Shown: piece by piece, positions 1 through 64,000 of the stretch | Layout: each line of letters begins with the position of its first letter | Position numbering within the stretch: position 1 is the stretch's first letter | Translations under genes and position numbers: made by a program | The notes under the pieces: model-generated | Told to the model about the DNA's origin: nothing | The model's database searches: none | Seen by the model: the letters and a program-made list of their open reading frames with translations, nothing else | Virus record (IMG/VR): IMGVR_UViG_3300018080_000004 | Length of the DNA: 64,000 nt | DNA from: a virus | Direction: 5' to 3' (one strand)

Positions 1-20
1 AGCAGCACAAGGAGGGTAGC

Positions 21-284
21 ATGAAAAGGGCAATTCTCATGATGGCCCTCTTCGCGCTCATCTTGGGGCTGTGCGGCTGCCCTACGATCTCCCAGGAGGT
101 CAAGGACGAGGTGCACCTGAGCTATCTCCGGCAGGAAAAGTACGTCTCCCTCATGGACGACGGAAAAACCACGCCGGAGCAGGACCAGAAGATGCTCAGG
201 GCGAACCTCTCGGTCTTCGCCGCGCTCGACCTCAAGATCAATGAGAACGAGGAGGCCAAGAAGCACCTCAAGGAGGCCCCATGA
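21..284 (+). CDS. Small lipoprotein (possible lysis/spanin-type accessory)
   Basis: SD AGGAGG; basic N-terminus, hydrophobic stretch and lipobox-like LCGC. Confidence 0.65.
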   Translation: MKRAILMMALFALILGLCGCPTISQEVKDEVHLSYLRQEKYVSLMDDGKTTPEQDQKMLRANLSVFAALDLKINENEEAKKHLKEAP

Positions 285-670
285 GCGAGATCACCGAGAA
301 GTGGTTCGATGAGCTCATGGCGAAGGCCAAGGAGCGCCTCGACGGGGTGGCGAACGCGGGGTCGCGCCGGGCCGCAAGCTCGGCGCTGTCGGTTCTCGAA
401 CAGAACAAGAAGGGCCTCGTGGCCCTGGGCGAGAGCAACGTCATGGAGTTCCTGGGACTCCTCGGCCGGGGCGAGAAGCTCAGGGCGAAGGAGTTCTTCA
501 TCGAGAAGACCCAGGACCCGGACGCCCTCATCGCCGCCATGGAATCGGGAGCCGACGCCATCGCCTCCGCCCCGGACGTGGACTGGACGAAGGTCGCCAC
601 CTCGATCCTCGTGAACCTGGGGGAGATCGGGGCCAAGACCGCGCTGGCGTTTCTCATCGGGCTCATCTGA
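281..670 (+). CDS. Hypothetical protein with hydrophobic C-terminus
   Basis: ATGA overlap with upstream gene, SD AAGGAGG, typical codon bias. Confidence 0.65.
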   Translation: MSEITEKWFDELMAKAKERLDGVANAGSRRAASSALSVLEQNKKGLVALGESNVMEFLGLLGRGEKLRAKEFFIEKTQDPDALIAAMESGADAIASAPDVDWTKVATSILVNLGEIGAKTALAFLIGLI

Positions 671-692
671 GGTCCAAGGGGGGAAAAACAAG

Positions 693-1307
693 ATGGGGTA
701 CAGGTCGAAGCACAATACGGATTACTTCACCAGGATCGACACGGCCGAAAAAGCGTATTGGCTGGGATTCATCACGGCCGACGGGTGCGTGACTACTCTG
801 AACAGGGTGAAGATCATGCTCTCCGACGGCGACGTGGCCCACCTGCGAAAATTCCAACGGGCCGTCGGTTCGACGAACAAGATTGACAGGGGCCGTCCCG
901 GAACGGCTGCCGTCGTCTTGAAGGCGGAGGAGACCGTGGCCGCGCTCAGGTCCTTCGGGATCGGGGAACGGAAAACGTGCAGAGTGGGACCGGCGAATCT
1001 TCCGGAGAGGCTTGTCCCCCACTTCTGGCGCGGTGTCTTCGACGGGGACGGCTGTCTGAACTATGACAAGGCAAACCGGCGCTGGAGGCTCGCCCTAACG
1101 GGAAACAGGCCGCTTGTGGATGCCTTTGCACGGTACGTCCAGGAACTTTGCGGCTACTCCAGCAAGGTGTTTTACCAGGGGAGGGCGTGGAGGTTCTTCG
1201 TGAGCAGGAAGGTGGCCGTCAAAGCGGTCATACGAAAGCTTTACGAAGGAGCCGAACCCGTCCTCGACCGGAAGATGGACAGCGCCCACTGCATTCTGTC
1301 GTGGTGA
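693..1307 (+). CDS. Free-standing double-motif LAGLIDADG homing endonuclease
   Basis: Motifs AYWLGFITADG and HFWRGVFDGDG. Confidence 0.88.
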   Translation: MGYRSKHNTDYFTRIDTAEKAYWLGFITADGCVTTLNRVKIMLSDGDVAHLRKFQRAVGSTNKIDRGRPGTAAVVLKAEETVAALRSFGIGERKTCRVGPANLPERLVPHFWRGVFDGDGCLNYDKANRRWRLALTGNRPLVDAFARYVQELCGYSSKVFYQGRAWRFFVSRKVAVKAVIRKLYEGAEPVLDRKMDSAHCILSW

Positions 1308-1346
1308 AATGTCCCGAAGCGTTGCTGTCAAAGCGACGCCCCACCC

Positions 1347-1385
1347 GAACCCCGTCGGCCCGGACCGGCGGGGTTCCTATTTTCT
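1347..1385 (+). terminator. Probable intrinsic terminator
   Basis: GAACCCCGTCGG-loop-CCGGCGGGGTTC followed by CTATTTTCT. Confidence 0.55.
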
Positions 1386-1395
1386 CAATTTTCCG

Positions 1396-1424
1396 TTGAC
1401 AAGCGGGACACGATAGCCTAAGAT
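1396..1424 (+). promoter_or_regulatory. Sigma70-type promoter of the conserved-spacer family; probably gives a leaderless UDG mRNA
   Basis: TTGACA-17 bp (AGCGGGACACGATAGCC)-TAAGAT; ATG 6 nt after -10, no SD. Confidence 0.7.
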
Positions 1425-1430
1425 ACGGCC

Positions 1431-2276
1431 ATGAACTTCACCGTATGCCGCTATAAGGTGCTTGGAGAGGCCCTCCAGAGGACGGCGATCTTCCCAGGTT
1501 TCGTCGCGCCGCGTGGAGAGCCCATCCAGAAATTTTTCACGCGCACCCGGCCAGAGCACGGCGTGGGCGAGTGGGCAGTCAGGCTCCACGATTTCGCCGA
1601 CGGATACCCGACCTTCCGGGAGACCTACGCCTACTGGTCCAAGTGCTCGGACTGCTCTCTCGCGGCGCAGGCCCACAAGCGCGTCTTCTACCGGGGTTCC
1701 CTGGACGCCGAAATCGTGCTCGTCGGCGAGGCGCCGGGCCAGGACGAGGACCGGGTGGGCGTTCCGTTCGTGGGACGTTCCGGTCTCTTTCTGGACCACC
1801 TGCTTGAGGCCGCCGGGTTCGATCCCGTCGAGGTCCTCATCGCCAACCCTGTCCTGTGCCGCCCGGTGGGGCCCTCCGGGAAGGACCGAAAGCCGACACC
1901 GACAGAGATCGCCGCGTGCGTCAAGCATCTGCGGCAGCTTCTCGACCTCGTGGCTCCGCGCTGGGTCGTGCTCATGGGGGCGACGGCGCGGGACACCTTC
2001 ACGGACGGCTCCCCGGCGTGGGAGAGCTACTTCTCCATCGGAATCCCTACCCGGTTCGCACTGATTCATCACCCTTCGTGGTATCTCCGGAGCGGGGGCA
2101 GGGAGGTAAAGGAGTACGGGAAGGCCCTCGCCCTCTTCTCCTTCCTCAAGAAGCGCCTGGACTCCGACCGTAAGCGCGTACGGCCCGTCACGGACTGGGG
2201 GAGGGTACTCTGGCCCGCTGTCGAGCGGGGAATCGCCCACTGCAAGGCTGACAAGGTTTTCAAGGGGGAGGCATGA
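1431..2276 (+). CDS. udg: Uracil-DNA glycosylase family 4 (Fe-S type)
   Basis: CSDC, LVGEAPGxxEDxxGxPFVGRSG, CRP, HHPS motifs. Confidence 0.9.
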   Translation: MNFTVCRYKVLGEALQRTAIFPGFVAPRGEPIQKFFTRTRPEHGVGEWAVRLHDFADGYPTFRETYAYWSKCSDCSLAAQAHKRVFYRGSLDAEIVLVGEAPGQDEDRVGVPFVGRSGLFLDHLLEAAGFDPVEVLIANPVLCRPVGPSGKDRKPTPTEIAACVKHLRQLLDLVAPRWVVLMGATARDTFTDGSPAWESYFSIGIPTRFALIHHPSWYLRSGGREVKEYGKALALFSFLKKRLDSDRKRVRPVTDWGRVLWPAVERGIAHCKADKVFKGEA

Positions 2277-4468
2277 GCAGCACCGACCCGGCCGCCATCC
2301 GGGAAGACATCCGGAAGCGCACAGGCATCGAGCTCCCATTCGACCCGAACCCCATACAGGTGGCGGGGTGGGACGTGCTTCCGGAGCACGAGGAGAACAT
2401 CGTCGTGGCGACCCAGGCATCCACCGGCAAGACCTTCTTCCTGGAGCTCGCCATGGCCCTGGGCGGTGGTGGCGTCTACGTTACGCCCACCAAGGCGCTC
2501 TGCGAGCAGAAGTTCGACGACTGGACCCGGCCGGGCCACCCGTTCGGGGAGTCCATCGTCGTGAAGACCGGCGACCACCCCACAGACAACGCGAAGCTTC
2601 TCGGCCGCCGGAAGTACCGCCTCATGACACCGGAGGCGTTTGGGAGCGCCACCCGGAACCTGAACACGAACCTGTGGCTCAGGGACCTCCGGGTGCTCGC
2701 GCTCGACGAGATACACCACTTCGGAAGTGAGGGGCGCGGGCACAAGCTCGAAGCGGCCCTCGTGGACTTCTTCTCGACTTTCCAGAACTGCCGAGTGATC
2801 GCCGCCAGCGCCACGCTCCCGAACGCCAAGGAGATCGGCACGTGGCTCACACGCCTGAACGGCCGCGAGACCTACGTCATCGAGTCGCCCTGGAGGCCCC
2901 AGCCTCTTTACAAGCACTTCGTCCCCTTCACCTTCCTCTTGGGTTCGGGGGCCTATTTCGTGAACGAGATGGAGCTCGTGCACACGGCCGCCCAGATCGC
3001 CCTCTCGAAGCCGGACGAGAAGTTCATCCTCTTCGTCCACACCAAGAACGCCGGGTGGAAGCTCAAGAAAGCCCTCGAAGAGGACGGCGTGCACTCCGAG
3101 TTCCACAACGCGGACCTGAACCTCCAGAAGCGGAAGGACCTGGAGGAACGATTCACCCACGGAGACCTCCGGGTCCTCATCGCTACCTCGACCGTCGCGG
3201 CCGGGTGTAATTTCCCGGCCCGAAATGTAGTCGTGTGCGGGGTCTACCGGGGCAAGTCCGACGTGGACGCCCGCGACCTCATCCAGATGGGCGAGCGGGC
3301 CGGGCGCCCCGGCTTCGATCCGAAGGGGGACGCCTACTACCTGCTCCCGTCCCACGCGGTGGACCAGTGGAAGGAGCGCCTCGCGGCGCCCCCTCCTATC
3401 GAGTCGAAGATCAATGAGATCAGCAACCTCGCTTTCCATCTCATCGCCGGGATCGCCAAGGGCCGGGTGACGAACGAGGCCGAGCTGGAGGCGTGGTTCT
3501 CCAAGACCTTCGCGTTCCACGCCGGAGAGCCCGTAACGGAGGCCAAGCACATTATTGACCGGCTCCTCAAGGCGCGGGCGGTCGTCGTCGAGGACGGGAA
3601 GTGGGAGGCAACGGCCCTCGGCCGGGCCGCCGCGAACTTCTACTATGATCCCTTCGACATCTTCTCGTGGCACGCGAACTTCATGCGCCTCAAGTCGGTC
3701 GGGCTCACCAACCCGAAGAAGGTGCCGGACATCGTGCTCGCCTGGGCCATCGGGAACGCCCCCTCCGGTGCCACGGACTACGTGGCGAAGGACTGCCAGC
3801 CCCTCGTGGGGAGCACCCAGGACCGGCTCGAACACGTCTCGATGCAGCTCGGCCTCGGCCTCGTGTCCCTCAATACCGGCGTGGGGATCACTGCGGCCTA
3901 CTCCGCGCTCCAGAACCCGGAAGAGTTCCCCGACGACGACCTCCCTGGCGGCATCCGGTTCGCCATGTTCAACCTCCAGAACGACGCCGAGCGCATCGCG
4001 GCCGTCATGCTCTACGTGGACAGCGCCACGAAGCTCGGCATGCGCGACGTTATCGAGGAGACCCTCCTCCGGATCAAGTACCGGGTGCCCCCGGAGGCCG
4101 TCGAGGTCTGCAAGATCAAGTACGTGGGCCGGGCGCGGGCCCTCGTCCTCCTCCAGCACGGCATCAAGGACGCTAAGGGGGTGGTCGATGGTGCCGAGAT
4201 GGTGGTGAAGCTCTTCGGGGAGTTCGGTTCCAGGATCGTGGACGACGCCGAGCGCATCGCGGCCAAGCAGGGGTACTCGAATCCGAAGTTCGCCACCCAC
4301 CAGTGGGCGAAAAAATCGAAGGAAAAGGCAGACAAAGCCGCTCCGAAGAAAAAATCACCTAAAAAAGCAGCGAAAACAGGCCGAAAAAAGGGAGTAGGAC
4401 CCAAGAGCTGTGGAAAAAAGAAAGCGGTCAAGAAGCGTGCCAAACCAAGGAAGAAACGGACACCTTGA
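2273..4468 (+). CDS. Ski2-like SF2 DNA helicase (Hel308/Hjm type) with Lys-rich C-terminal tail
   Basis: STGKT, DEIH, SAT, ATSTVAAGCNFPAR, QMGERAGRPGFD; C-terminal HhH-like KIKYVGRARALVL. Confidence 0.88.
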   Translation: MSSTDPAAIREDIRKRTGIELPFDPNPIQVAGWDVLPEHEENIVVATQASTGKTFFLELAMALGGGGVYVTPTKALCEQKFDDWTRPGHPFGESIVVKTGDHPTDNAKLLGRRKYRLMTPEAFGSATRNLNTNLWLRDLRVLALDEIHHFGSEGRGHKLEAALVDFFSTFQNCRVIAASATLPNAKEIGTWLTRLNGRETYVIESPWRPQPLYKHFVPFTFLLGSGAYFVNEMELVHTAAQIALSKPDEKFILFVHTKNAGWKLKKALEEDGVHSEFHNADLNLQKRKDLEERFTHGDLRVLIATSTVAAGCNFPARNVVVCGVYRGKSDVDARDLIQMGERAGRPGFDPKGDAYYLLPSHAVDQWKERLAAPPPIESKINEISNLAFHLIAGIAKGRVTNEAELEAWFSKTFAFHAGEPVTEAKHIIDRLLKARAVVVEDGKWEATALGRAAANFYYDPFDIFSWHANFMRLKSVGLTNPKKVPDIVLAWAIGNAPSGATDYVAKDCQPLVGSTQDRLEHVSMQLGLGLVSLNTGVGITAAYSALQNPEEFPDDDLPGGIRFAMFNLQNDAERIAAVMLYVDSATKLGMRDVIEETLLRIKYRVPPEAVEVCKIKYVGRARALVLLQHGIKDAKGVVDGAEMVVKLFGEFGSRIVDDAERIAAKQGYSNPKFATHQWAKKSKEKADKAAPKKKSPKKAAKTGRKKGVGPKSCGKKKAVKKRAKPRKKRTP

Positions 4469-4493
4469 CGGCCGCGCAGAGCGAGGATAAGCT
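4465..4493 (+). promoter_or_regulatory. Possible sigma70 promoter
   Basis: TTGACG-17 bp-TAAGCT just upstream of ATG 4502. Confidence 0.4.
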
Positions 4494-4501
4494 GTCACCG
4501 T

Positions 4502-5386
4502 ATGCCCTCTGAAAAGATCATTTCGAGATTTCCGGCGCTTTTTTGGTCTCCAAAAGAGTTCGATACACCGGATCGAGGAGACGTGCGCCCCGTCCGGGCC
4601 CCGCTTCTGGACCGGGCCGACCTTCCTACGGCCTCCAAGACCGACACGGCGGCCTACCTGCACGATTACTTCACCTCTCGGCTCGAAAAGAGCGAGCTCC
4701 ACAACCCGCCTGCCGCCCCACCCATCGATGACTACCTCGTGGTGGGCGCGGACACCGGGGGCACGCCCTCGGTCAACATCTCCAAGGTGGGGTTGCCCCA
4801 GGTGCCGAAAGGGAAGCCCTCGGAGATGCTCCTTTTGGACGAAGTGAGCTTGCCGGAGGAGGTATTCGACCACGTGCAGAATCTCGCGGCCGAGATCGAG
4901 TCCAAGACGGGCATCAAACCCGACATTATTTCGCTCGGAAAAGACGTGGTGAAGAGCATGGAGGACCCGAACCACGTGGTCACGGTCAAAAAGGCATCCG
5001 AAGGCGCCTCTCCCGAAAAAAGTTCTCTCGCGCACGGGGACTTCGGACCCTCCCCTCTGGAGGATGCCATAGGCGTCATCAAGGAGCTGGAGTGGTTCCA
5101 GAAAAAGATCGCCGAAGGACTCGCGGTCCCCAAGGAGTTCTTCGTGGAGAGCACGCCGGGCGCCTGGAAGAGCTCCATGCTCGCGGGCCTCGTCATGAAG
5201 CACCACGGGTCGTGCGAAAACTGCAAGCATTTCGGGGGCGCCATCGTGGACCCTCTGGGGGGCGCCCCGGTGGTGGTGTCGTGCGGCCACGAGGCGGTTC
5301 CTGCCGACCTCGCGGCCAAGAAGTATGTGAAAGAAGCGGCCGGGAAGTATCAGTTCGTCTGTCTGGGGTTCGTACCGTGCAAGTAA
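4502..5386 (+). CDS. Hypothetical protein with portal-like segment and Cys-rich C-terminus
   Basis: ELEWFQKKIAEGLAVPKEFF resembles a T4 gp20-type portal motif; CENCKH...C...C. Confidence 0.6.
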   Translation: MPSEKIISRFPALFWSPKEFDTPDRGDVRPVRAPLLDRADLPTASKTDTAAYLHDYFTSRLEKSELHNPPAAPPIDDYLVVGADTGGTPSVNISKVGLPQVPKGKPSEMLLLDEVSLPEEVFDHVQNLAAEIESKTGIKPDIISLGKDVVKSMEDPNHVVTVKKASEGASPEKSSLAHGDFGPSPLEDAIGVIKELEWFQKKIAEGLAVPKEFFVESTPGAWKSSMLAGLVMKHHGSCENCKHFGGAIVDPLGGAPVVVSCGHEAVPADLAAKKYVKEAAGKYQFVCLGFVPCK

Positions 5387-5943
5387 CGGAGCAGAGTATC
5401 TTCGAGGCGCTCCTCTATTTCGAGTTCATTCCACGCCCCGTGGGCGGGGACGCTCGGATCGAGTCCGCCTACGACGAGGCTGCGAAGTGCACGGTCTTTC
5501 ACATTCTCTTCCCGGACCACCCCGCCCTCTCCGGGAGCATCTTCGTGGTGGCGAACATAGACCGCTACACGGGGGAGCCCTTCTCCCACCACGGGAAGGT
5601 GCTCTACGAACGGCCCGGAATTTCCATCACGAAAAAGGTCCCATACGGTGGTCCTTGGAGGCAGTACCTCCGCCGGGCGGTGGGGCTCGGCGTGGCGCTC
5701 GCCAGGGAGGACCTCAAGCCGAGGCCGAAGGTCTCGGACTTCCCCTCCATCGACACGTGGAGCGTAGCTGCCACGGAAGCGGACCAGTTCAATCAAAGCC
5801 AGATCAAGAGGGCCCGCTCCCGCTTCGCGGCGTACGACGAAAAACAGAGCATACAGGCCCGCAGAGGCTTCGAGCCCGGATGTATGGTCCAGGGAGCTCA
5901 ACGGGTTTCCCAGTGGCTCCAGTCTGCATGGATGGCGTCGTGA
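5377..5943 (+). CDS. Hypothetical protein
   Basis: 3' part of ORF 5092-5943; GTG start overlapping the end of the upstream gene. Confidence 0.55.
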   Translation: MQVTEQSIFEALLYFEFIPRPVGGDARIESAYDEAAKCTVFHILFPDHPALSGSIFVVANIDRYTGEPFSHHGKVLYERPGISITKKVPYGGPWRQYLRRAVGLGVALAREDLKPRPKVSDFPSIDTWSVAATEADQFNQSQIKRARSRFAAYDEKQSIQARRGFEPGCMVQGAQRVSQWLQSAWMAS

Positions 5944-6452
5944 TAAACGGCAAAGCAAGACCGATTAGCGGCAGCAAGGGAAAGCTCTTCCGAGCCGCCC
6001 GTCCAGGCTACCCCCTGGGGGAGGTCGGGAGACGTGCCGTCGAGACCACCATCGAGGGCTGGAAGGACCTGGGGATCACCCACGTAGTCTGTCTCCTGAC
6101 AGACGGGGAGCAGCTCTACTACTACGGCCGGGACCTCGTGCGCCTCTACCAGAAGGGAGGGCTCGTCGTCCTCCGCTTCCCCGTCCCCGACCACAAGCCC
6201 ATGCGCGTCGAGTTCGCCACAAGGCTCGCCGCCCAGGTGGCCGGGATACTCGAATCAAAAGGCAGCCGCGTGCTCGTCCACTGCTCCGCCGGGTGCGGGC
6301 GAACGAGCATGGCCCTCGGCTGCATCGCCTCCTACATGGCCCGACAGGGCCCGCTCCGCCTCGTGAAGGACACGGGAGTCCCACAGACCCGTGCCCAAGT
6401 CCAGGTCATCGCGGCGGTGGCGGCCCAGGAAGGGACGGCAGGAGGGGAATAG
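5928..6452 (+). CDS. Protein-tyrosine/dual-specificity phosphatase
   Basis: Catalytic HCSAGCGRT (HCx5R) and FPVPD loop; start 5928 or GTG 5940. Confidence 0.88.
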   Translation: MDGVVINGKARPISGSKGKLFRAARPGYPLGEVGRRAVETTIEGWKDLGITHVVCLLTDGEQLYYYGRDLVRLYQKGGLVVLRFPVPDHKPMRVEFATRLAAQVAGILESKGSRVLVHCSAGCGRTSMALGCIASYMARQGPLRLVKDTGVPQTRAQVQVIAAVAAQEGTAGGE

Positions 6453-6465
6453 CACAGGAGGATCA

Positions 6466-7560
6466 ATGCACAGGAACGACTTCCCCCTCAGCCCCTCGTT
6501 CCAAGAGTCCGACTACTTCCAGACAGTCATCCGCCCGGCCGGGGCCTACCTCTACGCCAAGCTCCGCCGCATCGCCCTCCGGGAGGCCCTGCCCGACGAC
6601 GTGTGCCACTCCCTGGGTGATCGGTGCGTCGCGGCCTGCACGACCTTCGCCGCCCTCGCGGCGCAGACGGGGGTGTCAGTGAAGACGGTCCAGCGGCAGC
6701 TCAACTTGCTCGAACGGGAGCACTGGATCAAGCGCGTCGAGCGGCCTGGGCTCCCGTCGGCTTACGTGCTCGCGGACGCCGGGGGGTACTTCGCCGACCG
6801 GGCCGTCCAGGCACTCGGCATCGGCCGCGTTTACGACGACCCAGGTCAACCCAGGTCAACCCAGGTCAAAATGACCTCGGTGTCTGCACCGCTCCCTGGC
6901 GCCCACGGGCTCCGAGGGAGGAAAAAGGGGCTTCCCAAAAGCTCCGGCGCAAGCTGCGCCGCCGAGGAGGGTTGCGGGGTTTGCCCCAGCTTTCCGAAGG
7001 ACATTTTCGGACCTAACCCAGGTCAATTTGACCTGGGTGTCTGGAACAATAATAAGAGAGATACTAATAGCTATCTCTCTAATGAAGATGTTTCTATTTC
7101 GGATGCAGACACCCAGGACAATTTGACCGGGGTCCCGAACCCGCTCGCCGAGCGCAAGCGCCCCTGGGGAACCCTTCCCCTCTCGCGGTGGGGGTACTCG
7201 ACGCTCTGGAACATGATCTTCGACCGGCTTCTCGAAAGCGGCATCGCTCCCGTCACCATGGACGAAAAGGCACGGGCGAAGCTGCGGGCCCTCGTGAAGT
7301 CCTACCCGATGGACGAGCTCCGCCGGGTGGGCGAGTTCTTCGCCGACCGCTACCGGGAACTCCGCAAGGCATACGACTGGCGCGGGTCCCCCAGCGGCCG
7401 TCTATTCGGTGGGTGGTACACGGTCATCCGTGAGCACGCGGACGGCCGCCCGATCACCCCCCGGAACAAGAAGGAGAACAAGGACCGAGGGTCCCAGTCC
7501 ATGGACGACATTCCGAGCATTAGGCCGTTCAAGGGGAGCCGGAAACATGAGACGCCGTGA
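6466..7560 (+). CDS. Replication initiator with N-terminal HTH (lambda O/DnaD-like)
   Basis: SD AGGAGG; LAAQTGVSVKTVQRQLNLLE HTH; internal iterons; followed by DnaC-like and DnaB genes. Confidence 0.72.
   Translation: MHRNDFPLSPSFQESDYFQTVIRPAGAYLYAKLRRIALREALPDDVCHSLGDRCVAACTTFAALAAQTGVSVKTVQRQLNLLEREHWIKRVERPGLPSAYVLADAGGYFADRAVQALGIGRVYDDPGQPRSTQVKMTSVSAPLPGAHGLRGRKKGLPKSSGASCAAEEGCGVCPSFPKDIFGPNPGQFDLGVWNNNKRDTNSYLSNEDVSISDADTQDNLTGVPNPLAERKRPWGTLPLSRWGYSTLWNMIFDRLLESGIAPVTMDEKARAKLRALVKSYPMDELRRVGEFFADRYRELRKAYDWRGSPSGRLFGGWYTVIREHADGRPITPRNKKENKDRGSQSMDDIPSIRPFKGSRKHETP
6839..7133. repeat. Iterons/palindromes of a putative replication origin inside the initiator gene
   Basis: ACCCAGGTCA x3 tandem at 6839-6868; palindrome ACCCAGGTCAATTTGACCTGGGT 7016-7038; variant 7111-7133; AT-rich tract ~7045-7100. 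Confidence 0.75.
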
Positions 7561-8167
7561 GCTTCAACCGGAGCGCAAGTATCCCGTCACCGAGGAAGTC
7601 CTCATCAATTCCGGGGTCCCCCGGAAGTTCTGGGAGGCTTCCCTCTCCGCCATCGAGGGCGACCCGGAGTACCGGAGGCTCATCCTCGACTACATGGAGG
7701 TCATCCACGAGCACGTCGCCGAGGGCCACGGCCTTCTCCTTCGCGGCGGATACGGGAGCGGGAAGACCTCCCTGGCGGTCGTCCTCCTCAAGGAAGTAAT
7801 CCAGCGGGGAGGCATCGCCCACTTCGTCCAGTCGAGGGACCTCCCGGCGGTCTACTTCGACAGCGCCACCATAGACCGCTCCTTCGACGAACCCATCGTC
7901 ATCCGGGATAGAATCGCGGCGGCCAATCTCGTGGTGATCGACGATCTCGGCTCGGAGCCCTTCGACACCCACGGGAACGCCGGAGTGCTCATCGAGAACG
8001 TGCTCCGGGACAGGTACAACGATATTCAGACGGTCATCATCACCACGAATTGCAGCATGGGGGAGCTTCGCGCACGCTTCACGAAGGGCGTCGTGAGTCT
8101 TCTCTCCCGCATCACGACCGCCATCGACGTGGACACGGACCAGTGGCAGAAGCCCGAAGAGGAGTAG
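7547..8167 (+). CDS. dnaC: DnaC/IstB-like AAA+ helicase loader
   Basis: GGYGSGKT Walker A, VVIDDLG Walker B, IITTN. Confidence 0.85.
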   Translation: MRRRELQPERKYPVTEEVLINSGVPRKFWEASLSAIEGDPEYRRLILDYMEVIHEHVAEGHGLLLRGGYGSGKTSLAVVLLKEVIQRGGIAHFVQSRDLPAVYFDSATIDRSFDEPIVIRDRIAAANLVVIDDLGSEPFDTHGNAGVLIENVLRDRYNDIQTVIITTNCSMGELRARFTKGVVSLLSRITTAIDVDTDQWQKPEEE

Positions 8168-9454
8168 ATGGACATTGACTCGTATTACATCGGGACCCTC
8201 CTCGACCAGGGAGACCCGAAGCAGCTCAAGGGGGTCAAGAAGGACCTCTTCGACGAGGAGTGGCAGGGCGTCTATCAGTACGTGGTAGGCTTTCTCAAGA
8301 AGTACGGGCGCCTCCCGCGCATCGAGACCGTCGCGGCCCAGAAGGGTGTCGAGATCGAGGTCGGGTCGGAGCCCATCAAATACTACGCCGACGAGCTTCG
8401 GAACCGCTCGATCAAGAACGCCATGTCCAACGGCCTCCGGAAGGGGGTCTTCTCCTCCCTCGATCAGGACGACGTGCCCGGCGCTTTCCGGGGGCTCAAG
8501 GGGGTGGTGGCAGACCTCTCCCGGCGTTTCTACGCCAGCGCGGACACCGGCGCCGTTTCCCTTCGAGGGAACGTCCAGGAACGGGCGGCCTACTACCGAG
8601 AGCGCAAGAGCCTCAAGGGGGTCCTGGGACTGGAGACCCCGTGGCCCACGCTGACCCGCGTGACGGCCGGGTGGCAGGGCGGAGACGTTATCGTCTTCAC
8701 CGCCCGGCCGGAGATCGGAAAGACGTGGCTCTCCCTCATCACGGCCGTCTTCACCGCGCTCCAGGGCCACCGGGTCCTCTTCGCCTCGATGGAGATGAAG
8801 CCCAAGAAGGTGGGCATCCGGATGGATGCCATCGGGGCCCGCATCTCCTCGGACCGGTTCCGGCGCGGGGTGCTCTCGGCCGAGGAAGAAGAGCGCCTCA
8901 AGGTCTGGTACAAGCGGTGCCTCAAGGACGGTTCCATGGGTGAGTTCTTCGCCTACGGCCCGGCCGACGTGGAGAGCATCGTGGACCTGGAACTGAAAAT
9001 TCTGGAGGACAAGCCCGACCTCGTGATATGGGACTCCTACTACCTCGCTTCCGAGACGCCGGACTGGAAGGACATGGCCCAGCTCACGCGGGACTGCAAG
9101 CGCCTCGCGGAGCGCCACGACATCGACATCCCCATCATCCTCGTGACCCAGCTCCGGCGGACCGTCAAGAAGGGGGACAAGAAAGCGGACACGGCCGACC
9201 TCGCCTTCACTCAGGCCATCGTGAACGACGCCGACATCATCCTCTCCCTCTTCCGGACCTCGGACATGGAGAACCTGAGCGAGATGCTTGTCCGGTCCAT
9301 CAAAATCAGGGACGGCGTGAAGCTCAAGGAGCTCCTGCTCCGGTGGGACCTCGATACCATGAACTTCGAGGAGATATACGCCACCTTCACGGGCGGGAAG
9401 TCGGGCAAGCAATTCGGCAACACCGAGAAAAAGGGAGAGCCCGATGGTTCCTAA
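8168..9454 (+). CDS. dnaB: Replicative DNA helicase, DnaB family
   Basis: ARPEIGKT, SMEM, VIWD, VTQLRR, DADIIL motifs. Confidence 0.9.
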   Translation: MDIDSYYIGTLLDQGDPKQLKGVKKDLFDEEWQGVYQYVVGFLKKYGRLPRIETVAAQKGVEIEVGSEPIKYYADELRNRSIKNAMSNGLRKGVFSSLDQDDVPGAFRGLKGVVADLSRRFYASADTGAVSLRGNVQERAAYYRERKSLKGVLGLETPWPTLTRVTAGWQGGDVIVFTARPEIGKTWLSLITAVFTALQGHRVLFASMEMKPKKVGIRMDAIGARISSDRFRRGVLSAEEEERLKVWYKRCLKDGSMGEFFAYGPADVESIVDLELKILEDKPDLVIWDSYYLASETPDWKDMAQLTRDCKRLAERHDIDIPIILVTQLRRTVKKGDKKADTADLAFTQAIVNDADIILSLFRTSDMENLSEMLVRSIKIRDGVKLKELLLRWDLDTMNFEEIYATFTGGKSGKQFGNTEKKGEPDGS

Positions 9455-9959
9455 CGTGGCGCTCTACTGCGACGGGTCGTGCCCGAATAACCGGAAGCCG
9501 AGCCGGGACAACCCGGCCTCCTGGGCTTTCGTGGCGGTTCGGCGCGTTGACATCTTCGACCACCGGGCCGGGCATGAGATCGCCAGGGCCTCCGGCCGGG
9601 TGATAACGGACCCGGACGCGAGGGGGTACGACGGGGCCGAGCACGGCTCGAACCAGACGGCCGAGCTGACGGCGGCCATTCGGGCCCTACAGTGGGCCCA
9701 GGTCAATCGGAAGGAGATCGGCCGAATCGCCCTGTTCACGGACTCGAAGTACGTCAAGAACCTCCTCCTGCGCCAGTGGAAGCACGACGACGAGGGGGAG
9801 ATGGAGAACAAGGCCCTCGTGCTCAAGGCGAGGGCCCTCCAGGACGACGTGGACACCAGAGTCCGCTGGGTCAAGGGGCACGTGGGGATTCATTGGAACG
9901 AGGAGGCCGACGACGCCGCCCACAGGGCCCTCCGGGGGGTCCGGAGCCTGGGGGGCTGA
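9444..9959 (+). CDS. rnhA: Ribonuclease HI
   Basis: YCDGSC, NQTAEL, TDSKYV, WVKGH, NEEAD. Confidence 0.92.
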   Translation: MVPNVALYCDGSCPNNRKPSRDNPASWAFVAVRRVDIFDHRAGHEIARASGRVITDPDARGYDGAEHGSNQTAELTAAIRALQWAQVNRKEIGRIALFTDSKYVKNLLLRQWKHDDEGEMENKALVLKARALQDDVDTRVRWVKGHVGIHWNEEADDAAHRALRGVRSLGG

Positions 9960-9962
9960 AAA

Positions 9963-10075
9963 CAGGGGAGCTCGACCCCCTTTGCAGGCCGCACGGCTGG
10001 CGAGGCTGGCCTCTGCGCCGGGGAAGGCTGGGTCCCGGCTACCTTCGGACCTGGGAGGGGGTCGAACGCTCTCTG
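9963..10075 (+). ncRNA. Candidate structured intergenic RNA element
   Basis: TCGACCCCCT (9972-81) pairs with AGGGGGTCGA (10056-65); CAGGGGAGC/GCTCTCTG outer stem; two internal hairpins. Confidence 0.35.
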
Positions 10076-10132
10076 GGGCGATTCCGGGCCTCCAGGAGCG
10101 ATCCGTGTTAGGTATCTATTAGGTGGGGCGCC

Positions 10133-11131
10133 GTGGACAGGGAGAGTATCTACAAGCTGGCCTCCATCATGGGGGTCAAGGCCGGGAAGGGCCGGGGAGC
10201 TAACATTCTGATACAGTGCCCCCTCGCGCCGCACTCCGGCGGCCACGCCAGCGGGGAGGACAGCACGCCATCCTTCTCGATCCTTGTGGACGAGACCGGA
10301 CCCTCGGCCTGCCACTGCTTCGGGTGTGGGGTCCGGGGCACCCTCGTCTCGGTCCTGGCGAGAGCAGATAGGCAGTACGAGGGTTTCGACGAGGCCCTCG
10401 CCTTTGTCCGGCGCATCGAGAAGTATGACCTCGGTGCGGGGCTCGACCGGGCCCTTCACCACCGCCGGAAGAGGACCCAGAGGGACGAACCGTATGCGCG
10501 TACGCTTGCCCGCTTCGTGCGGGCCTGTCAGGTCCACGTGCCGGGCTATGCGCTGGAGCGCGGGCTCACGCGGGCGGAGATCGACCGATGGATGGTGGGG
10601 CTCGACGTGTTCGACTATCGGGCCACCTTCCCGGTCTGGGACCGTGGCGGGACCCTCATGGGCGTCATGGGCCGGACCGTTGTCGATGGGGTCGAGCCCA
10701 AGTACCTCGCCTACTTCGACTGGTCAACCGGGGAGCACTTCTACGGGGAGCACTCCCTGGACCTGACCATCGAGGAGGGGGTCCTCGTAGAGGGAACTCT
10801 CGACACGATCATCGCCCGGCGCTACCACCCGAACGTCCTTGGACTCATGGGTCTCCGGCTTACGCCGGAAAAGAGGACGAAGCTCAAGCGGTGGTTCGAC
10901 TCCGTTACGCTCCTCCTCGACGCCGACGAGGCCGGTATGTCCCAGGCCCTCTCCGAGGACGTTATGGCGATCAAAATCGGCGTGTGGCTCTCTCCCATCA
11001 CGCGCCTGTACGTGGCCGTGCTCCCTCCGGGCGAGGACCCGGCGAGCGCCCCAGACGCCATCCCAGAGGCTCTGAAAAATCGTGTCCTCTGGGACTCTCT
11101 TGGGCTTGACAAGCGGAAATTGATACGCTAA
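10133..11131 (+). CDS. dnaG: DNA primase (Zn-binding + Toprim)
   Basis: CP..H..S.SI..CHCFGCG zinc domain; VEGTLD, LDADEAG, EDP. Confidence 0.88.
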   Translation: MDRESIYKLASIMGVKAGKGRGANILIQCPLAPHSGGHASGEDSTPSFSILVDETGPSACHCFGCGVRGTLVSVLARADRQYEGFDEALAFVRRIEKYDLGAGLDRALHHRRKRTQRDEPYARTLARFVRACQVHVPGYALERGLTRAEIDRWMVGLDVFDYRATFPVWDRGGTLMGVMGRTVVDGVEPKYLAYFDWSTGEHFYGEHSLDLTIEEGVLVEGTLDTIIARRYHPNVLGLMGLRLTPEKRTKLKRWFDSVTLLLDADEAGMSQALSEDVMAIKIGVWLSPITRLYVAVLPPGEDPASAPDAIPEALKNRVLWDSLGLDKRKLIR

Positions 11132-11134
11132 AAT
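11106..11134 (+). promoter_or_regulatory. Conserved-spacer sigma70 promoter
   Basis: TTGACA-AGCGGAAATTGATACGC-TAAAAT. Confidence 0.7.
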
Positions 11135-11202
11135 TCAAGACGTTGAGAGCCTCACAGTAGGCTATTCCGCCTCTTAGCAGGCACAGTTTGGAGGAAAACA
11201 TC

Positions 11203-12069
11203 ATGGGTTTCGCAAGTCGTGGCCTCGGCGAGGCCGACAAGGTTCCCGCGTCTTCGCGGGTCAAACCGTCCTTCGAGAAGCGCCTCTTCCTTCGGCCGGG
11301 GGACGAGGTGGACATCGTGCTCCTGGACGACATCTCGTTCAACATCTGGGAGCACGGCATGTTCCTCAAGGGCGACAAGCAGGCCAGCAAGATCAAGTGC
11401 ACGTGCCCGGACGGCTCGGCCGACGGCGATCCGAGGGCCTGCCGCATCTGTAACGCCATGCTCCGGCACGACCTCATCGGGCGCCAGTGGCGCGGCTTCC
11501 TCACCGTCGTGGACATGACGAAGCGCACCTGGAAGGGCAAGACCTACGAGCACGTGAAGAAGCTCCTCCCGCTCGACAAGAAGACGGCCATGATTCTGGA
11601 GAAGAAGCGGGAGAAGCGGAGCTCGCTCGTGGGGGCTCAGTTCCACCTGTACCGGACCGAGCAGACGGCCTCCTCGGTCGGGGACGACTGGGAGCTCCTC
11701 GACATCGACGACCCGAAGCGGCGGTTCAAGAACTCGCCCCAGATCGACCAGACCATCGAGTGGGAGAAGAAGAAGAACGGTACCATCCTCACGCGGGCGC
11801 AGGCCCTCGCGCTCTTCTGCTCTCCCTACGACTACGACACGGTGCTCGCTCCCGACAAGAAGAAGACGGCCTACTTCCTGGCCTACATGGGCATCGAAGA
11901 CCAGACCAGCGGCGACGAGGCCGAGGCGGAGTCCGGGACGACCGTGAACTACGGGGACCCCGACACGTCTCCGGACGAGGGCGTGGACGACACTCCGGCG
12001 CCGCCTCCCCGCAAGAAGGCGGCCAAGAAGAAGGGCCTCAAGAAGGGGCTCAAGAAGAAGGGCAAGTAG
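11203..12069 (+). CDS. Putative single-stranded DNA-binding protein (Zn-containing, gp32-like) with acidic then Lys-rich tail
   Basis: SD GGAGG; EH...C.C...C.IC pattern; position between primase and polymerase. Confidence 0.6.
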   Translation: MGFASRGLGEADKVPASSRVKPSFEKRLFLRPGDEVDIVLLDDISFNIWEHGMFLKGDKQASKIKCTCPDGSADGDPRACRICNAMLRHDLIGRQWRGFLTVVDMTKRTWKGKTYEHVKKLLPLDKKTAMILEKKREKRSSLVGAQFHLYRTEQTASSVGDDWELLDIDDPKRRFKNSPQIDQTIEWEKKKNGTILTRAQALALFCSPYDYDTVLAPDKKKTAYFLAYMGIEDQTSGDEAEAESGTTVNYGDPDTSPDEGVDDTPAPPPRKKAAKKKGLKKGLKKKGK

Positions 12070-12076
12070 GCGATTC

Positions 12077-12210
12077 ACGGCGGTAGCTCAGTGGGAAGAG
12101 CGCCCCTCCGCCCTGGGTCGCGCAACCCAGGCGGGGCAGCCGGGCCGGTCGCGCAGGCCGGTCCGGCGGAGAGGGGGAGGTCGGAGGTTCGAGTCCTCCC
12201 CGCCGCGCCA
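12077..12210 (+). ncRNA. tRNA-like RNA with the anticodon loop replaced by two hairpins
   Basis: Acceptor ACGGCGG/CCGCCGC-G-CCA, D arm TAGCTCAGTGGGAAGAGC, T arm GGAGG-TTCGAGT-CCTCC; ~64-nt insert in the anticodon arm. Confidence 0.8.
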
Positions 12211-12212
12211 GC

Positions 12213-14426
12213 ATGTACGACGACGTGGACAAAATTCTGGGGTCGGAGTGGGTCGCGGTGGACACCGAGACCGACGACGACGACGCCATCCCGGCGTGCA
12301 AGAAGACCCTCCGGGGCGTCTCGCTCGCCTGGGGGAATCCGGAGCACCCTGTCGGGCGCTACTGGTCCTTCGAGGAGGACGCTTACGCCTGGAAGACGTT
12401 CAGGAAGCGCATCCTTGCCCCTCTCTTCGAGCGCGAGGAGGCGAAGCTCGCGTGGTGGAATTACAAGTTCGATGCCCAGGTCCTCGGAGCTCGCGGCCTC
12501 CACCCCAAGGGGGTCATCTACGACGGCATGCTCCTCTCCTACCTCATCGACGAGACCGAGCGGCACGCCCTCAAGGCGTGCGCGAAGCGCGACCTCGGAG
12601 TTACCACGGCCCTCACCTACCGGGAATCCCAGAGGGAGGTCGAGGCCATCTGGAAGCGCGGGCAGGCCAATATCAAGAGGATGGTGAACATCGCCTGGGC
12701 CCTCTACCGCGACCACCGGAAATCTTCCCAGGTCATCGAGAGCTTCATCGACCCCCGCTGGCCCTTGGCGAAGCAGGCGGCTTTTCGGCTTCCTCCAGGC
12801 ATGAAAAAGGCAGACGTGCTGGAGGCGGCCGACAAGTTCGTTCGGCCCAAGGTGGAGGCGGTCCACGAGGCGCGGCGCCGGGAGCTTTTCGAGACTTACG
12901 CCACGCACGACGCCGTGTGGACGCTCCAGCTCGTGTGGAAGTACCTCCAGGTGGTCCAGGAGGCGGACTTGGAGGGCCTGTTCCACGAGACGGAGGTCCC
13001 TGTCGTGGGTGTCATCGCCGACATCGAGACACGGGGCGTCCGGATGGACGTGGGGATTCTCCAGCAACTCAAGCAGGTGTACGGCGTGGAGGTCGAGAAG
13101 ATCAGGAAGGAGATCGCTGCCGAGTATCCCGACCTGAATCCCTCCTCTCCTGACCAGCTTCGGGCCATCTTCTGGGGTGAGATGGAGATTGAGCCGCCCC
13201 AGTGGGCTTTCACGAAGAAGAACAGGCGCAAGGGGAACCTGGACCCTGTGAAGTTCGCCTCGACGGACAAGAACGTCCTCTCATGGCTCATCGAGGAGCA
13301 CCAGAACCCCCTCGCCGAGAAGATCGTGCGGCTCCGGAAGATCGAGAAGATCAAGGGCACCTACATCGACGACCTTCTGGAGAGGGCCCTGGCGGACCCG
13401 GAGCACCGAATACACTGCTCCTTCAACCCGGTGGGGACCGTGAACGACCGCTGGAGCTCGGACAACCCCAACCTCCAGAACCAGCCGCGCCCCGGCACGA
13501 CGGAGGGGGCTATCGGGAGCGTCTACATCCTTCCGGGCACGAAGAAGGAGATCAAGGTGCCCTCGATCCGCCGGGCGTATATTCCGAAGGAGGGGTACAA
13601 GTTCCTCAACGCCGACTTTTCGCAGATCGAGCTCCGTTTCCTCGCCCACGTGACCGAAGACCCGGCCCTCCTCGCGGCGTACCGGACGTGGCGGTGCTAC
13701 TCGTGCGGGGCCGAGGGCGAGACGGACACGGCCATACACGTCTGCCCGTCGTGCTGGGAGGACGAGGTGGAGGCCAAGGGGCATGAGGAGATTGTCCACG
13801 GGTTCGTGTTGGGCGAGGACATCCACTGGCAGACCGCCGTGGCGACGGGCCTCGTGGACACGTACGGGCCGGTCGAAGGGCGCTACAAAGCCAAGTCTGT
13901 GAATTTCGGGCTCATATACGGGATGTACTACAAGCTTTTGGCGGCCATGATCGACGTGCCCCTCGACGTGGCCGAGGAGGTTCACACTCGTTTCTTCTTG
14001 AAGTATCGCGGGGTGCGCTCCTTCCATCACTGGGTGCGGAGGACCTTGGAGGAGCGGGGATGGTTCCGCCTGTTCAGCGGGCGCAGGCGCCACTTCACGA
14101 AGGAGTGGGACCTCTACCACAAGGGGGTCATCGACGACTTCCAGCTCGGAGCGGTGGTCCGAGAGGCCACGAACAGCATCATCCAGGGAGGGGCGGCCAT
14201 CCTCATGAAGCGGGTGGTGCGCGACCTGGGCCGGGCGTTCCGGAGCGGGGAGTTCGGGGACACCGGGATCGTCCTCCAGGTGCACGACGAGATTCTCGTC
14301 GAGTTCCCGGAGGAGCGCGAGGAACAGGTCCGGGGGAAGGTGGTGGACACCATGGAGCACGTCGCTCAACTCAAGGTGCCCATTGTCACGGACCCCCAGA
14401 TCAAAATGGCATGGTCAGCAAAGTGA
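12213..14426 (+). CDS. polA: DNA polymerase family A (3'-5' exo + polymerase, no 5' nuclease) with CxxC-CxxC insertion
   Basis: VAVDTET, NYKFD, YATHD, NPNLQNQP, ADFSQIELR, KSVNFGLIYG, QVHDE. Confidence 0.95.
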   Translation: MYDDVDKILGSEWVAVDTETDDDDAIPACKKTLRGVSLAWGNPEHPVGRYWSFEEDAYAWKTFRKRILAPLFEREEAKLAWWNYKFDAQVLGARGLHPKGVIYDGMLLSYLIDETERHALKACAKRDLGVTTALTYRESQREVEAIWKRGQANIKRMVNIAWALYRDHRKSSQVIESFIDPRWPLAKQAAFRLPPGMKKADVLEAADKFVRPKVEAVHEARRRELFETYATHDAVWTLQLVWKYLQVVQEADLEGLFHETEVPVVGVIADIETRGVRMDVGILQQLKQVYGVEVEKIRKEIAAEYPDLNPSSPDQLRAIFWGEMEIEPPQWAFTKKNRRKGNLDPVKFASTDKNVLSWLIEEHQNPLAEKIVRLRKIEKIKGTYIDDLLERALADPEHRIHCSFNPVGTVNDRWSSDNPNLQNQPRPGTTEGAIGSVYILPGTKKEIKVPSIRRAYIPKEGYKFLNADFSQIELRFLAHVTEDPALLAAYRTWRCYSCGAEGETDTAIHVCPSCWEDEVEAKGHEEIVHGFVLGEDIHWQTAVATGLVDTYGPVEGRYKAKSVNFGLIYGMYYKLLAAMIDVPLDVAEEVHTRFFLKYRGVRSFHHWVRRTLEERGWFRLFSGRRRHFTKEWDLYHKGVIDDFQLGAVVREATNSIIQGGAAILMKRVVRDLGRAFRSGEFGDTGIVLQVHDEILVEFPEEREEQVRGKVVDTMEHVAQLKVPIVTDPQIKMAWSAK

Positions 14427-15799
14427 ACAAGGTGGCATGGCTCGATCAGATGGTCCGGGTGCGGAAGGACGCCCTCCCGGTCGGGGTCGAGGACCGTATT
14501 CGGGACTCTCTGACCCTCAAGCAGAAGAAGTTCGGAGACGATCCACAGCTCGTGGAAACGTACCGCGAGAACGGCACCTTCCTGTGGCTCCCGCGCTTCT
14601 ATGGGGCGAACCTCCTCCGGCGGCACGGCTTCGAGATCGTGGACAAGCGGTCCGATGGCTTCGGGTTCGACATGGAGTTCCGGGGAGACCTCGGCGTCGC
14701 CCCCTTCCCGTCCGGGCAGCCGAAGTTCGTGGAAGACATCTTGGGCGGACTCCGGGAGAATGGTCTCGGCGGCTTTGGGGTGGCCGATTGCGGGATGGGG
14801 AAGACAGTCATGGGTTCGGCAATCTCGGCCGCCCTCGGCCGGGCCACGCTCGTGCTCGTGCACAGGTCCCCCCTCGTGAATCAGTGGCGGGAGTCGTTTC
14901 GGCGGCACGTCCTCGTGGACGGGCGCCCCCCGAAAGTGGGGCTCGTGCGGGAGGACCGGTGCGACTACGGGCCCCAGTGGCCCATGTCCATCGCCATGAT
15001 ACAGTCGCTCCACGCCAGGACGTACCCGGAGGACTTCTATCGGGCCTGGGGCCTCATCCTCGTTGACGAGACGCACCACATACCGGCGCGGACGTGGCAG
15101 GGGGCCATGACCCAGTTCTCGGCGAGGTACGCGGTGGGGCTGACAGCGACGCTCCGTCGAAAAGACGGCCTCGGACCGGTCTTCAATCACGCCCTGGGCA
15201 ACGTGCTGGGGCGCCTCCACAGGGACAACGTGAAGGCGGACGCCCAGTTCTACGGCCTGCATTTCCTGGGCGGGGTGAAGAGCATGCAGTCGTTCGGGTC
15301 CCTGAATCGGACCCTCGTGGAGAAGCGGCTCGCGGCCATGCCGGGCCGGAATGAGATCGTCGCGGCCGAGATCGAGAAAGCTGTCCTGGCCGGGCGCAGG
15401 CGTATCATGGTGTTTTCGGGAATCCGGGGGCACCTTGCCGAGCTGTACGAGCTCCTCCCGCTGGAGGTCCGGCGCCGGACTGGGTTCTACGTGGGCCGAA
15501 GGAAGCAGGAGCAGCTCGACCGGGTGGCGCAAAAGAACGTCATCCTTGCCACGTACGGGATGGCGGACGAGGGCCTGGACATCGGCGACATAGACGCGGT
15601 TTTCCTCACCACCCCCAGGCCGGACGTGGAGCAACCGGTGGGGAGGGCCCTCCGGTTCTACGTGAAGAAGATGCCCCCGATCATTGTGGACTTTGTGGAC
15701 CGCATCGGGTCGCTCGTGGACTGGGCGGAGCGGAGGAGGACCCAGTATATTCGGATGGGGATCAGGCTGCGAAATAACATCCCCTCGGCAAGGAGATAG
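14423..15799 (+). CDS. Superfamily II DNA helicase (UvsW/XPB-like)
   Basis: CGMGKT, DETHH, GLTAT, EGLDI, QPVGRALR; GTG start overlapping the pol stop (alt. ATG 14411). Confidence 0.88.
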   Translation: MNKVAWLDQMVRVRKDALPVGVEDRIRDSLTLKQKKFGDDPQLVETYRENGTFLWLPRFYGANLLRRHGFEIVDKRSDGFGFDMEFRGDLGVAPFPSGQPKFVEDILGGLRENGLGGFGVADCGMGKTVMGSAISAALGRATLVLVHRSPLVNQWRESFRRHVLVDGRPPKVGLVREDRCDYGPQWPMSIAMIQSLHARTYPEDFYRAWGLILVDETHHIPARTWQGAMTQFSARYAVGLTATLRRKDGLGPVFNHALGNVLGRLHRDNVKADAQFYGLHFLGGVKSMQSFGSLNRTLVEKRLAAMPGRNEIVAAEIEKAVLAGRRRIMVFSGIRGHLAELYELLPLEVRRRTGFYVGRRKQEQLDRVAQKNVILATYGMADEGLDIGDIDAVFLTTPRPDVEQPVGRALRFYVKKMPPIIVDFVDRIGSLVDWAERRRTQYIRMGIRLRNNIPSARR

Positions 15800-15801
15800 A
15801 G

Positions 15802-16458
15802 ATGGCGCGGAAGAAAAAGGGGCGTGGACGCCCACCGAAGCACCGCTCCGAGGAGGCTCGGACGCGGCACCGCCGCAAGGCGAGCAAGCAATACTACGAC
15901 GAGAACCGCGACGAGATCAGCAAGAAGCGGTCCAGGCGGTGGAAGGACGACGAGGACTACCGGGAGCGCGTGCGCCAGCGGGGCGAGGGGGACCGCGCCC
16001 TTCGCCGGGCCCAGCTCTTCGAGGAGCGCCTCGCCGAGGACAAGAAGCGGAGCGAGGCGTACTGGGAAGGGCGCCGCGTCCTCACACCGAGGAAGGTGGA
16101 GATCGACGGGGCGCCTACGACGGTGCACTCGTCCGGGGTCCTCGGCCGGGCGGTCTATCGCACGATGCCCACGGTCCGCCGGTGGATCGCCAACCGGGTG
16201 CTTCCCGGATACTCGTGGCAGGACGAGCACGGGCGCTACTGGTTCACCATCGAGTTCTGCCGGGCCGCTCGCGCCGCCGTGGAGCGCGTCTACCTCTTCG
16301 ACGGGCGCCGGAGCGAGACAATCACAAGGCAGCTTCTCATCGAGGAGCTGAACAGCGCAGGTGTTACTTGGAGATCCTTCGATGAGCCCATCAAGCGGAA
16401 AGAAAAAGGCAGCAAGAAAAAAGGCCGTAAAAAAGGCCGCGCCAAGAAGCGGAAGTGA
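15802..16458 (+). CDS. Basic DNA-binding protein with MerR-like HTH
   Basis: RTMPTVRRWIANRVLP...GRYWFT; N-terminal AT-hook-like GRGRPPK; Lys-rich ends. Confidence 0.6.
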   Translation: MARKKKGRGRPPKHRSEEARTRHRRKASKQYYDENRDEISKKRSRRWKDDEDYRERVRQRGEGDRALRRAQLFEERLAEDKKRSEAYWEGRRVLTPRKVEIDGAPTTVHSSGVLGRAVYRTMPTVRRWIANRVLPGYSWQDEHGRYWFTIEFCRAARAAVERVYLFDGRRSETITRQLLIEELNSAGVTWRSFDEPIKRKEKGSKKKGRKKGRAKKRK

Positions 16459-16753
16459 GGTCCTCCGGCTGGACACCCGTGTCGTGCGGATGAAGCACAC
16501 GGGGGACCCGGCCCGGAGCGAAGTCAGCTACGAGACGGTCGTCTTCCCGGCCGGGGTGCCCGTCGCCCAGGTGGGCGTCGAGGTCAACCGGTCCTTGGAG
16601 ATCACCCACAATCACTGGTTCTCGTGCAAGGTGACCGAGACGAGGAACGTCCCCGACTCCGAGTCGGCCGTCGTGGAGCAGCGGGACCGCTCGTACAAGT
16701 CCGCCCTCGCCTTCGTGGACGAGAAGGTACGGGAGGCCCTGGAGGAGGTGTAA
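16382..16753 (+). CDS. Hypothetical protein with Lys/Ala-rich N-terminus
   Basis: SD GGAG before ATG 16382; overlaps upstream gene by 77 nt. Confidence 0.6.
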   Translation: MSPSSGKKKAARKKAVKKAAPRSGSEVLRLDTRVVRMKHTGDPARSEVSYETVVFPAGVPVAQVGVEVNRSLEITHNHWFSCKVTETRNVPDSESAVVEQRDRSYKSALAFVDEKVREALEEV

Positions 16754-16755
16754 TC

Positions 16756-17064
16756 GTGTCCATCTGGATTCCGGACAAGTACAGGAAGCTCAAGGCCATG
16801 GAGGAGGCCCGGCGCAAGCCAGGGACCGACATGGAGGAGGTCATCCGTCGGGAGGGGCAGGGCTGGAAGCAGCTCACCGACGAGAAGACGGGCGAGCTCA
16901 AGAACGTGTGGCAGTTCGTCCACCCGAAGGGCTACGGCTTCGTGACCCTCGTCGAGGGGGAGTACCACTGGGAGGCGAACCGGGGCGACCGGCCGCCGGA
17001 CCGGGGGAAGCTTAGGAGCCTCGACGACGCCAAGCGGAAGGTCACCCAGCTCGTGGCCGGATAG
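16756..17064 (+). CDS. Hypothetical protein
   Basis: SD GGAGG, GTG start, typical codon bias. Confidence 0.6.
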   Translation: MSIWIPDKYRKLKAMEEARRKPGTDMEEVIRREGQGWKQLTDEKTGELKNVWQFVHPKGYGFVTLVEGEYHWEANRGDRPPDRGKLRSLDDAKRKVTQLVAG

Positions 17065-17073
17065 GAGCGCACA

Positions 17074-18567
17074 ATGGCGAAAGCGAAACACGACCTCGGA
17101 GGCTCCCCGGAGAAGGGCCGGGAGCGCCTCCGCGAGGTCTCGGAGCAGATCAATCGCCGATACGGGACCCATACGGCGCTCCCGCTCAACGTGGCCGCTG
17201 TCGCCGACGTGGAGCGCCTGCCCTTCGGCATCTTGGACATGGACTGGAAGACGCGGGGCGGCATCGTCGTCGGCCGGGTGAACCGGCTCTGGGGGAAGAA
17301 GAGCACCCTCAAGACAACCCTGTGCCTCCGGGCGGTCGCCCAGGCTCAGCGGTACTGCCGCCACTGTAAGTCCCCTATCGTCGAGGACCCCATGACGGGC
17401 CGGAAGAACTGTAGGTGCCCGGACCCCCGCTTTACCCTCGCCAAGCCGGACGACTTCAAGTTCCTGACCCAGGAGCAGACCATACAGCTCCGCTACGGGA
17501 TGCTCCCGGCCCCGGCGACGCCGAAGAAGCCCTGGATCGAGACGACGGCCGAGGTGGAAACCAAGGGGAAAAAGAAGAAAACGCAGAAGGTCAAGATCGT
17601 TTTCGAGGAGTGCGACAGGAACGAGCCCTGGCGGTGTATCTACATCGACAGCGAGCGCACCATCGACAAGAAGTGGGCCCAGAACAACGGCGTGGACACC
17701 TCCCTCGTGGCCCTCGTGGGCGGGCGGTGGGCGGAGATGGTGCTCGACACCACGGAAGAGCTCATCCTCACCCGCGAGTTCGACCTCATCGTCATCGACT
17801 CTCTCGCCATGCTGACCCCGGAGGACGAGATCAGCAAGAGCCACCGGGAGAACCCCAAGGTGGCCGGGCAGGCGAGCGTGATGACCAGGGCTATCAAGAA
17901 GTGGCTCAGTGCCATGTCCGAGGAGGGGCTCATGAACAGGTACGCCCCCACGATCCTCTGCACCGATCAAGTCCGCATGAAGGGGATTGGATGGGGGCAG
18001 CACGCCTACCTCGCCCCGGCCGCCTCGAACGCCATCGACCACGCCCTCTCCCTCGACATTGGTATGCGGGCGAAGGGATACGAGTTCAAGGGGGACGTGG
18101 CCGAGTACGGGACCTTCGAGTACACGGTGGACAAGAACAAGGCCGGGGGCTCCCCGAAGGTCGGCGGAGTGTTTCGGTTCTGGCTCAAACCCACCCTCGG
18201 CCGCGCCGTGGGGGACGTGGAAGACCAGAAGGTAGTCGTGGAGCAGGCCCGGAGCCTCGGCCATATCGAGGACGGCAAAGGCTACAAGCTCCTCTCGGAG
18301 TACATGGAGGGAGGCCAGGAGACCTTCAAGACCCTCAAGGCGCTCTCGGCTTTCCTGGAGAACAACCCCACGGTGTACGCCGATCTCCGGGCGCGAGTCC
18401 TCTCCGCGCTCATCCGGAAGGATGAGATGGGGGAGCTTGTCTTCGCGGAGATTCAGGAGACCCCCGGCCCGGCCGAGGCTTCCCAGGAGCCGGAAAAGCC
18501 TGCCAGACAGGGCAAGAAGAAGGGAGTCCCGAAGGGCAACCCCTTCACCCAGAAGTTCGAGGTGTAA
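17074..18567 (+). CDS. recA: RecA/UvsX-like recombinase with Cys-rich insertion
   Basis: GGIVVGR..WGKKSTLKTT, YIDSE, IVIDSLAML, QVR, KNK motifs. Confidence 0.85.
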   Translation: MAKAKHDLGGSPEKGRERLREVSEQINRRYGTHTALPLNVAAVADVERLPFGILDMDWKTRGGIVVGRVNRLWGKKSTLKTTLCLRAVAQAQRYCRHCKSPIVEDPMTGRKNCRCPDPRFTLAKPDDFKFLTQEQTIQLRYGMLPAPATPKKPWIETTAEVETKGKKKKTQKVKIVFEECDRNEPWRCIYIDSERTIDKKWAQNNGVDTSLVALVGGRWAEMVLDTTEELILTREFDLIVIDSLAMLTPEDEISKSHRENPKVAGQASVMTRAIKKWLSAMSEEGLMNRYAPTILCTDQVRMKGIGWGQHAYLAPAASNAIDHALSLDIGMRAKGYEFKGDVAEYGTFEYTVDKNKAGGSPKVGGVFRFWLKPTLGRAVGDVEDQKVVVEQARSLGHIEDGKGYKLLSEYMEGGQETFKTLKALSAFLENNPTVYADLRARVLSALIRKDEMGELVFAEIQETPGPAEASQEPEKPARQGKKKGVPKGNPFTQKFEV

Positions 18568-18574
18568 ATTTATC

Positions 18575-18603
18575 TTGACAAGTGTTTCGTGATATGCTAT
18601 AAT
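18575..18603 (+). promoter_or_regulatory. Conserved-spacer sigma70 promoter (perfect consensus boxes)
   Basis: TTGACA-AGTGTTTCGTGATATGC-TATAAT with extended TG. Confidence 0.85.
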
Positions 18604-18630
18604 AGGGTAGAGAGTGGAAAGGAGGATAGC

Positions 18631-18915
18631 ATGTCCGAAGCGCAGATCGAGTTCAAGGACGGGCCGGGCCCGTGGCAGCCTTGGGCGGTCCGGGTGGGAA
18701 CAAGGTCCGAGATCGAGAAGTCGGCGCGTGGCCTCTTGGCCGAAATCCGGGAAGAGTACCCTCGCGGGCAGGTCTCCATCGTGGACGGCCGAGGCAAGCG
18801 CCGGAGAGTGAGGCTCAATGGCGGAGGAGAAGCCGAGGAGAAGGAAGCCGGGCGTCGCCCGCGAGTCGTCTCCTCGTCGCCCCTCACGGTGCGGTTCGAG
18901 AATCCCCTGGCGTGA
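18631..18915 (+). CDS. Small hypothetical protein
   Basis: SD AGGAGG directly downstream of the promoter. Confidence 0.6.
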   Translation: MSEAQIEFKDGPGPWQPWAVRVGTRSEIEKSARGLLAEIREEYPRGQVSIVDGRGKRRRVRLNGGGEAEEKEAGRRPRVVSSSPLTVRFENPLA

Positions 18916-19276
18916 GCAACAGAAAGACCACGCCAAGTCCTTCGGCACCGAGCAGCCCGGCTCCGGGTGCGGTGCCCGAAAGGGGGACATCCTCGGCCGC
19001 GTGCTCCTCCTGGAGGAGTGCAAGACTACCTCGGCCGAGACCATCCAGGTCTCTAAGGCCGTGGTCATGAAGATATGCCGGGAGGCGCTCGCCGTGGGGC
19101 GCGTGCCAGCCCTCGGCTTCGGCTACGCGGACGTGCCTCACGGGTTCCCGCAGGAGTGGGTGGCCCTTCCCAAAGCCGTTCAAGAGGTCCTCTATCGGAT
19201 CGCCGAGGCGGCCCTCGGAGACCTCGACGACCCCGCAGTACAGGAGGAGATCAAGGCATGGACCTCTCGAATCTGA
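18818..19276 (+). CDS. PD-(D/E)XK nuclease, Hjc-like Holliday junction resolvase
   Basis: QPGSG...KGD...EECKTT pattern. Confidence 0.65.
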   Translation: MAEEKPRRRKPGVARESSPRRPSRCGSRIPWREQQKDHAKSFGTEQPGSGCGARKGDILGRVLLLEECKTTSAETIQVSKAVVMKICREALAVGRVPALGFGYADVPHGFPQEWVALPKAVQEVLYRIAEAALGDLDDPAVQEEIKAWTSRI

Positions 19277-20220
19277 ACCTTCCCTTCGTCGGAGACAAGA
19301 CCTGGAACCGTGTCGAGCGGTACTTGGACGTGCAGCCCAACCGGCGCCCGCGCCACGCCGACGATTACTTTCACGCCTCCCAGGTCAAGGGCATGTGCCC
19401 GATACTCGAATACTGGCACCGGACGTGGCTCCTGGAGCTCAAGCGAGCGCGTGGAAAGAACAGGGAGCGCCTCAAGAAGCTGGTGCACGCCTGCCTCTAC
19501 GCCAGCTCCCCGAAAGGGTCCCTCCAGGCCATCTTCGACACCGGGACGGTGATCCACAAGCAGGTGCAATACTACTACGGTGTTACCGGCCTCCTCGTGG
19601 GGGCGTGGCGCTGCCCGACGTGCGGCCACGTGGTGAAGGGCAAGGAGCCGCTCCAGATGCCCCGCGTGCGCGTCGTCTCTGCCAGCGGCCACGGCATCCA
19701 CGACTTCGACCTCTGCCCGAAGTGCTCCAAGAACCACGAGACGTGGCCTCACTGGGAATACGTCGAACCGTTCGCGGTAGACGACGCGGAGCGCATCGCT
19801 GGCTCTACCGACGGCTTCCTGGACTACCGGTTCGCCGGGGACACCTACCGGGGCATCCTGGAGGTCAAGAGCATCAATCAGAACGGCTACGAGGAGAAGT
19901 ACGGCGACCCGCTCCCGAAGCCGGAGCACGTCTTCCAGGCGTCCATCTACATGCACCTTTTCGGGCGCCAGTGGGCTCTCATCCTCTACTTCAATAAGAA
20001 CAAGTCCGAGGTCAAGGAGTTCATCGTCCCGAAGGACCCGGCGGCGTGGGATTTCTCCGTGCGGCGGTCGCGGGCGGTTCTCCAGTCCCTCAAGAAGCGG
20101 CGCCCTCCTCACACGGACTGGAGGACCTGCCGGAAGATCAAGGACCCCGAAGCGCGGTCGTGCCCGGCTGCCGCCGAGTGCTGGGGCGAGAAACCTCCGG
20201 AGAATTTTATGGCACCATGA
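19258..20220 (+). CDS. Cas4-like PD-(D/E)XK exonuclease (Fe-S type) with Zn-ribbon insertion
   Basis: MCP, GTVIH, GSTDG, LEVKS, QASIY, C-terminal C..C..C. Confidence 0.8.
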   Translation: MDLSNLNLPFVGDKTWNRVERYLDVQPNRRPRHADDYFHASQVKGMCPILEYWHRTWLLELKRARGKNRERLKKLVHACLYASSPKGSLQAIFDTGTVIHKQVQYYYGVTGLLVGAWRCPTCGHVVKGKEPLQMPRVRVVSASGHGIHDFDLCPKCSKNHETWPHWEYVEPFAVDDAERIAGSTDGFLDYRFAGDTYRGILEVKSINQNGYEEKYGDPLPKPEHVFQASIYMHLFGRQWALILYFNKNKSEVKEFIVPKDPAAWDFSVRRSRAVLQSLKKRRPPHTDWRTCRKIKDPEARSCPAAAECWGEKPPENFMAP

Positions 20221-20265
20221 CCCGCTTGTCTGGTACACTGTAAACGTACCGATACAAGGTGTGGC

Positions 20266-20520
20266 ATGGCAAGAACCAAGTCCAAGCAGAAGTCGGTCAA
20301 ACCGGCACGGCAGCGGCGCGTTTCCACCCGCGAGTCCATCGAGGGAGCTCTCAAGAAGCTCGGTTACAAGTCCTTTGACGCCTACCTCTTCGACCGGGCA
20401 GGGAAGACCCTTGCAAGCATGGCAGACGAGATGGGGATTCCCCGCCCGTCCTTCGCCGCCGAGCACCGTCGGCACGTGCTCGAACAGGTCGAGGAGGGAG
20501 ACCCCCTCGACACCCCTTGA
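20266..20520 (+). CDS. Small basic HTH-like protein
   Basis: KTLASMADEMGIPRPS helix-turn-helix-like segment. Confidence 0.5.
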   Translation: MARTKSKQKSVKPARQRRVSTRESIEGALKKLGYKSFDAYLFDRAGKTLASMADEMGIPRPSFAAEHRRHVLEQVEEGDPLDTP

Positions 20521-20545
20521 CAGGGGGGAAATCGCTCCGTAGCTT
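20517..20545 (+). promoter_or_regulatory. Possible sigma70 promoter
   Basis: TTGACA-17 bp-TAGCTT upstream of SD GGAGG/ATG 20576. Confidence 0.45.
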
Positions 20546-20575
20546 ATACCCCATATTTAGTGGAGGTGTCAGCGT

Positions 20576-21340
20576 ATGGGCCCACTATCTGAGAGTGCAA
20601 TCCGGAAGCTCTCCCACGGGCAGATACGGGTACAGATAGAGAAGCTCGCTTCCGACATCCACGCCAATAACCTCGCCCTCGGCGGCCTCATCCTGCGCGT
20701 GCGGGAGGAGGTCCTCTGGAAGAAGTGGGGGACGAGGACTTTCCAGGGCTTCGGCGACTGGTGCTGGGCCGTCCTCGGCTTCCGGGAGCGCAAGGCCGAG
20801 GAGCTCGCAAAAATATACACCACCCTCCAGGAGCTCCGGGTGTCGGGGGGCGTCAAGCAGGACCTTGTAGGGCTGGGGTGGACGAAGCTCCGGTTCATCT
20901 CTCGCGTGCTCGACGACGACAACGCCGGGGAGTGGCTCCAGAAAGCCCAGAACCTCTCGTCGAGGGCCCTCGAAGCCGAGGTCAGGATCGCCACCGGAAC
21001 GGAGACCCCGGACCCGCTCGCCGAGGGGGACGACAAGGCCAAGCGTACGCGCATACGCCTGGGGCTGGAGTTCGACGACCCCGACGACTACCGGTTCGTC
21101 GTGGACGCCATCGCCACCATCGAGCGCCGGACCGGCGAGCAGGCCAACGGCCGGATTATCAGCATGATGGCGACGGCCTATTTCGCCATGCACCTGCGCG
21201 ACGACGAGGGCGGCATGGCCGTCGAGGTGGAGCGGATGCTCCAGGCCATCGAGCGGGACTACGGGATCAGGCTCAAGATCATCGGGAAAGAGAAGCCCGC
21301 CAAGAAGGGCGGCAAGAAGAAGGGCGTAGCGAAGCGGTGA
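20576..21340 (+). CDS. Putative DNA-binding protein with Lys-rich tail
   Basis: Helical FGDWC...LGF..RKA..L..IY pattern common in phage DNA-binding proteins. Confidence 0.55.
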   Translation: MGPLSESAIRKLSHGQIRVQIEKLASDIHANNLALGGLILRVREEVLWKKWGTRTFQGFGDWCWAVLGFRERKAEELAKIYTTLQELRVSGGVKQDLVGLGWTKLRFISRVLDDDNAGEWLQKAQNLSSRALEAEVRIATGTETPDPLAEGDDKAKRTRIRLGLEFDDPDDYRFVVDAIATIERRTGEQANGRIISMMATAYFAMHLRDDEGGMAVEVERMLQAIERDYGIRLKIIGKEKPAKKGGKKKGVAKR

Positions 21341-21633
21341 AACCCGATACACTCATCAAAGCGGCGGACGAGGCGTGCCCTTTCGTGGGGACAGAGCGCC
21401 GCGTGTGGATGGCGGCCGTTCGGATGCTCGTGCGGCACGGGGCGGTCCTCTGCCCGACGGTTACAAGCATCCGGTTCCCTGTGCGGCCCAGCGACGCCGG
21501 GCGCATCATCAATAAGGCTGTGATTCGGGTGCGGCTCCTCCTGGACCGGGGGACCAGCGTGGGGGAAGACGTAGCAATCGAGGAGGCAGGGCGAGATGGG
21601 ACGCTCGCGTACAAAGTGTATGCCATGCGTTGA
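21337..21633 (+). CDS. Hypothetical protein
   Basis: GTGA overlap with upstream stop. Confidence 0.5.
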   Translation: MKPDTLIKAADEACPFVGTERRVWMAAVRMLVRHGAVLCPTVTSIRFPVRPSDAGRIINKAVIRVRLLLDRGTSVGEDVAIEEAGRDGTLAYKVYAMR

Positions 21634-22036
21634 GAATACCGGCGCCGTTGTGCTGGCCCTCTCCGCACTCGATCCGGGGCACTGGATCGTACCGCTCGTG
21701 CTCGCCGAGATGCCACCGGAGGCGGCATTTCGCGTCCTCCGCGTGTGCAGCGGCCTCCTGTTCCCCATCCACTCCATGCGGGGAGAGCAGGGGATCGAGG
21801 CCGAGCTGAGAGAGGTCGTCGGAGCGGAAAAGGCCGAGGCGGTCCTGGCGCTCGGCGACGCGCAGAGCGTGGAGTTCCCTCCCTTCGAGGACCTCCACCG
21901 GCTCGTGGAGATGGCTCGGTGTTTCACGTTCTCGAAGGCCCTCGGCGAGGAGGAGGCGGCTGCCCGGCTGGGGCTTTCGAGGAGCACCGTGCACGCTCGG
22001 CGGGCCTATGTCTGCCGGAAGATACAGGGAGGGTAG
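21620..22036 (+). CDS. Putative transcription regulator, C-terminal HTH (Mor-like)
   Basis: EEEAAARLGLSRSTVHAR; located just before the packaging genes. Confidence 0.5.
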   Translation: MPCVENTGAVVLALSALDPGHWIVPLVLAEMPPEAAFRVLRVCSGLLFPIHSMRGEQGIEAELREVVGAEKAEAVLALGDAQSVEFPPFEDLHRLVEMARCFTFSKALGEEEAAARLGLSRSTVHARRAYVCRKIQGG

Positions 22037-22456
22037 GTGAAAGCAGTCGAAGCTGTGGAGATGGAGAAGCGATCCACGATGAAGGACCCGAAGGTCCTCC
22101 TCGTGCTCCAGCAAAGCGCGGAGCTCCAGCGGATCGTGTCCGTCTGGCCCAGCGTACCGAAGACCATCGAGCGCCTGTTCACCATGACGGCTGAGGCGCC
22201 GGTGGACCGGCAGCAAAGATGGGAGTGGCTCTGGGGCCTCGTGGACGTGGACAAGGGCTTGTGGCTCCGGCTCGCCCTCCTGGCGGACAACTCGTTCAAT
22301 AGGGACCTCCTGGAGCGGGCCATCACGCTCAAGCTCGTATTTCCGGACGGGAGCCTCCAGGGCTGGGTGGACCGGTTCGTCTCCTTCATCTCTGTGGGCA
22401 TCTTCGCCAAGGGGAAGAAGGGGAAGAAGGACGTGCCCGAAGTAGCCGAGGGGTAG
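22037..22456 (+). CDS. Hypothetical protein
   Basis: SD GGAGG, abutting neighbours. Confidence 0.55.
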   Translation: MKAVEAVEMEKRSTMKDPKVLLVLQQSAELQRIVSVWPSVPKTIERLFTMTAEAPVDRQQRWEWLWGLVDVDKGLWLRLALLADNSFNRDLLERAITLKLVFPDGSLQGWVDRFVSFISVGIFAKGKKGKKDVPEVAEG

Positions 22457-22457
22457 T

Positions 22458-23249
22458 ATGGCGACGCATGCGGGAAAAGTGCAGTGCGCCCTGTGCGGGC
22501 AGTGGTACAAGCAGCTCACGGTCTCCCACTTCAACCGCTACCACCCGGAGATGTCCCTGGAGAAGTACAAGGAGGTTTACGGGCCCACTACCGCCAGAGA
22601 GGCGGCTGTCGCCTCCCTTCCCACGGAGGTCTTGAGCCCGGTCGCCACGAAGCTCGTCGAGCAGATCATGTCCGACGAGTCCCTCGTGAGGGACCTCACG
22701 GCCAAGATCGGCGACGGGCTTTTCGGGCAGGTCATGAGGGGCACCACCACCAAGGCCCTCGTAACCGTCCTCCAGACGCGGCTTGCGGCCCTGGAACGAG
22801 CAGCGCACAATGTCAATAGGGTGAACAGCGAGCTCTTCGACGACTGGCGAGTGACCCAGGGGCGCGAGGACGGCGGCCCGACTCCCACGAAGGACCTTAT
22901 CGACATGGCGAAGGTCGGGCAGTCCGAGCTCCGCGACATCGCCGAGACCGTCCTCCGGATGGGGCAGATGGCGGTGCTCGACGGCCAGCGGAACATCGGT
23001 CCGAACTTCAACATCCAGGTATTCTCCGGCGAGCACGAGAAGGTGGTCATGCCGGAGGGCCTGACACCCCAGCGGCGCGAGCAGATGCGACGCCTCGTGG
23101 ACCGGTTCACGAGGCCGAAGCGGGACATCGAGGCGATCATCGCCAAGGCCCGTGCTCTCCGCGACGCCGACGGGGCGACCCCCGTCGAGGTACAGGTGAA
23201 GGATGCAGCATCCGAAGAGGGAGAAGATAGCGACAGCTCCTCTGACTGA
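22458..23249 (+). CDS. Putative terminase small subunit with N-terminal Ros/MucR-like zinc finger
   Basis: CALCG...SH...H...YKEVYG; immediately upstream of TerL. Confidence 0.5.
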   Translation: MATHAGKVQCALCGQWYKQLTVSHFNRYHPEMSLEKYKEVYGPTTAREAAVASLPTEVLSPVATKLVEQIMSDESLVRDLTAKIGDGLFGQVMRGTTTKALVTVLQTRLAALERAAHNVNRVNSELFDDWRVTQGREDGGPTPTKDLIDMAKVGQSELRDIAETVLRMGQMAVLDGQRNIGPNFNIQVFSGEHEKVVMPEGLTPQRREQMRRLVDRFTRPKRDIEAIIAKARALRDADGATPVEVQVKDAASEEGEDSDSSSD

Positions 23250-25218
23250 GGAGCAGCTCGAAGCGGTCTTCCTGGACATCGAGAAGGGAAGCGACCGCCT
23301 CTTCTCCCAGCTAACCCCCATCCAGCGGGACTGGTTTATCCGACTGTTCGAGGGCCTTTCCGACGGCGACGAGGCCATGCTGGAGGCCCTCTACGCCCAG
23401 GACTACGACCATATCCCGGTGCCCCCGGAGGTCTTCTTCACCGAGCCCGACTACCTCGGCCACATGGGGAAGAACCTTTACAAGGCGTGGTGGCCGCACG
23501 TGCTCAACATCTGCGACCCCCAGCGGAACGTCTCCGAGGTGATCTTCACGGGGGCCATCGGGTTCGGCAAGTCGTTCGTAGCGAACGCCCTCATCCTCCC
23601 CTACAAAATTTATTGGCTCTCGTGCCTCAAGAATCCGGCCCGGTACTTCGGCCTCGCCGATAACACGAAGATAGTCTTCGGGGTGTACGCCATCACGAAG
23701 GACCATGCCGAGGAGATCGGGTTCTACGACCTCCGAGATCAGGCCATCGACCAGAGCCCCTACTTCCGCTATGCCTTTCCAAGGGTCCCGAACGACGGGA
23801 ACTCCCTCGTATTCGACAAGGGCATCCGGGTCCTCGTGGGCTCGAAGGAGCTCCACGCCATCGGGCACAACCTCTTCGCTATCTCCATGGACGAGCTCAA
23901 CTTCTACGAGCAGGGGAAGGGGACGAAGCGCAAGGCCCACGACCTCGTGGCGGCCGTCTCCAGGCGCACCGAGTCCCGTTTCCGCACCGAGTCCGGCGTG
24001 GTGGCGGGGTTCGTGGTGCTCATCTCCTCGAAGCGAACCGAGACGGACTACCTGGAGGCCCGGCTCCGGAAGGTCAAAAAGCTCCCTGGAGTGTACGTCG
24101 TGGATGCGGCCTTCTGGGACTTCGACGAGAAGACGATCTATTCGGGCATGAAGTTCCGGGTCCAGCTCGGCGACGAGTTCCGGGATTCCAAGCTCCTCGA
24201 CGAGGTGGAGTTCGACGCGGACGGAGTGGAGGTCCTCGACATCCGGGAGATCGACAAAGAAGACGACACTGCCGAGGTGGTCCCCGTCCCTGTCGAGCAT
24301 TACAAGGCGTTCGTCGAGGACCTCGACGGCTCCATCCGGGACATCGCGGGCCGCAGCACGCGGGGGTTCACCCCCTTCTTCGGGAACAAGCAGCTCGTTC
24401 ATGACATGGTGGACGCCTCCCTCCCGGCGGCGTTCGACGCCGAGCGCATCCCCATCTTCGTCCAGGACAGTCGGCAGGTCATCGAGGCGTTCAACGTCAA
24501 GCGCCTGTGCCGGGTGCACATGAACCGATGGAAGCCCACCCGGCACGCCTCGGCGCCCCGGTACATCCATATCGACCTCGCCAAGAACAAGGACGCGGCC
24601 GGGATTTCCATGCTCCACCCGTCGAGCCACTTCATCACTAAGGAGGAGGACGACGAGGGGCGCCCCCGCGAAGAGGACGGCGTGCCCATCATCACGGTGG
24701 TCAAGGAGCTGGAGGTAGACTTCGCGCTGGCAATCACCGCCGGGCCGAGGGGGGAGGAAATAGACTTCGAGAAAATCCGGAAGTTCATCATCTTCTTGCG
24801 GAATATCGGCTTCTGGGTTCGCCGGGTGACCTACGACTCCTGGGAGTCCGTCGATTCGATTCAACTGCTCCGGGGCGCGAAGTTCAACGCGGACGTGCAG
24901 TCGGTGGACCGCACGGCCATCCCCTACAAGACCCTTCGCCGGGCCCTGGCGGAGAGGCGGATCAAAGCCCCTCCGAACGAGCTCCTCCGGATGGAGCTCA
25001 TCGGCCTGGAGCACGACGTGGAGGCCGATAAGGTGGACCACAGGGCGGGGGAGTCGAAGGACGTGGCAGACGCTTTGTGTGGGGCGGCCTACGGGTGCCT
25101 CACGGACAAGATCAAGCCGGGTGACGTGCCTCCGGAGCACCGGGGCGGGGGCGACTCGACAAGGGCCTCGAAGTACGACAAGTACCTCGACCAGCTACAG
25201 GGGGTTGCCAAGAGATGA
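23203..25218 (+). CDS. terL: Terminase large subunit
   Basis: TGAIGFGKS Walker A, SMDE Walker B, IHIDLA, TYDSW, VDH...SKDVADA nuclease motifs. Confidence 0.9.
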   Translation: MQHPKREKIATAPLTEEQLEAVFLDIEKGSDRLFSQLTPIQRDWFIRLFEGLSDGDEAMLEALYAQDYDHIPVPPEVFFTEPDYLGHMGKNLYKAWWPHVLNICDPQRNVSEVIFTGAIGFGKSFVANALILPYKIYWLSCLKNPARYFGLADNTKIVFGVYAITKDHAEEIGFYDLRDQAIDQSPYFRYAFPRVPNDGNSLVFDKGIRVLVGSKELHAIGHNLFAISMDELNFYEQGKGTKRKAHDLVAAVSRRTESRFRTESGVVAGFVVLISSKRTETDYLEARLRKVKKLPGVYVVDAAFWDFDEKTIYSGMKFRVQLGDEFRDSKLLDEVEFDADGVEVLDIREIDKEDDTAEVVPVPVEHYKAFVEDLDGSIRDIAGRSTRGFTPFFGNKQLVHDMVDASLPAAFDAERIPIFVQDSRQVIEAFNVKRLCRVHMNRWKPTRHASAPRYIHIDLAKNKDAAGISMLHPSSHFITKEEDDEGRPREEDGVPIITVVKELEVDFALAITAGPRGEEIDFEKIRKFIIFLRNIGFWVRRVTYDSWESVDSIQLLRGAKFNADVQSVDRTAIPYKTLRRALAERRIKAPPNELLRMELIGLEHDVEADKVDHRAGESKDVADALCGAAYGCLTDKIKPGDVPPEHRGGGDSTRASKYDKYLDQLQGVAKR

Positions 25219-28202
25219 GAGCAGCCGACCTACTCGAAATGGTGATGTTTCCGTGGTCCAACCTCGCCCGCATCCAGGGCCTCACGCGGCGCCCGGAGAT
25301 GGGGCGCAGCTACCCGATGCCCCAGCCCAGGGACAAGGCCCGCTCCAGGGACCCCATCGAGCGGGGCTCACGGTCCGGCGACTGGGTGGACCAGATCATC
25401 GGCACCCAGCGGCAGTACACGCGGCTGGAGCTCTACGCCATCTACCGCGAGATGGACATGGACCCTCTCATCACGTCGGTTCTGGACGCCTACGGCGAGG
25501 ACGCCACCCAGCGGGATTTCGAGAACGGGCGCACCGTCTGGCCGACGGCCAGGAACGGCGACGTGAAGAAGATCATTCTGCGGTGCCTCGACCGCATGCA
25601 AGTCGAGGACGTGGCCTTCCCCATCGTCCGAGCCACCTGCAAGATGGGGGACCAGTTCGAGCGCGTGGTGGCGGCCAAGAACGCGGGCATCCTCCACATT
25701 CGGGGCTACGATCCGTGGGACGTGGCCCGGATCGAGGACGAGGACGGCCGCCTGGAGGCGTTCTCCCCGTGCGACGCCGAGGGGCGCCCTACGAGGGTGC
25801 AGGACAACGCCGTTCCGTTCTACAAGGTCCTCCATTTCCGGCTCCGGGGGCAGAAGCGGAACGACATCTATGGGTCGTCGCTCCTTTGGGGGAGCCGCGA
25901 GAAGTGGAGGCAGCTCCAGCTCATCGAGGACCAGATCGTCCTCCAGAGGCTCCTCCGGCGCCCGGACCGGCTCCTAATCCTCATGGACGTGGGCGGGATG
26001 GCCCTCGCGGAAGCCTATGAGGCGTGCGTGGCCCCGGATTCCTGGATCACAACGGAAGACGGCGTACAGCATGCCGATACGGTGTGGGCCAGGGTGGAGG
26101 AGGGGGAAAACGTCCTCGTCCGGTCCGTTCGTGGGTGGGAGACCATCACCAAGGCCCGAAAGGTGGCGAAGGAGACTTCCCGGTGGACGTTCGAGCGCGG
26201 CGTGATGCTGGACGCAAGCGGGGATCACCGCGTCGCCATCTGGACCCCGGAGCAGGGGATCGACTGGAAGCGGCTCGAACACCTGGAGCCGGGTGACGAC
26301 GTGGTGGTGGCCGACGAGCCGGATGAGGCGTTCGTGCCCGACGACGACCTCGCTTACCTCGTGGGTCTCTTCGTCGGTGATGGTCATTGGCAGCGCAGGA
26401 ATCAGACGGACTACTCCGTCTTCATGCTCGACGCTCACGAACGGGCGGAGGGCTACGCCGAGATTGCCAGGATTGTCGATGAGATCGACCCGGATGGCTG
26501 GACGCGGGGGTGGTCGCAAGGACGCCTGTGCGTCAAGAGTCCTGTCCTGACCAGGGCGCTCGCGGAGGCGGGGTTCTCTCCCGGAGCAAAGACCGGGAAA
26601 ATCCCGGCCCACGACCGCTGGCTCATGGCGGGGGGAATGAACGGTATCCTGTCCTACGTTCAGGGCCTTATGGACGCCGAGGGGCACGGAGGGAAGGATT
26701 GCGTTTCAATTCGCATGCGCGACCGTCTTCCCCTGGAGTACGCCCACCGCGCCCTCTGGCGTGTCGGGATTCACAGCACTTTGGAGGAGTACGTTGCCCA
26801 GGGCAGCCCCGTCTTCATGCTGACAATCTCCGGGAAGGATGCCGACCGCTATCTGGTGCAAGTGGGCTTCCGGCTGCCGTGCAAGCAGGGAAACAAGACA
26901 CCGGCGAACAAGGATCGTCAAGGGACGCCGGAGTCGGCTCGTTTCGTCTGTGAGATGATCGAGGCCGGGGTGCCTCCCATGATGCTCGCGGCGGCATTCG
27001 ACGTACCCCGCTCGCGTATCTACCAACTCAAGTGCGGCCAGAAGCTCCTGACCTGGACGCGCCTTGCCAAGGGAGTGAAGCTCCTTCTCTTCGGAGCTCC
27101 TATCGCCGGGGGTGCGGTCTCTGTGGAGGCGATGGAAATCTGCAAGAAGTACGGGCCGATGGAGGGCTTCTCCACGGCCAAGTTCGTCGGAAGCGAAGCT
27201 CTCGGCGTGCAGACCCTCATCGACTTCACCGTCGAGGGCGGCGAGTCCTTCGTGGCGAATAACATCCTCACCCACAACTGCAAGGAGTGGGAAGATCGCA
27301 TCTACAAGGAGCACAACGTGGACCCGGTGTCCGGCCTCTTCACGAGCCAGGGGATGCCCCTCCACGAGGCGCGGGACCTCATCCTGCCCATCGGCCAGGA
27401 CAATCAGACCCGCATCGAGAACCTTCCGGCGACCCAGGGGAACGACCTCTTCCGCGACTACGAGATCATCCTGGGCCGCCTCCTGGGCGGCCTGAGAATC
27501 CCGAAGGGCTATCTGGGCTTCGAGGGCCAGTACGAGCCGAACATGAGCCTGGGGAAGCAGGACGTTCGGTTCGCCAAGACGGCCACGCGCATCCAGCGGG
27601 CCTTTCTCGTCGAGCTCGTCCGGGCGTGCATGATCGACCTCGCTTTCCACAACCTGGACCCCTTCGACGAGGAGAACGCTTTCGAGCTCCACATGAGCCC
27701 CGTGAGCGCGTTCGCCGAGATCGAGCGGGCTGAGCTGCTCCAGATGCGCGTGGACCTCATGGACCGGCTCTCGCGCCTGGGACAGGACATGCAGTTCAAC
27801 CCGGACGTGTGGACCACCTACGTCCTGGAGGAGGTGGGGCGTCTCCCGAAGGACATGGTGGAGAAGCTCCGGTCCGGGAGCAAGGAAGCGGCCACGGAGG
27901 CCGTTGAGGCGATCAGGGAGGACCCCAAGGCCCTCGCCGGGCTGACTCTCATCATGGAGGGGACGCCCTCGGTGGGAACCGGAGGGGTGGTCAACACCAT
28001 GAAGGGCGGCCGGGAAGCGGCCCAGAAGGAGCTCAAGGAGGCTGTCGAGGGGCTGGCGAGCGCCGAAGACCTGAAAGCCTGGGAGAACCTCAAGCCCATC
28101 GCTGCCGGTGCCAACATGGTGCGGGGCGAGGAGCTCAAGCGGGCGCAGAGGCGCCTCCAGGCGATCCGGGGCCTCGCCCGTGTCCCGGCGGTGAGCGCAT
28201 GA
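25215..28202 (+). CDS. Portal protein (T4 gp20-like) interrupted by an intein
   Basis: YREMDMDPLI..LD, VLHFR, YGSSLL, RRPDRL..MDVG, LLGGLRIPKGYLG, QDVRFA; follows TerL. Confidence 0.88.
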   Translation: MRAADLLEMVMFPWSNLARIQGLTRRPEMGRSYPMPQPRDKARSRDPIERGSRSGDWVDQIIGTQRQYTRLELYAIYREMDMDPLITSVLDAYGEDATQRDFENGRTVWPTARNGDVKKIILRCLDRMQVEDVAFPIVRATCKMGDQFERVVAAKNAGILHIRGYDPWDVARIEDEDGRLEAFSPCDAEGRPTRVQDNAVPFYKVLHFRLRGQKRNDIYGSSLLWGSREKWRQLQLIEDQIVLQRLLRRPDRLLILMDVGGMALAEAYEACVAPDSWITTEDGVQHADTVWARVEEGENVLVRSVRGWETITKARKVAKETSRWTFERGVMLDASGDHRVAIWTPEQGIDWKRLEHLEPGDDVVVADEPDEAFVPDDDLAYLVGLFVGDGHWQRRNQTDYSVFMLDAHERAEGYAEIARIVDEIDPDGWTRGWSQGRLCVKSPVLTRALAEAGFSPGAKTGKIPAHDRWLMAGGMNGILSYVQGLMDAEGHGGKDCVSIRMRDRLPLEYAHRALWRVGIHSTLEEYVAQGSPVFMLTISGKDADRYLVQVGFRLPCKQGNKTPANKDRQGTPESARFVCEMIEAGVPPMMLAAAFDVPRSRIYQLKCGQKLLTWTRLAKGVKLLLFGAPIAGGAVSVEAMEICKKYGPMEGFSTAKFVGSEALGVQTLIDFTVEGGESFVANNILTHNCKEWEDRIYKEHNVDPVSGLFTSQGMPLHEARDLILPIGQDNQTRIENLPATQGNDLFRDYEIILGRLLGGLRIPKGYLGFEGQYEPNMSLGKQDVRFAKTATRIQRAFLVELVRACMIDLAFHNLDPFDEENAFELHMSPVSAFAEIERAELLQMRVDLMDRLSRLGQDMQFNPDVWTTYVLEEVGRLPKDMVEKLRSGSKEAATEAVEAIREDPKALAGLTLIMEGTPSVGTGGVVNTMKGGREAAQKELKEAVEGLASAEDLKAWENLKPIAAGANMVRGEELKRAQRRLQAIRGLARVPAVSA
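26025..27278 (+). mobile_element. Intein (418 aa) with LAGLIDADG homing endonuclease, in the portal
   Basis: N-terminal CVAPDSWI, block B SGDH, YLVGLFVGDG and YVQGLMDAEG, C-terminal DFTV..ESFVANNILTHN|C. Confidence 0.92.
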
Positions 28203-28504
28203 CGACATCGCACAAGGAGATCACCCGGCGTGTCTGCAAGAGGGCGAAGGTCCCCCAGGCGACGGCACGTCGAATCCTCGCGGCCCTGGCGGATGAGCTG
28301 ACGGAGGCCATGCTGCGGGGGGAGGTCGTAACTCTCTGGGGCATCGGGCGCTTTCGGCGCCGCTGCTACCGTGGGAGGTCTGCAACCCCGACGGGAGGAG
28401 AGGCGAAGAGGCTCCACAACGGCGTGGCCTTGTCCACGTCGGAGCGCCTCCTCAAGCGCCTCCGGGAGGGGATGGAGGTATTCGATGAAGTCGAAGGACT
28501 CTGA
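28199..28504 (+). CDS. HU/IHF-like histone-like DNA-binding protein
   Basis: GEVVTLWGIGRF...TPTGGE...S..L fold pattern. Confidence 0.78.
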   Translation: MTTSHKEITRRVCKRAKVPQATARRILAALADELTEAMLRGEVVTLWGIGRFRRRCYRGRSATPTGGEAKRLHNGVALSTSERLLKRLREGMEVFDEVEGL

Positions 28505-28664
28505 GGACGACACGCGGATCGTGGTAACGTACGAGTCCGAGTGCAAGGTATCTCCGAACGGGAAGCACAAGTGGAGGTCGGGCGAGGGCGTCGTGGGCTA
28601 CACGCCGTGCCTGGAGTGCGTCCACTGTGGTGCGATCACAAACCAGAGGAAGCTGTGCGATTGA
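28485..28664 (+). CDS. Small Cys/His protein
   Basis: SD GGAGG; C...H...CVHCG. Confidence 0.5.
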   Translation: MKSKDSEDDTRIVVTYESECKVSPNGKHKWRSGEGVVGYTPCLECVHCGAITNQRKLCD

Positions 28665-29701
28665 TAGAGGTAGACGAGCTGTTCCTCTTCATCGAGGGGG
28701 ACCCCGGCCTGGGGGACCCCTCCGACCCGTTCTCCGGCCTGGGTTTCCGGGGGCGCCGGGACCTCCTTCCGGCCCTCGACGCCTACCGGAGATGGGAAGA
28801 GGACCAGCTCCTCGTGCAGTCCATCGCCGAGAGCAAGGCGGTGGGGACCGTGGCGTTCGAGCCCTTCTCGCGGGGCAAGCGGTACTCCCAGATGGCCTCC
28901 AGGCCGTCCTACGCCCGCGAGGTCCGGTACGAGCTCTCGGCAGCCCGCAAGACCTTCGACAAGCTCCAGGCGGAGGCCCGCTCGAAACTCCTCCGGATGG
29001 CCCACGAGTTCGAGGCCGGGGCGTACACGGCGCAGGAGTTCCAGAGACTTTCGGCGGAGCTCCTGGCCTCCTACTACGAGCGCATTTTCAACACCGGACG
29101 CAAGGCGAGCGGCCTCGTCAAGTTCATGCCCAAGGAGATCGTGCCGACCCAGTGGGAGCGGTCGTGGCTCCGGAGCGCGGTGCGGCAAGAGATCGCCTAC
29201 TGGACGAACTTCGTGGCAGAGCTCGCCGCCGGGGAGGTCCAGTTTGCGCCCAAGGGCGTCTCGGAGCTTCCCAGGCCCCCTCGGCGCCGCTTCTACGCCG
29301 AGGAGCGCATCGAGATGTTCATCAAGAGCATGGAGAGCATGTTCGACTCGGCCCGCGTCACCGGCCTCCCCGACAACTCGCTCATTTACTGGAGCGGTCC
29401 TGGAATCAAGGACAAGCGTATCTGCGAGGGATGCCAGTACGTCGTCGAGCGGCAGCCCTTCCCCAAAGAGCTCCTCCCGGCTGTCCCCCGCGCCGGGATG
29501 ACCCCGTGCCGGACAAACTGCCGCCACCGGCTCCTCGTCCGGCAGGCCGACTCGCGGGAGATCACACGACGCAAGCGGGCCCTCCCGAAGAGAACCTCGA
29601 TGGTGGCCGCCATGGAGGAGATCATGAAGCGCCGAGGGGGCGGTCGCCGGAGGCTGCGCCGTATGCGGGGGGCGCTCACGAACCCGTGGGGGAAACGATG
29701 A
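28655..29701 (+). CDS. Head morphogenesis protein (Mu gpF/SPP1 gp7-like)
   Basis: C-terminal W...ICEGC...P...CRTNCRHRL; follows portal. Confidence 0.62.
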   Translation: MRLIEVDELFLFIEGDPGLGDPSDPFSGLGFRGRRDLLPALDAYRRWEEDQLLVQSIAESKAVGTVAFEPFSRGKRYSQMASRPSYAREVRYELSAARKTFDKLQAEARSKLLRMAHEFEAGAYTAQEFQRLSAELLASYYERIFNTGRKASGLVKFMPKEIVPTQWERSWLRSAVRQEIAYWTNFVAELAAGEVQFAPKGVSELPRPPRRRFYAEERIEMFIKSMESMFDSARVTGLPDNSLIYWSGPGIKDKRICEGCQYVVERQPFPKELLPAVPRAGMTPCRTNCRHRLLVRQADSREITRRKRALPKRTSMVAAMEEIMKRRGGGRRRLRRMRGALTNPWGKR

Positions 29702-30234
29702 GGCTCCTGCTCGCCCTCGACATGGGCATCGCCGGATGCGGCGCGTGCCTGTACGACATGGACGCGGACTCCATCTACCGGATCGGGGGCACCATCACGT
29801 ACCGGGACAACCGTCTGAAAACAACGGTGGACGACTTCCGGCGGATGGGCCTCGTGCTCGACTTCCTACAGCCCTTCCGGGACGAGGGGCCCCTCGGCGT
29901 GGCGTTCGAGGCCCCGGCCGGGGCGCAGAGCGCGGCAGCGGAGAAGTCCCTCGCCACGGGACGCACCATGGCGTTCATGATTGCGCGGGAGGACGCCCTG
30001 GAGTGGCGCGGGTACACCGTGGGGGCGTGCAAGAAGGCCGTGGGGCTCAAAGGGAACGCCAAGGCGGACAAGAAGATCACCCAGCGGGTGGTCATGGAGC
30101 GGTGGCCCATGGCCGTCTGGCCCACCGGTCAGAAGCATTTCGAGGACGCGGCCGACGCGGCGGCCGTGGTCCTGGCGGCTGAGAAGGATGGTTTCGTGGA
30201 GTACCTCAAGGACCGATGGAAACACCTCCTGTAA
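29698..30234 (+). CDS. ruvC: RuvC-like Holliday junction resolvase
   Basis: LALDMG, AFEAP, KKAVG.KGNA, DAADAAAV. Confidence 0.85.
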   Translation: MRLLLALDMGIAGCGACLYDMDADSIYRIGGTITYRDNRLKTTVDDFRRMGLVLDFLQPFRDEGPLGVAFEAPAGAQSAAAEKSLATGRTMAFMIAREDALEWRGYTVGACKKAVGLKGNAKADKKITQRVVMERWPMAVWPTGQKHFEDAADAAAVVLAAEKDGFVEYLKDRWKHLL

Positions 30235-30518
30235 GCCGGATCATGCTCGAAATCGACGGTCTCTACTACCCCCAGGCCGTTTTCGACTCTCTCTTGAATC
30301 AGGTGATGGGGGAGGTCCTCCAGGGAATCATTGACAAGTCGTCGGGCCCCCGGAACGCGGCGGCCCGGATCGCTCGGCTCAAGAGCCCCGCCGTCCGGGA
30401 CCGGGTGTACCGCGAGGCCATGCGCCGTACAAAGGCGTCCGTGCCCGGTATCAAGGCCGAGGAGATTGCCGACGGGTACACCCTCCTGCCCCAAAAACGT
30501 CCCAAAAAAACCGCTTGA
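30216..30518 (+). CDS. Hypothetical protein
   Basis: ORF with SD AAGGA filling the gap before the promoter. Confidence 0.5.
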   Translation: METPPVSRIMLEIDGLYYPQAVFDSLLNQVMGEVLQGIIDKSSGPRNAAARIARLKSPAVRDRVYREAMRRTKASVPGIKAEEIADGYTLLPQKRPKKTA

Positions 30519-30543
30519 CAAGCCCACCGTGATACCATAAGAT
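30515..30543 (+). promoter_or_regulatory. Conserved-spacer sigma70 promoter
   Basis: TTGACA-AGCCCACCGTGATACCA-TAAGAT, A-tract upstream. Confidence 0.75.
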
Positions 30544-30575
30544 TTGAGCCATAGGACGGCTTTCTGGAGGCTACT

Positions 30576-31151
30576 ATGGCAGACGAAAAGGAAAAACAGG
30601 CGCTCCTGCACGAGGCGGTGATCCTCAAGGGGCAGATGGACTTCTTCGAGAAGAAGTACAAGGAGGCGAAGGACGCGCTCCGGTCCCTCATGGAGGAGGA
30701 CGGGGACGCTTTCGTGGAGTCCGAGGACGGCAAGGCGTTCTACAAGAACCAGACCTCGGTGGTCCTGGCCGACGCCCCCACGGTCGCCCGACTCCTGCAC
30801 AAGGACGAGCTCGTGGACCTCGTGGCCGGGGGCAAGCTGACCCAGAGCGACGTGAACTTCCTCACGACCGTGACCACCGGCCGCAACATCTCCGGGCTCT
30901 TCACCGAAGTCCCCTCCCGTTCCTTCACGGCCGAAAAGGCCCGCACGAGGGAGGAGAAGGCCCGCATCCAGGCCGCCATCGACAAGGAGGCCGAGAGCGC
31001 CATGCAGGAGCTCTCCGAGCGCGTCAACCGTTTCCGGGGGCGTCTCGGCCTGGGCCGCTCCGAGCGCCTGGGCGAGCCCAAGGGAGCTGCCGCGAAGTAT
31101 GGCGGCAAGGGGAGGGAGAGGGGAGGCAAGAAAAAAGCGAAAAAGGGCTAA
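30576..31151 (+). CDS. Hypothetical coiled-coil protein with Lys-rich tail
   Basis: SD GGAGG; strong codon bias. Confidence 0.65.
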   Translation: MADEKEKQALLHEAVILKGQMDFFEKKYKEAKDALRSLMEEDGDAFVESEDGKAFYKNQTSVVLADAPTVARLLHKDELVDLVAGGKLTQSDVNFLTTVTTGRNISGLFTEVPSRSFTAEKARTREEKARIQAAIDKEAESAMQELSERVNRFRGRLGLGRSERLGEPKGAAAKYGGKGRERGGKKKAKKG

Positions 31152-31196
31152 AGGAACCCCGCAAGTGTACCGATATAAGAGTGGAGGATTTCCCCT

Positions 31197-31805
31197 ATGG
31201 CAAAGAAAGCGAAGACCCTGGCGGACCTCGTGGCGGAGGTCCAGGAGATGCTGCCACCCGGCTGCTCTCTCATCATCGGCCCGGACCGCGTGCTCTCCCT
31301 CGGCGGGGGACCCGCGCCCGTGAAGGGGGACGAGGACGACGACATCGACCTCGGCCCGGAACCCGACCCCAGCGACGAAGCGGCGGACGAGACCGCCGAG
31401 GCGGGGGACGAAGACGGCGGGGACGACGGCGACGTGTGGAAGGACGGCGACCGTTGTCAGGTGAAGATCGAGGGGGACTACTACCCCGGAACCGTCAAGG
31501 ACGTGAACATCGACGATGAGAAGGTGTTCATCGCCTTCGACGACGGCGACGAGGGGTGGTACTCCATCGAGGAAGTCGAGACCCTGGGCGACGAGGACGA
31601 CGACAGCGAGGACGCGGGCACCTTCGGCCTGGAGGCCCTGGGGCTCGCCAAGAAGGTCCAGGAGAAGCTGGAGGCCGAGGGCTACGCCACGGTCCAGGAG
31701 GTCGCCGACGCGCTCGCCGACGGCACCCTGGAGGAGCTCAAGAGCATCCCCAAGGCGGCGCTGGCCTCGATCAAGAAGTCGGTCCAGAACTTCAACGCCA
31801 AGTGA
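31197..31805 (+). CDS. Acidic protein with Tudor/SH3-like domain and C-terminal HhH (RNAP alpha-CTD/NusA-like)
   Basis: WKDGDRCQV...YYPGTV...VFIAFDDGDEGW; LEALGL...LEAEGYATVQEV...LKSIP. Confidence 0.6.
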   Translation: MAKKAKTLADLVAEVQEMLPPGCSLIIGPDRVLSLGGGPAPVKGDEDDDIDLGPEPDPSDEAADETAEAGDEDGGDDGDVWKDGDRCQVKIEGDYYPGTVKDVNIDDEKVFIAFDDGDEGWYSIEEVETLGDEDDDSEDAGTFGLEALGLAKKVQEKLEAEGYATVQEVADALADGTLEELKSIPKAALASIKKSVQNFNAK

Positions 31806-31836
31806 CCCTCCCCTCATCGGGCACCAGTGGCGACCG

Positions 31837-31869
31837 GGGGGCGGCCGAAAGGTCGCCCCCCATCTTTTT
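31837..31869 (+). terminator. Intrinsic terminator
   Basis: GGGGGCGGCC-GAAA-GGTCGCCCCC then CATCTTTTT. Confidence 0.75.
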
Positions 31870-31878
31870 CCCCCCGCG

Positions 31879-31896
31879 ACTGTCGGTAGCGACAGT
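31879..31896. repeat. 18-bp palindrome ACTGTCGGTAGCGACAGT upstream of parB (candidate parS/operator)
   Basis: Other copies at 47307 (GTAT centre), 62810, 62889 and 63766. Confidence 0.7.
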
Positions 31897-31986
31897 GCGA
31901 AAATTCCTGTATTTTCTGCTTGCAATCGTAACATAATACGGTACACTCTTGGATGTATCCTCGTGAGTCAAGCACAGGAGGTAGTC

Positions 31987-33249
31987 ATGGGAAAGAAAAA
32001 GGGCGTCAAAAAGGGCGTTCGCAAGGGCGCCGGGACGGCGGCCCGGAGCACGCCGCCCAAGGAGCGCAGGCTGGGCGCGTCGTATCTCGCCACGGCCTCG
32101 CTCAAGGAAGCCCAGGACCTCAAGCTCAGGGACGTGGACAAGGCGTCCGAGGAGTTCCTGGAGCTCGTCGCTTCCATCCGGCAGCACGGCTTCTACGACC
32201 CGATCCTCGTGACGGAGCGGAACGGGGACATCCTCGTGGTGGACGGCTACAACCGGCTGGCCGCCGCCAAGGAGGTGGGGCTCAAGGAGGTTCCCATCAC
32301 CCACGTCCAGGGGTCGCGGGAGGACCTCGTGCTCGCGGCGTTCGACCTCTCCACGCGGCGGATCAACATGACCCCGATGACGGAGGCCCGCGCCGTGGCC
32401 CGTGCCATGGAGGCCCTGGGCACCAAGACCGCCAAAGAGGTGGCAAAGCGCATGGGGCGCTCGGAGCGGTGGGTCTCGATCCACACGCAGCTCCTCGCCC
32501 TTCCGAAGGACCTCCAGAAGGGCCTCGACGGGGGCGACACGGACATCACGGTGGGCAAGTGCCACGAGCTGCTCAGGGTGCACCCGGAGGACCGGGGCCG
32601 CTTCATCGGCAAGCTCAGGGAGCTCACCGAGCCTTTCTTCCGCGCCCACATCGAGCACGCCGTCAAGAACGGCACCGCCCGGTGGGCCGACGGCCGGAAG
32701 GAGCCCAGGAAGCCGAGGGAGGACAAGAAGACGCCGAGGGAGCAGGCGGACAAGCACAAGCGCACCCCGCAGACGGCCGTGGAGGGGGCGCGGGGACCGG
32801 AGGTCGTGGTGTCGTCGGAGCCCGTTCTGGAGGGGCGCCCTGTCGCGGAGGTCCAGCGGGCGATCCGGAAGGTCGAGGGCTCCCTCTCGAAGTACCAGGA
32901 GAAGAGGGCCAAGGCGGAGACGGATGCGGGGGTGAGGGGCAAGAAGAAGAAGCTCAAGGGAAAACAGCTCGCCGAGTTCGTGGCGGCCGAGGTCGCCAAG
33001 TGGGACGAGAAGAATTCCGGTACGATCATCTTCCTGCGGGGGCAGGTCGCCGGGCTTCTCTACTCCATCAATCTCGATCCGGGCGCCCCTTCTCTCGTTG
33101 CCGCCCTGGCGGAGTGGTGCAAGGCGAACGGCATCGGCAAGCCCAAGACCACGAAGGTGGGGGGAGGCAAGAAGAAGGCCGCGAGGGGAGGCAAGAAGAA
33201 GGCCGCGAGGGGCGGCAAGCGGCCCACCAAGAAGACGGCCGGAAAGTAG
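31987..33249 (+). CDS. parB: ParB/Spo0J-family protein with Lys-rich termini
   Basis: LVASIRQHGFYDPILV, VVDGYNRLAAA, HTH AKRMGRSERWVS. Confidence 0.85.
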   Translation: MGKKKGVKKGVRKGAGTAARSTPPKERRLGASYLATASLKEAQDLKLRDVDKASEEFLELVASIRQHGFYDPILVTERNGDILVVDGYNRLAAAKEVGLKEVPITHVQGSREDLVLAAFDLSTRRINMTPMTEARAVARAMEALGTKTAKEVAKRMGRSERWVSIHTQLLALPKDLQKGLDGGDTDITVGKCHELLRVHPEDRGRFIGKLRELTEPFFRAHIEHAVKNGTARWADGRKEPRKPREDKKTPREQADKHKRTPQTAVEGARGPEVVVSSEPVLEGRPVAEVQRAIRKVEGSLSKYQEKRAKAETDAGVRGKKKKLKGKQLAEFVAAEVAKWDEKNSGTIIFLRGQVAGLLYSINLDPGAPSLVAALAEWCKANGIGKPKTTKVGGGKKKAARGGKKKAARGGKRPTKKTAGK

Positions 33250-33253
33250 GGGC

Positions 33254-33353
33254 TTGCGTCCGAGCGCGGGACAGTGTAGGCTGAGCTCGGATTCACCGAG
33301 GGGGAATCCACCTGTGCGGGGGAGCGGTGCCCACAGCACCGCTCTTCTTTTTT
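33254..33353 (+). ncRNA. Candidate ~65-nt small RNA with its own promoter and terminator, partly antisense to tRNA-Leu
   Basis: TTGCGT-17 bp-TAGGCT; terminator GAGCGGTGC-CCACA-GCACCGCTC-TTCTTTTTT; 33296-33313 is the exact reverse complement of 43999-44016. Confidence 0.45.
33322..33353 (+). terminator. Intrinsic terminator
   Basis: 9-bp stem followed by TTCTTTTTT. Confidence 0.8.
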
Positions 33354-33365
33354 GCTATTTTCGGA

Positions 33366-33394
33366 TGGACACGCGGATCGTGATGCGGTATAAT
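33366..33394 (+). promoter_or_regulatory. Conserved-spacer sigma70 promoter for the PPDK operon
   Basis: TGGACA-CGCGGATCGTGATGCGG-TATAAT. Confidence 0.7.
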
Positions 33395-33422
33395 CGGGCT
33401 GTCGTCATTGGAGTAAGTCCGA

Positions 33423-35450
33423 GTGCTTACGAAGCAGCATATCGTGGGGCTGCGGAAACGACTGGCAGCCCTCCAAGCGGCCGGGGTGAGCGCGGCGCCC
33501 ACGATCATCTCCGGTCCGGATGTCCAGTTCAAGAAGAAGGGCGTCTTCCGGGTCTATGGTGTCGCCGGGGTGTGGGAGTACGCCGGGATGCCACGAGGTC
33601 TTCGGAAGGAGATCAAGGAGCGCGGGCTGGAGTGGTGTCTCGTGCAGCGCCTCCCAGGTTCCCCGGCCGAGGCGCACGAGTGGGTCAGCGTGAGCACGCG
33701 GGACCCCAGGACTGGGGATAGCACGCCGGTGGGTGAGTTCCACGACGGGGACGACTGGGTGCATCTGTCCGAATACGGCGGAGACTCGGACCGTCTCGCG
33801 GAGTTCTGCCGGGTGGTGGAGGGGGTTCTCAAGGACGTGGCCCGTGTCGAGGCGGTCCGCCAGGGCCCGGACGACGAGTTTCAGGTCCTCTCCGTCTTTC
33901 CCCTTGTCCGGACTGTGGGCGCGGCGCTCTCGTTCGTCCGGGACCTCGTGGACGAGGGCATCCTGACCCAGGAGGAGGCCCTCCTTCGTATTTCCCCCAG
34001 CGACGTGGCCTCCATGGAGACGCCCACGCTGGACGCCATTCCGGAGGACGCCATCGCCAAGGGGACCCCGGCGGCGCCTGGGGTTGCTATCGGGCCGGTG
34101 GCGTGGGGGGCGGATGAGGCGGTCCAACACTACGCCGAGCACGGGGACAGGGCCGTCCTCGTGGTCAAGATGACCTCCCCGGAGGACGTGTCAGCTCTTC
34201 GCTACTGCTCCGGGATCGTGACGGAACGCGGGGGCTTGACCTCCCATGCGGCCGTGGTGGCTCGTGGGATGGGGCTCCCGTGCATCGTCTCCGCCAAGGG
34301 CATCGGCAGCCGACGTGGGGAGAACCTCACCATCTCCATGGACGGATCGACTGGCCTCCTTTTCGAGGGGGCGGTCCCTCTGGCGGCCCTTGCCGGAACG
34401 GCCATCCTCGACGAGGTGCTCCGCTGGGTCGAGCCCGGCATGCGGGTGTACGCCAACGTGGACACCCCGGACGCCACGGAAGAGGCCGTAAGCGCGTACG
34501 GTGCCCAGGGGGTGGGGCTCTGCCGGACCGAACACCAGTTCTTCGGGAAGGACAGGATCGAGCCTTTCCGGCGCATGCTCATGGCCGACACGGACGCCCT
34601 CCGGAAGGCCGCCCTCATTCGGCTCCTGGAGTTTCAGCGCGAAGACTTCCAGGGCATCTTCGAGGGGGCGGACGGTGCGCCCGTTACAATCCGGCTTCTG
34701 GACGCGCCGCTTCACGAGTTCTGGGGGGAGGGGGCAGCGGCCGACCTGGGAATTCCGAACACGGCGGTGCAACGCTACACCGAGGCCCTTCGGGAGTCGA
34801 ACCCCATGCTGGGGCACCGGGGCTGCCGCCTGGGGATCACCGCACCGGAAGTCTACGCCATGCAGACCCAGGCCGTCGCCGAGGCGGCCAAGAAGGTCGA
34901 AGGGGCGCGGCCCAGGATCATGGTCCCCCTTGTGGCGTCGGTGCGCGAGCTCATCACTCTCCGGGCCCTCGTGGAGGACATCCTGGAGAAGGTCCTCGGC
35001 AAGAGGGCTGCCAAGGCGGTCCCCATCGGGACCATGATCGAGACTCCCAGGGCGTGCCTCACGGCCGATGAGATCGCCCACCACGCCGACTTCATGTCCT
35101 TCGGGACAAATGACCTGACCCAGATGGTCTGGGGCTTCTCCCGCGACGACGCGGAGAAGTGGATGCCACGATACTTGGACCTTCGGGTCCTCCAGGCCGA
35201 CCCGTTCGCCACGCTCGATGTCCGGGGGGTGGGGCGTCTTATCCGACTGGGCATCGAGCTGGCACGGGCGGTTCGTCCGAAGATCGAGATCGGCGTGTGC
35301 GGCGAGCACGCGGCCGACCCCAGGTCCATCACGGCCTTCGCCCACCTGGGGGTGGACTACATCTCCTGCTCCCCCTCACGCCTCAAGATGGCGAGGCTCG
35401 CGGCGGCGCAGGTAGCGGTTCGAGGGAAGGTAACATGCGGCTCCGTCTGA
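33423..35450 (+). CDS. ppdK: Pyruvate phosphate dikinase-like PEP-utilising enzyme with a shortened/degenerate N-terminal nucleotide-binding domain
   Basis: GGLTSHAAVVARG, GLCRTEH, IRLLD, ESNPMLGHRGCR, GTMIETPRA, SFGTNDLTQ, GVCGEH. Confidence 0.88.
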   Translation: MLTKQHIVGLRKRLAALQAAGVSAAPTIISGPDVQFKKKGVFRVYGVAGVWEYAGMPRGLRKEIKERGLEWCLVQRLPGSPAEAHEWVSVSTRDPRTGDSTPVGEFHDGDDWVHLSEYGGDSDRLAEFCRVVEGVLKDVARVEAVRQGPDDEFQVLSVFPLVRTVGAALSFVRDLVDEGILTQEEALLRISPSDVASMETPTLDAIPEDAIAKGTPAAPGVAIGPVAWGADEAVQHYAEHGDRAVLVVKMTSPEDVSALRYCSGIVTERGGLTSHAAVVARGMGLPCIVSAKGIGSRRGENLTISMDGSTGLLFEGAVPLAALAGTAILDEVLRWVEPGMRVYANVDTPDATEEAVSAYGAQGVGLCRTEHQFFGKDRIEPFRRMLMADTDALRKAALIRLLEFQREDFQGIFEGADGAPVTIRLLDAPLHEFWGEGAAADLGIPNTAVQRYTEALRESNPMLGHRGCRLGITAPEVYAMQTQAVAEAAKKVEGARPRIMVPLVASVRELITLRALVEDILEKVLGKRAAKAVPIGTMIETPRACLTADEIAHHADFMSFGTNDLTQMVWGFSRDDAEKWMPRYLDLRVLQADPFATLDVRGVGRLIRLGIELARAVRPKIEIGVCGEHAADPRSITAFAHLGVDYISCSPSRLKMARLAAAQVAVRGKVTCGSV

Positions 35451-35695
35451 TAAACCCACAGACCCACGACATCCTGTTCGACGGGGACCCGAACGAGAAC
35501 CCCAAGGACTTCCGGGACGCCCAGCGACTTGTCCCGGATGCGGTCCTGGAGGAGGTCGTACCCCCTCCGAGGCCAGAGCCGAGGCGGGAGGTGGCCTACG
35601 TCGGTGCGGTCATCTGGTGCTGCCTGGGGGCGGTCCTCGTGGCCCTGGCGCTCGGCTTCGCCGTGCGCGTGTTCATCTGGGCGTCTGGCTTATGA
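35435..35695 (+). CDS. Small membrane protein
   Basis: C-terminal hydrophobic helix. Confidence 0.55.
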   Translation: MRLRLINPQTHDILFDGDPNENPKDFRDAQRLVPDAVLEEVVPPPRPEPRREVAYVGAVIWCCLGAVLVALALGFAVRVFIWASGL

Positions 35696-36180
35696 GCAAG
35701 CCCGCCATACCGGAGCCCTGCGCCTCGTGCGGGATCAAGGGCACCCGGAAGCCGAGGGGGGCCCTGTGCTGCCGGTACATCACCGTGCGGATCATGCCCC
35801 CGGTGGACGAGGACGACTGGGAGGAAATCCGGTGGTGGGTGGCCCACGAGGGAGTCCTCGTGTACGCGGACGTGCAGGCGTCCAGGCGCACCGACTGGTA
35901 TCTCCAGGTGGACACCCGGTGCCGAGCCCTGGGCGCCGGGAACGTCTGCAAGGTGTACGAGGCGAGGCCGGGCCCGTGCCGGGACTACTCGCCGAGCGAC
36001 TGCGAGGCGGTCCCAGGGGGCCCGGCCGGGGCGGCCGAGCACGCCATCGAGCTCCGGACCCTCGCGGACGCGGAGCGGTACGCCGACGCCTCTCTCCGCC
36101 TGGGGGTCCTCGCGGGGCGCCTCAAGGACCCCAAGAGCGTCCCGGAATCGAGGTCGGCGAGGTACACAATAGACCCATGA
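35692..36180 (+). CDS. YkgJ/CxxCxxCC family Zn/Fe-S-binding protein
   Basis: CASC...CC...CRAL...CKVYEARPGPCRDY. Confidence 0.8.
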   Translation: MSKPAIPEPCASCGIKGTRKPRGALCCRYITVRIMPPVDEDDWEEIRWWVAHEGVLVYADVQASRRTDWYLQVDTRCRALGAGNVCKVYEARPGPCRDYSPSDCEAVPGGPAGAAEHAIELRTLADAERYADASLRLGVLAGRLKDPKSVPESRSARYTIDP

Positions 36181-36329
36181 CGCGCAAAGGCAAACAACGC
36201 CCTAAAGACCTCCTCCGGCCCAACCGAGCGGCCATGAGGAGGGCCCTCCGGCGCGTGCGCCTCGACGAGGCCCGCCCGGAGGCGTTCGACGCCCACCTGG
36301 GTGCTCTGGTGCGTCGGATCAGCAAATAG
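36177..36329 (+). CDS. Small basic protein
   Basis: ATGA overlap; ends just before a terminator. Confidence 0.45.
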   Translation: MTRKGKQRPKDLLRPNRAAMRRALRRVRLDEARPEAFDAHLGALVRRISK

Positions 36330-36355
36330 AGCCATTCTTGGCCCCTTTCGAGGGG

Positions 36356-36399
36356 AGGCCCTACGCTGGGTCGGCCCTGGCGTGGGGCCTTATTTTTTT
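36356..36399 (+). terminator. Intrinsic terminator
   Basis: AGGCCCTACGC...GCGTGGGGCCT then TATTTTTTT. Confidence 0.8.
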
Positions 36400-36421
36400 C
36401 ATCGCGCACGGTATTTTCTGC

Positions 36422-36450
36422 TTGAAAAGTGGACCGTGATACCCTATAAT
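36422..36450 (+). promoter_or_regulatory. Early promoter cassette 1
   Basis: TTGAAA-AGTGGACCGTGATACCC-TATAAT. Confidence 0.88.
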
Positions 36451-36492
36451 ATAATTAGACGGGAGACGTGAGAGAGACGAAAGGAGCGCGAG

Positions 36493-37854
36493 ATGGCACG
36501 ACGGAAAGTGAAACCGAACTTCCTGACCTCGGACGCGGGCCTCACGGCGAACATCGAGGTGGACCGCTACCGGAGGGCCCAGTTCGAGGCCAAGGTCGCG
36601 GAGCTGGAGCCCCGGTTCCCCGGCCTCAAGGCTACCCTGACCCATGATCCTCTCGCGGGGAAGACGACGCTCGATTTCGCGCCCGACCCCCCGCCCTCGA
36701 CGGTGACCTACACGGTCTCCGCCCCCTACCCCACCTACAAGGTCGGGCCCTACACCCTCCGGGCTGTCCTCACCCGCGACGACGTGGACAAGAAGTCCCT
36801 CTGGGTGGCCGAGGAGGGGGCCATCACCCGCGAGGTCGTCGAGGGGGCCGACTTCCTCCGGTGCGACCACTGCCAGACCCGGCGCCACCGGAAGACCCTC
36901 TACTTCTTCCTCAAGGACGGCGAGGAGGCCCTCACCCAGGTCGGCTCCAAGTGCTGCAAGGACTTCTTCGGGGTGGACGTGGAGCGGGAGCTCGCGGCCT
37001 TCTGCCGGGGAATCGAGGCGGAGTTCGGCGACGAGGACGGCTGGGATGCCCCTCGCGGCGGCTTCAACGTCAACGGCTACGACGCCGAGTACGCGGTGCC
37101 GGTCGCCCTGGTCTACGTCGAGAAGTGGGGGTACGTCTCCAGGCGGAAGGGCGAGGAGTGGGGCAAGCCGAGCACGGCCACCTACCTCTCGGTGCTCTTC
37201 TCCAAGCCCCAGTCGAACGAGCCCAGGGAGGAGCGGGAGGCCCGCGAGGCCCTCTTCGACGAGGCGACTGCCCGGAAGGACGAGCTCCTGAAAGCCTTTT
37301 CCGAGTACGCCACCGAGGCCCGCGCCCGCCTGGAGGAGAAGTGGACCGAGTTCCTCTTCAACCTCTGCCAGAACTTCGAGTACACCACCCTGGGGTTCGC
37401 GGCTTTCATCGCCTCGGACATCCTCAAGAAGCGGGCCGAGAAGAGGACCCCCAAGGTCGAATCGAAGTGCTTGGACAAGGAGGTCTCCACCAAGCAGCAA
37501 GACCTGGGGACCTACACCCTGACCTTCCAGCGGGAGGAGGATAGCGACTGGGGCGTCTCCTTCTTCCACGTCGCCAAGGCCGAAGACGGCACCACGGTCT
37601 TCTTCCGCCGGTCCCACTCGGACCTGAACCTCGGCGACACCTTCGACCTGCGCGGCAAGGTCAAAAAGCACCTCAAGGACGCCACGGTGGTGGGCTTTCC
37701 GAAGGTCAAGGTCCTCCGGGAGAAGGACGCCGAGGGGAACGTCCCCGACACCTGCCCCTCCTGCGGCAAGGCCCACAAGAACCACCGGTACACCTACTTC
37801 AAGTGCTCCAAGTGCAAGGTGGTGTTCGACGCCCTCAACGGCGTGAGCGCCTAA
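36493..37854 (+). CDS. Phage protein with Zn-binding segment, OB-fold-like region and C-terminal Zn ribbon
   Basis: CDHC..R.RK...QVGSKCCKDF; CPSC...CSKC. Confidence 0.7.
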   Translation: MARRKVKPNFLTSDAGLTANIEVDRYRRAQFEAKVAELEPRFPGLKATLTHDPLAGKTTLDFAPDPPPSTVTYTVSAPYPTYKVGPYTLRAVLTRDDVDKKSLWVAEEGAITREVVEGADFLRCDHCQTRRHRKTLYFFLKDGEEALTQVGSKCCKDFFGVDVERELAAFCRGIEAEFGDEDGWDAPRGGFNVNGYDAEYAVPVALVYVEKWGYVSRRKGEEWGKPSTATYLSVLFSKPQSNEPREEREAREALFDEATARKDELLKAFSEYATEARARLEEKWTEFLFNLCQNFEYTTLGFAAFIASDILKKRAEKRTPKVESKCLDKEVSTKQQDLGTYTLTFQREEDSDWGVSFFHVAKAEDGTTVFFRRSHSDLNLGDTFDLRGKVKKHLKDATVVGFPKVKVLREKDAEGNVPDTCPSCGKAHKNHRYTYFKCSKCKVVFDALNGVSA

Positions 37855-37905
37855 CGCGGTCCTGGGGGGCCCCGAAGGGCCCCCTGGGTGATTCTGGAGG
37901 CCAAG

Positions 37906-38262
37906 ATGTACTACGACAACGAAGACGCCGGGGACCTCACCCTGAGCGGCGCTGCGGGGGCTTCAGAGGCCCGTTTCGAGGAGCAGGTGGACGACGTGCT
38001 GGAGTTCCTGAACTACTCCGGCCCCGGCTACTACGACGACGCCGAGGACCTCCGGGACGACTTCCGGGCGGACCACCCCAAGGGCTACGACTGGGAGGAC
38101 AGCGTGTTCGAGTACGCCCTGGCGCAGTACGCCCAGGAGGTCGAGGAGCCGGACGAGGAGCCCCCGGCCCGCGAGCCGACGGTCTGCCGCCGGTGCGGCG
38201 ACGGCTACTCCTACCCGGACCCGAATTGCCCCGACTGTGGGGGCCGGGGAGAGGCCCTCTGA
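37906..38262 (+). CDS. Acidic protein with C-terminal Zn ribbon
   Basis: SD GGAGG; CRRC...CPDC. Confidence 0.65.
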   Translation: MYYDNEDAGDLTLSGAAGASEARFEEQVDDVLEFLNYSGPGYYDDAEDLRDDFRADHPKGYDWEDSVFEYALAQYAQEVEEPDEEPPAREPTVCRRCGDGYSYPDPNCPDCGGRGEAL

Positions 38263-38293
38263 GAAAATTTTTGCCCGTGTGCGGGAATTTCTC

Positions 38294-38322
38294 TTGAAAA
38301 GTGGATCGTGGCACCCTATAAT
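38294..38322 (+). promoter_or_regulatory. Early promoter cassette 2
   Basis: TTGAAA-AGTGGATCGTGGCACCC-TATAAT. Confidence 0.85.
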
Positions 38323-38365
38323 AAGAATAGACGGGACACGTGAGATACGACGGAAGGAGGAAACG

Positions 38366-39214
38366 ATGAAAGCACCCGCGCAGGTCAAGCGACGCACCGC
38401 CGTGGTCAGCGGCAGGAAGGTCACGCTCATCGCCCGCGTCCTCACCCAGTACGCCAACCCCTACGGGGTCCGGGTCCGGGTGAAGGGCGACGAGGGCCGG
38501 GGCAAGTTCTTCAACTGGGGCTTGCTCATCGGTCGGGAAGACGCGGTGAAGCAGGGGGCGCTGAACGCCGCCCTCAACGCCTACATCGAGCAGGCCGACG
38601 CCAAGCCGAAGGAGTGCGGCGGCCGCCACCGGTTCGGCCACTGCAAGACCGGCGAGCACGACGCCCGGTTCACCGCCAAGGAGATCGCCCAGGTTGTGGC
38701 AGACGCCGCCGAGTGTGAGTGCCTCTGCCACCGCTACGGGGTCGTCCACGTGCACAACGGGACCATCTACGCGCACGATCAGGCCACCTGGGACAACCTC
38801 CTCAAGCGCCTGGACCCCTCCGAGGTCCAGACCGTCCCCTCCTACCGCTACAAGCACGGGGACACGGCCGAGACCCTCCTCGCCCGCTGCAAGGCGGCCG
38901 AGCGCCTGGGCGCGGCCGAGAAGGCCCTGGACGCGGCCGAGAAGGGCCCTGAGAGCGCCCGTATCGAGAACGACAAGGCCCTCGCGGCCCAGGAGGACCA
39001 CACGGCCTTCTCGCGCTACCTGGGGCTCCAGGAGCAGGCTCCGGCGGAGTGGGCGGTCCGGATCGAGAAGCGCGAGGGCGGGTACTGGATCAATCGGTGC
39101 GTCGGGACGGGGGCCTTCTCCGGCATCCCGGCCGGGAGCACCTTCGAGGCGGCTGTGGACGCCCTGGAGTTCCTCATCACGGGGTGGGCCATCGGCAAGG
39201 GCATCCGAGAGTAG
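38366..39214 (+). CDS. Hypothetical protein
   Basis: SD AAGGAGG after the promoter. Confidence 0.7.
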   Translation: MKAPAQVKRRTAVVSGRKVTLIARVLTQYANPYGVRVRVKGDEGRGKFFNWGLLIGREDAVKQGALNAALNAYIEQADAKPKECGGRHRFGHCKTGEHDARFTAKEIAQVVADAAECECLCHRYGVVHVHNGTIYAHDQATWDNLLKRLDPSEVQTVPSYRYKHGDTAETLLARCKAAERLGAAEKALDAAEKGPESARIENDKALAAQEDHTAFSRYLGLQEQAPAEWAVRIEKREGGYWINRCVGTGAFSGIPAGSTFEAAVDALEFLITGWAIGKGIRE

Positions 39215-39262
39215 GAGACGCCCTGGGGGGCCCCTTCGGGGGTCCCCTGGGGGAACGCAGGC

Positions 39263-39559
39263 ATGAAGTGGACCCCTGAGAAGATCGAATCGGTCCGGGC
39301 CGCCATCGCCCGCATCCGGGAGGCGCGGACCCGGCAAGAGCAGGCTCTCCGGGCTCTGGAGTTCCAGATGGCCCTGGCGGAGCAGGGAATTGACCCGGCT
39401 GAGGTGGCTGGGGTCGGACCTGGGATCGAGGGGCAGCATTTCCCGTTTTGGCAGGCCAAGAAGTTCGAGAGGCTGGCGTATCGTGTCCTCTTCAAGGACG
39501 GCCGCGAGATCGACCTCAAGACGCCGCTCCCCTACGATTTTGAGACGAGGAAGGAGTAG
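39263..39559 (+). CDS. Hypothetical protein
   Basis: ORF after a GC hairpin; codon bias. Confidence 0.6.
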   Translation: MKWTPEKIESVRAAIARIREARTRQEQALRALEFQMALAEQGIDPAEVAGVGPGIEGQHFPFWQAKKFERLAYRVLFKDGREIDLKTPLPYDFETRKE

Positions 39560-39563
39560 CACC

Positions 39564-40013
39564 GTGGGCAAGCTCATCCTAACGGCAGCGCAGCAAGAGG
39601 CCCTGGGGCTCGCCCCCGGCACGTACACGGTTACGGTCGAGGGGAGGGACGTGCAGCACCTCGCCTGGAGGGCGACCCGGAACAAGAGCGGCTCGGCGAA
39701 GCTGGGACCCGTCCGGGTGAAGATCAAGGCCGCTCCGGACCAGTTCAAGGTCATCTACGCCCCGGACGCCCGGTGCCTGGAGGAGCGGCCCGACGTGAAG
39801 GCCGCCCGGTTCGAGATCAAGGCGTACAGCTACGAGGCCGCCCGTTCCGAGGCGTGGCGGAACCTCAAGCGCCTCTACGGGGGCGGGGTCCCCGGCTGGA
39901 ACAGCAACCTCCACGTGCTCAAGCGGTGCGACGACGACGTGTACCGGACCGAGACCGGGCAGAGCCTCAAGGAGATCGAGGAGCATCTGGAGGCGTTTCA
40001 TACCCCCACGTAA
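39564..40013 (+). CDS. Hypothetical protein
   Basis: SD AAGGAG, GTG start. Confidence 0.6.
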   Translation: MGKLILTAAQQEALGLAPGTYTVTVEGRDVQHLAWRATRNKSGSAKLGPVRVKIKAAPDQFKVIYAPDARCLEERPDVKAARFEIKAYSYEAARSEAWRNLKRLYGGGVPGWNSNLHVLKRCDDDVYRTETGQSLKEIEEHLEAFHTPT

Positions 40014-40167
40014 GACTTTCCTTACCTGGGGGTGGGAAATCTCCAATCGGATCAGCGGGAGCGCCAATCGGAGGGAGAGGAAAGGGACTTTTATGGCGGT
40101 TTTCGAGGGGTTTCAGTGTGGCACGGCGATTGCTTTACTTTCGGGCGAGTCTTTTGAGGAAAGAAGC

Positions 40168-40590
40168 ATGATCGGCATCGGCCTCACTCTCGAAATCCGG
40201 CAGACGCTCGCCCTCGTGGGCGGTGCGACCGAAAGCATCTTCACCGGGGCGGAATCGCTCCTCCTGTCCAGTGGGAGGGTCCAGGAGGCCCTCCAGTACG
40301 TGGCGAGGAGGAAGAGCATGGACCGGTACAGGTCCACCATGGACTTCCTCCTCTGTGAGCTCTTCCCGGAGCACCAACCTGGGTGCTGGAGGTTCTACGC
40401 CGGGAAGGGCCCGCAGCTCAAGAAGCTTTTGACGGCTGAGGAGGTCCTGGTCTTCGACGGGCGCCTCATCGCGGTCCTCGTGCATGCCCTGGCGATCAGC
40501 CGGGAGCACGACCTCGGCCTCCGGAAGCCGGGCCGCGTCTCGTGGGGGACCCTCCGGAAAGAAGTCCGGGACTTCGGCCTCGTGGCCTAA
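40168..40590 (+). CDS. Hypothetical protein
   Basis: SD GAGGA; ends before the next promoter. Confidence 0.6.
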   Translation: MIGIGLTLEIRQTLALVGGATESIFTGAESLLLSSGRVQEALQYVARRKSMDRYRSTMDFLLCELFPEHQPGCWRFYAGKGPQLKKLLTAEEVLVFDGRLIAVLVHALAISREHDLGLRKPGRVSWGTLRKEVRDFGLVA

Positions 40591-40610
40591 TAATTTTTTG
40601 GGAATTTCGC

Positions 40611-40639
40611 TTGAAAAGTGGACCGTGATACCCTATAAT
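40611..40639 (+). promoter_or_regulatory. Early promoter cassette 3
   Basis: TTGAAA-AGTGGACCGTGATACCC-TATAAT, identical to 36422. Confidence 0.88.
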
Positions 40640-40687
40640 ATAATTGGAGACTGGAAACGAAAACGACGACGACGAAAGGAGGAAGCC

Positions 40688-41095
40688 ATGGGTTGGAGTT
40701 GCGCGAGGGACGCCGGACGGACGCTGGACGCCTTTTCCAAGGCGTGCATCGAGAACTCCGGGTCACAGAACACCTGGAAGGACGCCCAGGGGCGGTCCTA
40801 CTTCTTCGAGACGAGCCGCACCGAGCACCACGACGGCGCCATCACGGGCACCGTCTGGAGGGTTGTCGGTGGGTTGTGCCGCCGGTCCGGGTCCTTCCGG
40901 ATCGAGGCGGACGGCCGGGTCTCGCGGGCCCCCAGGTTCCTCAAGGACGCCGCCAAGGCGGCCGACACCGAGCCGAAGGGCTGCCCGTGCTGCGGGCGCA
41001 CCAAGGGCGCCCCGGACTTCGCTTTCGTCCCGGCTGGGAAGGAGATCGTAACCTGCCCCCGGTGCCTCGGCCCGGTGGCGGTGGACAAGCAGTGA
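40688..41095 (+). CDS. Hypothetical protein with C-terminal Zn ribbon
   Basis: SD AAGGAGG; CPCC...CPRC. Confidence 0.7.
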   Translation: MGWSCARDAGRTLDAFSKACIENSGSQNTWKDAQGRSYFFETSRTEHHDGAITGTVWRVVGGLCRRSGSFRIEADGRVSRAPRFLKDAAKAADTEPKGCPCCGRTKGAPDFAFVPAGKEIVTCPRCLGPVAVDKQ

Positions 41096-41127
41096 TCGGC
41101 GGACCCACGACACCGACGGAGGGAGCC

Positions 41128-41592
41128 ATGAGCAAGACCGAAGGAACCCTGGAGACGAAGATCGGGACCCTGCGCTACGCCGTAACGGACGGGTCCCACG
41201 TGTTCATCGGGACCTCCTCTGGGGGCCACCACGAGCAGGGCGACCGCATCGTGCGGCTCCGGGGGGTGGAATACTACTTCTCCCTCCATCTCTTCCTCCA
41301 GGAGGACGGCTCCTGGGACCTCCAGAAGGGCGACCGCATCTACCTGAGCCGGGTGAACTTCACGGAGCCCTCCGAGCCCGCGAAGCGCGACGTTACGGCC
41401 ATCGCCAGGGCCGCCTGGAACGAGTACATCAAGGGCAAGGACGAGATCATCACCGAGGCCGCCAAGGGGGCCGCCCGCGAGCGCATCGAGAAGTTCCGCG
41501 AGGAGCTCGCCGAGCTCAAGTCCAAGGTCGAGGCCAAGGAGACCGAGCTCTCCTCGGAGATCGCAGCCCTGGAGGCCCTGGAGGCCCTGTAG
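41128..41592 (+). CDS. Hypothetical protein with C-terminal coiled coil
   Basis: SD GGAGG. Confidence 0.65.
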   Translation: MSKTEGTLETKIGTLRYAVTDGSHVFIGTSSGGHHEQGDRIVRLRGVEYYFSLHLFLQEDGSWDLQKGDRIYLSRVNFTEPSEPAKRDVTAIARAAWNEYIKGKDEIITEAAKGAARERIEKFREELAELKSKVEAKETELSSEIAALEALEAL

Positions 41593-41670
41593 AAGGAGAC
41601 AAGTCCTTGGCGCTGTGCCGAGGGCCACACGGATAGGTTCCCCGCTGGGGGCGATAGGAGAACCTGACCC

Positions 41671-41928
41671 ATGGCAAAGAAGCAGATCATCGTGGAAGTG
41701 GAGGAGGCCAAGAGGGGTCTCCCGGATGCTCGGAAGCGGCATCCCAGCCTGCACCCAATCGACGACAAGAACGCGCTCTGGGAGTGCGCCCAGGAGGCCG
41801 TGTACGAGGTGAAGCGCCTCGTGAACACCATCGACTACAAGATCGGCGACCGCCTGGAGTCCGAGGAGGTTCGGAACCTGTGCGCCAGGGCCGACTGGAA
41901 GATCGTGGTGGCGAAGCCAAAGGAGTAA
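41671..41928 (+). CDS. Hypothetical protein
   Basis: SD AGGAG. Confidence 0.65.
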   Translation: MAKKQIIVEVEEAKRGLPDARKRHPSLHPIDDKNALWECAQEAVYEVKRLVNTIDYKIGDRLESEEVRNLCARADWKIVVAKPKE

Positions 41929-42011
41929 GGGAGCGCGGGCTCCGGCCCGCGTCGGCCGCCCTGCCCTGGGCGTCCAGCGCGAGCCGGAATCCATGAAGAC
42001 GGAGGAGCCCC

Positions 42012-42266
42012 ATGGTGGACTGGAAGAAATATCCCGACGAGAAGCCCCCGGTGGAAGACGACGGTTCCCTGGACCGGAGCATCGAGGTCCTGGTCTTCGA
42101 CGGGCGCCGGGTCCGCGTGGGCTATCTTCAGGGCGGCTACGACCCCGACTACGACGACTTCCCTCCCCGCTGGAAGCTGGAAGGGCCGGATATGTACGAC
42201 CTCGACGGGGTGACGCACTGGGCCCCGCTGCCCGCACCCCCCACGACTGCAAGGAGGGCATCATGA
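42012..42266 (+). CDS. DUF551-like phage protein
   Basis: W...DEKP...VLV...VTHWAPLP.PP. Confidence 0.75.
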   Translation: MVDWKKYPDEKPPVEDDGSLDRSIEVLVFDGRRVRVGYLQGGYDPDYDDFPPRWKLEGPDMYDLDGVTHWAPLPAPPTTARRAS

Positions 42267-43075
42267 ACGGCGTAACGGAGAACATCCACGGGAGCCTGAC
42301 CCGGACCCGGACCTACACGGAGGCGGGGCACGTCTTCCGGATCGTGGCGAAGGTGCGGTACACCCACCTGAACGGGAACGCCAACCCCCACCTGTCCGTC
42401 ACGGGCGAGCTGTGGCGCAAGCTCCAGGGGACCGAGTGGCGCTACTACCACGGGGGCGACCGCAAGAAGGACAAGTCCGGGACTTGGGGCCTCGACTCGT
42501 GCGGGTGCGTCCACGACGAGATCGGGAAGCATTTTCCGGAGATCGCCGAGACCTATCTGCCTTTCCACCTGTGGGACGGCCTCCCGATGCACTACGAGGC
42601 CAACGCCCTCCATTGGTGGGAGTTCCTGGTCGGGAAGTCCCGGTGGGGGTCGTGCCGCAACGCCCTGAACACCGACAAGGACTACTCCGACCCGCTCCAC
42701 CCCCGGACCCTGACCGACCACGAGTGCCGCCAGCGCGTCCGGACGATCCTCATCGAGCACGTGGGCTATGGGCTCTCCGAGCAGGACACGCCTCGGCGCC
42801 TCCTGACCCGCGACCGGGAAGCCTTCCGGCAGTGGCTCAAGAGCCGGGCCAAGGACATCTTCGCCCGCTTTGGCCGGGCCGTGGAGCAGCTCTGGACGGA
42901 GGGGGACCCGGTGCACCGGCACCGCACGTGCCTGGAGTGCGACCACGAATGGGACGCCCCCGTGGAGCACACGAGCGAGACCTCGAACCTCTCCAGCGAG
43001 AAGACCGTGGACTGCCCGGAGTGCGGCTCCAGGCAGGTCGTGGGAGGGCCCTACTTCGTCCCAAAAAAATCTTGA
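42263..43075 (+). CDS. Hypothetical protein with C-terminal Zn ribbon
   Basis: SD AAGGAGG; SVTGE...GCVHDEI..HFPE...HL..G.PMH; CLEC...CPEC. Confidence 0.7.
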   Translation: MNGVTENIHGSLTRTRTYTEAGHVFRIVAKVRYTHLNGNANPHLSVTGELWRKLQGTEWRYYHGGDRKKDKSGTWGLDSCGCVHDEIGKHFPEIAETYLPFHLWDGLPMHYEANALHWWEFLVGKSRWGSCRNALNTDKDYSDPLHPRTLTDHECRQRVRTILIEHVGYGLSEQDTPRRLLTRDREAFRQWLKSRAKDIFARFGRAVEQLWTEGDPVHRHRTCLECDHEWDAPVEHTSETSNLSSEKTVDCPECGSRQVVGGPYFVPKKS

Positions 43076-43082
43076 TTTCCGC

Positions 43083-43111
43083 TTGAAAAGTGGACCGTGA
43101 TACGCCATAAT
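43083..43111 (+). promoter_or_regulatory. Early promoter cassette 4
   Basis: TTGAAA-AGTGGACCGTGATACGC-CATAAT. Confidence 0.85.
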
Positions 43112-43150
43112 AAGAGTGGAGACAAGAGGCCAACACGAAAGGGGGACACG

Positions 43151-43681
43151 ATGAGCGAGCCCATCCGGATCGAAGACACCGACGCCGTGGGGCGGCTGGA
43201 GGCGCGGATCGCCAAGCTGGAGGCCCTCCAGGAGCAGTACAAGGCGGTAAACAAGGCCATCCGCAAGCACGCCAAGAAGGGGGCCGAGGCCCAGGTGGCG
43301 GCCCTCGTCGAGCTGGGGCTCTCCGAGGGGACGGCCCGGAAGACGCTGGAGCCCGACTTCTGCGGGCGCGTGGGCATCCCCGCCTACGAGCTCCAGAACA
43401 ACGGGGCGAACATCCGGCGCCTCAAGACCCAGGTGAAGCGGGCGCAGGCCCTCCAGGCCGCCGCCCCCTCCGAGGCCGAGGGCGACACCGGCCGGTTCGA
43501 GGACGCCCCCCAGGACAACCGGGTGCGCGTCTTCTTCCCCGGCAAGCCCGACGCCTCGGTCCGCAGGGACCTCAAGTCCAGCGGCTTCCGCTGGACGCCT
43601 TCCCTGGGGTGCTGGCAGGCGTACCGGAACGCCTACACCGTCCAGGTCGCCAAGCGCCACGCGGGCGCGGCCGAAGGATAG
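43151..43681 (+). CDS. DUF3560-like protein (C-terminal part)
   Basis: YELQNNGANIRRLK...DNRVRVFFPGKPD...LKSSGFRWTPS..CWQ. Confidence 0.7.
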   Translation: MSEPIRIEDTDAVGRLEARIAKLEALQEQYKAVNKAIRKHAKKGAEAQVAALVELGLSEGTARKTLEPDFCGRVGIPAYELQNNGANIRRLKTQVKRAQALQAAAPSEAEGDTGRFEDAPQDNRVRVFFPGKPDASVRRDLKSSGFRWTPSLGCWQAYRNAYTVQVAKRHAGAAEG

Positions 43682-43706
43682 GGCGGCCGAATCGGCCGCC
43701 CCTTTT
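43681..43706 (+). terminator. Hairpin/possible terminator
   Basis: GGGCGGCCG/CGGCCGCCC stem followed by CTTTT. Confidence 0.45.
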
Positions 43707-43718
43707 GGGGGCAACACA

Positions 43719-43952
43719 ATGGACCTCTCCGTTACCACCACCGACGGGCGCCTCTTCACGACCCTGGACCACGTGGACCTCGCCCGTCTCGTCTTCGCCC
43801 GTTTCGGCCGCGACGCCGAGGCGGCTACGGCCGCGTGGCGGCGCCTCCTCCAGAACTCGGCCGAGGTCGAGGACTTCCTCGCCCTGGTCGAGTACAAGGA
43901 GCACACGCCCCACTGTGAGGGGTGGTGCCGCGACGCCGGAGAGGACCATTAG
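43719..43952 (+). CDS. Hypothetical protein
   Basis: Short ORF between the hairpin and the tRNA. Confidence 0.55.
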   Translation: MDLSVTTTDGRLFTTLDHVDLARLVFARFGRDAEAATAAWRRLLQNSAEVEDFLALVEYKEHTPHCEGWCRDAGEDH

Positions 43953-43961
43953 GAGATCAAT

Positions 43962-44052
43962 GCCGGGCTGGCGCAAAGGCAGACGCAGCCTCTTAGAAAG
44001 GTGGATTCCCCCTCGGAATCAGTTACGGGTTCGAGTCCCGTGCCCGGCACCA
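43962..44052 (+). tRNA. tRNA-Leu (anticodon UAG, reads CUA)
   Basis: GCCGGGC/GCCCGGC acceptor, A73, encoded CCA, loop CTTAGAA, long variable arm, GGTTCGAGTCC. Confidence 0.9.
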
Positions 44053-44073
44053 GACGATAGGACAGGAGGAGCC

Positions 44074-44229
44074 ATGGACCCCAAAGCGTGCATCGAGAGG
44101 TTCTGCGAGGCGATCCGGGACGGCGACTGGGAAGAAGCCCACGCCGCCCTGGAGGACCTCCGCGAGTGGCGCGAGAAGGGCGGATTCCTGCCCGACTTCT
44201 ACGTCACGTTCACGCAAGACGGGAGGTAG
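44074..44229 (+). CDS. Small hypothetical protein
   Basis: SD AGGAGG; MDPKAC...L.EW..KGGFLP. Confidence 0.65.
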   Translation: MDPKACIERFCEAIRDGDWEEAHAALEDLREWREKGGFLPDFYVTFTQDGR

Positions 44230-44231
44230 TG

Positions 44232-44729
44232 ATGACGACGGTGAAGCTCAATGCGTTCCACCGGGAACTGACCCGGACGGTCGAGGGCCGGAACCGCGTG
44301 AAGCGGGCCCACGACGCCGAGGCCGAGATCGGGTACTCGGAGATTATCTTCGAGGTCCCCACGGACAACCCCCGCGTTTCGGTCCTTGTCTACACGTCCT
44401 ACGACCCCAAGACGCGGGCCCTCAAGGAGGACGGCGAGGACGCGGTGAAGTTCGTGGTCCGCTACGTGGGCCGCGAGCGCACGCGCTTCGTCGGGAACCT
44501 CAAGAAGGTGCACCGGGCCGGGCTCGATGGGAACGGCGGCGTGGATCGGTTCTACGAGCGCGTGGTGCACCGGGTGGCGACGATCATCGCCCTGGCGGTC
44601 CCGATCCGTCGGTGCGAGTGCGGTTCCATCCTGGTGCCCCGGTGGGCCCGGAAGAAGGGCAAGTGGTTCCTGGGATGCCTCGACCTGTGCGGGCGCTCCC
44701 TGGACGTGGACATCGAGGAGGCGTCATGA
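44232..44729 (+). CDS. Hypothetical protein with C-terminal Zn ribbon
   Basis: SD GGAGG; CECG...FLGC..C. Confidence 0.65.
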   Translation: MTTVKLNAFHRELTRTVEGRNRVKRAHDAEAEIGYSEIIFEVPTDNPRVSVLVYTSYDPKTRALKEDGEDAVKFVVRYVGRERTRFVGNLKKVHRAGLDGNGGVDRFYERVVHRVATIIALAVPIRRCECGSILVPRWARKKGKWFLGCLDLCGRSLDVDIEEAS

Positions 44730-45403
44730 TCCCCAAGCAGTACATCCCGGCCGTGGGCGACACGGTGCAGCTCGACGACTACACGGGGTACACGTCCAGG
44801 GGCATCCCTCCCTGGGGGCCGCTCTACGTCAAGGCCGTGAACGGGCTCCGGACGAACGAGCACGGCACGCGGTACTTCGAGGAGGGGAAAGTCCCCCAGC
44901 TCCGGCTGGAGACCCTCGACGACGGAGAGCTCACGGGCCTGTGCATCGACGTGTCGCCCGGCGAGGTCAAGAAGCCCCTCTACTGGGAGCCCCAGTACAC
45001 CATCTACGTGAAGGACCGCGAGCAGGGCGAGCAGGTCCTCTCGTGGCTCCGCGAGGGGCGGGGCGTCAAGGTCTGGGGGTCCCAGGACCTCAGCACGGCC
45101 GGGCGTACGTTCTACACTCCGGGCGACGCGGACAAGCCGCACTGGAGCGTCGAGGGCGTCGAGATCGTGCACGACCCGGACCGGATCAAGGTCCTCCTGG
45201 TGGTGAAGCACCCGGTCCCCACGGGTGAGCCCACGGGCGTTGTCCACGCCGACGACTGGAAGAAGGCCAAGGCCGAGGCCGTCAAGGAGCGCAAGCGGGC
45301 CCTCCGGGAGCACAAGGCCCTCGGCCGCAAGGTCCAGAACATCAAGGACGGCGGTGTCGTCCTGGAATCCTGGTTCGAGACCTACGAGGAGATCAAGGAT
45401 TGA
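44726..45403 (+). CDS. Hypothetical protein
   Basis: SD GGAGG; ATGA overlap. Confidence 0.65.
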   Translation: MIPKQYIPAVGDTVQLDDYTGYTSRGIPPWGPLYVKAVNGLRTNEHGTRYFEEGKVPQLRLETLDDGELTGLCIDVSPGEVKKPLYWEPQYTIYVKDREQGEQVLSWLREGRGVKVWGSQDLSTAGRTFYTPGDADKPHWSVEGVEIVHDPDRIKVLLVVKHPVPTGEPTGVVHADDWKKAKAEAVKERKRALREHKALGRKVQNIKDGGVVLESWFETYEEIKD

Positions 45404-45434
45404 CCGGCCCGGCGGCCGGGGATAGACTGAGAGC

Positions 45435-45701
45435 ATGAGCGAAGGAACCGACAACCCGGCGGGCATCCGCCCGCTGCCCTACCCCTCGGCTTCGGGGACC
45501 TATCGCGTGCCCATCCACGACCTCGTGCGGGACGGCCATGCGAAGCAGGTAGGGCCGAACATCTGGGAGATGCTCGAAGACGTGGAGGTCGTGGTCGAGG
45601 AGGGGCTGCCCCTCGTGATGACGACCGGCTCCCGCTGGGCTTCGGCGGACTACGTGTTCAGCAAGCCTTTCATGAACCTTCGCCTCCAGCTCTTCAACTA
45701 A
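45435..45701 (+). CDS. Hypothetical protein
   Basis: ORF with typical codon bias. Confidence 0.55.
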   Translation: MSEGTDNPAGIRPLPYPSASGTYRVPIHDLVRDGHAKQVGPNIWEMLEDVEVVVEEGLPLVMTTGSRWASADYVFSKPFMNLRLQLFN

Positions 45702-45720
45702 CCCCGCCCCGGCTTTTCGT

Positions 45721-45749
45721 TTGACAAGCGGTCCGTGATACCGTACAAT
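45721..45749 (+). promoter_or_regulatory. Conserved-spacer sigma70 promoter
   Basis: TTGACA-AGCGGTCCGTGATACCG-TACAAT. Confidence 0.82.
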
Positions 45750-45774
45750 CGGGCCGTTTCATGGGTGGGGCGAG

Positions 45775-47307
45775 ATGGACGCCACGAACTTCAATCCTCA
45801 GACGTTGCTCATGGACTTCTACGCGGTGGCGGGAGTCCGATTCGAGCTCATTGACACGGAGGACGCCTCCTTCGTGTTCGCCCAGGACGCCCAAACCCTG
45901 GGATGCGTCGTGTGCGACCCGGACCTCGCCGGTGCGGCAACGGCCATCCGGGCCGCAGTCGTGCAGGCCATGAAGCGGGCCCTCGTGCGGGACGGCCTGT
46001 TCATCCTCGCTGCCGAGGTCCGGCATATCTACGACAAGGGGAAGCTCTCGCCCTCTCGGTCCGGCTTCTTCACGAAGAACTTCGGTCCCGTAGGGCGCAA
46101 GTGGTTCTTCATCTACGACGCCATCTACTCCCACGCGGGGGCGGGCCTCGACTGTGAGCCCGTAACCCCGGCGCCGCCTCTCGACACCCAGTTCCCCGGC
46201 TATCTCCAGTCCTATGTGGCCGGTGCAACCGCGTCGCGGGAGACGGGCCTCCCCTTCCACGAGGTGGCCGAGCGCGTCTTCGACAGGACCGCCGGGGCGA
46301 AGTGGAGCGGGAGTTTCGGCGGCAAGGCGTGGCTCGAAATCGCCAGGGCCTACCGGGAGCTCCTCACGGCGGAGACCGAGACCGAGATCATCGTGGCGGC
46401 GGACCGCCTCATCTCCCTGGAACACAATACGAATACCCTGTTCACGAAGTGTTCCCACTGGGCGGTAGGGGGCGACTGGGCATGGATCAAGGGGTGCCTG
46501 GACATCAAGTTCTCGGCCTCCTCGCCGGTGGCCTTTCTGGGGCTCTGCTCGGAGGGGGTGCGCCAGATCGTTCTCGGCCTGCACCTGTCCGGGCGCACTA
46601 TCGGAAGCCCAGGAGGGCCCCTCCGAGGCGCCCAGGAGGACGCCCCCCTCCCTCGGCACCCGGAGCCCCCAGAAAGCGGCTCTCCGGAGGCGGGAGGGGC
46701 CTTCCTGCTCGATTCTGTGGGGGAAGGGGACATGCTCGGCCTCCAATACGAGGGGGCGGTGCGCCAGTTCCAGGTTGAAGCGGTGCACGTCCTGGGATAC
46801 GGTCATAGGTCCTTCATCCTGTCCCCCAGCGGGTGGCACGAGCACAAGGGGCTCGGTCCGGGTGGAAAGCCCCTCGTGATAGAGCTCTTCGCCATGACGG
46901 GGGAGGAAGTCCAGGCCCGGTTCGTGTCTCGGCAGGAGGTCGAGGCCGTCGAGCGGGTGAAGCGTGTCGCGGCCCGGTTCGCGGCGGAGCTGCACCAGCT
47001 CTTGGGCGGGATCGTCGCGCTGGAGAAGCCACTTCTGGCCGTGGGCTCCGTCCAGCTCGGGGAGTACGTGTTCCGGTTCCGGATCAAGGGCCCGGAGGGC
47101 CGGAATTTCCGGGTCTATGTGGGGGCCTCGGAGAAGTCGCTTTGCATCTTCACGGGAACGTCGCGGCACCCGGCCGAGGACCCCTTTTCGGAAGACGTTT
47201 TCGAGGAGTTCACCCTGGACCGGGCTGAGGACGGCGATTTTCTCGCCGACTTTGGACGGCGGCTTCTGGGGGCGGCCGTCGCCTCCCTGGCGGCTGGGGA
47301 CGATTGA
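45775..47307 (+). CDS. Multi-domain hypothetical protein
   Basis: WSGSFGGKAWLEIA...DRLISLEHNTNTLFTK conserved-looking motif. Confidence 0.65.
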   Translation: MDATNFNPQTLLMDFYAVAGVRFELIDTEDASFVFAQDAQTLGCVVCDPDLAGAATAIRAAVVQAMKRALVRDGLFILAAEVRHIYDKGKLSPSRSGFFTKNFGPVGRKWFFIYDAIYSHAGAGLDCEPVTPAPPLDTQFPGYLQSYVAGATASRETGLPFHEVAERVFDRTAGAKWSGSFGGKAWLEIARAYRELLTAETETEIIVAADRLISLEHNTNTLFTKCSHWAVGGDWAWIKGCLDIKFSASSPVAFLGLCSEGVRQIVLGLHLSGRTIGSPGGPLRGAQEDAPLPRHPEPPESGSPEAGGAFLLDSVGEGDMLGLQYEGAVRQFQVEAVHVLGYGHRSFILSPSGWHEHKGLGPGGKPLVIELFAMTGEEVQARFVSRQEVEAVERVKRVAARFAAELHQLLGGIVALEKPLLAVGSVQLGEYVFRFRIKGPEGRNFRVYVGASEKSLCIFTGTSRHPAEDPFSEDVFEEFTLDRAEDGDFLADFGRRLLGAAVASLAAGDD

Positions 47308-47334
47308 CTGTCGGTATCGACAGTGGAGGAAAAG

Positions 47335-48189
47335 ATGGGAGACAGACGAGGAAAACGAATCATCCAGCTCGAAGGGGAGCTCATGAAGCGCCGGGAGGAG
47401 GCCCTCAAGCTCAAGGAGGAGCGCGTGCGCCTCCTGTCCAGCCTCAAGGCCATGACCGTCCGGACCCAGAAGCCCACCGCTTACATGCTCGAAATCCGCC
47501 GGGCGGTGATGGGGAAGGAGATCGCCGAGGAACCCAGGGAGGACGCCGACAAGATCATGCAGGAGATCACCTTCGGCCTCTCCCATCTCCAGGCCGAGAT
47601 ACAGCGGCTCACGGCGGCCGAGAACACCACTCTCTTCGCCCACGAGCTCGCGGGAGTGGAGCGGTCGTGCCTGCGGTGCATGGGCCCGGCGGACCCCATC
47701 AAGGAGAAACCGAGAAGCCTGGAGGAAATCCACGAGCGGCAGGCGCGGCTCATCGCCCTCTGCCGAGTCCAGAAGATCGCCAAGGGTATCGTGCCCGATT
47801 GCCCGATGTTCAGGCCGCAGGCCGTCGCCAAGGAGGGAGAAGATGACGATCAAGAGCGCGAAGGATTCAACGCCGATGGAACCCGCACCGGCCGCTTCCG
47901 AGGAGACCGAGAAAACAAAGGAAACGCTCCTCGCGGTGCAGAAGGAAGTCCTGGAGAACACGGTCCGGACGGAGCCGACGTACGGGCAGCTCAAGGAGAC
48001 GGTGAAGCGCCTGGAGGAGGCCCTGGAGCGGGCGGCCCAGGCGGCAGCGAAGGACCGGGCGAAGGCGGCGACGGCGGAGGAGGAGACGGAGCGGGTGCGG
48101 TCGAGGGTGTCCAAGGAGAAGCAGAAGCTCCTGAACCGGATCGAGGGCCTGGAGGTGAGCCTGTCGAAGGAGCGCACGACGGCGAATAA
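47335..48189 (+). CDS. Hypothetical coiled-coil/Cys protein; 3' end uncertain
   Basis: SD GGAGG; coding-like to ~47840, then a low-complexity tail overlapping the next gene. Confidence 0.5.
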   Translation: MGDRRGKRIIQLEGELMKRREEALKLKEERVRLLSSLKAMTVRTQKPTAYMLEIRRAVMGKEIAEEPREDADKIMQEITFGLSHLQAEIQRLTAAENTTLFAHELAGVERSCLRCMGPADPIKEKPRSLEEIHERQARLIALCRVQKIAKGIVPDCPMFRPQAVAKEGEDDDQEREGFNADGTRTGRFRGDRENKGNAPRGAEGSPGEHGPDGADVRAAQGDGEAPGGGPGAGGPGGSEGPGEGGDGGGGDGAGAVEGVQGEAEAPEPDRGPGGEPVEGAHDGE

Positions 48190-48547
48190 GTGGCTCGCCG
48201 TCAAGGCGTCGCCTGTCGGCCCCTACCTCCAGGAGACCGGCCGTGCCACCGACAAGATACCGTCGAGCATCTCGCGGGACGGAGACTGGATCGCCCCCCT
48301 CCTCGCGGCCTACAAGCGCGGTGCGTCGGCCGGGAGCGAGGCGGCCATGGTGGCGGCCATCGAGCGGCACGCCGACCTCGACGAGAAGCGCCCGGCGCAG
48401 TGCGTCTGCCCGGCATGCCAGCTCAGGCGGCATATCGAGGAGCAGAAGGTGATCCTCGTGAACCTCAAGCAAGAGAACGACCGGCTCCTCCGCGACTTGG
48501 ACAAGGAGCGGGGGAAGAAGGTGAAGAGCAAGCGCCGGAGCCGGTAG
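47843..48547 (+). CDS. Hypothetical coiled-coil protein
   Basis: SD AGGAGG; CVCPAC motif. Confidence 0.65.
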   Translation: MTIKSAKDSTPMEPAPAASEETEKTKETLLAVQKEVLENTVRTEPTYGQLKETVKRLEEALERAAQAAAKDRAKAATAEEETERVRSRVSKEKQKLLNRIEGLEVSLSKERTTANKWLAVKASPVGPYLQETGRATDKIPSSISRDGDWIAPLLAAYKRGASAGSEAAMVAAIERHADLDEKRPAQCVCPACQLRRHIEEQKVILVNLKQENDRLLRDLDKERGKKVKSKRRSR

Positions 48548-48574
48548 GCGTAAGCGCGTACGGTGGAGGACCCC

Positions 48575-49222
48575 ATGCAGACTTTCATGAGCGACGACGG
48601 CCGCATCCTCATCCACGTAAGTAGCGACTTCTCCGGAGAGGCCGAGATCATGGTGGGCGACGCCCCTCCCTTTGCGTTCGACCCGTCCATTCTCGTGGCC
48701 GTGGGCGAGCACTACCTCGATCTCGCCCTCGCCAAGGCCCTCGCGGCGGCCGAGGACATCCTCCCGACTCTGGAGGGCGACGACCGCCAGGGCACCGTCG
48801 AGGACCTCGTGGAGAACATCAAGCAGCTCGCGGCCATGCGGGCGAGCGCCAAGCCGGAGGCCGTCCTGGTGGTCCGGTGCACCGGCTGTGGGGCGGGGTA
48901 CGACGGCCCCCTCATGACCGGGTTCATCTGCGCCGAGTGTTCGAGCGTCTGGGACCCGGCAACGGGGAAGTGGAAGCACCCCAGCGGGATCACCCCCTTG
49001 AAAAAGGCGCAGCTCCTCGCCGAGCGGGCCCCGAAGGTCCCGGCCGAGATCGCCGAGCACCTGGAGAACAAGACCCTCATGTGCCCTCCCGACGCGGAGA
49101 GCGTTACGGGCCACTACGACCCGGCCGGGCCGGGCGGTGGGGAGGCGCCCGCTGGAGTGCCCATCTGCGCCGGATGCGGGAGGCCCAGGGCCGACCACAA
49201 GCCCAGGAAGGAGGGGGCGTGA
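48575..49222 (+). CDS. Hypothetical Zn-finger protein
   Basis: SD GGAGG; CTGC...CAEC, CAGC. Confidence 0.62.
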   Translation: MQTFMSDDGRILIHVSSDFSGEAEIMVGDAPPFAFDPSILVAVGEHYLDLALAKALAAAEDILPTLEGDDRQGTVEDLVENIKQLAAMRASAKPEAVLVVRCTGCGAGYDGPLMTGFICAECSSVWDPATGKWKHPSGITPLKKAQLLAERAPKVPAEIAEHLENKTLMCPPDAESVTGHYDPAGPGGGEAPAGVPICAGCGRPRADHKPRKEGA

Positions 49223-49674
49223 ACTTCATTTTCACAGCGGCGGTGCTTCGAGTGAACCGACCGAACAAGGTCGGGCGCCTCTATCCCCGCGAGATCGTCG
49301 AGACGGCGATCAAGGAGGCTGGGGACACCATCCTCCTGGTGGTAACGGAGACGGACGACTGGGGCGGCCCCATGATTTCGCTGAACAAGGCCGTGGGCGA
49401 GGTCAACCGGCTGTGGATCGGGGACGACGACATCCTCCGGGTCCAGGGGCGGCTCTTCGGGGATGTGGCGCCACTCAAGGGCCTCTCGCCCGACGACGTG
49501 GTGCGCCTCGTGGGCCGGTTCAAGCTCGTCACGGTCGGGCAGGGAGCCCTGGGCCCGGAGGATCAGGTGCTCGACGGCTACCGCATCAATGGTTTCCTCC
49601 TCGCGGAGGAGTCGAACGACGAGGCGGCCGAGAGCATCCCGGCGGTGGTGCTGCCGGATGGAGTGGGATCATGA
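49219..49674 (+). CDS. Degenerate T4 gp21-type prohead protease-like protein
   Basis: NKVGRLYPREIV, ISLNKAVGEV..L, VTVGQGAL...V..Y.I; the expected His and SSRG Ser are not present. Confidence 0.5.
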   Translation: MNFIFTAAVLRVNRPNKVGRLYPREIVETAIKEAGDTILLVVTETDDWGGPMISLNKAVGEVNRLWIGDDDILRVQGRLFGDVAPLKGLSPDDVVRLVGRFKLVTVGQGALGPEDQVLDGYRINGFLLAEESNDEAAESIPAVVLPDGVGS

Positions 49675-49847
49675 CAGTATTCGGATTCGGGGACTTCTCG
49701 ACGAAGCCGGGGAAGGGCGACGGCGACAAGAAGCCCAAGAAGATCAAGGGGAAGCTCATCGGGTGGCTTGTCAGGGTGGAGTGCTCGAAGTGCCGGGAGG
49801 AGCGAGTCCGCCGGAACCGGCGCCTCGCCAAGCCCTCCCTGAACTGA
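49671..49847 (+). CDS. Small basic protein
   Basis: ATGA overlap; CSKC. Confidence 0.5.
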   Translation: MTVFGFGDFSTKPGKGDGDKKPKKIKGKLIGWLVRVECSKCREERVRRNRRLAKPSLN

Positions 49848-49859
49848 GGAGGAGGGGCC

Positions 49860-50048
49860 ATGAGGATCATCGAAGCTGGAAGCGCGGTCTCCAGGGACCC
49901 CCAGAGGGTGGCCGAGGAGATCGCCCAGGACATCCGTCGGGCGTGCGCCCCCGGTCCGGTGCACCGGTTCGCCCTGTTCATCGACCACCTGCTCTACACG
50001 ATTCATGACGCTGTTTTCGGGCGCCCCAGGCAGCCCTTCAAGGGGTGA
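49860..50048 (+). CDS. Small hypothetical protein
   Basis: SD GGAGG. Confidence 0.5.
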   Translation: MRIIEAGSAVSRDPQRVAEEIAQDIRRACAPGPVHRFALFIDHLLYTIHDAVFGRPRQPFKG

Positions 50049-50055
50049 TCGCACG

Positions 50056-50670
50056 GTGGACAGTCCGTGGGAACACAATATGAGATCGCACCGCTCCGGG
50101 CGACTCGGTGAGGAGTTCTGCCGGGAGCATTTCGGGATCAAGGAAGATGACCGGTTCGAGATCAAGAGCTCGGCCGCCGAGCACGGGTCTTTCGTGGTCC
50201 AGGCGTGGCAGCTCCTCGAACAGCTCGGCAAGCAGTACGTGGTGGTGACCTACGACAGGGCGACCCGGAGAGTCACGAGGGGGCCGAACAAGGGGAAGAA
50301 GCGGTTCATTGAGACCATCGAGCAAGCGTATGGGAAGAAACTCAACGTCTACGTCGTGCCCGGCCACCGGATCATGGAGTACATCCTCCAGAACGAGCTC
50401 AAGGTGTATTGCACGGCCAGGGGCGGCAACGTCCTCCACTATGGGAAGTGGGGGGTGGTCTGGAGGGTGCCCTACGCGGTCCTCCCGACGGAGGTCTACG
50501 AGGAGACCGAGGCGTACGTCCTCCACGCGGACCCGATGCACCCGCCGGGGTGGGAGGGGGACGCGGTGGCTCGGACCATCCACGGAGGGCTCTTCGATGC
50601 TCCCCAAGGCGGGAATGGAAAGGCCCGGCCGCCCAAGGAGCAGGACGAAGACGAGGACGTACCCTTCTGA
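50056..50670 (+). CDS. Putative PD-(D/E)XK nuclease-like protein ending in an SSB-like acidic tail
   Basis: GRLGEE...FEIKS; C-terminus DEDEDVPF. Confidence 0.5.
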   Translation: MDSPWEHNMRSHRSGRLGEEFCREHFGIKEDDRFEIKSSAAEHGSFVVQAWQLLEQLGKQYVVVTYDRATRRVTRGPNKGKKRFIETIEQAYGKKLNVYVVPGHRIMEYILQNELKVYCTARGGNVLHYGKWGVVWRVPYAVLPTEVYEETEAYVLHADPMHPPGWEGDAVARTIHGGLFDAPQGGNGKARPPKEQDEDEDVPF

Positions 50671-50679
50671 GGGGGGACC

Positions 50680-51342
50680 ATGATCTACGTCATTTCCGAC
50701 ACCCACTTCGACCACGCCAAGATCGAGGTCTACTGCAACCGGCCGAAGGGCTGGCAAGACCTCATCATCCGGAACTGGAAGCGCATCGTGGGGCCCGGCG
50801 ACACGGTGCTCCACCTGGGGGACCTCGGCTGGAAGAACGCCGAGCGCATGGCGGCCATCGTGAAGGAGCTCCCCGGCCGTCTCATCATCTTGAAGGGGAA
50901 CCACGACCAGAGCGCCCGGTGGCTCGAACGGTGCGGGGCCACGCTCGTCCTCAATGAGCACGGGAGGGGCGTCAGCATCGACGACCCGGACTACCCGGCC
51001 GCCTTCGTGTGCGCCAAGATCGACTCGGACCCCAGGGCCCTCCTCCCCCACTTCAAGGAGTGGTTCCGGTCCGTCGTCGTCTCCCACGAGCCCCACACGA
51101 ACATCAAGTGGCCCTACCTCTACGGCCACGTCCACAATAACCCCGTGGCCTGGGACGACGCGGGCGTGCCCTTCCCCCTCAGCACGATCCCCGGCCGGAA
51201 CGTCTGCGTCGAGGTCATGAACTACATGCCGGTGCCCCTCCCTGTGATCCTCGCCGACTCGGAGTGGATCGAGAAGCACTGGGGAGCCATGGCGCGGCAT
51301 CTTTTCGGGATGGACCCCCAGCAGGCCCGTTCCAAGGAGTGA
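50680..51342 (+). CDS. Calcineurin-like metallophosphoesterase
   Basis: SDTHF, HLGD, GNHD, SHEP, GHVH. Confidence 0.9.
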   Translation: MIYVISDTHFDHAKIEVYCNRPKGWQDLIIRNWKRIVGPGDTVLHLGDLGWKNAERMAAIVKELPGRLIILKGNHDQSARWLERCGATLVLNEHGRGVSIDDPDYPAAFVCAKIDSDPRALLPHFKEWFRSVVVSHEPHTNIKWPYLYGHVHNNPVAWDDAGVPFPLSTIPGRNVCVEVMNYMPVPLPVILADSEWIEKHWGAMARHLFGMDPQQARSKE

Positions 51343-51344
51343 AC

Positions 51345-52205
51345 ATGCACAGGATCGAGATTCCCCCGCCGGAGGTCTTCGCCGACGCCGAGGCGCTGGA
51401 GGCCAAGGCGGCCGAGAGCGCCGGAGAGCTGGCGAACGCCGCCATGCACGAGGTCGTGTCCCTCCTCCGCGTGACGCAATACTACAAGGCCCTCCTGGAC
51501 CGCCTCATGCAGCCCCCGACGCCTCGGCTCCTCGCCCTGGCGGAGCGGTACGTCCAGATCGAGGAGACCGGCCAGGGCCCCCAGCCCCTCGGCGAGGACG
51601 AAATCTCGGACCGTTTCGAGGTCGTCGCCGAGGCTTACCGGTACTACAAGGGCAAGTACGACGCGGCCCGCTCCGGCCTGGGCATCTGCACCGTGGGCCA
51701 CGAGGCCCTCATGCGGAAGCCCCAGGAGACCACGGCCGAGTACCTCGCCCGGCTGGCCTACCTCATCAAGGACTTCGGAGCCCAGGTGACGGCCCAGATC
51801 GGGAAGGCCCGGTTCGGCCTCCCGGAGGACCACGAGGGCCCCGTGGCGACGGCCGAGGAGATCGACGACGAGATCATGGAGGGCCCAGGCGACCGCCCCC
51901 GCGCCGAGCCCGTCCCCGACCAGGAGGAGCCGGGCTGGCAGGACGATATGGTCAGGGAGTACGGGTGCTCCTTCCTCATGGCGGGCATCCGGTTCGAGCA
52001 GACCGTCGTCAAGGTCGGCAACGGGATCGGTGTGGAGCGCCGGGTCCAGGAAGGCGGGGACGAGGTGTACGTGGTCTTCGCCCCGGCGGCCAAGATGCGC
52101 GACGCCGACAAGCTCGCCGAGCTGTGCAACATGACGCCCCTCGGCGAGTGGAAGGAAGTCTCGCCGGACGAAGCGCCCGAAGAGGGCGGAGAGGAGGAAG
52201 CATGA
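51345..52205 (+). CDS. Hypothetical protein
   Basis: SD AAGGAG. Confidence 0.65.
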   Translation: MHRIEIPPPEVFADAEALEAKAAESAGELANAAMHEVVSLLRVTQYYKALLDRLMQPPTPRLLALAERYVQIEETGQGPQPLGEDEISDRFEVVAEAYRYYKGKYDAARSGLGICTVGHEALMRKPQETTAEYLARLAYLIKDFGAQVTAQIGKARFGLPEDHEGPVATAEEIDDEIMEGPGDRPRAEPVPDQEEPGWQDDMVREYGCSFLMAGIRFEQTVVKVGNGIGVERRVQEGGDEVYVVFAPAAKMRDADKLAELCNMTPLGEWKEVSPDEAPEEGGEEEA

Positions 52206-52951
52206 AACGGGAGGGATTCCCGGCCGAGCCCCAGCCCGTGCGGGAGGTCGAGGTCCTCCAGGTCATCAAGACCACGGGCCTGACCGGCAACGGGGACGAC
52301 GACGATCCGGTCCGCACTGTGGACCAGTTCTTCGCCATGGACGGAAAGCACCTCTTCAAGATCGACCGCTGGGACGAGGAAAAGAAGGAGCCGGAGCCGG
52401 TGTATATCCGGTGGCCCGGCCTCGACGAGGAGGGGAGGGTCCGGGCTGTCGCCGACCTCCTGGACTCCCTGTCCAGGGACCCGGCTATTGACCTCCGACA
52501 CCCCCGCTTCCGGGGCGACTTCGTACGCCGTCTCGCCCGGCTCTTTCGAGAGATGACCGAGAAGCTCTACGCCAAGCCCGAAACGGGCCCGGAGCAAGAC
52601 CCCAGCGTGGTTCTCAAAGAGGACCCGATCCACGTCCACGGGCCGAAGAGCGTGTTCGCGGCGCGGTGCGACTTGGCAAGGCGGGATGAGTCCCTGGCGA
52701 CCACCATGCACGAGTTCTGCGGGGAGATGTTCCTGGACGTGCTCAGGGCCGAGAAGGATGGCAAGGAGGGGTGGGACGACCCCCAGCAACGCGACTTCCT
52801 CATGCACGAGCTCCACGTGCACGCGGAGCAGGGCAAGTGGGTCGGTGTGGCGAACTTCGCTGCTTTCCTGTGGAACCTGGACCGCGAGTGGCAGGCCGAG
52901 CGCGAGCGCAAGGAGAAGGAGGAGGGATGCCAAGGCGAACCTTCAAGCTGA
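52202..52951 (+). CDS. Hypothetical mosaic phage protein
   Basis: SD GGAGG; C-terminal GWDDP...HAEQG..V.VANFAAFLW. Confidence 0.62.
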   Translation: MKREGFPAEPQPVREVEVLQVIKTTGLTGNGDDDDPVRTVDQFFAMDGKHLFKIDRWDEEKKEPEPVYIRWPGLDEEGRVRAVADLLDSLSRDPAIDLRHPRFRGDFVRRLARLFREMTEKLYAKPETGPEQDPSVVLKEDPIHVHGPKSVFAARCDLARRDESLATTMHEFCGEMFLDVLRAEKDGKEGWDDPQQRDFLMHELHVHAEQGKWVGVANFAAFLWNLDREWQAERERKEKEEGCQGEPSS

Positions 52952-53727
52952 ACGGGCACGAGCACGGGTGGCTCGTCCTCGGCGACGCCATCAAGGGCAT
53001 GGCGCGGATGGAGGCCGGGTCTGTGGACCTCGTGTTCGCGGACCCTCCCTTCGGCCTCGCCCAGATGGCCGGGGGCAAGATCGAGAAGGCGTACAACCGC
53101 AAGAAAGAGTACGTCCTCGACGGCTACACCGAAATCCACCCGCTCCGGTACAAGGAGTTCACCGAGGACTGGCTCCGGGCGGCGTACTACGTCCTCCGGA
53201 CCGGCGGCGGCCTCTGGGTCATGTCCGGGTGGACCCACGCCCACGTGGTCCACGAGGCCCTCCTCGCCCAGGGGTTCAAGCTCCTGAACAAGGTGGTCTG
53301 GAAGTACAACTTCGGCGTGTGGACCACGCGGAAGCTCGTGACCTCCCACTACGAGATGTTCTACGCCTGCAAGCCGCCGGACGGCCGCCGGACCTTCAAC
53401 CGGCTCCTGGGGAACGACCACGAGTACGACCGGGACGAGCGCCGGGCGGACTACCTGTGGCGGCAGGACGTGTGGGACATCAAGCGCGAGTACCAGCCCG
53501 GCCGGGTCAAGAACATCACGAAGCTCCCGAACGCCCTGGTGCGGCGGGTGATCGAGATGACCACGAACCTCGGCGACGTGATTCTGGACCCCTTCGTGGG
53601 CAACGGGACCACCTACGTCGAGGGCCTGCGCCTGGGGCGCAAGGTGATCGGGTTCGAGGTGAACAAGGGGGCGTATGTCCACGCCTCAGAAGAGGCGCGG
53701 GAGGCCCTCAAGACCATCCTTCCTTGA
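52927..53727 (+). CDS. DNA methyltransferase, N4-C/N6-A beta class
   Basis: DLVFADPPF (motif IV) precedes ILDPFVGNGTT (motif I). Confidence 0.9.
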   Translation: MPRRTFKLNGHEHGWLVLGDAIKGMARMEAGSVDLVFADPPFGLAQMAGGKIEKAYNRKKEYVLDGYTEIHPLRYKEFTEDWLRAAYYVLRTGGGLWVMSGWTHAHVVHEALLAQGFKLLNKVVWKYNFGVWTTRKLVTSHYEMFYACKPPDGRRTFNRLLGNDHEYDRDERRADYLWRQDVWDIKREYQPGRVKNITKLPNALVRRVIEMTTNLGDVILDPFVGNGTTYVEGLRLGRKVIGFEVNKGAYVHASEEAREALKTILP

Positions 53728-53737
53728 GGACACCACC

Positions 53738-54217
53738 ATGGACTGGAAACAGGACACACACAAGCATATCAGGCGCGTGCGGCGGCTTCTCAGGCTCTTC
53801 ATGGTGCTTCTCGACGCACGAGGGAGCACCCACGACCTCACGAAGCTCCAGAGCCCGGAGGCCGAGGTCTTCGAGGAGTTCACGCCGAAGCTGGCCGGGT
53901 CCACCTTCGGGAGCGACGAGTACAAGGGCTTCCTGGCGGACATGAAGCCCGCCCTGGACCACCACTACGAGTGCAATCGGCACCACCCGGAGCACTTTTT
54001 CGATGGTGTCGCGGGCATGAACCTCGTGGACCTCCTGGAGATGTTCGCCGACTGGAAGGCCGCCAGCGAGCGCCATGAGGACGGCGACATCCGGCGGAGC
54101 ATCGAAATCAACGCGGACAGGTTCGGCATCACGAATCAGCTCAAAGCGATCCTCCTGAACACCGTGGTCCTCCTGGAGGGAGAGGAGAATCTTGACGACA
54201 GCGGGGCGGGAGGGTAG
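53738..54217 (+). CDS. HD-domain protein (DUF5662-like)
   Basis: HDLTK, HHYECNRHHPEH, DLLEMFADW. Confidence 0.82.
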   Translation: MDWKQDTHKHIRRVRRLLRLFMVLLDARGSTHDLTKLQSPEAEVFEEFTPKLAGSTFGSDEYKGFLADMKPALDHHYECNRHHPEHFFDGVAGMNLVDLLEMFADWKAASERHEDGDIRRSIEINADRFGITNQLKAILLNTVVLLEGEENLDDSGAGG

Positions 54218-54309
54218 GCTCGGACTGGGAAAAGTCGGTTGCTTTTTTCTTCATTGAGCCCGCCCGCGTACTCCGTGGACGGGCTCTCATATTTATCTGT
54301 AAATTTCCG

Positions 54310-54340
54310 TTGACAAGCGGACCGTGAGACCCCATAATAT
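54310..54340 (+). promoter_or_regulatory. Conserved-spacer sigma70 promoter
   Basis: TTGACA-AGCGGACCGTGAGACCC-CATATAAT. Confidence 0.78.
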
Positions 54341-54349
54341 GAGCGTCGA

Positions 54350-54646
54350 GTGAAGGGGAAAATGATGCTGTACCACCTGAGCCCTACCGGCCGCGCCCTG
54401 ACCTGGAAGCAGTGGAAGGGGCATGGCGGCTGCGATCTTTCGGACTGGAGCGCGGGCCTCGTGTGCGGTCAGCTCGGACTGAGGCGCAGGGGCGACATCG
54501 AGACCCTCCCTCTCGGCCTCATCGAGGATGCGGCCCACTCGGCCGGGCGCGAGCTCGCCCGTTTCGCCGCCGAGCACCTGAATCGTCCGGAGTGGGCGGT
54601 TCCCTACAAGGAGGACGAAAGCCCGTGCGCTACTTCATCCGATTGA
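54350..54646 (+). CDS. Hypothetical protein (start may be ATG 54362)
   Basis: First ORF after the promoter. Confidence 0.55.
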   Translation: MKGKMMLYHLSPTGRALTWKQWKGHGGCDLSDWSAGLVCGQLGLRRRGDIETLPLGLIEDAAHSAGRELARFAAEHLNRPEWAVPYKEDESPCATSSD

Positions 54647-54921
54647 ACGAGGACCCGGAGCTCCAGGCCGAGGCCAAGCACGTCGAGAAGGTGAGCCCCA
54701 CCGAGGTCCTCGTCCACGACGTGGCGGACTTCCCCTTCTACACGGGGCCCATCAAGGTCTCGAAGTTCGAGCTCGTGGACGAGAGCGGCGAGGTCTGGGC
54801 GTTTCGGCGCCTCCCGGCCGCTGCCTGCTTCGTCCTGACCGACTCCATCCGGCTCTCTGTGAACTGGCGCTGCACGGTCGTGTCCGGCAAGGAGAGCATC
54901 GAGTTCGGAGGCCAGGGATGA
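54625..54921 (+). CDS. Hypothetical protein, weakly resembling a tail-fibre/baseplate adaptor domain
   Basis: SD AAGGAGG; VSKFELVDESGEVWAFRRL...L.VNW. Confidence 0.5.
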   Translation: MRYFIRLNEDPELQAEAKHVEKVSPTEVLVHDVADFPFYTGPIKVSKFELVDESGEVWAFRRLPAAACFVLTDSIRLSVNWRCTVVSGKESIEFGGQG

Positions 54922-55223
54922 GAAGACGAGCACCCAAGAAGCCGGGACCCAAACTGAACCGAGACTGGGTGGGCCTCCGTGTCCGGCTGCGTCGGGAGGC
55001 ATCGAACGCCTACGGGGTCCTCCCGGCCGGGACGGAGGGGGTCATCAAGCACTACTCGTCCGGACGGCCCAGGATCGAGTTCATGAGCGACGAGTGCCCG
55101 CACTGTAAAGTCCGGATCAGGATCAGCGGGATGAGCCGCTTCGACTTCGACATCTTGACCCCGAAGGAAGACTGGCCCGACACGAGAGGGAAGGGCCGCC
55201 ACTACGAGGAGAGGCGCTGGTGA
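54918..55223 (+). CDS. Hypothetical protein
   Basis: SD GGAGG; CPHC. Confidence 0.6.
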   Translation: MRRRAPKKPGPKLNRDWVGLRVRLRREASNAYGVLPAGTEGVIKHYSSGRPRIEFMSDECPHCKVRIRISGMSRFDFDILTPKEDWPDTRGKGRHYEERRW

Positions 55224-55597
55224 GCATCCGCATCGTGAACGTCCGCTTCCATGGGGCGCCGAAGGGCCCGAATGAGGTCTACGTCGGCCGGTACGTGGCG
55301 GGACGGCAGGACCTCAAGCCGTCGCCCCTGGGGAACGTGCCGGGCCGTAGCTGCACGCCCATCGAGGCCACCGAAATCTACCGGGAGTGGCTCCACGAGC
55401 GCGTGGTGAAGGGCAAGAGCTGGCCGTACAGCAAGGCGCGGGCGGAGCTCAAGCGTCTGTGCGATCTCCACGAGCAATACGGGGACCTCGTGCTCGTGTG
55501 CTGGTGTGCCCCGGAGGCTGGATGGACCTCGGCTGACAAGCCCCGCCGCTGCCACGCCCAGATCATCGCCAAGTACATCGAGGAGCGGCTGGGATGA
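55220..55597 (+). CDS. DUF4326-family protein
   Basis: VYVGR...SPLGN...YREWL...LVCWCAP...CHA. Confidence 0.82.
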   Translation: MSIRIVNVRFHGAPKGPNEVYVGRYVAGRQDLKPSPLGNVPGRSCTPIEATEIYREWLHERVVKGKSWPYSKARAELKRLCDLHEQYGDLVLVCWCAPEAGWTSADKPRRCHAQIIAKYIEERLG

Positions 55598-55842
55598 ATA
55601 CGACTTACATCCAGGTAACGCTCCAGGTGGCCGTGGAGGACCCGGCGCACTGCTCCGGCGCGTGCAATTACGCCGGGGCCGAGCTGTGCCTGCTCTTCGG
55701 GCGAGCCCGGATGCGGGACCCGCAGACGGACCTCTACTGGCGGCTTCCGGACTGCGAAAAGGGCGGCGAGCTCCTCGAAGCGTGCATGGACCTCCGGAAG
55801 GAGATCGAGGGGAGCGGCAAGAAGCGCAAGGGGAGGAAGTGA
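55594..55842 (+). CDS. Small Cys-rich protein
   Basis: C...C...C.LF...R...C. Confidence 0.6.
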   Translation: MNTTYIQVTLQVAVEDPAHCSGACNYAGAELCLLFGRARMRDPQTDLYWRLPDCEKGGELLEACMDLRKEIEGSGKKRKGRK

Positions 55843-56036
55843 TGGGTGTCATTGACACCATCATCTCGGTGGCCGCCATCCTTGGGGTGGTCGTCTTCCT
55901 CGTGTGGGTCTTCATCTGGGACATGCGGGCCAAGCGGGCCCTCAAGGAGATCGACCAGTGGGACCGGGCCCTCAAGGAGCTCTACAGGGAGGCCGAGGAG
56001 CGCAAGCGCAAGAAGGAGGAGACGGATGACGCTTGA
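55842..56036 (+). CDS. Small membrane protein
   Basis: N-terminal TM helix, charged C-terminus. Confidence 0.6.
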   Translation: MGVIDTIISVAAILGVVVFLVWVFIWDMRAKRALKEIDQWDRALKELYREAEERKRKKEETDDA

Positions 56037-56178
56037 AGCTCGTATTTTTCTGACCATTGTCGCGGTTCTCATCATTCTCGTGCTCGTCTTTGTAGTGGCG
56101 TACCCCGTTGAGGTGGACTGGCACGAGATAGACAGGGACGGCTACCCGGAAGAGGAGGAAGAGGATGGAGCCCAGTAG
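56026..56178 (+). CDS. Small membrane protein
   Basis: N-terminal TM helix, acidic C-terminus. Confidence 0.55.
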   Translation: MTLEARIFLTIVAVLIILVLVFVVAYPVEVDWHEIDRDGYPEEEEEDGAQ

Positions 56179-56611
56179 GAACGTGAAGGAGCTCCTCGCC
56201 AGGGTCGAGGAGGCCATCCAGGCCGTCACCGAGCCCTTCGCTTTCGAGGGTAGGAACACGGCCGAGGACCGCGAGATGATCCGCACCCAGGTCTTCGACA
56301 TCCTCCAAGGGATCATCCACGAGCGCGTGCCGGAGCGCCCGTGCCCAGGCGTGTGCGTCCAGGAGTCCACGGAGCCCGACCAGTTCTACCTGGAGTTCTT
56401 CTACCCCAAGACGGGGAAGCCGATGGGTGTCGAGGCTCTTTACCGGTACGTCGGACTCCTGCCGGACACCCACGAGATGGGCGTCATCGTCGAGTTCACG
56501 GCCCCCATCGAGCTGCACTGCTCGGTCTGCGGCGAGCCCCAGTTCAAGACCCCCGGCGGGATGACCTGCAAGAACGGCCACGGCGGGGCCCCCGCGAAGG
56601 AGGAAGGATGA
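56165..56611 (+). CDS. Hypothetical protein with a tail-sheath C-terminal-like segment and Zn ribbon
   Basis: LARVEEAIQAVTEPFAFEGRNTAEDREMIRTQVFDILQGI; CSVC...C..GH. Confidence 0.55.
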   Translation: MEPSRNVKELLARVEEAIQAVTEPFAFEGRNTAEDREMIRTQVFDILQGIIHERVPERPCPGVCVQESTEPDQFYLEFFYPKTGKPMGVEALYRYVGLLPDTHEMGVIVEFTAPIELHCSVCGEPQFKTPGGMTCKNGHGGAPAKEEG

Positions 56612-56976
56612 GCCTCAGCACCGCCCAGAAGGCCCTCATCATCCTGGAGGCCGCGAAGAGCCCGCTGCCCACCGGCTACATCGGGGAGCAGCTCTGGGGC
56701 GACGGTATCCGGCTGCCCCAGCACTATGCCCGCCCGGCCGGGCGCGTCCTGAACTGTCTCCGGGAGGCCGGGCTCGTCGTCCGGGTCCATCGAGGCGGCA
56801 AGGGCTTCATGGGGTGGGAGATCACCGAGGCGGGACGGCGTGCGCGGGCGGTGTCGAAGGTCGCCCAGAAGATGGGCGTCGCTATCCGCGAAGGCATCCG
56901 TGAGGGGATCAGGAATACGCGGCCCATGAGCCAGAAGAAGTCCAGGGTGACGTACCTGGGCGAGGAGGAAGGATGA
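56608..56976 (+). CDS. Winged-helix DNA-binding protein
   Basis: AGRVLNCLREAGLV...WEITEAGR. Confidence 0.65.
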   Translation: MSLSTAQKALIILEAAKSPLPTGYIGEQLWGDGIRLPQHYARPAGRVLNCLREAGLVVRVHRGGKGFMGWEITEAGRRARAVSKVAQKMGVAIREGIREGIRNTRPMSQKKSRVTYLGEEEG

Positions 56977-58361
56977 AATCGGACCTCAAGATCGAGATCG
57001 ACGGGAAGGCCGTGTCCCTCGAAGACTACCTTTTCCCGATCCCCTACCCCTCCACGGACTACGAGGAGCAGGCCCGCTTCCAGGAGAAGGTCCGGAACTT
57101 CCTGCGCCCGCGTCCTCGAAAGGGGAGGGACGGACCGCCTCCGGACCCCACGCCGATCTACATGCTCGCACCCGACGCGGGCTTCCCGCTCCACAGGGGG
57201 ACAGCCTTCGTGGAGGCTGGGCATGTCACGTCTTTCGAGTGCCCGGCCCTCCCCTCGCCGCTCTTCTGCTTGAACCGAACGGTGGAGATGTGGCCGAAGC
57301 CCATGCGGGTGAAGCTCTACCTCAAGAGAGACCGTGACAGGGAGGTCGTCTGGGGGTGCGTCGCCGAGGGAGCCAAGTTCGTCGTGAACTTCGTGGACGA
57401 GGCGTGGATCAGGACCGTCTACGACGGGCCCATCCTCGTCCTCGTGCCCGTTCCAGCGAAGCCCTCGTGTGTCACGTGTCCACCGGGGAAGAACGCCGTG
57501 TGCAACGAAGAGGGGCAGTGCTTGGCGACCGGAGAGGAGATGCCGGAGTCGTCGTTCGGCCGAGAGGCCACAGCGAAGGAAGGAGAAGCCATGACCTTCA
57601 AGAAGGGGGAGAAGATGGCCGACAGGTACGGCCCGGTGAAGTTCGAGGTGCCGAACCGGCGCTACGTGCGCTCGTTCATGCTCTTCTATCTGGAGCCCGA
57701 CGGGGACGGCCGCTCGCGCCTCAAGACCGCTGCCATCATGCGGCCGGTGGACCTCATCGACTTCCAGGCCAAGCTCTCGAACGGCCAGATCAAGATGCCG
57801 GAGGGGATGAGCCTCACGGTCCAGCTTTTCGGCCAGAGCGCCGACCTCGTGGCGGACGACAAGGAGCCCCCGGTCCGTTTCACGCCCGGCCAGTTCGAGG
57901 GGGGCCCCATCGAGATGCAGGGGGACCCGGAGAACGTCAAGAGCTTCCTCAAGGGCGCGGCCGAGGCGGCCGGGCTCCTGGACGAGGCCCCCATGCTCCA
58001 GTGCACGAAACACGGCACCAAGTTCGCCCCCAGGGAGGAGGGTGTCACCATCGGGGAGTGCCCCTGGTGTCTGGTGGAGCAGCGGGACGCCCTCGCCGCC
58101 GACTACAAGAGTCTCAAGGCCGAACTTGCCACCATCTTCGGGCCCGTCCAACCCCACCACGGCATGACATGGAACGCGAGTATGCTGTGCCGGATAGGGG
58201 AGGTTCTGGCCGAGCAGGAGAGGCCCTTTCAGATCAGGTTCGACGGCCCTCCCGGCCCGGAGGCCGGGCGGTTTATCGAGGTCGAGGACCGGGACGGGAA
58301 GAGCATCTCCAAGGGGCGCTGGGAGCAGGACGGGGAGTATTGGCTCCTCATCATCGAGTAG
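56973..58361 (+). CDS. Mosaic hypothetical protein (possible internal start at 57591)
   Basis: Internal SD AAGGAG-ATG; C-terminal FDGPPGPEAGRFIEVED domain. Confidence 0.6.
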   Translation: MKSDLKIEIDGKAVSLEDYLFPIPYPSTDYEEQARFQEKVRNFLRPRPRKGRDGPPPDPTPIYMLAPDAGFPLHRGTAFVEAGHVTSFECPALPSPLFCLNRTVEMWPKPMRVKLYLKRDRDREVVWGCVAEGAKFVVNFVDEAWIRTVYDGPILVLVPVPAKPSCVTCPPGKNAVCNEEGQCLATGEEMPESSFGREATAKEGEAMTFKKGEKMADRYGPVKFEVPNRRYVRSFMLFYLEPDGDGRSRLKTAAIMRPVDLIDFQAKLSNGQIKMPEGMSLTVQLFGQSADLVADDKEPPVRFTPGQFEGGPIEMQGDPENVKSFLKGAAEAAGLLDEAPMLQCTKHGTKFAPREEGVTIGECPWCLVEQRDALAADYKSLKAELATIFGPVQPHHGMTWNASMLCRIGEVLAEQERPFQIRFDGPPGPEAGRFIEVEDRDGKSISKGRWEQDGEYWLLIIE

Positions 58362-58369
58362 GGGGGCGC

Positions 58370-58573
58370 GTGCCCGAAGCGTTCGAGATCAGGATGCTCC
58401 CGGAGTTCTTGCAGGCCGTGGAGCACGAGTTCTGGGCCCGGTATCCGGACCTCTACGAGAGGTACTGCGTCTTCCTGGGGACCCAGATTCAGCGCGTGCA
58501 GCGCGGGGAGATCAAGGAGCGGGACTACATCGAGGAGTGGAAAGACAAGCACCCTGGAAAGGAGGAGCCATGA
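58370..58573 (+). CDS. Small hypothetical protein
   Basis: GTG start; ATGA overlap with the next gene. Confidence 0.5.
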   Translation: MPEAFEIRMLPEFLQAVEHEFWARYPDLYERYCVFLGTQIQRVQRGEIKERDYIEEWKDKHPGKEEP

Positions 58574-59907
58574 GCATACCGCCCTATCTGGAAGGCATCC
58601 TGGAGCGCCGCAGGGAGCGCCTCCTGGCCCTCCTGAACGCCCTGGACCACCACCCGATCTTCGGGGAGCTGTACTCGAAGTACGGCCAGAACATCCTCAT
58701 GCACTGGGGCCCGGAGAAGGGCGAGCTGGACGAGGTTCTGGCCCTCGAAGAGGAGTTCCCGGAACTCGGCCTCAAGGACGTGGGTGGGGGTCTCGCTGTC
58801 ACCTTCGCCTCGCTCCTCGCCACCATCACGGACGTGCTCTGCGGGGAGCGCCTCGCTTTCAAGCAGGAGCCCATCGACGGCGGCGATCCGAGGGAGGGGA
58901 AGACCGTGGGCTTCCAGTGGACCACGCCGCGCAAGGTGCAGGCCCCAGAGGTCCGGGTCATCGAGAAGATGGAGCTGACCTCCGTGAGCCTCATTCCGGA
59001 GGAGGCCGTGGTGGACCCCCACTGCAAGGTGGCCGTTCCGGACGGCCCAGCCTCGTTCGTGCTCGCCAGGGCTGGGGAGCCTGACCACTACGGCCGGAAG
59101 TTCACCCGCGAGGCGCTGGAGGCGGAGGCCGAGCGGCTGAACAAGACAAAGGGATGCGACCTGACCCACGGTCCCCTCGCGGAGCCTGTGGCGAAGCTCG
59201 TCGAGGCCCGCATGGAGGGCGACGACCTCCTGGTCTTTTTCGACCCACTGCCGGGCCTGTTCAAGCTCCGAGAGGGGTGGGTGGCGAGCGCATGGACAGA
59301 CAAGGGGGCCATCTCGGCCGGACACGGCACCGAGGAGAACTGTGGCACGTTCAAGTGCATGGACGCCCCCGACGCCGAGCCGATCAAGGCCCCGGAGGGC
59401 CCGATCACCCTCATGGGCCAGCGGACGCTCGTGCGCCCTGCCGACAGGGGTAACGTGTTCATCTGCGACGCCTGCATCCCCGGCGGCGAGGGAATCACCC
59501 TGGAGGGCTACGTCGGGGAGGGGAGGAGCTGCGCCTGCTTCATCTGCGGGGGCATGTTCACCCGGAGCGAGGTGAACGAGGTGTCCCGCGAGAGGGGCCA
59601 GGAGATCGCCAAGAGGGCGGGACCTCTTGGAGGAGGCCCCATCTGCCCCGTCGGCGACGAGGGCGTCGAGGGGCCGACTGGGATGCTCGAAGGGGACGAG
59701 CGGGCTGAGCTGCCGGGCCATCCGGACGACTGCCGGTGCCTGCTCTGCATGGCCGAGCGCGGGAAGCGCGTGCGCGTGGCCTGCGTCGAGTGCGAAACCG
59801 TGTTCAACCCGAACGTGGACCCGAACGCGGCAGCCGTGCCCGGCGGCCCTCTCTGCCCGGACTGCTACAAGAAGAAGCGCGGGGAGGACGACGATGGGGA
59901 AGCGTAG
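58570..59907 (+). CDS. Mosaic protein with prohead-protease-like segments and several CxxC motifs
   Basis: IEKMELTSVSLIP; PDHYGRKFTREALE; CDAC, CFIC, CRCLLC, CVEC, CPDC. Confidence 0.6.
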   Translation: MSIPPYLEGILERRRERLLALLNALDHHPIFGELYSKYGQNILMHWGPEKGELDEVLALEEEFPELGLKDVGGGLAVTFASLLATITDVLCGERLAFKQEPIDGGDPREGKTVGFQWTTPRKVQAPEVRVIEKMELTSVSLIPEEAVVDPHCKVAVPDGPASFVLARAGEPDHYGRKFTREALEAEAERLNKTKGCDLTHGPLAEPVAKLVEARMEGDDLLVFFDPLPGLFKLREGWVASAWTDKGAISAGHGTEENCGTFKCMDAPDAEPIKAPEGPITLMGQRTLVRPADRGNVFICDACIPGGEGITLEGYVGEGRSCACFICGGMFTRSEVNEVSRERGQEIAKRAGPLGGGPICPVGDEGVEGPTGMLEGDERAELPGHPDDCRCLLCMAERGKRVRVACVECETVFNPNVDPNAAAVPGGPLCPDCYKKKRGEDDDGEA

Positions 59908-60622
59908 GCCGAGCTGGGCCGCTCCCCCGCCGGGCGAGGTCCAGGACAAGTCCAGGGGACCCCGGAAGGAGCCGGGCCCACGGTTCACGAACACGTCGCC
60001 GTGGCTCCTCCAGCATCCGAACCTGCCCAAGCCCATGCACGGGCTGAATCCGAGGACCCTCCTGGGGCAGGAGTGGTGGGACGTGAAGCGCCGGGCCGCG
60101 TATGCCGAGAGGGACTTCCACTGTTGGGCTTGCGGGGTCCACAAGCGCGACGCCCAGGTCTACCAGTGGCTCGAAGGACACGAGGAGTACAGGATCGACT
60201 ACACGGCCGGGCGCATGGAGTTCGTCCGCGTCGTGGCCCTGTGCCATTTTTGCCACAGCTTCATCCACAGCGGGCGCCTCATGGCCCTCCATGAGAAGGG
60301 GGAGATCACTTCTGGCCGGTTCAAGAAGGTGATCGTCCACGGCCTGGACGTTCTCCACGAGGCGGGGGCGCTCCCCTGGGCCGAGACGGTCCGGGTGGCC
60401 CTCCTCGTGGCCGACGCCCGAGGATGGCGCGGCTACAAGGGGTGGCCGATCAAGCGGCTGGCGAAGCTGCACGTGGCGGCCAAGAAGGTCGATCAGACGC
60501 CCGCGAAGATCGCCGCCTGGGGCAAGTGGCGGCTGGTGATCGAGGGGAGCGATTTCAAGCCCCTCCACAAGGACATGGACGCCTGGAGGAGGGCCTACGA
60601 CGTGTTTCCTGGAGACGAGTGA
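59894..60622 (+). CDS. HNH-family endonuclease-like protein
   Basis: CWACG...LEGHE...ALCHFCHSFIH. Confidence 0.75.
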   Translation: MGKRRPSWAAPPPGEVQDKSRGPRKEPGPRFTNTSPWLLQHPNLPKPMHGLNPRTLLGQEWWDVKRRAAYAERDFHCWACGVHKRDAQVYQWLEGHEEYRIDYTAGRMEFVRVVALCHFCHSFIHSGRLMALHEKGEITSGRFKKVIVHGLDVLHEAGALPWAETVRVALLVADARGWRGYKGWPIKRLAKLHVAAKKVDQTPAKIAAWGKWRLVIEGSDFKPLHKDMDAWRRAYDVFPGDE

Positions 60623-60722
60623 TGGCAGCAAGCGTTCACACGGTCAAGAAGTGCCGGAAGTCGCCGGGCACCTGCGGCCTGGACGGCCCCACGGCCGCCG
60701 AGATGCTTCTGGGGGGACAGGA

Positions 60723-60962
60723 ATGAGCATCCTGGACCGGATCAGGAAGACGGAGCGCATGATCGACTTCCTGCGCCGGAAGTACCCCCAGTACACGTGG
60801 CGCTACAACGCCTACCTCCACCGGTGGGTCTGCGGGGCCGGGTACGTGATGAACGTGGCCGCCTTCGCGCCCAGGTACGACGGGGACGACGACACCTTCA
60901 TCACGGAGACGTGGTTCTACTTCTACGCCAAGGGCAAGCGCCCGGAAAGGGTCTGGAGATGA
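60723..60962 (+). CDS. Small hypothetical protein
   Basis: ATGA overlaps on both sides. Confidence 0.6.
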   Translation: MSILDRIRKTERMIDFLRRKYPQYTWRYNAYLHRWVCGAGYVMNVAAFAPRYDGDDDTFITETWFYFYAKGKRPERVWR

Positions 60963-61726
60963 GAACCTGCGTGAATTGCGGGGACGACTACGAGGACGCC
61001 GACGCCAGGGAGGGCTCGAACGCCTGCCCGGACTGCCAGAGGGCCATGGACCTCCTCAAGCCGGAGCTGGAGCGCCTCCAGAAGGTGGAGGCGGCCTACG
61101 AGGACGTGAAGCGGGAGCTCCGGGACACGCGGGACCGCGAGCGGCAGCTCCGGAGGTGCATCGACTTCCTTGCCGAGTACGGGCACTTCGGTCTCGGCAG
61201 CTACAATGGCCCGAACGGCCTGGAGAGCTCCACGGAGTCCCGCTGGTTCTACCGGACGGAGGCGATCTTCAAGGCTCCGGGCCCGTTCAAGCCCGTGTGC
61301 CTCCAGGAGGCGCTTGCGCGGTTCCTCGCGGCGGAAAGACGCTCGGAGGCCGAGGCCGCCGACGAACTGCCGACCTTTCGCCAGACCCCTCCGCTCGGTG
61401 TCGAGTACGAGCTGTGGGTCAAGTCGTTCGGTGCTTTCCTGCACAAGCTCCAGTCCATGGTCTGGGGCCGCACCTGCGACAGGCGACCGGACACCCTGCT
61501 CGCGTCGCCGAGCGTCTGGCCGATCATCGAGGCCCAGGACGGCTTCGAGGCGGCCGATCTCCCGCGCCCCGTCGAGGGATGGACGGAGCGGGCCCACATG
61601 GGAATCCTGCGCCGTCACGGCCTCTCCGTCGTCATCGACCCGCACTACACGGCGGGGCACGGCGAGGTCCGCTGCTCCGAGGGCGCTGGAGTCGAGTACA
61701 TCGAGAAGTTCCGAATCGAGGACTGA
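60959..61726 (+). CDS. Zn-ribbon/coiled-coil protein with C-terminal major-capsid-like segment
   Basis: CVNC...CPDC; ELWVKSFGAFLHKLQSMVWGRT...LLASPSVWPIIE...GF...MGIL...VVIDPHY. Confidence 0.6.
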   Translation: MRTCVNCGDDYEDADAREGSNACPDCQRAMDLLKPELERLQKVEAAYEDVKRELRDTRDRERQLRRCIDFLAEYGHFGLGSYNGPNGLESSTESRWFYRTEAIFKAPGPFKPVCLQEALARFLAAERRSEAEAADELPTFRQTPPLGVEYELWVKSFGAFLHKLQSMVWGRTCDRRPDTLLASPSVWPIIEAQDGFEAADLPRPVEGWTERAHMGILRRHGLSVVIDPHYTAGHGEVRCSEGAGVEYIEKFRIED

Positions 61727-61728
61727 CC

Positions 61729-62157
61729 ATGCCTTTCATTCTGGTCTACGAAGAGGACGGGCACTGCGAGCGCGAGCTGCTGACGCTGGGGGCGCTCCGG
61801 TCCGGGCTGCCGGTCCGGCACAGGACGGCCCGGCTCGCGGAGTTCCTGCTGACCGAGGGGACGCCCACGGAGGACGAGCGGTTCCTCATGGACCGGTTCC
61901 TCGACCTCGCCCAGGGGGCGGGCAGCGGCCCGAACTGGGCCCTCTCCGAGGCCCTCCGGCGGCTCGAACACCACGTCGCCGCCCGCGTCCAGGACGCCAA
62001 GGAGCGGGGAGCCCGGCCGAGCCTCCTGGCGGCCATCGAGGCCCAGGTGGCGGCCATGCACGAGGACGACGACTCCCACGTGATGAAGACCCTGTGCGCG
62101 GGCGTCTCGGCGCGGGTGGGCTACGAGTGGAAGCCCTACAAGGAGGACGCCGACTGA
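61729..62157 (+). CDS. Hypothetical protein
   Basis: SD GAGGA; last gene before the non-coding region. Confidence 0.6.
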   Translation: MPFILVYEEDGHCERELLTLGALRSGLPVRHRTARLAEFLLTEGTPTEDERFLMDRFLDLAQGAGSGPNWALSEALRRLEHHVAARVQDAKERGARPSLLAAIEAQVAAMHEDDDSHVMKTLCAGVSARVGYEWKPYKEDAD

Positions 62158-62188
62158 CCGTAAGCGCGTACGCCCTACCCCCGGCCCA

Positions 62189-62288
62189 TGCTATACTGAG
62201 GTCTCACGCGCCGGGCTCTCGGTGAGCGCCGGTGGCAACGGGGCCCACGCCTGAACATGGGGGGCAGGTCGTGGCCCCGTTCTTTTTC
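62189..62288 (+). ncRNA. Candidate small RNA: extended -10 promoter, hairpin and terminator
   Basis: TGCTATACT; AACGGGGCCCACG...CGTGGCCCCGTT-CTTTTT. Confidence 0.4.
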
Positions 62289-62765
62289 GGCCCACCGCCC
62301 CCGCACCGCCCACCGCCCTGTGCATGCCCAAGTGCACCCTCCCTGTGCGCCCCCACCCCCAGAGCCCCCGGAACCCCCTACCGTGCGCCCCACTCCCATC
62401 ACTCAAACCATACCCCCAGAGCGCCCCACCATACCTGGACAGAGGACCCACAGAATCCGCCCAGAGAACCCCCGGAAGATACTCCTCCCCCCGCGCACGC
62501 GCTCGTGCCCGAGATACCATCCCCACCCCCACCGAAACCAGCACACGGATCATGCCCCCCACATGACACAGCAGAGCGCATCGAGACCCGTGGAAAAGGT
62601 CCCTCAACCCCGCCCCTACCCCGGTACTCCCCGCTACGGGTGGGAAACCATGCACCCGATCATGAGATGCTCGGATGTAGCAGAGCGTATCACGACCCAG
62701 GGGAAAGACCCCTCAGCCCAGTCCCAACCCGCAGTTCGCGCACCCCACGCGGACGGCCGCAGGGG

Positions 62766-63168
62766 CCCCTGGGACCGCGTTTACGGGGGGCACCCTCGCG
62801 GTATCGTCCACTGTCGGTAGCGACAGTCAGCGGGCCCTGGGACCGGGCGCGGGGCGGCTGGCGCACTGCGGGTTCGGCGGGGTGCCCCACTGTCGGTAGC
62901 GACAGTCGTGGGATTTCCCTTGACGACCCCTGGGACCGGGGGCAGAATGAGGACGAGCTGCGGGGCGCGGCCACCGGCCACTGTGCCCCCCGGAGCGACA
63001 ACCGAGCGGCCCAGGACTACTGGGACCGACGGCGACTGACTGGAACACCGTTCGAGAGGTTGCGCCATGAACCGATGCCGTGCATGCGGTCTTCCCACCC
63101 GTTCACCTTCCCTCGCCTGTGCCCAGTGCGGCACGCTCCACGAGGGCGCCCCTCCCCTGGGACCGGGG
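62766..63168 (+). repeat. Dispersed CCCTGGGACCG repeats interleaved with the 18-bp palindromes
   Basis: Copies near 62767, 62835, 62928, 63020 (partial) and 63155; palindromes at 62810 and 62889. Confidence 0.65.
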
Positions 63169-64000
63169 TCCTGGTCCCCGCACCCCTACGACCCCGTGTC
63201 GGGGGTGGCCGTCGAGGTCCAGGGGAAGCACCTCCTTCCCGGCGACGAGATCACCGTGCAGCTCAAGGGCGGGCGCAAGGCCACGGGCATCGTGGACTAC
63301 GCCAGCACGAACAAGACCCTCTATCTCTCGAAGGGCAAGCTGCGCCGGTCGTGGAAGGAGGACGTGTGGCTCCAGGTCCGCGCCCAGGACATCTCGTCCA
63401 TCGAGATCGTCCGCCTGAGCGAGGGCGAGGATCGGGCGTACGCGCTTACGCTCAAGAGCGAGTCGCCCACGATCATGGACTGGATCGCAGGCGCCCAGTC
63501 CGCTACCGCCGGGCCGCAACACGCCCACGAGATGAACAGCCGCGCCGTCATCTTCCCCTTCGCCCCTGGCCTGGAGGACAAGCTCTTCCAGCTCTTCGAG
63601 GAGCCGGTCGGCCTGGGGTGTTCCTACCTCTATCGCTTCGAGCCGGACGGGATCATCATCGCCGACGTGACCGACGAGGCCATCACGCTCTGGAAGACCA
63701 CGGACCCGGAACGCTACCTCGGCTTCGACCCGCGCCGGAGTGTCCTCGATCACCTGAATCGGCTGACTGTCGGTAGCGACAGTCGTCCCCTCTGGGAGTA
63801 CAGCTATTCCACGCCCGCCAGTGTGCGCCAGCGCCGGGGCGGCACCACGAGAACGGGAGGCAGGCCGGGGAGTGCGCGTCGAGTGGTCGGCGGGTTCCGC
63901 TTCCAGGTCGGGGGCAAGGCCGCGAGGGACCGGCAGCCCAAGCAGAAGGAGAAGCAGGTCGCCGCGAGGCGCGTGGGGCGCCGGGGGCTCGCCCGTCGGA
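63067..64000 (+). CDS. Hypothetical protein with N-terminal Zn ribbon, running off the window end
   Basis: SD GAGAGG; MNRCRACG...CAQCG; frame open to 64000 (absent from the ORF track because it is truncated). Confidence 0.65.
   Translation, partial: MNRCRACGLPTRSPSLACAQCGTLHEGAPPLGPGSWSPHPYDPVSGVAVEVQGKHLLPGDEITVQLKGGRKATGIVDYASTNKTLYLSKGKLRRSWKEDVWLQVRAQDISSIEIVRLSEGEDRAYALTLKSESPTIMDWIAGAQSATAGPQHAHEMNSRAVIFPFAPGLEDKLFQLFEEPVGLGCSYLYRFEPDGIIIADVTDEAITLWKTTDPERYLGFDPRRSVLDHLNRLTVGSDSRPLWEYSYSTPASVRQRRGGTTRTGGRPGSARRVVGGFRFQVGGKAARDRQPKQKEKQVAARRVGRRGLARR

Follow-up and report, generated by a model that had tools for sequence, protein, structure and literature searches.

The polA locus of an uncultured sediment phage

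The window considered here is a 64,000-nucleotide stretch of DNA from an uncultured sediment phage (IMG/VR record IMGVR_UViG_3300018080_000004). It contains an operon in which a promoter at 11106 is followed by P0002, a 134-nt tRNA-shaped element, polA and a helicase gene (Table 1). The TAG stop codon of P0002 lies 7 nt 5' of the element. No promoter-like site other than the one at 11106 stands upstream of the element, and there is none between the preceding gene and polA; the motif of the 11106 promoter, TTGACAAGCGG...GATAC...TAnnAT, occurs in about six copies in the window. By tblastn the polymerase is at most 30% identical to its matches (Thermus phages, gut phages), and a megablast of positions 11000-15000 against isolated phages returned no match.

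Table 1. Features of the polA locus, in window coordinates
Feature	Position	Strand	Basis or remark
Sigma-70-type phage promoter, TTGACA-17-TAAAAT	11106..11134	+	Promoter motif; same motif 5' of the homologous gene in L018
P0002 (phrog_17226), lysine-rich C-terminal tail	11203..12069	+	Good Shine-Dalgarno sequence GGAGG before ATG 11203
Whole tRNA-shaped RNA, including G73 and encoded CCA	12077..12210	+	Rfam tRNA 28.8 bits; own covariance model 130.8 bits; pair counts
Acceptor stem, ACGGCGG with CCGCCGC	12077-12083 with 12200-12206	+	A1xC72 mismatch and six Watson-Crick pairs
D arm, GCTC/AGTGGGAA/GAGC	12086-12101	+	Direct reading
Anticodon stem, CCCCT (12103-12107) with GGGGG (12173-12177)	12103..12177	+	Closes the three-way junction that replaces the 7-nt anticodon loop
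Hairpin 1: lower stem CCGCC/GGCGG, bulged C, upper stem TGGGT/ACCCA, loop CGCGCA	12108..12134	+	Predicted fold
Hairpin 2: 12-bp stem GCCGGGCCGGTC/GGCCGGTCCGGC, loop GCGCA	12139..12167	+	Predicted fold; 5/12 pairs changed on both sides
Variable loop, AGGTC	12178-12182	+	Direct reading
T arm, GGAGG/TTCGAGT/CCTCC	12183-12199	+	Direct reading
G73	12207	+	Direct reading
Encoded CCA	12208-12210	+	Direct reading
Spacer GC, CCA to polA ATG	12211..12212	+	2 nt in L018, 1 nt in L001
polA, family A DNA polymerase with 3'-5' exonuclease domain	12213..14426	+	No Shine-Dalgarno sequence

A tRNA body without an anticodon loop

An earlier note, made from the sequence alone, had described a tRNA scaffold at this site, and direct reading bears out every detail of it: the arms, the A1:C72 mismatch, G73, the CCA, the twin hairpins and the 2-nt gap to the ATG. 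Where a tRNA would carry its anticodon loop, 64 nt form two hairpins, the first of which stacks directly on the anticodon stem in the predicted three-way junction. A 7-bp pairing, CCTGGGT/ACCCAGG, is possible in hairpin 1, but the arrangement of CCGCC/GGCGG and TGGGT/ACCCA is more stable and is kept in relatives, where the lower stem reads TCGTCC/GGGCGA (L018) and TCGCC/GGCGG (L001). The insert folds better than its shuffled versions (z=-2.9), and the apex GTCGCGCA occurs in both hairpins, at 12117 and 12148. No second copy of the hairpins, as expected of a dispersed (MITE-like) repeat, was found in the window, and a search there for an antisense or otherwise complementary partner of the element gave only chance-level matches.

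The comparison with Rfam that the earlier note had proposed gave a full-length tRNA match: the tRNA model (RF00005) aligns with 12077-12207 end to end, over model positions 1-71 and with a 64-nt insertion at the anticodon loop. Its score (E=7e-4) falls 0.2 below the curated cut-off of 29 and was obtained only in a 701-nt search, the whole-window E-value mode having lost both the element and the phage's ordinary tRNA-Leu. At gathering cut-offs Rfam returned no match at all in the whole window, missing the tRNA-Leu too, and ARAGORN in its default mode did not call the element. The cloverleaf features of RF00005 (7-bp acceptor, D arm with G18G19, 5-bp T stem, TTCRANY loop and 4-5 nt variable loop) are nevertheless present in all three lineages in which the element is found, and the nucleotides that make tertiary contacts (U8, A14, G18G19, G53:C61, T54-A58 and C48) are retained.

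Conservation and covariation

The same design lies 5' of polA in two related lineages, L018 and L001/L139, the only two found; polA of the present phage is 82% and 72% identical to the polymerases of these element-bearing lineages. The region from D arm to T arm measures 84, 88 and 87 nt in the present phage, L018 and L001, the part standing in place of the anticodon loop measures 64-68 nt, and the distance from CCA to ATG is 2, 2 and 1 nt. Before the polA genes of more distant relatives (at most 50% identical) the element is absent. In L018 and L001 a GC hairpin without a U tract ends 4 nt 5' of the element.

Compensatory double changes affect 12 of the 43 base pairs (three in the acceptor, two in the anticodon stem, one in hairpin 1, five in hairpin 2 and one in the T stem). 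In an alignment that was fitted to the structure, and with only three lineages to give what are weak statistics, pairing holds in 89.8% of cells, compared with about 50% once the partners are slid, and none of 500 shuffles reaches the observed level of covariation. These compensatory changes across three lineages indicate that the structure is under selection, and the relatives carry the structured insert rather than an ordinary tRNA with a randomly decaying one. The L001 copy, however, folds poorly in silico, its homologous structure reaching -46.9 kcal/mol against a minimum free energy of -58.7 kcal/mol (z=-0.24).

The earlier note had also suggested that the twin hairpins may present duplicated binding loops with a shared GCGCA apex. 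The duplication holds only in the present phage: the hairpin-2 loop motif CGYGCA is invariant in the three lineages, but in the two relatives the loops differ from each other. What all three share is complementarity between loop 1 and loop 2, over 4, 5 and 5 bp (loop-shuffle p 0.04, 0.006 and 0.03). A contact between the two loops is therefore a better reading than a protein site present twice.

Judged from sequence, the insert is specific to the small clade formed by the present phage and its relatives. Our own covariance model of the element gives this clade 117-135 bits, and at most 57 bits to the other insert-bearing phage tRNAs sampled. A clade-specific pattern recovered from metagenome_contigs only L139, which is the L001 phage again, and nothing from the 185,579 genomes of genome_contigs. 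Two sets of candidate homologues were discarded: an IMG/VR pattern (GGCGGGGCAGCCG...GGTTCGA) matched, besides the known relative, 13 other contigs by chance in coding sequence, and the contigs sharing 13-mers with the element, L108 (GCCGGTCGCGCAG) and L121 (GCGGGGCAGCCG), score no better in the covariance model than ordinary tRNAs. Four DNA sequencing runs assembled over the site yielded no contig of a close variant spanning the element; the joints 12102/12178 and 12104/12176 seen in the runs come from other organisms, whose ordinary tRNA-Arg-like genes have the D and T arms in common with the element. Among the sequencing runs listed as containing the sequence there was none of RNA.

Capacity to decode and to be charged

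When allowed introns, ARAGORN reads the three homologues as Arg(gcg), Phe(gaa) and Ser(cga), with the intron at differing sites. Enumeration of the excision sites common to all three showed that U33 is absent in at least two of the three lineages from every 7-nt loop that such a site leaves, and that none gives a 7-nt loop with both U33 and a purine at 37 throughout. The earlier view that this RNA has the shape of a tRNA but no anticodon loop fit for use is thus supported, since 64-68 nt replace the loop and no excision restores a canonical one in all three lineages; by all that can be read from its letters, the element cannot decode. With no anticodon loop on offer as a substrate, its proposed use against anticodon nucleases, as a decoy, is implausible.

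Nor does the acceptor end keep a single identity among the homologues. Nucleotide 73 is G, C and U in the three lineages; the 1:72 pair is AxC, GxG and C:G; pairs 2:71, 3:70 and 4:69 flip between lineages; and G3:U70, a long variable arm and a consistent G-1 are all absent. The variable discriminator and top acceptor pairs argue against a decoy for any specific synthetase.

The machinery and signals of splicing were sought as well. The predicted fold has no bulge-helix-bulge at the insert borders and no 3-nt bulges, no Rfam intron or ribozyme family matches, and 64 nt is far below group I size. A search of the 53 window ORFs and of a 116-kb, 85%-complete relative found no RtcB, RNA ligase, Ro60/TROVE or CCA-adding enzyme. 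A tmRNA was considered and rejected: ARAGORN reports none, the element has G:C or C:G at 3:70 and a complete D arm, and the insert holds no open frame with a stop.

The start of polA

That the polA ATG lacks an obvious Shine-Dalgarno sequence is confirmed by its best anti-SD duplex, only -2.2 kcal/mol compared with -8 to -13 for most genes of the window. Termination-reinitiation is excluded because no stop codon overlaps the ATG. A start at the GTG of codon 16, which has GGAG 9 nt upstream, was rejected: the protein would lose the strand that precedes its exonuclease DxE motif, and the codon is GTC in L001. A leaderless type of layout is found elsewhere in the window, where the -10 box of a promoter at 1396 lies exactly 6 nt 5' of an ATG (1431) that has no Shine-Dalgarno sequence. 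A 21-nt stretch with the Shine-Dalgarno sequence GGAGGAG follows the ordinary tRNA-Leu of the phage.

A proposed processing element

We tentatively propose, with a little less than even confidence, that the element is a non-decoding, tRNA-shaped punctuation mark, which tRNA-processing enzymes excise from the transcript to leave a near-leaderless polA mRNA. The proposal starts from the structure, its conservation and covariation, the absence of a usable anticodon and of a Shine-Dalgarno sequence, and the operon context; every cleavage and the mode of translation are what we infer from these. The element retains every shape feature that tRNA-processing enzymes read, among them a 7-bp acceptor stacked on a 5-bp T stem, a T loop of canonical form, the G18G19 of the D loop, a variable loop of 5 nt and an N73-CCA terminus. 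RNase P would cut at its 5' end and separate the upstream mRNA, which in two relatives would then end in a protective hairpin, and the host tRNA 3'-end machinery would cut at the CCA or 1-2 nt beyond. Together these cuts would give two products: a stable RNA some 134 nt long, and an mRNA for polA that starts at or within 2 nt of its AUG and would be translated as a leaderless message. On an uncut transcript the AUG would lie against the stable acceptor/T helix with no Shine-Dalgarno sequence to help it. Poor initiation is to be expected there, and processing would thus act as a gate on the synthesis of polymerase. The twin hairpins would keep the RNA out of translation, and their complementary loops probably form a compact kissing module, which, speculatively, could bind a regulator.

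The circumstantial case for the near-leaderless message that the earlier note had imagined is that the CCA stands 1-2 nt before an ATG without a Shine-Dalgarno sequence in three lineages, that polA has no promoter of its own and that two relatives carry the upstream hairpin; the cleavage itself is a matter of inference. Several observations weigh on the other side. A processing signal alone needs neither the D arm nor a conserved two-hairpin insert, and the proposal therefore leaves the job of the insert unexplained. RNA-seq of P. acnes (PMC3848588) indicates that, where the CCA is encoded, the first 3' cut in bacteria often falls a few nt downstream. At this locus, a cut a few nt past the CCA could hit the start codon and destroy the polA message. 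In some hosts, messages that keep a leader of 1-2 nt undergo leaderless translation inefficiently, the more distant relatives do without the element, and the L001 copy folds weakly in silico. An extended version, to be entertained at well below even confidence, joins mitochondria-like punctuation to a kissing twin-hairpin domain that acts as a sensor or operator (for the polymerase or P0002, for example) and sets the amount of polymerase.

Alternative roles

The element could also be a free-standing small RNA acting in trans, in which the tRNA body is a scaffold (for processing, stability and perhaps CCA repair), the twin hairpins are the working part and the adjacency to polA reflects genome compaction, with no bearing on how polA is expressed. 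As the working part, the hairpins might dock a protein, soak up an enzyme or toxin that recognises the tRNA elbow or acceptor end, or let the RNA dimerise. We regard this as somewhat unlikely. It would account for an insert whose topology and length are kept through compensatory changes, for the invariant loop of hairpin 2 and for the loop complementarity in all three lineages, and it finds company in the many phage contigs that carry tRNA scaffolds with 45-75 nt inserts in tRNA arrays, away from polymerase genes. However, the insert is not common to those others that were sampled, neither an antisense partner (in the window) nor any of the candidate protein partners listed above (in the window or the relative) was found, and a trans-acting RNA leaves unexplained why polA lacks a Shine-Dalgarno sequence and why the gap from CCA to ATG stays at 1-2 nt although polA is only 72-82% identical.

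It is quite unlikely, in our estimate, that the element is a real tRNA gene with a phage-type intron, removed by some unspecified route to give a decoding tRNA. Introns have been reported in phage tRNA genes (Devoto et al. 2019, PMC6784885), the insert sits at the usual tRNA intron site in an otherwise complete tRNA body with encoded CCA, and its T arm and variable loop look like those of tRNA-Arg genes that other organisms in these samples carry. Yet the implied anticodons are inconsistent, no common excision yields the required loop, the discriminator and first acceptor pairs vary so that no single amino acid identity emerges, and neither the signals nor the ligases of splicing were found in the fold, the window or the relative. 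A translational operator in a tRNA frame, whose hairpins bind the polymerase or P0002 and repress polA translation, would suit an element directly upstream of a polA without a Shine-Dalgarno sequence. In two 50%-identical relatives, moreover, the start codon of polA is enclosed by a strong hairpin (L019, CCGGGCCGTG/CACGGCCCGG; L020, CCGGGCCAC/GTGGCCCGG), the 5' strand of which resembles hairpin 2 (GCCGGGCCG). Against this, the hairpins of the element lie 45-100 nt 5' of the AUG, with the T arm and acceptor strand between, and the shared GCCGGGCC is short and GC-rich and may be chance; we consider the operator doubtful, with a slender probability. Decay of a tRNA pseudogene around a neutral insertion would fit the mismatched 1:72 positions of two lineages (A1xC72 and G1xG72), the Rfam score just below cut-off and the weak fold of the L001 copy. 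It is very improbable given 12 pairs with compensatory double changes, 90% of cells paired, every tertiary-contact nucleotide kept and an insert whose length varies by no more than 4 nt among lineages with flanking proteins down to 72% identical.

Implications

If the processing model is true, a bacterial virus uses tRNA punctuation to produce a leaderless mRNA for an essential replication enzyme, and host tRNA maturation (RNase P and the 3'-end enzymes) is linked to the control of phage DNA polymerase synthesis. Whatever its role, the element is a well-defined and comparatively supported case in a growing set of phage tRNA look-alikes without an anticodon, which tRNA finders currently miss or mis-annotate. 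Its size of 134 nt and the clear predictions that follow (cleavage at two sites, a need for the acceptor stem and contact between the loops) make it testable in vitro.

Comparison with known systems

Phage T4 encodes two stable, tRNA-like, non-decoding RNAs, species 1 and 2 (rnaC and rnaD), which are presumably matured by the tRNA machinery. By this description they resemble the element, but they are encoded within the tRNA cluster of T4, unconnected with the start codon of a polymerase. The translational operator of T4 and RB69 gp43 is likewise a structured RNA directly 5' of a phage DNA polymerase gene; it is a single small hairpin overlapping the Shine-Dalgarno sequence, with no tRNA shape, and for the element any such binding is hypothetical. 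Searches of the literature turned up no account of a tRNA mimic in a phage that is fused to the start codon of a polymerase.

Other systems share the tRNA body. In YrlA-type Y RNAs (RF02553; Chen et al. 2014), as in the element, the tRNA elbow is mimicked and another module replaces the anticodon part. The acceptor of YrlA is closed and the ends of the RNA are part of the Ro-binding stem, whereas the ends of the element form a normal acceptor with CCA; no Ro60/TROVE gene was found in the window or the relative, and no Rfam family match places the element with YrlA. The tRNA genes of Lak megaphages carry 'enigmatic introns' (Devoto et al. 2019, PMC6784885), and insert-bearing tRNA scaffolds are found in IMG/VR phage contigs, in 59 of 120 pattern matches with perfect acceptor stems and as Rfam tRNA matches of 119-137 nt. 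Like the element, these have a phage tRNA body with tens of extra nt between the D and T arms and are missed by bacterial tRNA finders. They lie in tRNA arrays and are read as introns of decoding tRNAs, whereas the element is solitary, stands in a replication operon, adjoins the polA start and has no recoverable anticodon and an unshared insert.

The t-elements of plant mitochondria are tRNA-like cutting signals for RNase P and RNase Z that define mRNA ends (Forner et al. 2007, PMC1920247). The mascRNA of MALAT1 (Rfam RF01684) is likewise a tRNA-like cutting signal, which defines the end of a long non-coding RNA, although its Rfam model gives the element 16 bits against a cut-off of 42.5. The element differs from both in its full D arm, encoded CCA and large, conserved two-hairpin domain, and in belonging to a phage of bacteria, for which we know of no description of punctuation by an anticodon-less tRNA mimic. 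The mRNAs released by mitochondrial tRNA punctuation are leaderless, as the polA message would be if the element is cleaved. In t-elements and mascRNA, as here, a tRNA-shaped and non-decoding structure stands at a gene boundary within a longer transcript; their 3' end, like that of the element, abuts the next functional RNA. Of the traits of such signals, this locus shows a conserved acceptor/T minihelix and elbow, placed between the stop codon of P0002 (7 nt) and the ATG of polA (2 nt).

A tRNA-shaped element at the polymerase start

A full tRNA cloverleaf can be read directly from the sequence just 5' of polA, which encodes a DNA polymerase of family A that includes a 3'-5' exonuclease domain (see table); only the dinucleotide GC separates the CCA of the cloverleaf from the polA ATG. 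All the sequence features described in the earlier note were borne out on direct reading. The Rfam tRNA model, which that note had suggested running, aligned along the element over positions 1-71, scoring 28.8 bits against a curated cut-off of 29 bits (E=7e-4, search space 701 nt), with 64 nt occupying the place of the anticodon loop, and ARAGORN in default mode made no call.

Coordinates and sequence features in the window and in related contigs
Feature	Coordinates	Description
Element	12077-12210 (+)	tRNA cloverleaf
Acceptor		7 bp, A1xC72 mismatch
D arm		GCTC/AGTGGGAA/GAGC
Anticodon stem		CCCCT/GGGGG
Hairpin 1 of insert	12108-12134	predicted fold
Hairpin 2 of insert	12139-12167	predicted fold
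Variable loop		AGGTC
T arm		GGAGG/TTCGAGT/CCTCC
3' end		G73 and encoded CCA
Promoter copies	1396-1424, 11106-11134, 18575-18603, 30515-30543, 45721-45749, 54310-54340	TTGACAAGCGG...GTGATAC...TAnnAT
Uracil-DNA-glycosylase superfamily gene	1431-2276	SD-less ATG
Uncharacterised gene	11203-12069	upstream of element
Tandem 27-nt repeat	12009-12062	encodes lysine-rich tail (KKAAKKKGLKKGLKKKGK) of the uncharacterised gene; extra AAG behind 12039 in a contig of sequencing runs X2 and X3
polA	12213-14426 (+)	family A DNA polymerase
ResIII helicase	14060-15799	no intein or insert; helicase after polA has intein in L018, Hint/LAGLIDADG insert in L019
T4-like portal gene	25215-28202	split by an intein with a LAGLIDADG endonuclease domain
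PEP-utilising enzyme	33423-35450	675 aa, mobile and PEP-binding domains; unusual in phage
tRNA-Leu(UAG)	43962-44052	ARAGORN call; below Rfam tRNA cut-off in whole-window scans
GC-rich hairpin, no U tract	L018:2831-2857, L001:2836-2859	between upstream stop and element
Start-codon hairpin	L019:2964-3020, L020:2959-3020	stems CCGGGCCGTG/CACGGCCCGG and CCGGGCCAC/GTGGCCCGG, respectively, with compensatory changes

The insert folds more stably than its shuffles (z=-2.9), and GTCGCGCA is present in both hairpins, forming the common apex claimed earlier. With 7 copies in the window and 4 expected, this octamer shows no enrichment; a search of the window ruled out the hairpins as dispersed repeats and found no antisense partner. 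Because the two loops are complementary within each of the three phages that carry the element (GCGC:GCGC, UGCAC:GUGCA and UGCGC:GUGCA; loop-shuffle p = 0.04, 0.006 and 0.03), the sequences suggest a kissing contact, or dimerisation via palindromic loops.

Conservation within a small clade

Among the 5.8 billion proteins searched, no more than six were close or moderate relatives of polA, and their contigs were fetched for comparison. The same element occupies the same place in the two closest, L018 (polA 82% identical) and L001/L139 (one phage recovered twice, 72% identical), with 84, 88 and 87 nt from D arm to T arm and 2, 2 and 1 nt from CCA to ATG in the three lineages. It was not found in the relatives at 50, 49, 42 and 33% polA identity, where the intergenic regions are short. 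A DNA pattern specific to the clade matched nothing further when run against 185,579 genomes and the metagenome collection, and a covariance model built on the three sequences scored its members at 117-135 bits and all other fetched tRNAs, with or without inserts, at 57 bits or less. Since these searches were otherwise empty, the design is, on present sequences, conserved yet limited to uncultured phages of a small clade, whose sources are sediment and seawater metagenomes.

In two of the relatives without the element (L019 and L020, about 50% identical in polA), the polA start codon lies within a strong hairpin that may be a translational operator, and its 5' strand is similar to window hairpin 2 (GCCGGGCCG).

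Standard pairs fill 89.8% of alignment cells, against about 50% with partners slid, and 12 of 43 pairs have changed on both sides with pairing kept (five of them in hairpin 2, three in the acceptor, two in the anticodon stem and one each in hairpin 1 and the T stem), in a model-guided alignment of only three sequences fitted to the structure; none of 500 shuffles reached these values. Every tRNA-elbow nucleotide is retained, and the hairpin-2 loop, CGYGCA, is unchanged in all three lineages. Cloverleaf and hairpins lie within 4-5 kcal/mol of the minimum free energy in the window and L018; in L001, whose hairpins have internal loops, the homologous structure is 12 kcal/mol worse than the minimum. 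The compensatory changes that the earlier note proposed to look for are thus present, and together with the retained elbow nucleotides they reject the explanation it had set against its own, in which the tRNA is an ordinary one whose insert is decaying.

Judged from its sequence, the element cannot decode. ARAGORN in intron mode returned Arg(gcg), Phe(gaa) and Ser(cga) for the three homologues, with three different intron positions, and when all possibilities were enumerated no 7-nt remainder between the conserved stems gave U33 in all three, which agrees with the earlier claim that no usable anticodon loop exists. Synthetase identity is likewise not conserved, because the discriminator base is G, C or U, the first four acceptor pairs differ, and the homologues share no G3:U70, long variable arm or consistent G-1. 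The predicted fold has no bulge-helix-bulge, a group I intron would need more than the 64 nt of the insert, and Rfam searches matched the element to none of the intron or ribozyme families. RtcB, RNA ligase, Ro60/TROVE and CCA-adding enzyme were absent from the 53 window ORFs and from a 116-kb, 85%-complete relative.

Operon context and a proposed role in processing

A strong sigma-70-type promoter motif (TTGACAAGCGG...GATAC...TAnnAT) occurs about six times in the window and at 1842 in L018. One copy, at 11106, stands 5' of the uncharacterised gene, whose homologue in L018 is also preceded by it. Because the interval from that gene to polA contains neither a promoter nor a U-tract terminator, the element is predicted to share the transcript of the replication operon (DnaB helicase, RNase H, primase, uncharacterised gene, element, PolA, ResIII helicase, UvsX-like recombinase).

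polA has no SD, while most window genes have an AGGAGG-like one, and translational coupling is excluded because no stop codon overlaps its ATG. Between the ordinary tRNA-Leu and the ATG after it lie 21 nt that include a GGAGGAG SD, so abutment of tRNA and start codon is not this phage's habit. At the first promoter copy, exactly 6 nt separate the -10 box, TAAGAT, from the SD-less ATG that opens the uracil-DNA-glycosylase superfamily gene, an arrangement (1396-1433) that reads as the classical layout of a leaderless mRNA.

In the mechanism we propose, the element serves as tRNA-shaped punctuation in the operon transcript. RNase P and tRNA 3'-end enzymes would excise it from that transcript as a stable RNA about 134 nt long. 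The polA mRNA thereby released would have at most 2 nt before its AUG and be read as a leaderless message. Processing would then gate polymerase synthesis, since on uncut RNA the AUG adjoins a stable helix and lacks an SD. In L018 and L001, the GC-rich hairpin that stops exactly 4 nt short of the element would shield the upstream mRNA's 3' end after the RNase P cut; this hairpin is absent from the window. In bacteria with encoded CCA the first 3' cut often falls a few nucleotides downstream (PMC3848588), and such a cut here could damage the start codon. The earlier interpretation, a tRNA mimic and/or a processing element, is supported in part: the structure is kept and non-decoding, and the cleavages are all ones that we infer.

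Relation to other phage tRNA look-alikes

More than 116 IMG/VR contigs matched a loose pattern of a tRNA D arm with a T arm 72-100 nt later; 59 of 120 matches had a perfect 7-bp acceptor stem in their flanks, and Rfam identified many as tRNAs, 119-137 nt long and located in tRNA arrays. Many phage contigs among the fetched IMG/VR loci (L023-L137) have tRNA scaffolds with 45-75 extra nt between D and T arms, frequently within arrays. Several sequence sub-types recur among them, including one with a CATGTNNGTG hairpin followed by ACAGCAA, which could form a pseudoknot, and another with GTTAYYTC...AGGTC. Such insert-bearing tRNAs score like ordinary tRNAs on the clade covariance model, and the published precedent is the set of "enigmatic introns" in tRNAs of Lak megaphages (PMC6784885).

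We regard the element as real, conserved and unusual, with a function that we infer from three sequences. It groups with tRNA-like processing elements and with phage tRNA look-alikes, and belongs to the loose kind that bears inserts. Unlike the others of that kind, it is solitary, is linked to the start codon of polA and carries an insert of its own.

Follow-up and report, generated by a model that had tools for sequence, protein, structure and literature searches.

The transcription unit of a parB-family gene in an uncultured 131-kb phage ends in a conserved hairpin that is the exact complement, over 18 nucleotides, of part of the phage's own tRNA-Leu(UAG). The analysis covered a 64-kb stretch of this genome, referred to here as the window. 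We favour, at a probability of about 0.4, the reading that the hairpin belongs to a conserved RNA module of the parB 3′ end, that it derives from an inverted tRNA-Leu-type variable arm, and that it would act in cis or as a protein site. The hairpin is kept in the one related phage compared, and its pairing with the tRNA shrinks there.

Organization of the parB 3′ end

The parB-family gene (31987..33249, + strand) is monocistronic and encodes a 420-aa protein with the Pfam domains ParB_N, HTH_ParB and KorB; this 420-aa form is database protein P0001. The unit is preceded by a terminator (31836-31870) and a promoter, TTGCAA-16-TACACT, both of which are kept in the relative described below. Between the two lies a palindrome, GCGACTGTCGGTAGCGACAGT (~31877-31897), present at the same site in the relative (L015 ~9887-9907) and found again at ~62810, 62889 and 63766, in a non-coding region near 62.8-63.8 kb. 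It is likely a ParB/KorB-type operator or centromere site. At the 3′ end of parB, a 24-nt tandem duplication (33161-33209) gives the protein a lysine-rich tail in which GGKKKAAR is repeated, and the length of this tail varies across three ParB homologs.

Downstream of the unit is a gene for a PEP-utilising (PPDK-like) protein. Its promoter, TGGACA-17-TATAAT (33366-33394, + strand), matches 11/12 consensus positions and is conserved in the relative; it stands outside the element, downstream of the terminator, and sets the element's downstream limit. The naming of the flanking genes as parB and ppdK in the original prediction holds, with the ParB-family protein ending at 33249 and the PPDK-like protein encoded at 33423-35450. 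Elsewhere in the window, blocks of up to ~37 nt are repeated around TTGAAA-17-TATAAT (or CATAAT) promoters (36420-36456, 40608-40645 and 43080-43103). The copies at 36420 and 40609 are near-identical over ~37 nt and the copy at 43080 over ~24 nt. Their CGTGAT..TATAAT portion also occurs in the PPDK promoter, and the copy at 43083 is located upstream of an ORF (43097-43681) that precedes the tRNA-Leu gene.

After the parB stop (33249), ~70 nt are predicted to fold as two hairpins. For hairpin A (33260..33288, + strand), a hairpin is predicted in both phages, but its sequence is not conserved and the relative forms a different one. Hairpin B (33289..33309, + strand) consists in MFE folds of GGAUUC, a bulged A, CC, a GAGG loop, GG and GAAUCC; it is the sole occurrence of GGATTC-N9-GAATCC in the window. 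The strong terminator proposed for this unit is real: a 13-pair, GC-rich stem-loop (33318-33348) is followed by TTTTTT, forming an intrinsic terminator (33318..33353) on the + strand only, with the U tract on the transcribed strand. The + strand is predicted to fold much more stably than shuffled sequences (z -3.6), unlike the minus strand (z -1.6), which also lacks a U tract. Thus any RNA made here would be the + strand, which is antisense to the tRNA. Rfam searches returned no tRNA, T-box or relevant family on either strand over 32900-33700 at E<=10, and no T-box or other relevant family at the parB tail when the whole window was searched at the gathering score.

A promoter-like sequence immediately ahead of the hairpins had also been proposed, TTGCGT-17-TAGGCT (33254..33282, + strand), and the evidence on it is mixed. 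Its hexamers and 17-nt spacing are conserved, the relative having TTGCGC-17-TACACT with a spacer identical at 8/17 positions, but it matches only 6/12 positions of the sigma-70 consensus. This is below the scan threshold, against 10-11/12 for the phage's clear promoters. The sequence occurs once in the window, and the parB promoter has similar hexamers, but with a spacer of 16 nt, not 17. A transcription start ~7 nt past TAGGCT would coincide with base 1 of hairpin B. Alternatively, in predicted folds TTGCG may form a 4-bp closing helix with GUGC.

Conservation in a relative

A relative was sought with ParB, PPDK and terminase profile scans of IMG/VR and JGI metagenomes, and with DNA patterns. 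One genome was returned, IMG/VR contig 3300028840_002524 (G001, 116 kb), whose sequence at the locus does not differ from Ga0180437_10000166. Protein identity to the window is 65% for ParB, 71% for the PPDK-like protein and 82% for the terminase. At four-fold degenerate sites, identity is only 44-45% in parB and in the PPDK-like gene, so that neutral positions have reached saturation. Over the same distance, hairpin B and its linker UGUGCGGGG are identical at 31/33 positions, plus one 3-nt indel. Within hairpin B alone the figure is 20/21, and the single C-to-U change retains the pair as U·G. Given the saturation of neutral sites, this degree of identity indicates that the element is under selection and functional.

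The conservation is uneven along the tail. The GAGG loop and the bulge of hairpin B are unchanged in the relative, whereas the terminator loop is altered at 5/5 positions; the stem below it persists, a compensatory exchange (A-U to G-C) having replaced one of its pairs. The altered loop is the reverse complement of its counterpart (CCACA vs TGTGG; 33327-33339 vs L015 ~11329-11341) on a retained stem, which looks like a hairpin-loop inversion. On this two-genome comparison, hairpin B is shown to be constrained in both sequence and shape, with purifying selection extending to the linker. The tail had been described as a discrete non-coding unit, and this description is borne out by the retention of hairpin B, linker and terminator across saturating divergence.

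Other searches yielded less. By its proteins, a 35.5-kb contig is closer to the window (ParB P0002, 74%; terminase P0006, 88%). Blastn against GenBank phages gave no close relative and ParB tblastn gave matches of ~30% identity only. The 18-mer had no match in IMG/VR, where the DNA arm pattern picked out, among relatives, just contig 3300028840_002524; in the contigs of seven more distant terminase relatives (<=59%) there was neither a tRNA nor a ParB homolog. These genomes also differ in an intein. In the window, a T4-type portal gene (25215-28202) carries one with a LAGLIDADG homing-endonuclease domain (Pfam Portal_T4, LAGLIDADG_3, Intein_splicing). The 116-kb relative's portal is without the insert, its tblastn segments joining directly, and P0006 (1082 aa) instead has an intein in the terminase.

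Complementarity to tRNA-Leu and its fate in the relative

The only tRNA that ARAGORN finds in the window is a class II tRNA-Leu with anticodon TAG (UAG) and a long variable arm (43962..44052, + strand; Rfam tRNA 33.3 bits). It is missed by whole-window Rfam at the gathering score, the 33.3 bits coming from a local search. Its anticodon stem is weak, with one A·G mismatch and one G·U, and is likewise weak in the ortholog.

Read directly, CCGAGGGGGAATCCACCT (33296..33313, + strand) is the exact reverse complement of tRNA-Leu 43999-44016, as originally predicted. The predicted extension is also present: GATT at 33290-33293 prolongs the match to 44017-44020 past a 2-nt insertion, for a total of 22 matched nt with one 2-nt gap. 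These four nucleotides are not independent evidence, because both partners are hairpins. The tRNA part had been described as the 3′ anticodon stem plus variable arm, and it indeed comprises positions 38-59 (43999-44020), taking in all of the anticodon stem's 3′ strand and the variable-arm hairpin in full. Hairpin B is in turn the reverse complement of a tRNA-Leu-type variable arm. The stretch therefore has the extended complementarity to an RNA encoded elsewhere (18 exact pairs plus 4) that is expected of a trans-encoded antisense RNA. The predicted dimer gain of the window element with the window tRNA-Leu is -17.1 kcal/mol, net of unfolding both RNAs. A scan of whole-tRNA duplex energies ranked the element first by a small margin; as large internal loops inflated the background, these energies were replaced by contiguous-helix scores, in which the window helix reaches 48 vs a background maximum of 36.

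This complementarity suggests a serious, though less probable, rival to our favoured reading: a ~65-nt RNA, or the parB 3′ UTR, would bind the exposed loop of the tRNA-Leu variable arm through its GAGG-containing loop. Candidate targets are the phage's tRNA, mature or as a precursor, and any host tRNA-Leu whose arm is longer. The resulting 18-22 bp duplex would unfold the arm and the anticodon stem, and so lower or time the supply of a CUA-decoding tRNA or mark it for cleavage. The fuller proposition, in which a phage sRNA or mRNA 3′ tail kisses the arm loop and then unfolds arm and anticodon stem as a regulator, timer or cleavage guide acting on the tRNA body, we consider doubtful. In favour of pairing are the 18+4 nt of complementarity (P ~0.001) and the net gain of -17 kcal/mol predicted after both RNAs are unfolded. 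Hairpin B is also conserved in loop and stem sequence beyond structural need, with a perfect partner conserved in the same genome. The layout resembles that of an sRNA: the hexamers and the distance between them are conserved, transcription would start at the hairpin, and a terminator closes the unit. The parB promoter offers similar hexamers (TTGCAA-16-TACACT). On the other hand, the promoter match is just 6/12, a mature tRNA is tightly folded and modified, no host tRNA with a longer arm was present in the genomes sampled, and we found no described sRNA that pairs with a tRNA body.

The relative bears on this rival most directly. It keeps a tRNA-Leu(UAG) ortholog (L016:1501-1592), which has an A-to-G change in the variable arm and another in the anticodon stem; the latter is compensated inside the tRNA and not in the element. 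The relative's element in turn has a C-to-T change (C-to-U in the RNA) in hairpin B and a 3-nt ACC indel, which removes the anticodon-stem pairing. As a result, 18+4 Watson-Crick pairs in the window compare with an uninterrupted run of 14 in the relative, of which two are G·U, and 5 more beyond the bulge. The helix score there is 35, inside the chance background of its own genome (up to 39-41), so that the helix is no outlier.

The predicted dimer gains lead in the same direction. The window tRNA gains -17.1 kcal/mol with the window element and -9.4 kcal/mol with that of the relative, whereas the relative's tRNA gains -10.5 kcal/mol with the window element and -5.0 kcal/mol with its own. The relative's cognate pair is thus the least stable of the four combinations, which speaks against co-adaptation. 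Some features of the comparison do favour pairing: both substitutions in the relative keep a wobble pair, for which the chance expectation is one in four, and the 9-nt GC-rich core, GAGGGGGAA vs UUCCCCCUC, is intact.

Co-variation of element and tRNA in related genomes had been proposed as a check. Complementarity is partly lost, with zero compensatory changes between the two, although with one relative this test is not decisive; between the two genomes compared, co-variation is shown to be absent. The original idea of an antisense regulator of tRNA-Leu(UAG) therefore survives only in part: a + strand RNA would indeed be antisense, but its pairing shrinks in the relative and no compensation accompanies the loss.

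Assessment of chance

The match is real, and a chance origin is unlikely. Exact 18-nt inverted matches occur twice in the 64 kb, and the second is explained by a family of palindromic CGTAAGCGCGTACG-type motifs (10491-10508 / 21040-21057, with further members at 2166, 34486, 48549, 62156 and 63434). All other exact runs between the tRNA and the window, in either orientation, are at most 10-11 nt long, and runs become ~threefold fewer per extra base. When the window was simulated 400 times with a third-order Markov model, most simulations had a longest run of 11-12 nt and none had one >16 nt. The run decay and the simulations each put the probability of a run of at least 18 nt at ~0.0005-0.001 for this tRNA anywhere in the window.

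We nevertheless consider the possibility, unlikely as it appears, that hairpin B is a conserved GC-rich hairpin of some other function and that its 18-mer is a coincidence picked post hoc. The original prediction had conceded that such an 18-mer is no great rarity, rightly so: ~0.2-0.5 are expected in 64 kb, counting either orientation, and there are three unrelated exact 16-nt inverted matches. In addition, GAGGGGGAA, the complement of the arm, is a frequent coding word, and the tRNA segment concerned has several further pairing sites in each of the two genomes. If the ancestor was without ACC, the ancestral match would have been just ~14-15 nt, with P 0.01-0.04. Against coincidence stand the low probability for this one tRNA and the fact that the match covers one complete hairpin in each of two rare, structured non-coding elements. 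What had been singled out as unexpected, a link between two such elements, is in fact unusual, as it joins the window's only tRNA to one of its few structured non-coding elements. A natural tRNA-Leu arm with the same length variant also exists, as described below.

Possible origin of the hairpin

Searching IMG/VR with the hairpin as a pattern brought up a single unrelated contig, a 44-kb viral sequence (L020). On its other strand lies a partial tRNA-Leu(CAA). The variable arm of this tRNA agrees at 20/21 positions with hairpin B read as its reverse complement, and the 2 extra nt are present as well. Hairpin B hence has the architecture of a natural tRNA-Leu arm. The tRNA-Leu(CAA)-like sequence (790-863, minus strand; Rfam 13.7 bits) has acceptor, D and anticodon arms and the long variable arm but no T arm, and it is abutted by a tyrosine integrase gene (863-1972, minus strand; Pfam E 3e-17). 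It is probably one half of an attachment site, and its position beside the integrase indicates that arms of this kind occur in attachment sites.

Comparison with the variable arms of host tRNA-Leu, which the original prediction had recommended, gave no match in the genomes sampled: the arm pattern hit no tRNA among 401 Pseudomonadota and 301 Planctomycetota genomes. The 18-mer occurs 14 times in GTDB representative genomes, vs an estimated ~17 expected by chance, and none of these occurrences is in a tRNA. Short blastn queries against phages gave no match. A decayed tRNA on the minus strand is ruled out, since ARAGORN sees only the tRNA at 43962 and Rfam at E<=10 none in 32900-33700; nor did either program find on that strand any tRNA-like sequence beyond the variable arm, such as an acceptor, D or T arm. 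We saw no likeness between hairpin B and a tRNA look-alike at 12077-12215.

The least probable of the alternatives, which we rate as quite improbable, is that GGATTC-N9-GAATCC serves as a double-stranded DNA site for a protein, whether as an operator or as an attachment core, relic or active, in common with a tRNA-Leu gene: the repeat is perfect and unique in the window, and the partial tRNA-Leu of L020 ends after such an arm beside a tyrosine integrase gene, but the arms are no better conserved than the 9-bp spacer between them, an uncommon pattern where a dimer binds, the repeat lies inside a transcribed tail 8 nt before the terminator, the 18-mer is in no tRNA of the GTDB representative genomes, and the relative's 116-kb contig (85% complete) has no tyrosine or serine recombinase (PF00589, PF00239). 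In the window, the element's neighbours are ParB and the PPDK-like enzyme. The earlier suggestion of a remnant of tRNA-linked recombination thus fares unevenly: a tRNA-linked remnant fits at least as well as an antisense RNA, but the recombinase is missing from the relative's contig.

Discussion

The reading we favour, a conserved module at the parB 3′ end, takes the stretch to be the structured end of the parB transcription unit, in which a ~70-nt tail with hairpins A and B would precede the strong terminator. The tail may be released, or made from the weak promoter, as a ~65-nt two-hairpin RNA. Hairpin B would be a class-II tRNA-Leu variable arm copied in inverted orientation, its stem unchanged and its loop complementary, and its complementarity to the phage tRNA-Leu(UAG) would follow from this. 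We infer that it was recruited from a fragment of a tRNA-Leu gene and is now kept for a sequence-specific job of its own, perhaps as a signal for 3′-end protection or processing, or as a site for a phage or host protein. The complementarity would then be inherited rather than maintained for pairing.

Two aspects of the comparison with the relative support the inherited complement. The changes in the element and those in the tRNA are independent of each other, and the terminator and flanking promoters are conserved while hairpin A is kept only as a structure. Several points weigh on the other side. The tighter sequence constraint on hairpin B than on the terminator would suit a partner that recognizes sequence, and the tRNA arm qualifies as one. 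Both substitutions stay G·U, and a 14+5 bp duplex with its GC-rich 9-nt core is possible in the relative. No tRNA-like sequence past the arm survives on the minus strand, and the comparison covers a single relative.

Either outcome would be informative. Phages carry tRNAs, and hosts attack tRNAs; regulation of a tRNA by an RNA that pairs with the tRNA body is, to our knowledge, undescribed. If hairpin B binds tRNA-Leu, the struggle over translation would gain a further level, in the form of a simple two-RNA system. If it does not, it would illustrate neatly how the sequence of a tRNA arm can be taken over as a conserved 3′-end element, and would caution that an exact 18-nt antisense match can persist through the separate conservation of each partner.

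Among known systems, bacterial small RNAs that derive from 3′ UTRs or share a terminator with an mRNA, such as CpxQ and SroC, offer one comparison. Like them, the element sits at the 3′ end of a coding unit and shares its intrinsic terminator, with one conserved seed hairpin followed by the terminator hairpin and possibly a weak internal promoter. Unlike them, its only strong complementarity found is to the body of a tRNA and not to an mRNA, and it is known from the sequence of two genomes. Temperate phages offer another comparison, as their attP cores are identical to segments of tRNA genes. The element likewise shares ~22-25 identical bp with an internal part of tRNA-Leu, variable arm included. 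However, it matches the phage's own tRNA, in inverted orientation, within a transcribed tail that is conserved together with its terminator, and no integrase was found in the relative's contig.

T-boxes sit in 5′ leaders, have a Stem I, a specifier loop and a T-box motif, and pair with the anticodon and the 3′ NCCA end of a tRNA. The element resembles them as an RNA upstream of an intrinsic terminator that could pair with a specific tRNA, but it is without Stem I, specifier loop and T-box motif. A T-box riboswitch was rejected as a candidate, with no Rfam match at E<=10 in 32900-33700 and none at the gathering score window-wide. Primer-binding sites of retroviruses and retrotransposons are 18 nt complementary to a tRNA, mostly to its 3′ end, and need a reverse transcriptase; the element is similarly an exact 18-nt tRNA complement in a viral genome, but its tRNA segment is internal. 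T-box leaders and primer-binding sites therefore have in common with it only the idea of tRNA pairing.

In the literature, we found no RNA shown to pair with a tRNA body, and the nearest case is sRNA2 of the Pseudomonas phage PAK_P3. In that RNA, 11 nt are repeated in the T-loop of eight host tRNAs, and ribosome binding has been proposed (PMC4933390). Like sRNA2, our element would be a small phage RNA of intergenic origin with a short stretch in common with tRNAs, but here the stretch is 18-22 nt long, antisense, and directed at the variable arm of a tRNA that the phage itself encodes. We conclude that the element is closest in layout to the 3′-UTR-derived small RNAs and, in its sequence relation, to the attachment cores within tRNA genes.

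Follow-up and report, generated by a model that had tools for sequence, protein, structure and literature searches.

Among the phage proteins that bacterial immune systems sense are those of the capsid, portal, terminase and tail, and the question at stake here is how phages hide unavoidable late signals from such sensing. Small proteins of the gp25/TssE type, which act as sheath initiators, share the "handshake" fold of the sheath C-terminus. Phage T4 carries a second gene of major-capsid origin, that of the vertex protein gp24, a gp23 paralog of full HK97-fold that assembles in the shell, and it holds alt.-1 and alt.-2, partial duplicates of the 5' part of alt that lie beside their parent and are regarded as remnants. 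The annotation of the T4 record also lists Inh, a dedicated inhibitor of the prohead protease gp21, and names gp21 itself as a component of the prohead core. In phiKZ-like giant phages, SPN3US gp117 has been described as a "cryptic", diverged and truncated paralog of the prohead protease gp245 (Ali et al. 2017, PMC5694885). Prohead-protease activity has been reported to trigger CBASS (bioRxiv 10.64898/2026.03.04.709575).

The window analysed in this study is a stretch of 64,000 nucleotides from the genome of an uncultured sediment phage, a circle of ~131 kb; the window is 65% GC, and every gene in it lies on the plus strand. The 47.8-62.2 kb block is the accessory-gene region of this T4-like-headed myovirus and also carries an orphan DNA methylase, a metallophosphatase and an HNH endonuclease. 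A first-pass annotation had proposed that several accessory ORFs, far from the structural module, are fragments and inactive copies of virion proteins that together suggest a deliberate repertoire, possibly of immune decoys. The ORF boundaries that it used agree with independent gene calls on a public contig. Its statement of distance holds in part: TerL and an intein-bearing T4-type portal occupy 23203-28202 of the same window, and in the circle the block lies immediately upstream of the giant head-polyprotein genes. We find that at least two of the block's proteins, and probably four, incorporate parts of the phage's own morphogenetic proteins that have been exapted. Protease, capsid and sheath comparisons were made with a relative that is ~55% identical to this phage.

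One of these pieces derives from the prohead protease and is part of a conserved gene module:

47843-49222, plus strand: two upstream neighbours of the mini-protease, conserved in synteny, a 234-aa coiled-coil protein (47843-48547) and a 215-aa Cys-rich protein (48575-49222)
49219-49674, plus strand: 151-aa catalytically dead mini-homolog of the T4 gp21/Peptidase_S77 prohead protease, assigned by profile homology
49671-49847, plus strand: gene for a 58-aa basic FGFG/Cys peptide, a downstream partner conserved in the relatives L003 and L007

As a single query, the mini-protease ORF has no match in Pfam or PHROGs, and BLASTP against T4 gp21 aligns 18 residues in one HSP (E=4e-4), at the conserved N..RLYP..I.E.A.K motif. 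An exhaustive profile search yielded a family of 120-171-aa proteins. The 24-sequence profile of this family matches T4 gp21 (PDB 5JBL) at E=1.6e-9 over 111 positions and the true protease of the related phage at E=9.6e-18, and 15 of the 24 members match Pfam Peptidase_S77 (PF03420), the best of them at 1.9e-15. The core shared with gp21, which includes the N..GR.YP..I.E.A motif and the G.G turn, corresponds to residues ~45-185 of the T4 protein (151 aa as against 212 aa in total). Unlike gp21, the mini-protease is without the ~45 N-terminal residues, the C-terminal tail and the catalytic triad. Aligned to T4 gp21 and to the true protease of the relative, the ORF has D, V and L in the columns of T4 His85, Ser140 and Asp168, and these columns show no conservation among the 24 family members. 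The proposal that the ORF follows the gp21 pattern without its catalytic motifs is therefore upheld, as is the broader expectation that profile and structure searches would return significant matches to virion proteins. Nor is the gene neutral debris: its dN/dS of 0.28-0.30 is the same as that of a conserved 510-aa neighbour and denotes purifying selection. The mini-protease is a true but remote gp21-type homolog that has lost its catalytic residues and is maintained by selection.

Its genomic setting differs from that of a working prohead protease. The mini-protease gene sits among accessory genes and not beside scaffold or capsid genes, whereas the relative's true protease lies directly upstream of the capsid gene; the lineage, as represented by this relative, has a separate and intact prohead protease. 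The coiled-coil, Cys-rich and mini-protease genes form a syntenic module with orthologs in the same order in L003, L005, L006, L007 and L008, and the evidence from PHROGs on the two upstream neighbours amounts to one weak match of coiled-coil type. Downstream, the FGFG/Cys gene overlaps the mini-protease stop, and in the distant family member P0005 a ~57-aa ORF with an FGFG motif likewise follows. In metagenomes the family forms at least 21 clusters (50% identity); it is old and widespread, with conserved synteny. Those distant mini-protease genes that were inspected stand alone among small ORFs and outside head modules, a position better suited to an accessory function than to one in assembly.

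Compared by description, the mini-protease resembles SPN3US gp117 in being a second, shortened and presumably inactive gp21-type copy that is located away from the active one and conserved among relatives. The two differ in that the catalytic Ser and Asp of gp117 can still be aligned, whereas the mini-protease family is without His, Ser and Asp, and in that this family is smaller (120-171 aa) and belongs to a 131-kb lineage with a T4-like head. As far as we found, there is no prior study of this family of metagenomic phage proteins, and the sole precedent is a single line about a "cryptic protease" of SPN3US.

The other firmly established piece comes from the major capsid protein and forms the C-terminus of a composite protein:

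60959-61354, plus strand: N-terminal part (aa 1-132) of a 255-aa protein, with a Zn ribbon, a coiled coil and a conserved YNGP...APGPFKP region; 40% identity to L003:19448-19861
61355-61726, plus strand: C-terminal part (aa 133-255) of the same protein, a Gp23-family major capsid fragment, homologous to residues 341-436 of a 496-aa open frame in the relative

The annotated similarity of 61400-61650 to the gp23 C-terminal region is real. The fragment is 39% identical to residues 341-436 of the relative's Gp23-family protein, which is itself PF07068-positive (BLASTP E=5e-22; tblastn 3.8e-18; phmmer 3.7e-19), only 2 gaps are needed in the alignment, and an Atlas structure comparison with a Gp23 cluster gives a TM of 0.82 over 115 aa. 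The frame is intact and of coding type, with GC1/2/3 of 0.69/0.46/0.88. The sequence falls short of a complete HK97-type fold with N-arm, E-loop, P-domain and A-domain, in that ~100 C-terminal residues align and the preceding 132 are unrelated. L003:19448-19861 encodes a stand-alone 137-aa ortholog of the N-terminal part that ends where the capsid fragment begins. The C-terminus of 60959-61726 is thus a real fragment of the lineage's Gp23-type capsid protein, present as a lineage-specific fusion. Among 50,697 phage records the fragment has no match, and its source is the capsid gene of its own lineage and not any known phage. Like gp24, it is a second major-capsid-derived gene within one phage; unlike gp24, it retains only ~100 C-terminal residues, placed behind an unrelated Zn-ribbon/coiled-coil protein. 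It shares with alt.-1 and alt.-2 the persistence of a partial virion-gene copy in a small ORF, and differs from them in being remote from the capsid gene and fused to another protein.

For two further pieces the similarity is more distant. The first lies in a small Zn-ribbon protein:

56165-56611, plus strand: 148-aa protein, an N-domain with a segment like the sheath C-domain plus a C-terminal Zn-ribbon mini-module of ~30 aa, by sequence comparison
56180-56380, plus strand: segment aa 6-72, two helices and the following strand, like the C-terminal domain of T4-type tail sheaths, by custom HMM and hhalign

An HMM built from 8 sheath C-domains places the 148-aa ORF at the top of the 777 ORFs read in six frames, with E=0.0045 across 46 residues and 1.5 for the runner-up. 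Alignment of the sheath C-domain with hhalign gives P=4.8e-4 over 65 columns at a probability of 32%, Smith-Waterman shuffle tests with two sheaths both point to one site (p~0.02), and BLASTP gives E=0.047 and 0.081. A Pfam scan for PF17482 found no match in the ORF, and fold searches with Foldseek, VIA and Atlas gave no clear match, with gp25-like proteins and sheath C-domains recurring among the weak structural ones. From these comparisons, the protein probably carries a short sheath C-domain-like segment of 46-65 residues, which lends weak confirmation to the sheath motif noted at 56165-56320. The protein is akin to the gp25/TssE-type initiators in size (~130-150 aa) and in its probable resemblance to the sheath C-domain, but its match is short and weak, its gene lies outside the baseplate cluster and it has a Zn ribbon. 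The Zn-ribbon mini-module also occurs on unrelated N-domains, and in L003 the N-domain is fused to another C-terminal part.

The second is a candidate domain in the middle of a large protein:

58570-59907, plus strand: 445-aa multidomain protein, with an N-domain (aa 1-120) shared with P0026, a putatively protease-like middle part and C-terminal Cys-rich Zn fingers
58945-59307, plus strand: candidate prohead-protease-like domain (aa ~126-246) of this protein, from predicted structure

The candidate domain contains "THGP" and "ISAGHG", which resemble the HP...ISSRGHG of the lineage's true protease. Its ESM Atlas structure has a TM of 0.47/0.54 to an S77 cluster and 0.58 to Peptidase_S78_2, with a features score of 0.91 for S77. 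It is the best non-self match of the mini-protease HMM within the window, at E=0.25, and a further sequence test gives p=0.07, neither value being significant. The 445-aa protein therefore probably contains one protease-like domain, as judged from predicted structures with TM near 0.5. Two protease-like pieces had been proposed here; one is probable on these values, and no second was found in 58570-59907.

Two other proposed pieces did not hold up:

4583-5386, plus strand: 267-aa conserved gene with a 33-residue Portal_T4 match (Pfam PF07230, E=0.013-0.015, below cut-off)
54625-54921, plus strand: 98-aa orphan ORF of coding-type composition

The portal motif read at 5078-5143 is confined to those 33 residues. 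Compared with the portal encoded in the window itself, the gene shows no similarity (p=0.55), and its ortholog in G001 (31% identity) has neither the motif nor the portal signal, so that the match is probably due to chance. The ORF at 54625-54921 had been likened to a tail-fibre/baseplate adaptor; no similarity was found in Pfam, PHROGs, PDB sequences, the phage's own 10-kb baseplate/tail region or the related genome, and L003 has no counterpart.

The layout of the block bears on when its genes might be expressed:

54310-54338, plus strand: near-consensus sigma-70-type promoter, TTGACA-17-CATAAT, with 11/12 matches
59894-60622, plus strand: HNH endonuclease gene, located after the 445-aa gene and before the 255-aa gene (phrog_5200, E=5.7e-23; L003 ortholog at 55% identity)
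62261-62278, plus strand: terminator-like GC hairpin with a T-run, close behind the final gene of the block, from a sequence scan

The promoter occupies the only sizeable gap in the block, upstream of the sub-block 54362-62157, and together with the terminator it brackets three of the four virion-protein pieces. Two sites of this promoter type were found against 0.7 expected, and terminator-like sites show no overall enrichment. As consensus matches, these signals are compatible with early-type expression by host polymerase.

The pieces differ in age and conservation, which points to independent exaptations and not to one coordinated system. The mini-protease is old and widespread, the capsid fragment was added at the C-terminus in this lineage and the relative's ortholog lacks it, and the 445-aa protein has no counterpart in the relative. 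The pieces look as if they arose independently and at different times. Of the "deliberate repertoire", then, the inactive copies and fragments are real, two firmly and two probably, but their histories differ and two of the six are not supported.

As the pieces cannot catalyse or assemble, they may most readily be read as binding mimics that occupy the partners of their parent proteins, and we tentatively prefer this account of independently exapted pieces. The dead mini-protease would probably attach to the true prohead protease, or to that enzyme's substrates, and leave them uncut. Such binding could restrain protease activity outside the prohead, as T4 Inh does by another route, and a side effect might be a smaller protease signal for the host CBASS to sense. 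The pieces from capsid and sheath would likewise serve to cap or escort the proteins they came from. A selected, catalytically dead protease copy and a capsid fragment grafted on another protein are thus offered as candidates for the hiding of late signals, and phage mimic proteins of this kind become testable, with the known truncated paralog of SPN3US and the CBASS trigger providing a concrete test.

Rather unlikely, in our judgement, is that the mini-protease alone is functional and that the capsid fragment, the sheath-like segment and the 445-aa protease-like domain are in-frame leftovers of illegitimate recombination or duplication. In the relative, the protein to which the capsid fragment has been added is complete in itself, L003 has nothing corresponding to the 445-aa and 98-aa ORFs, an HNH endonuclease gene lies two genes upstream, and the partial alt duplicates in the T4 record annotation are a parallel. 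An open frame of 121 codons in 65% GC DNA would arise without selection with a chance of ~5%, as estimated from base composition. Since the fragment is absent from the relative's ortholog and the three strain variants are 99.2% identical, it could be inert; its protein is the same in all three, an identity that carries little weight at so small a divergence. Against leftovers stand the strong coding periodicity of the fragment (GC3 0.88 against GC2 0.46), its alignment with only 2 gaps despite 39% identity, and the presence of 3-4 morphogenetic derivatives within 12.5 kb, which exceeds what casual debris would lead one to expect. Were the pieces assembly regulators or leftovers, the case would still document structural-gene pieces recycled into accessory proteins.

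We consider it similarly doubtful that the pieces are immune decoys or sponges, made before the real virion proteins and binding sensors (the CBASS CD-NTase activation loop, Avs, CapRel, Lit) without activating them. The pieces themselves are real by the 5JBL profile, the capsid homology and the sheath HMM, they lie in a fast-turnover accessory block with the methylase, metallophosphatase and HNH genes, and the near-consensus promoter precedes the sub-block. Sensors for these protein classes exist, CBASS responding to prohead-protease activity and Avs binding core folds of capsid and tail proteins (bioRxiv 10.64898/2026.01.04.697583). However, a fragment that keeps such a conserved core fold may activate the sensor instead of titrating it, the mini-protease family is old and syntenic with genes that do not look like defence genes, and our literature search found no decoy made of a virion-protein fragment. 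Less likely still is the narrower version in which the dead S77 mini-proteases serve counter-defence by binding either immune baits that sense protease, the CD-NTase activation loop of CBASS being an example, or the prohead protease itself, and thereby conceal protease activity from the host, and in which the capsid and sheath fusions are analogous masks against receptors that sense capsid and tail.

It is improbable that the pieces are dominant-negative subunits that poison the capsid, protease or sheath assembly of co-infecting or resident phages: divergence of the capsid fragment to 39% identity from the lineage capsid could spare self-assembly, and satellites redirect helper capsid assembly with capsid-binding proteins, which supports such a use, but a poison subunit would need nothing like the divergence that separates the mini-protease family from true proteases. 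Equally improbable is that protease- and capsid-derived domains dock Zn-finger cargo in the prohead core for packaging and injection, like T4 internal proteins, because the recurrent ESLGE linker of the head polyprotein is absent from all ORFs of the block and the 151-aa mini-protease stands alone without a cargo domain, even though the block neighbours the head-polyprotein genes and gp21 is itself a core component.

Among the look-alikes of virion proteins that the first-pass annotation had proposed for the accessory genes of the window, two are firm (an inactive mini prohead protease and a capsid fragment), two are probable (a protease-like domain and a sheath-like segment), and two are rejected (a baseplate adaptor and a portal motif). 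The block at ~47.8-62.2 kb is a tight array of ~28 genes, most of them small, that have strong GGAGG ribosome-binding sites, in a window of 65% GC whose credible genes all lie on the + strand. The window also encodes replication proteins (DEAD helicase, DnaB, family-A polymerase, RecA-like), ParB and a PEP-utilising enzyme. Landmarks are as follows:

23203-25218, + strand, large terminase (TerL)
25215-28202, + strand, T4-type portal with LAGLIDADG intein (Pfam Portal_T4, LAGLIDADG_3, Intein_splicing)
54310-54338, + strand, near-consensus sigma-70 promoter, upstream end of the sub-block holding three pieces
62261-62278, + strand, terminator-like hairpin, downstream end of the same sub-block

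The promoter and hairpin would be compatible with early-type expression of the sub-block, but are no proof of it. The description of the block as far from the structural module holds in part: it lies outside the structural modules, but adjoins them upstream, and the window itself includes TerL and the portal. Directly upstream of the window start come tail and baseplate genes, and a 2678-aa giant protein begins at 63067, immediately after the block. On Logan contig SRR6963352_105312 (127,007 bp), independent gene calls reproduced the ORF boundaries of the first-pass annotation. By the coordinates of two loci this contig wraps around the window, and therefore the genome is a circle of ~131.2 kb. 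The 4,166 bp of the window missing from the contig (36450-40615) imply an assembly break in a circular or terminally redundant genome. The longest contig reported for these proteins, at 131,314 bp, is in agreement with a genome of ~131.2 kb.

A set of 50,697 phage records gave no match to the block by megablast or tblastn, and single-protein scans of IMG/VR gave none either. The related 116-kb IMG/VR genome G001, reached through a conserved neighbour gene, supplied the protease, capsid and sheath genes for comparison, which stand in for the phage's own; it carries a single S77 protease and a single Gp23 capsid gene. All-against-all BLASTP found no paralogy inside the window, and when every block ORF was compared with the whole of G001 (tblastn and phmmer), the capsid fragment was the only match. 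PHROGs matched neither the claimed pieces nor ten further block ORFs, and none of the virion proteins claimed came up when PDB sequences were searched with the 148-, 255-, 98- and 267-aa ORFs. As a separate observation, a 767-aa open frame of G001 (24212-26512), directly upstream of the capsid gene, has the true S77 protease domain at its N-terminal end, which suggests a protease-scaffold fusion or polyprotein.

The 151-aa ORF at 49219-49674 had been read as a gp21-type protease without its catalytic motifs, and this reading was upheld by a family profile. By itself the ORF matched nothing in Pfam or PHROGs, and BLASTP with T4 gp21 returned one 18-residue HSP, at the motif originally named (E=4e-4). 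A 4-sequence profile ranked T4 gp21 (5JBL) first among 177,635 PDB sequences, at E=0.088. An exhaustive profile search, covering 1.84 billion representatives, then yielded 21 mini-protease-family proteins of 120-171 aa, and the resulting 24-sequence profile matched 5JBL at E=1.6e-9 over 111/135 positions and the true protease of G001 at E=9.6e-18. Pfam Peptidase_S77 is matched by 15 of the 24 members, and family members share 31-39% identity with proteins annotated as prohead proteases in hundreds of phages. Aligned with T4 gp21 and the G001 protease, the window ORF has D, V and L in the columns of T4 His85, Ser140 and Asp168; these columns are unconserved across the family, which also lacks ~45 N-terminal residues of gp21.

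The mini-protease gene is not debris. Its dN/dS of 0.28-0.30 equals that of a conserved neighbour, and its counterparts in other lineages are complete, stand-alone small genes. In relatives (57-71% identity) it keeps company with ~500-aa, coiled-coil and Cys-rich proteins and a ~57-aa peptide gene. It is ancient, widespread, selected and conserved in synteny. An AlphaFold model from the 4-sequence alignment (pLDDT 47) was too poor for use, and a complex prediction of the G001 protease with its cognate mini-protease scored 0.00 without controls and counts neither way. A Stenotrophomonas phage RAS14 'hypothetical protein', considered as a mini-paralog, is actually a real 213-aa protease adjoining the portal.

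The proposed gp23 C-terminal region at 61400-61650 was strongly borne out by alignment to the G001 capsid protein. The last 121 residues of the 255-aa ORF (60959-61726) match capsid residues 341-436 with 39% identity (BLASTP, E=5e-22; tblastn, 3.8e-18; phmmer, 3.7e-19), and the ESM Atlas model of residues 135-255 superposes over 115 residues on a Gp23 cluster (TM 0.82); T4 gp23 itself gave noise only. Because the fragment had no match in the 50,697 phage records, it derives from the capsid gene of this lineage. The N-terminal 132 residues comprise a Zn ribbon, a coiled coil and a conserved region, and their ortholog in the relative, a 137-aa gene, ends where the fragment starts; this makes the fragment an addition specific to the lineage. 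The reading frame is unbroken, the coding periodicity is normal (GC1/2/3 = 0.69/0.46/0.88), and across three strain variants of 99.2% DNA identity the fragment carries one silent change and 0 replacements, too few to test selection. One match from a metagenome scan with the fragment, an exact 8-mer in an unrelated frame, was judged spurious, and no precedent for a capsid-fragment fusion was found in the literature. Elsewhere in the gene, codons 2-14 (60962-61000), at the first Zn-ribbon knuckle, hold 5 silent and 4 replacement changes among the variants (L025, L026, L027), and the remainder differs only by a replacement at codon 70 and, in one strain, a silent change at codon 189; this cluster is a recombination patch or hypervariable site.

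The two protease-like pieces proposed at 58570-59907 reduce to one probable domain, supported by Atlas structures; the second was not found. The 445-aa protein encoded there is modular, with a Cys-rich C-terminal third. By structure, its residues 125-290 resemble ESM Atlas clusters of Peptidase_S77 (TM 0.47/0.54) and Peptidase_S78_2 (TM 0.58), and by features, small viral proteins and S77; by sequence the likeness is below significance (E=0.25 and p=0.07). Retained in the domain are THGP and ISAGHG, similar to HP...ISSRGHG of the lineage's true protease. From these models, a single prohead-protease-like domain is probable. No counterpart of the protein was found in the related phage. Its residues 1-120 (58570-58929) are 63% identical to part of the 311-aa metagenomic protein P0026, which is labelled ribosomal L7/L12 owing to a different domain that it carries.

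For the tail-sheath C-terminal motif at 56165-56320, profile evidence is modestly favourable, but no clear fold match was obtained. With T4 gp18 (E=0.081) and with the relative's sheath (E=0.047), the best BLASTP HSP fell on one and the same C-domain helix, and shuffle-calibrated Smith-Waterman alignment gave p~0.02 against both, the level reached by a positive control in which the true mini-protease was aligned with the relative's protease. With a C-domain profile built from eight diverse T4-type sheaths, the 148-aa ORF (56165-56611) was the best of 777 six-frame window ORFs (E=0.0045; next, 1.5), and hhalign gave P=4.8e-4 over 65 columns (negative control, 0.21). The 148-family profile had no match in the related genome. 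The AlphaFold model (pLDDT 66.6) had no Foldseek hit at E<=0.001 and reached TM<=0.41 in the Atlas; VIA (Z<=4.9) had ~9 C-domains of sheath or gp25-like type in its top 50, really one observation since the fold is common to them. On balance, we lean towards a true relationship of this segment to the sheath C-domain.

Two features of the same protein stand apart. A ~30-residue Zn-ribbon mini-module (56516-56611; P0029, P0030), C..CGEP...P.G..CKNGHGGAPAKE, recurs at ~80% identity on proteins whose N-terminal domains are unrelated, and looks like a mobile protein module. At L003:17226-17927, in a relative's syntenic block, the N-domain of the 148-aa protein is joined to a homologue of residues 339-384 from the window's 462-aa protein, a case of gene fusion or fission between neighbours (window genes 56165-56611 and 56973-58361).

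The remaining two proposals were abandoned. The supposed tail-fibre/baseplate adaptor (54625-54921) is a 98-aa ORF without any detectable relative. For the portal motif (5078-5143), the Pfam match spans 33 residues at E=0.013-0.015. The 267-aa gene concerned has an ortholog without portal signal in the related genome and shows no similarity to the window's own portal. In the same ORF, 29 residues (aa 88-116; 4844-4930) resemble the first strand and helix of ubiquitin, with E ~0.05 against single ubiquitin chains and inflated values for polyubiquitin; a beta-grasp domain may be present.

The histories of the pieces differ: an ancient mini-protease, a lineage-specific capsid fusion, an orphan multidomain protein and a short sheath-like segment. 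These differences argue for repeated independent recycling of morphogenetic domains, and would not favour one coordinated system. Since the pieces appear incapable of catalysis or assembly, binding by mimicry would be their natural mechanism. T4 devotes a dedicated protein, Inh, to the regulation of gp21 (T4 record annotation), and prohead-protease activity activates CBASS via cleavage of a CD-NTase loop (bioRxiv 10.64898/2026.03.04.709575), T4 gp21 being the activator of EcCdnG in the published assay. By binding the protease or its substrates, a dead paralog could serve gp21-type regulation, CBASS evasion, or both. SPN3US and related giant phages are already on record as carrying a truncated, presumably inactive paralog of the protease (PMC5694885). 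The proposal that the pieces act as immune decoys is unlikely in our estimation, and a literature search found no precedent for decoys made from virion-protein fragments. Processing as head cargo is spoken against by the lack of the polyprotein linker ESLGE in the block.

Accessory genes have also turned over within the otherwise syntenic block, as shown by a PAPS-reductase-family gene (L003:10627-11589) where the window has a 62-aa ORF, in a relative without the window's metallophosphatase. In the adjacent giant protein (63067-64000; L001:16095-21389), a (G/N)ESLGE(G/A) linker recurs in 3 copies in 1,765 available residues and fits an L-x-E protease-site rule, and the 2678-aa sequence matches Pfam Zeta_toxin, AAA_33 and DUF5661.
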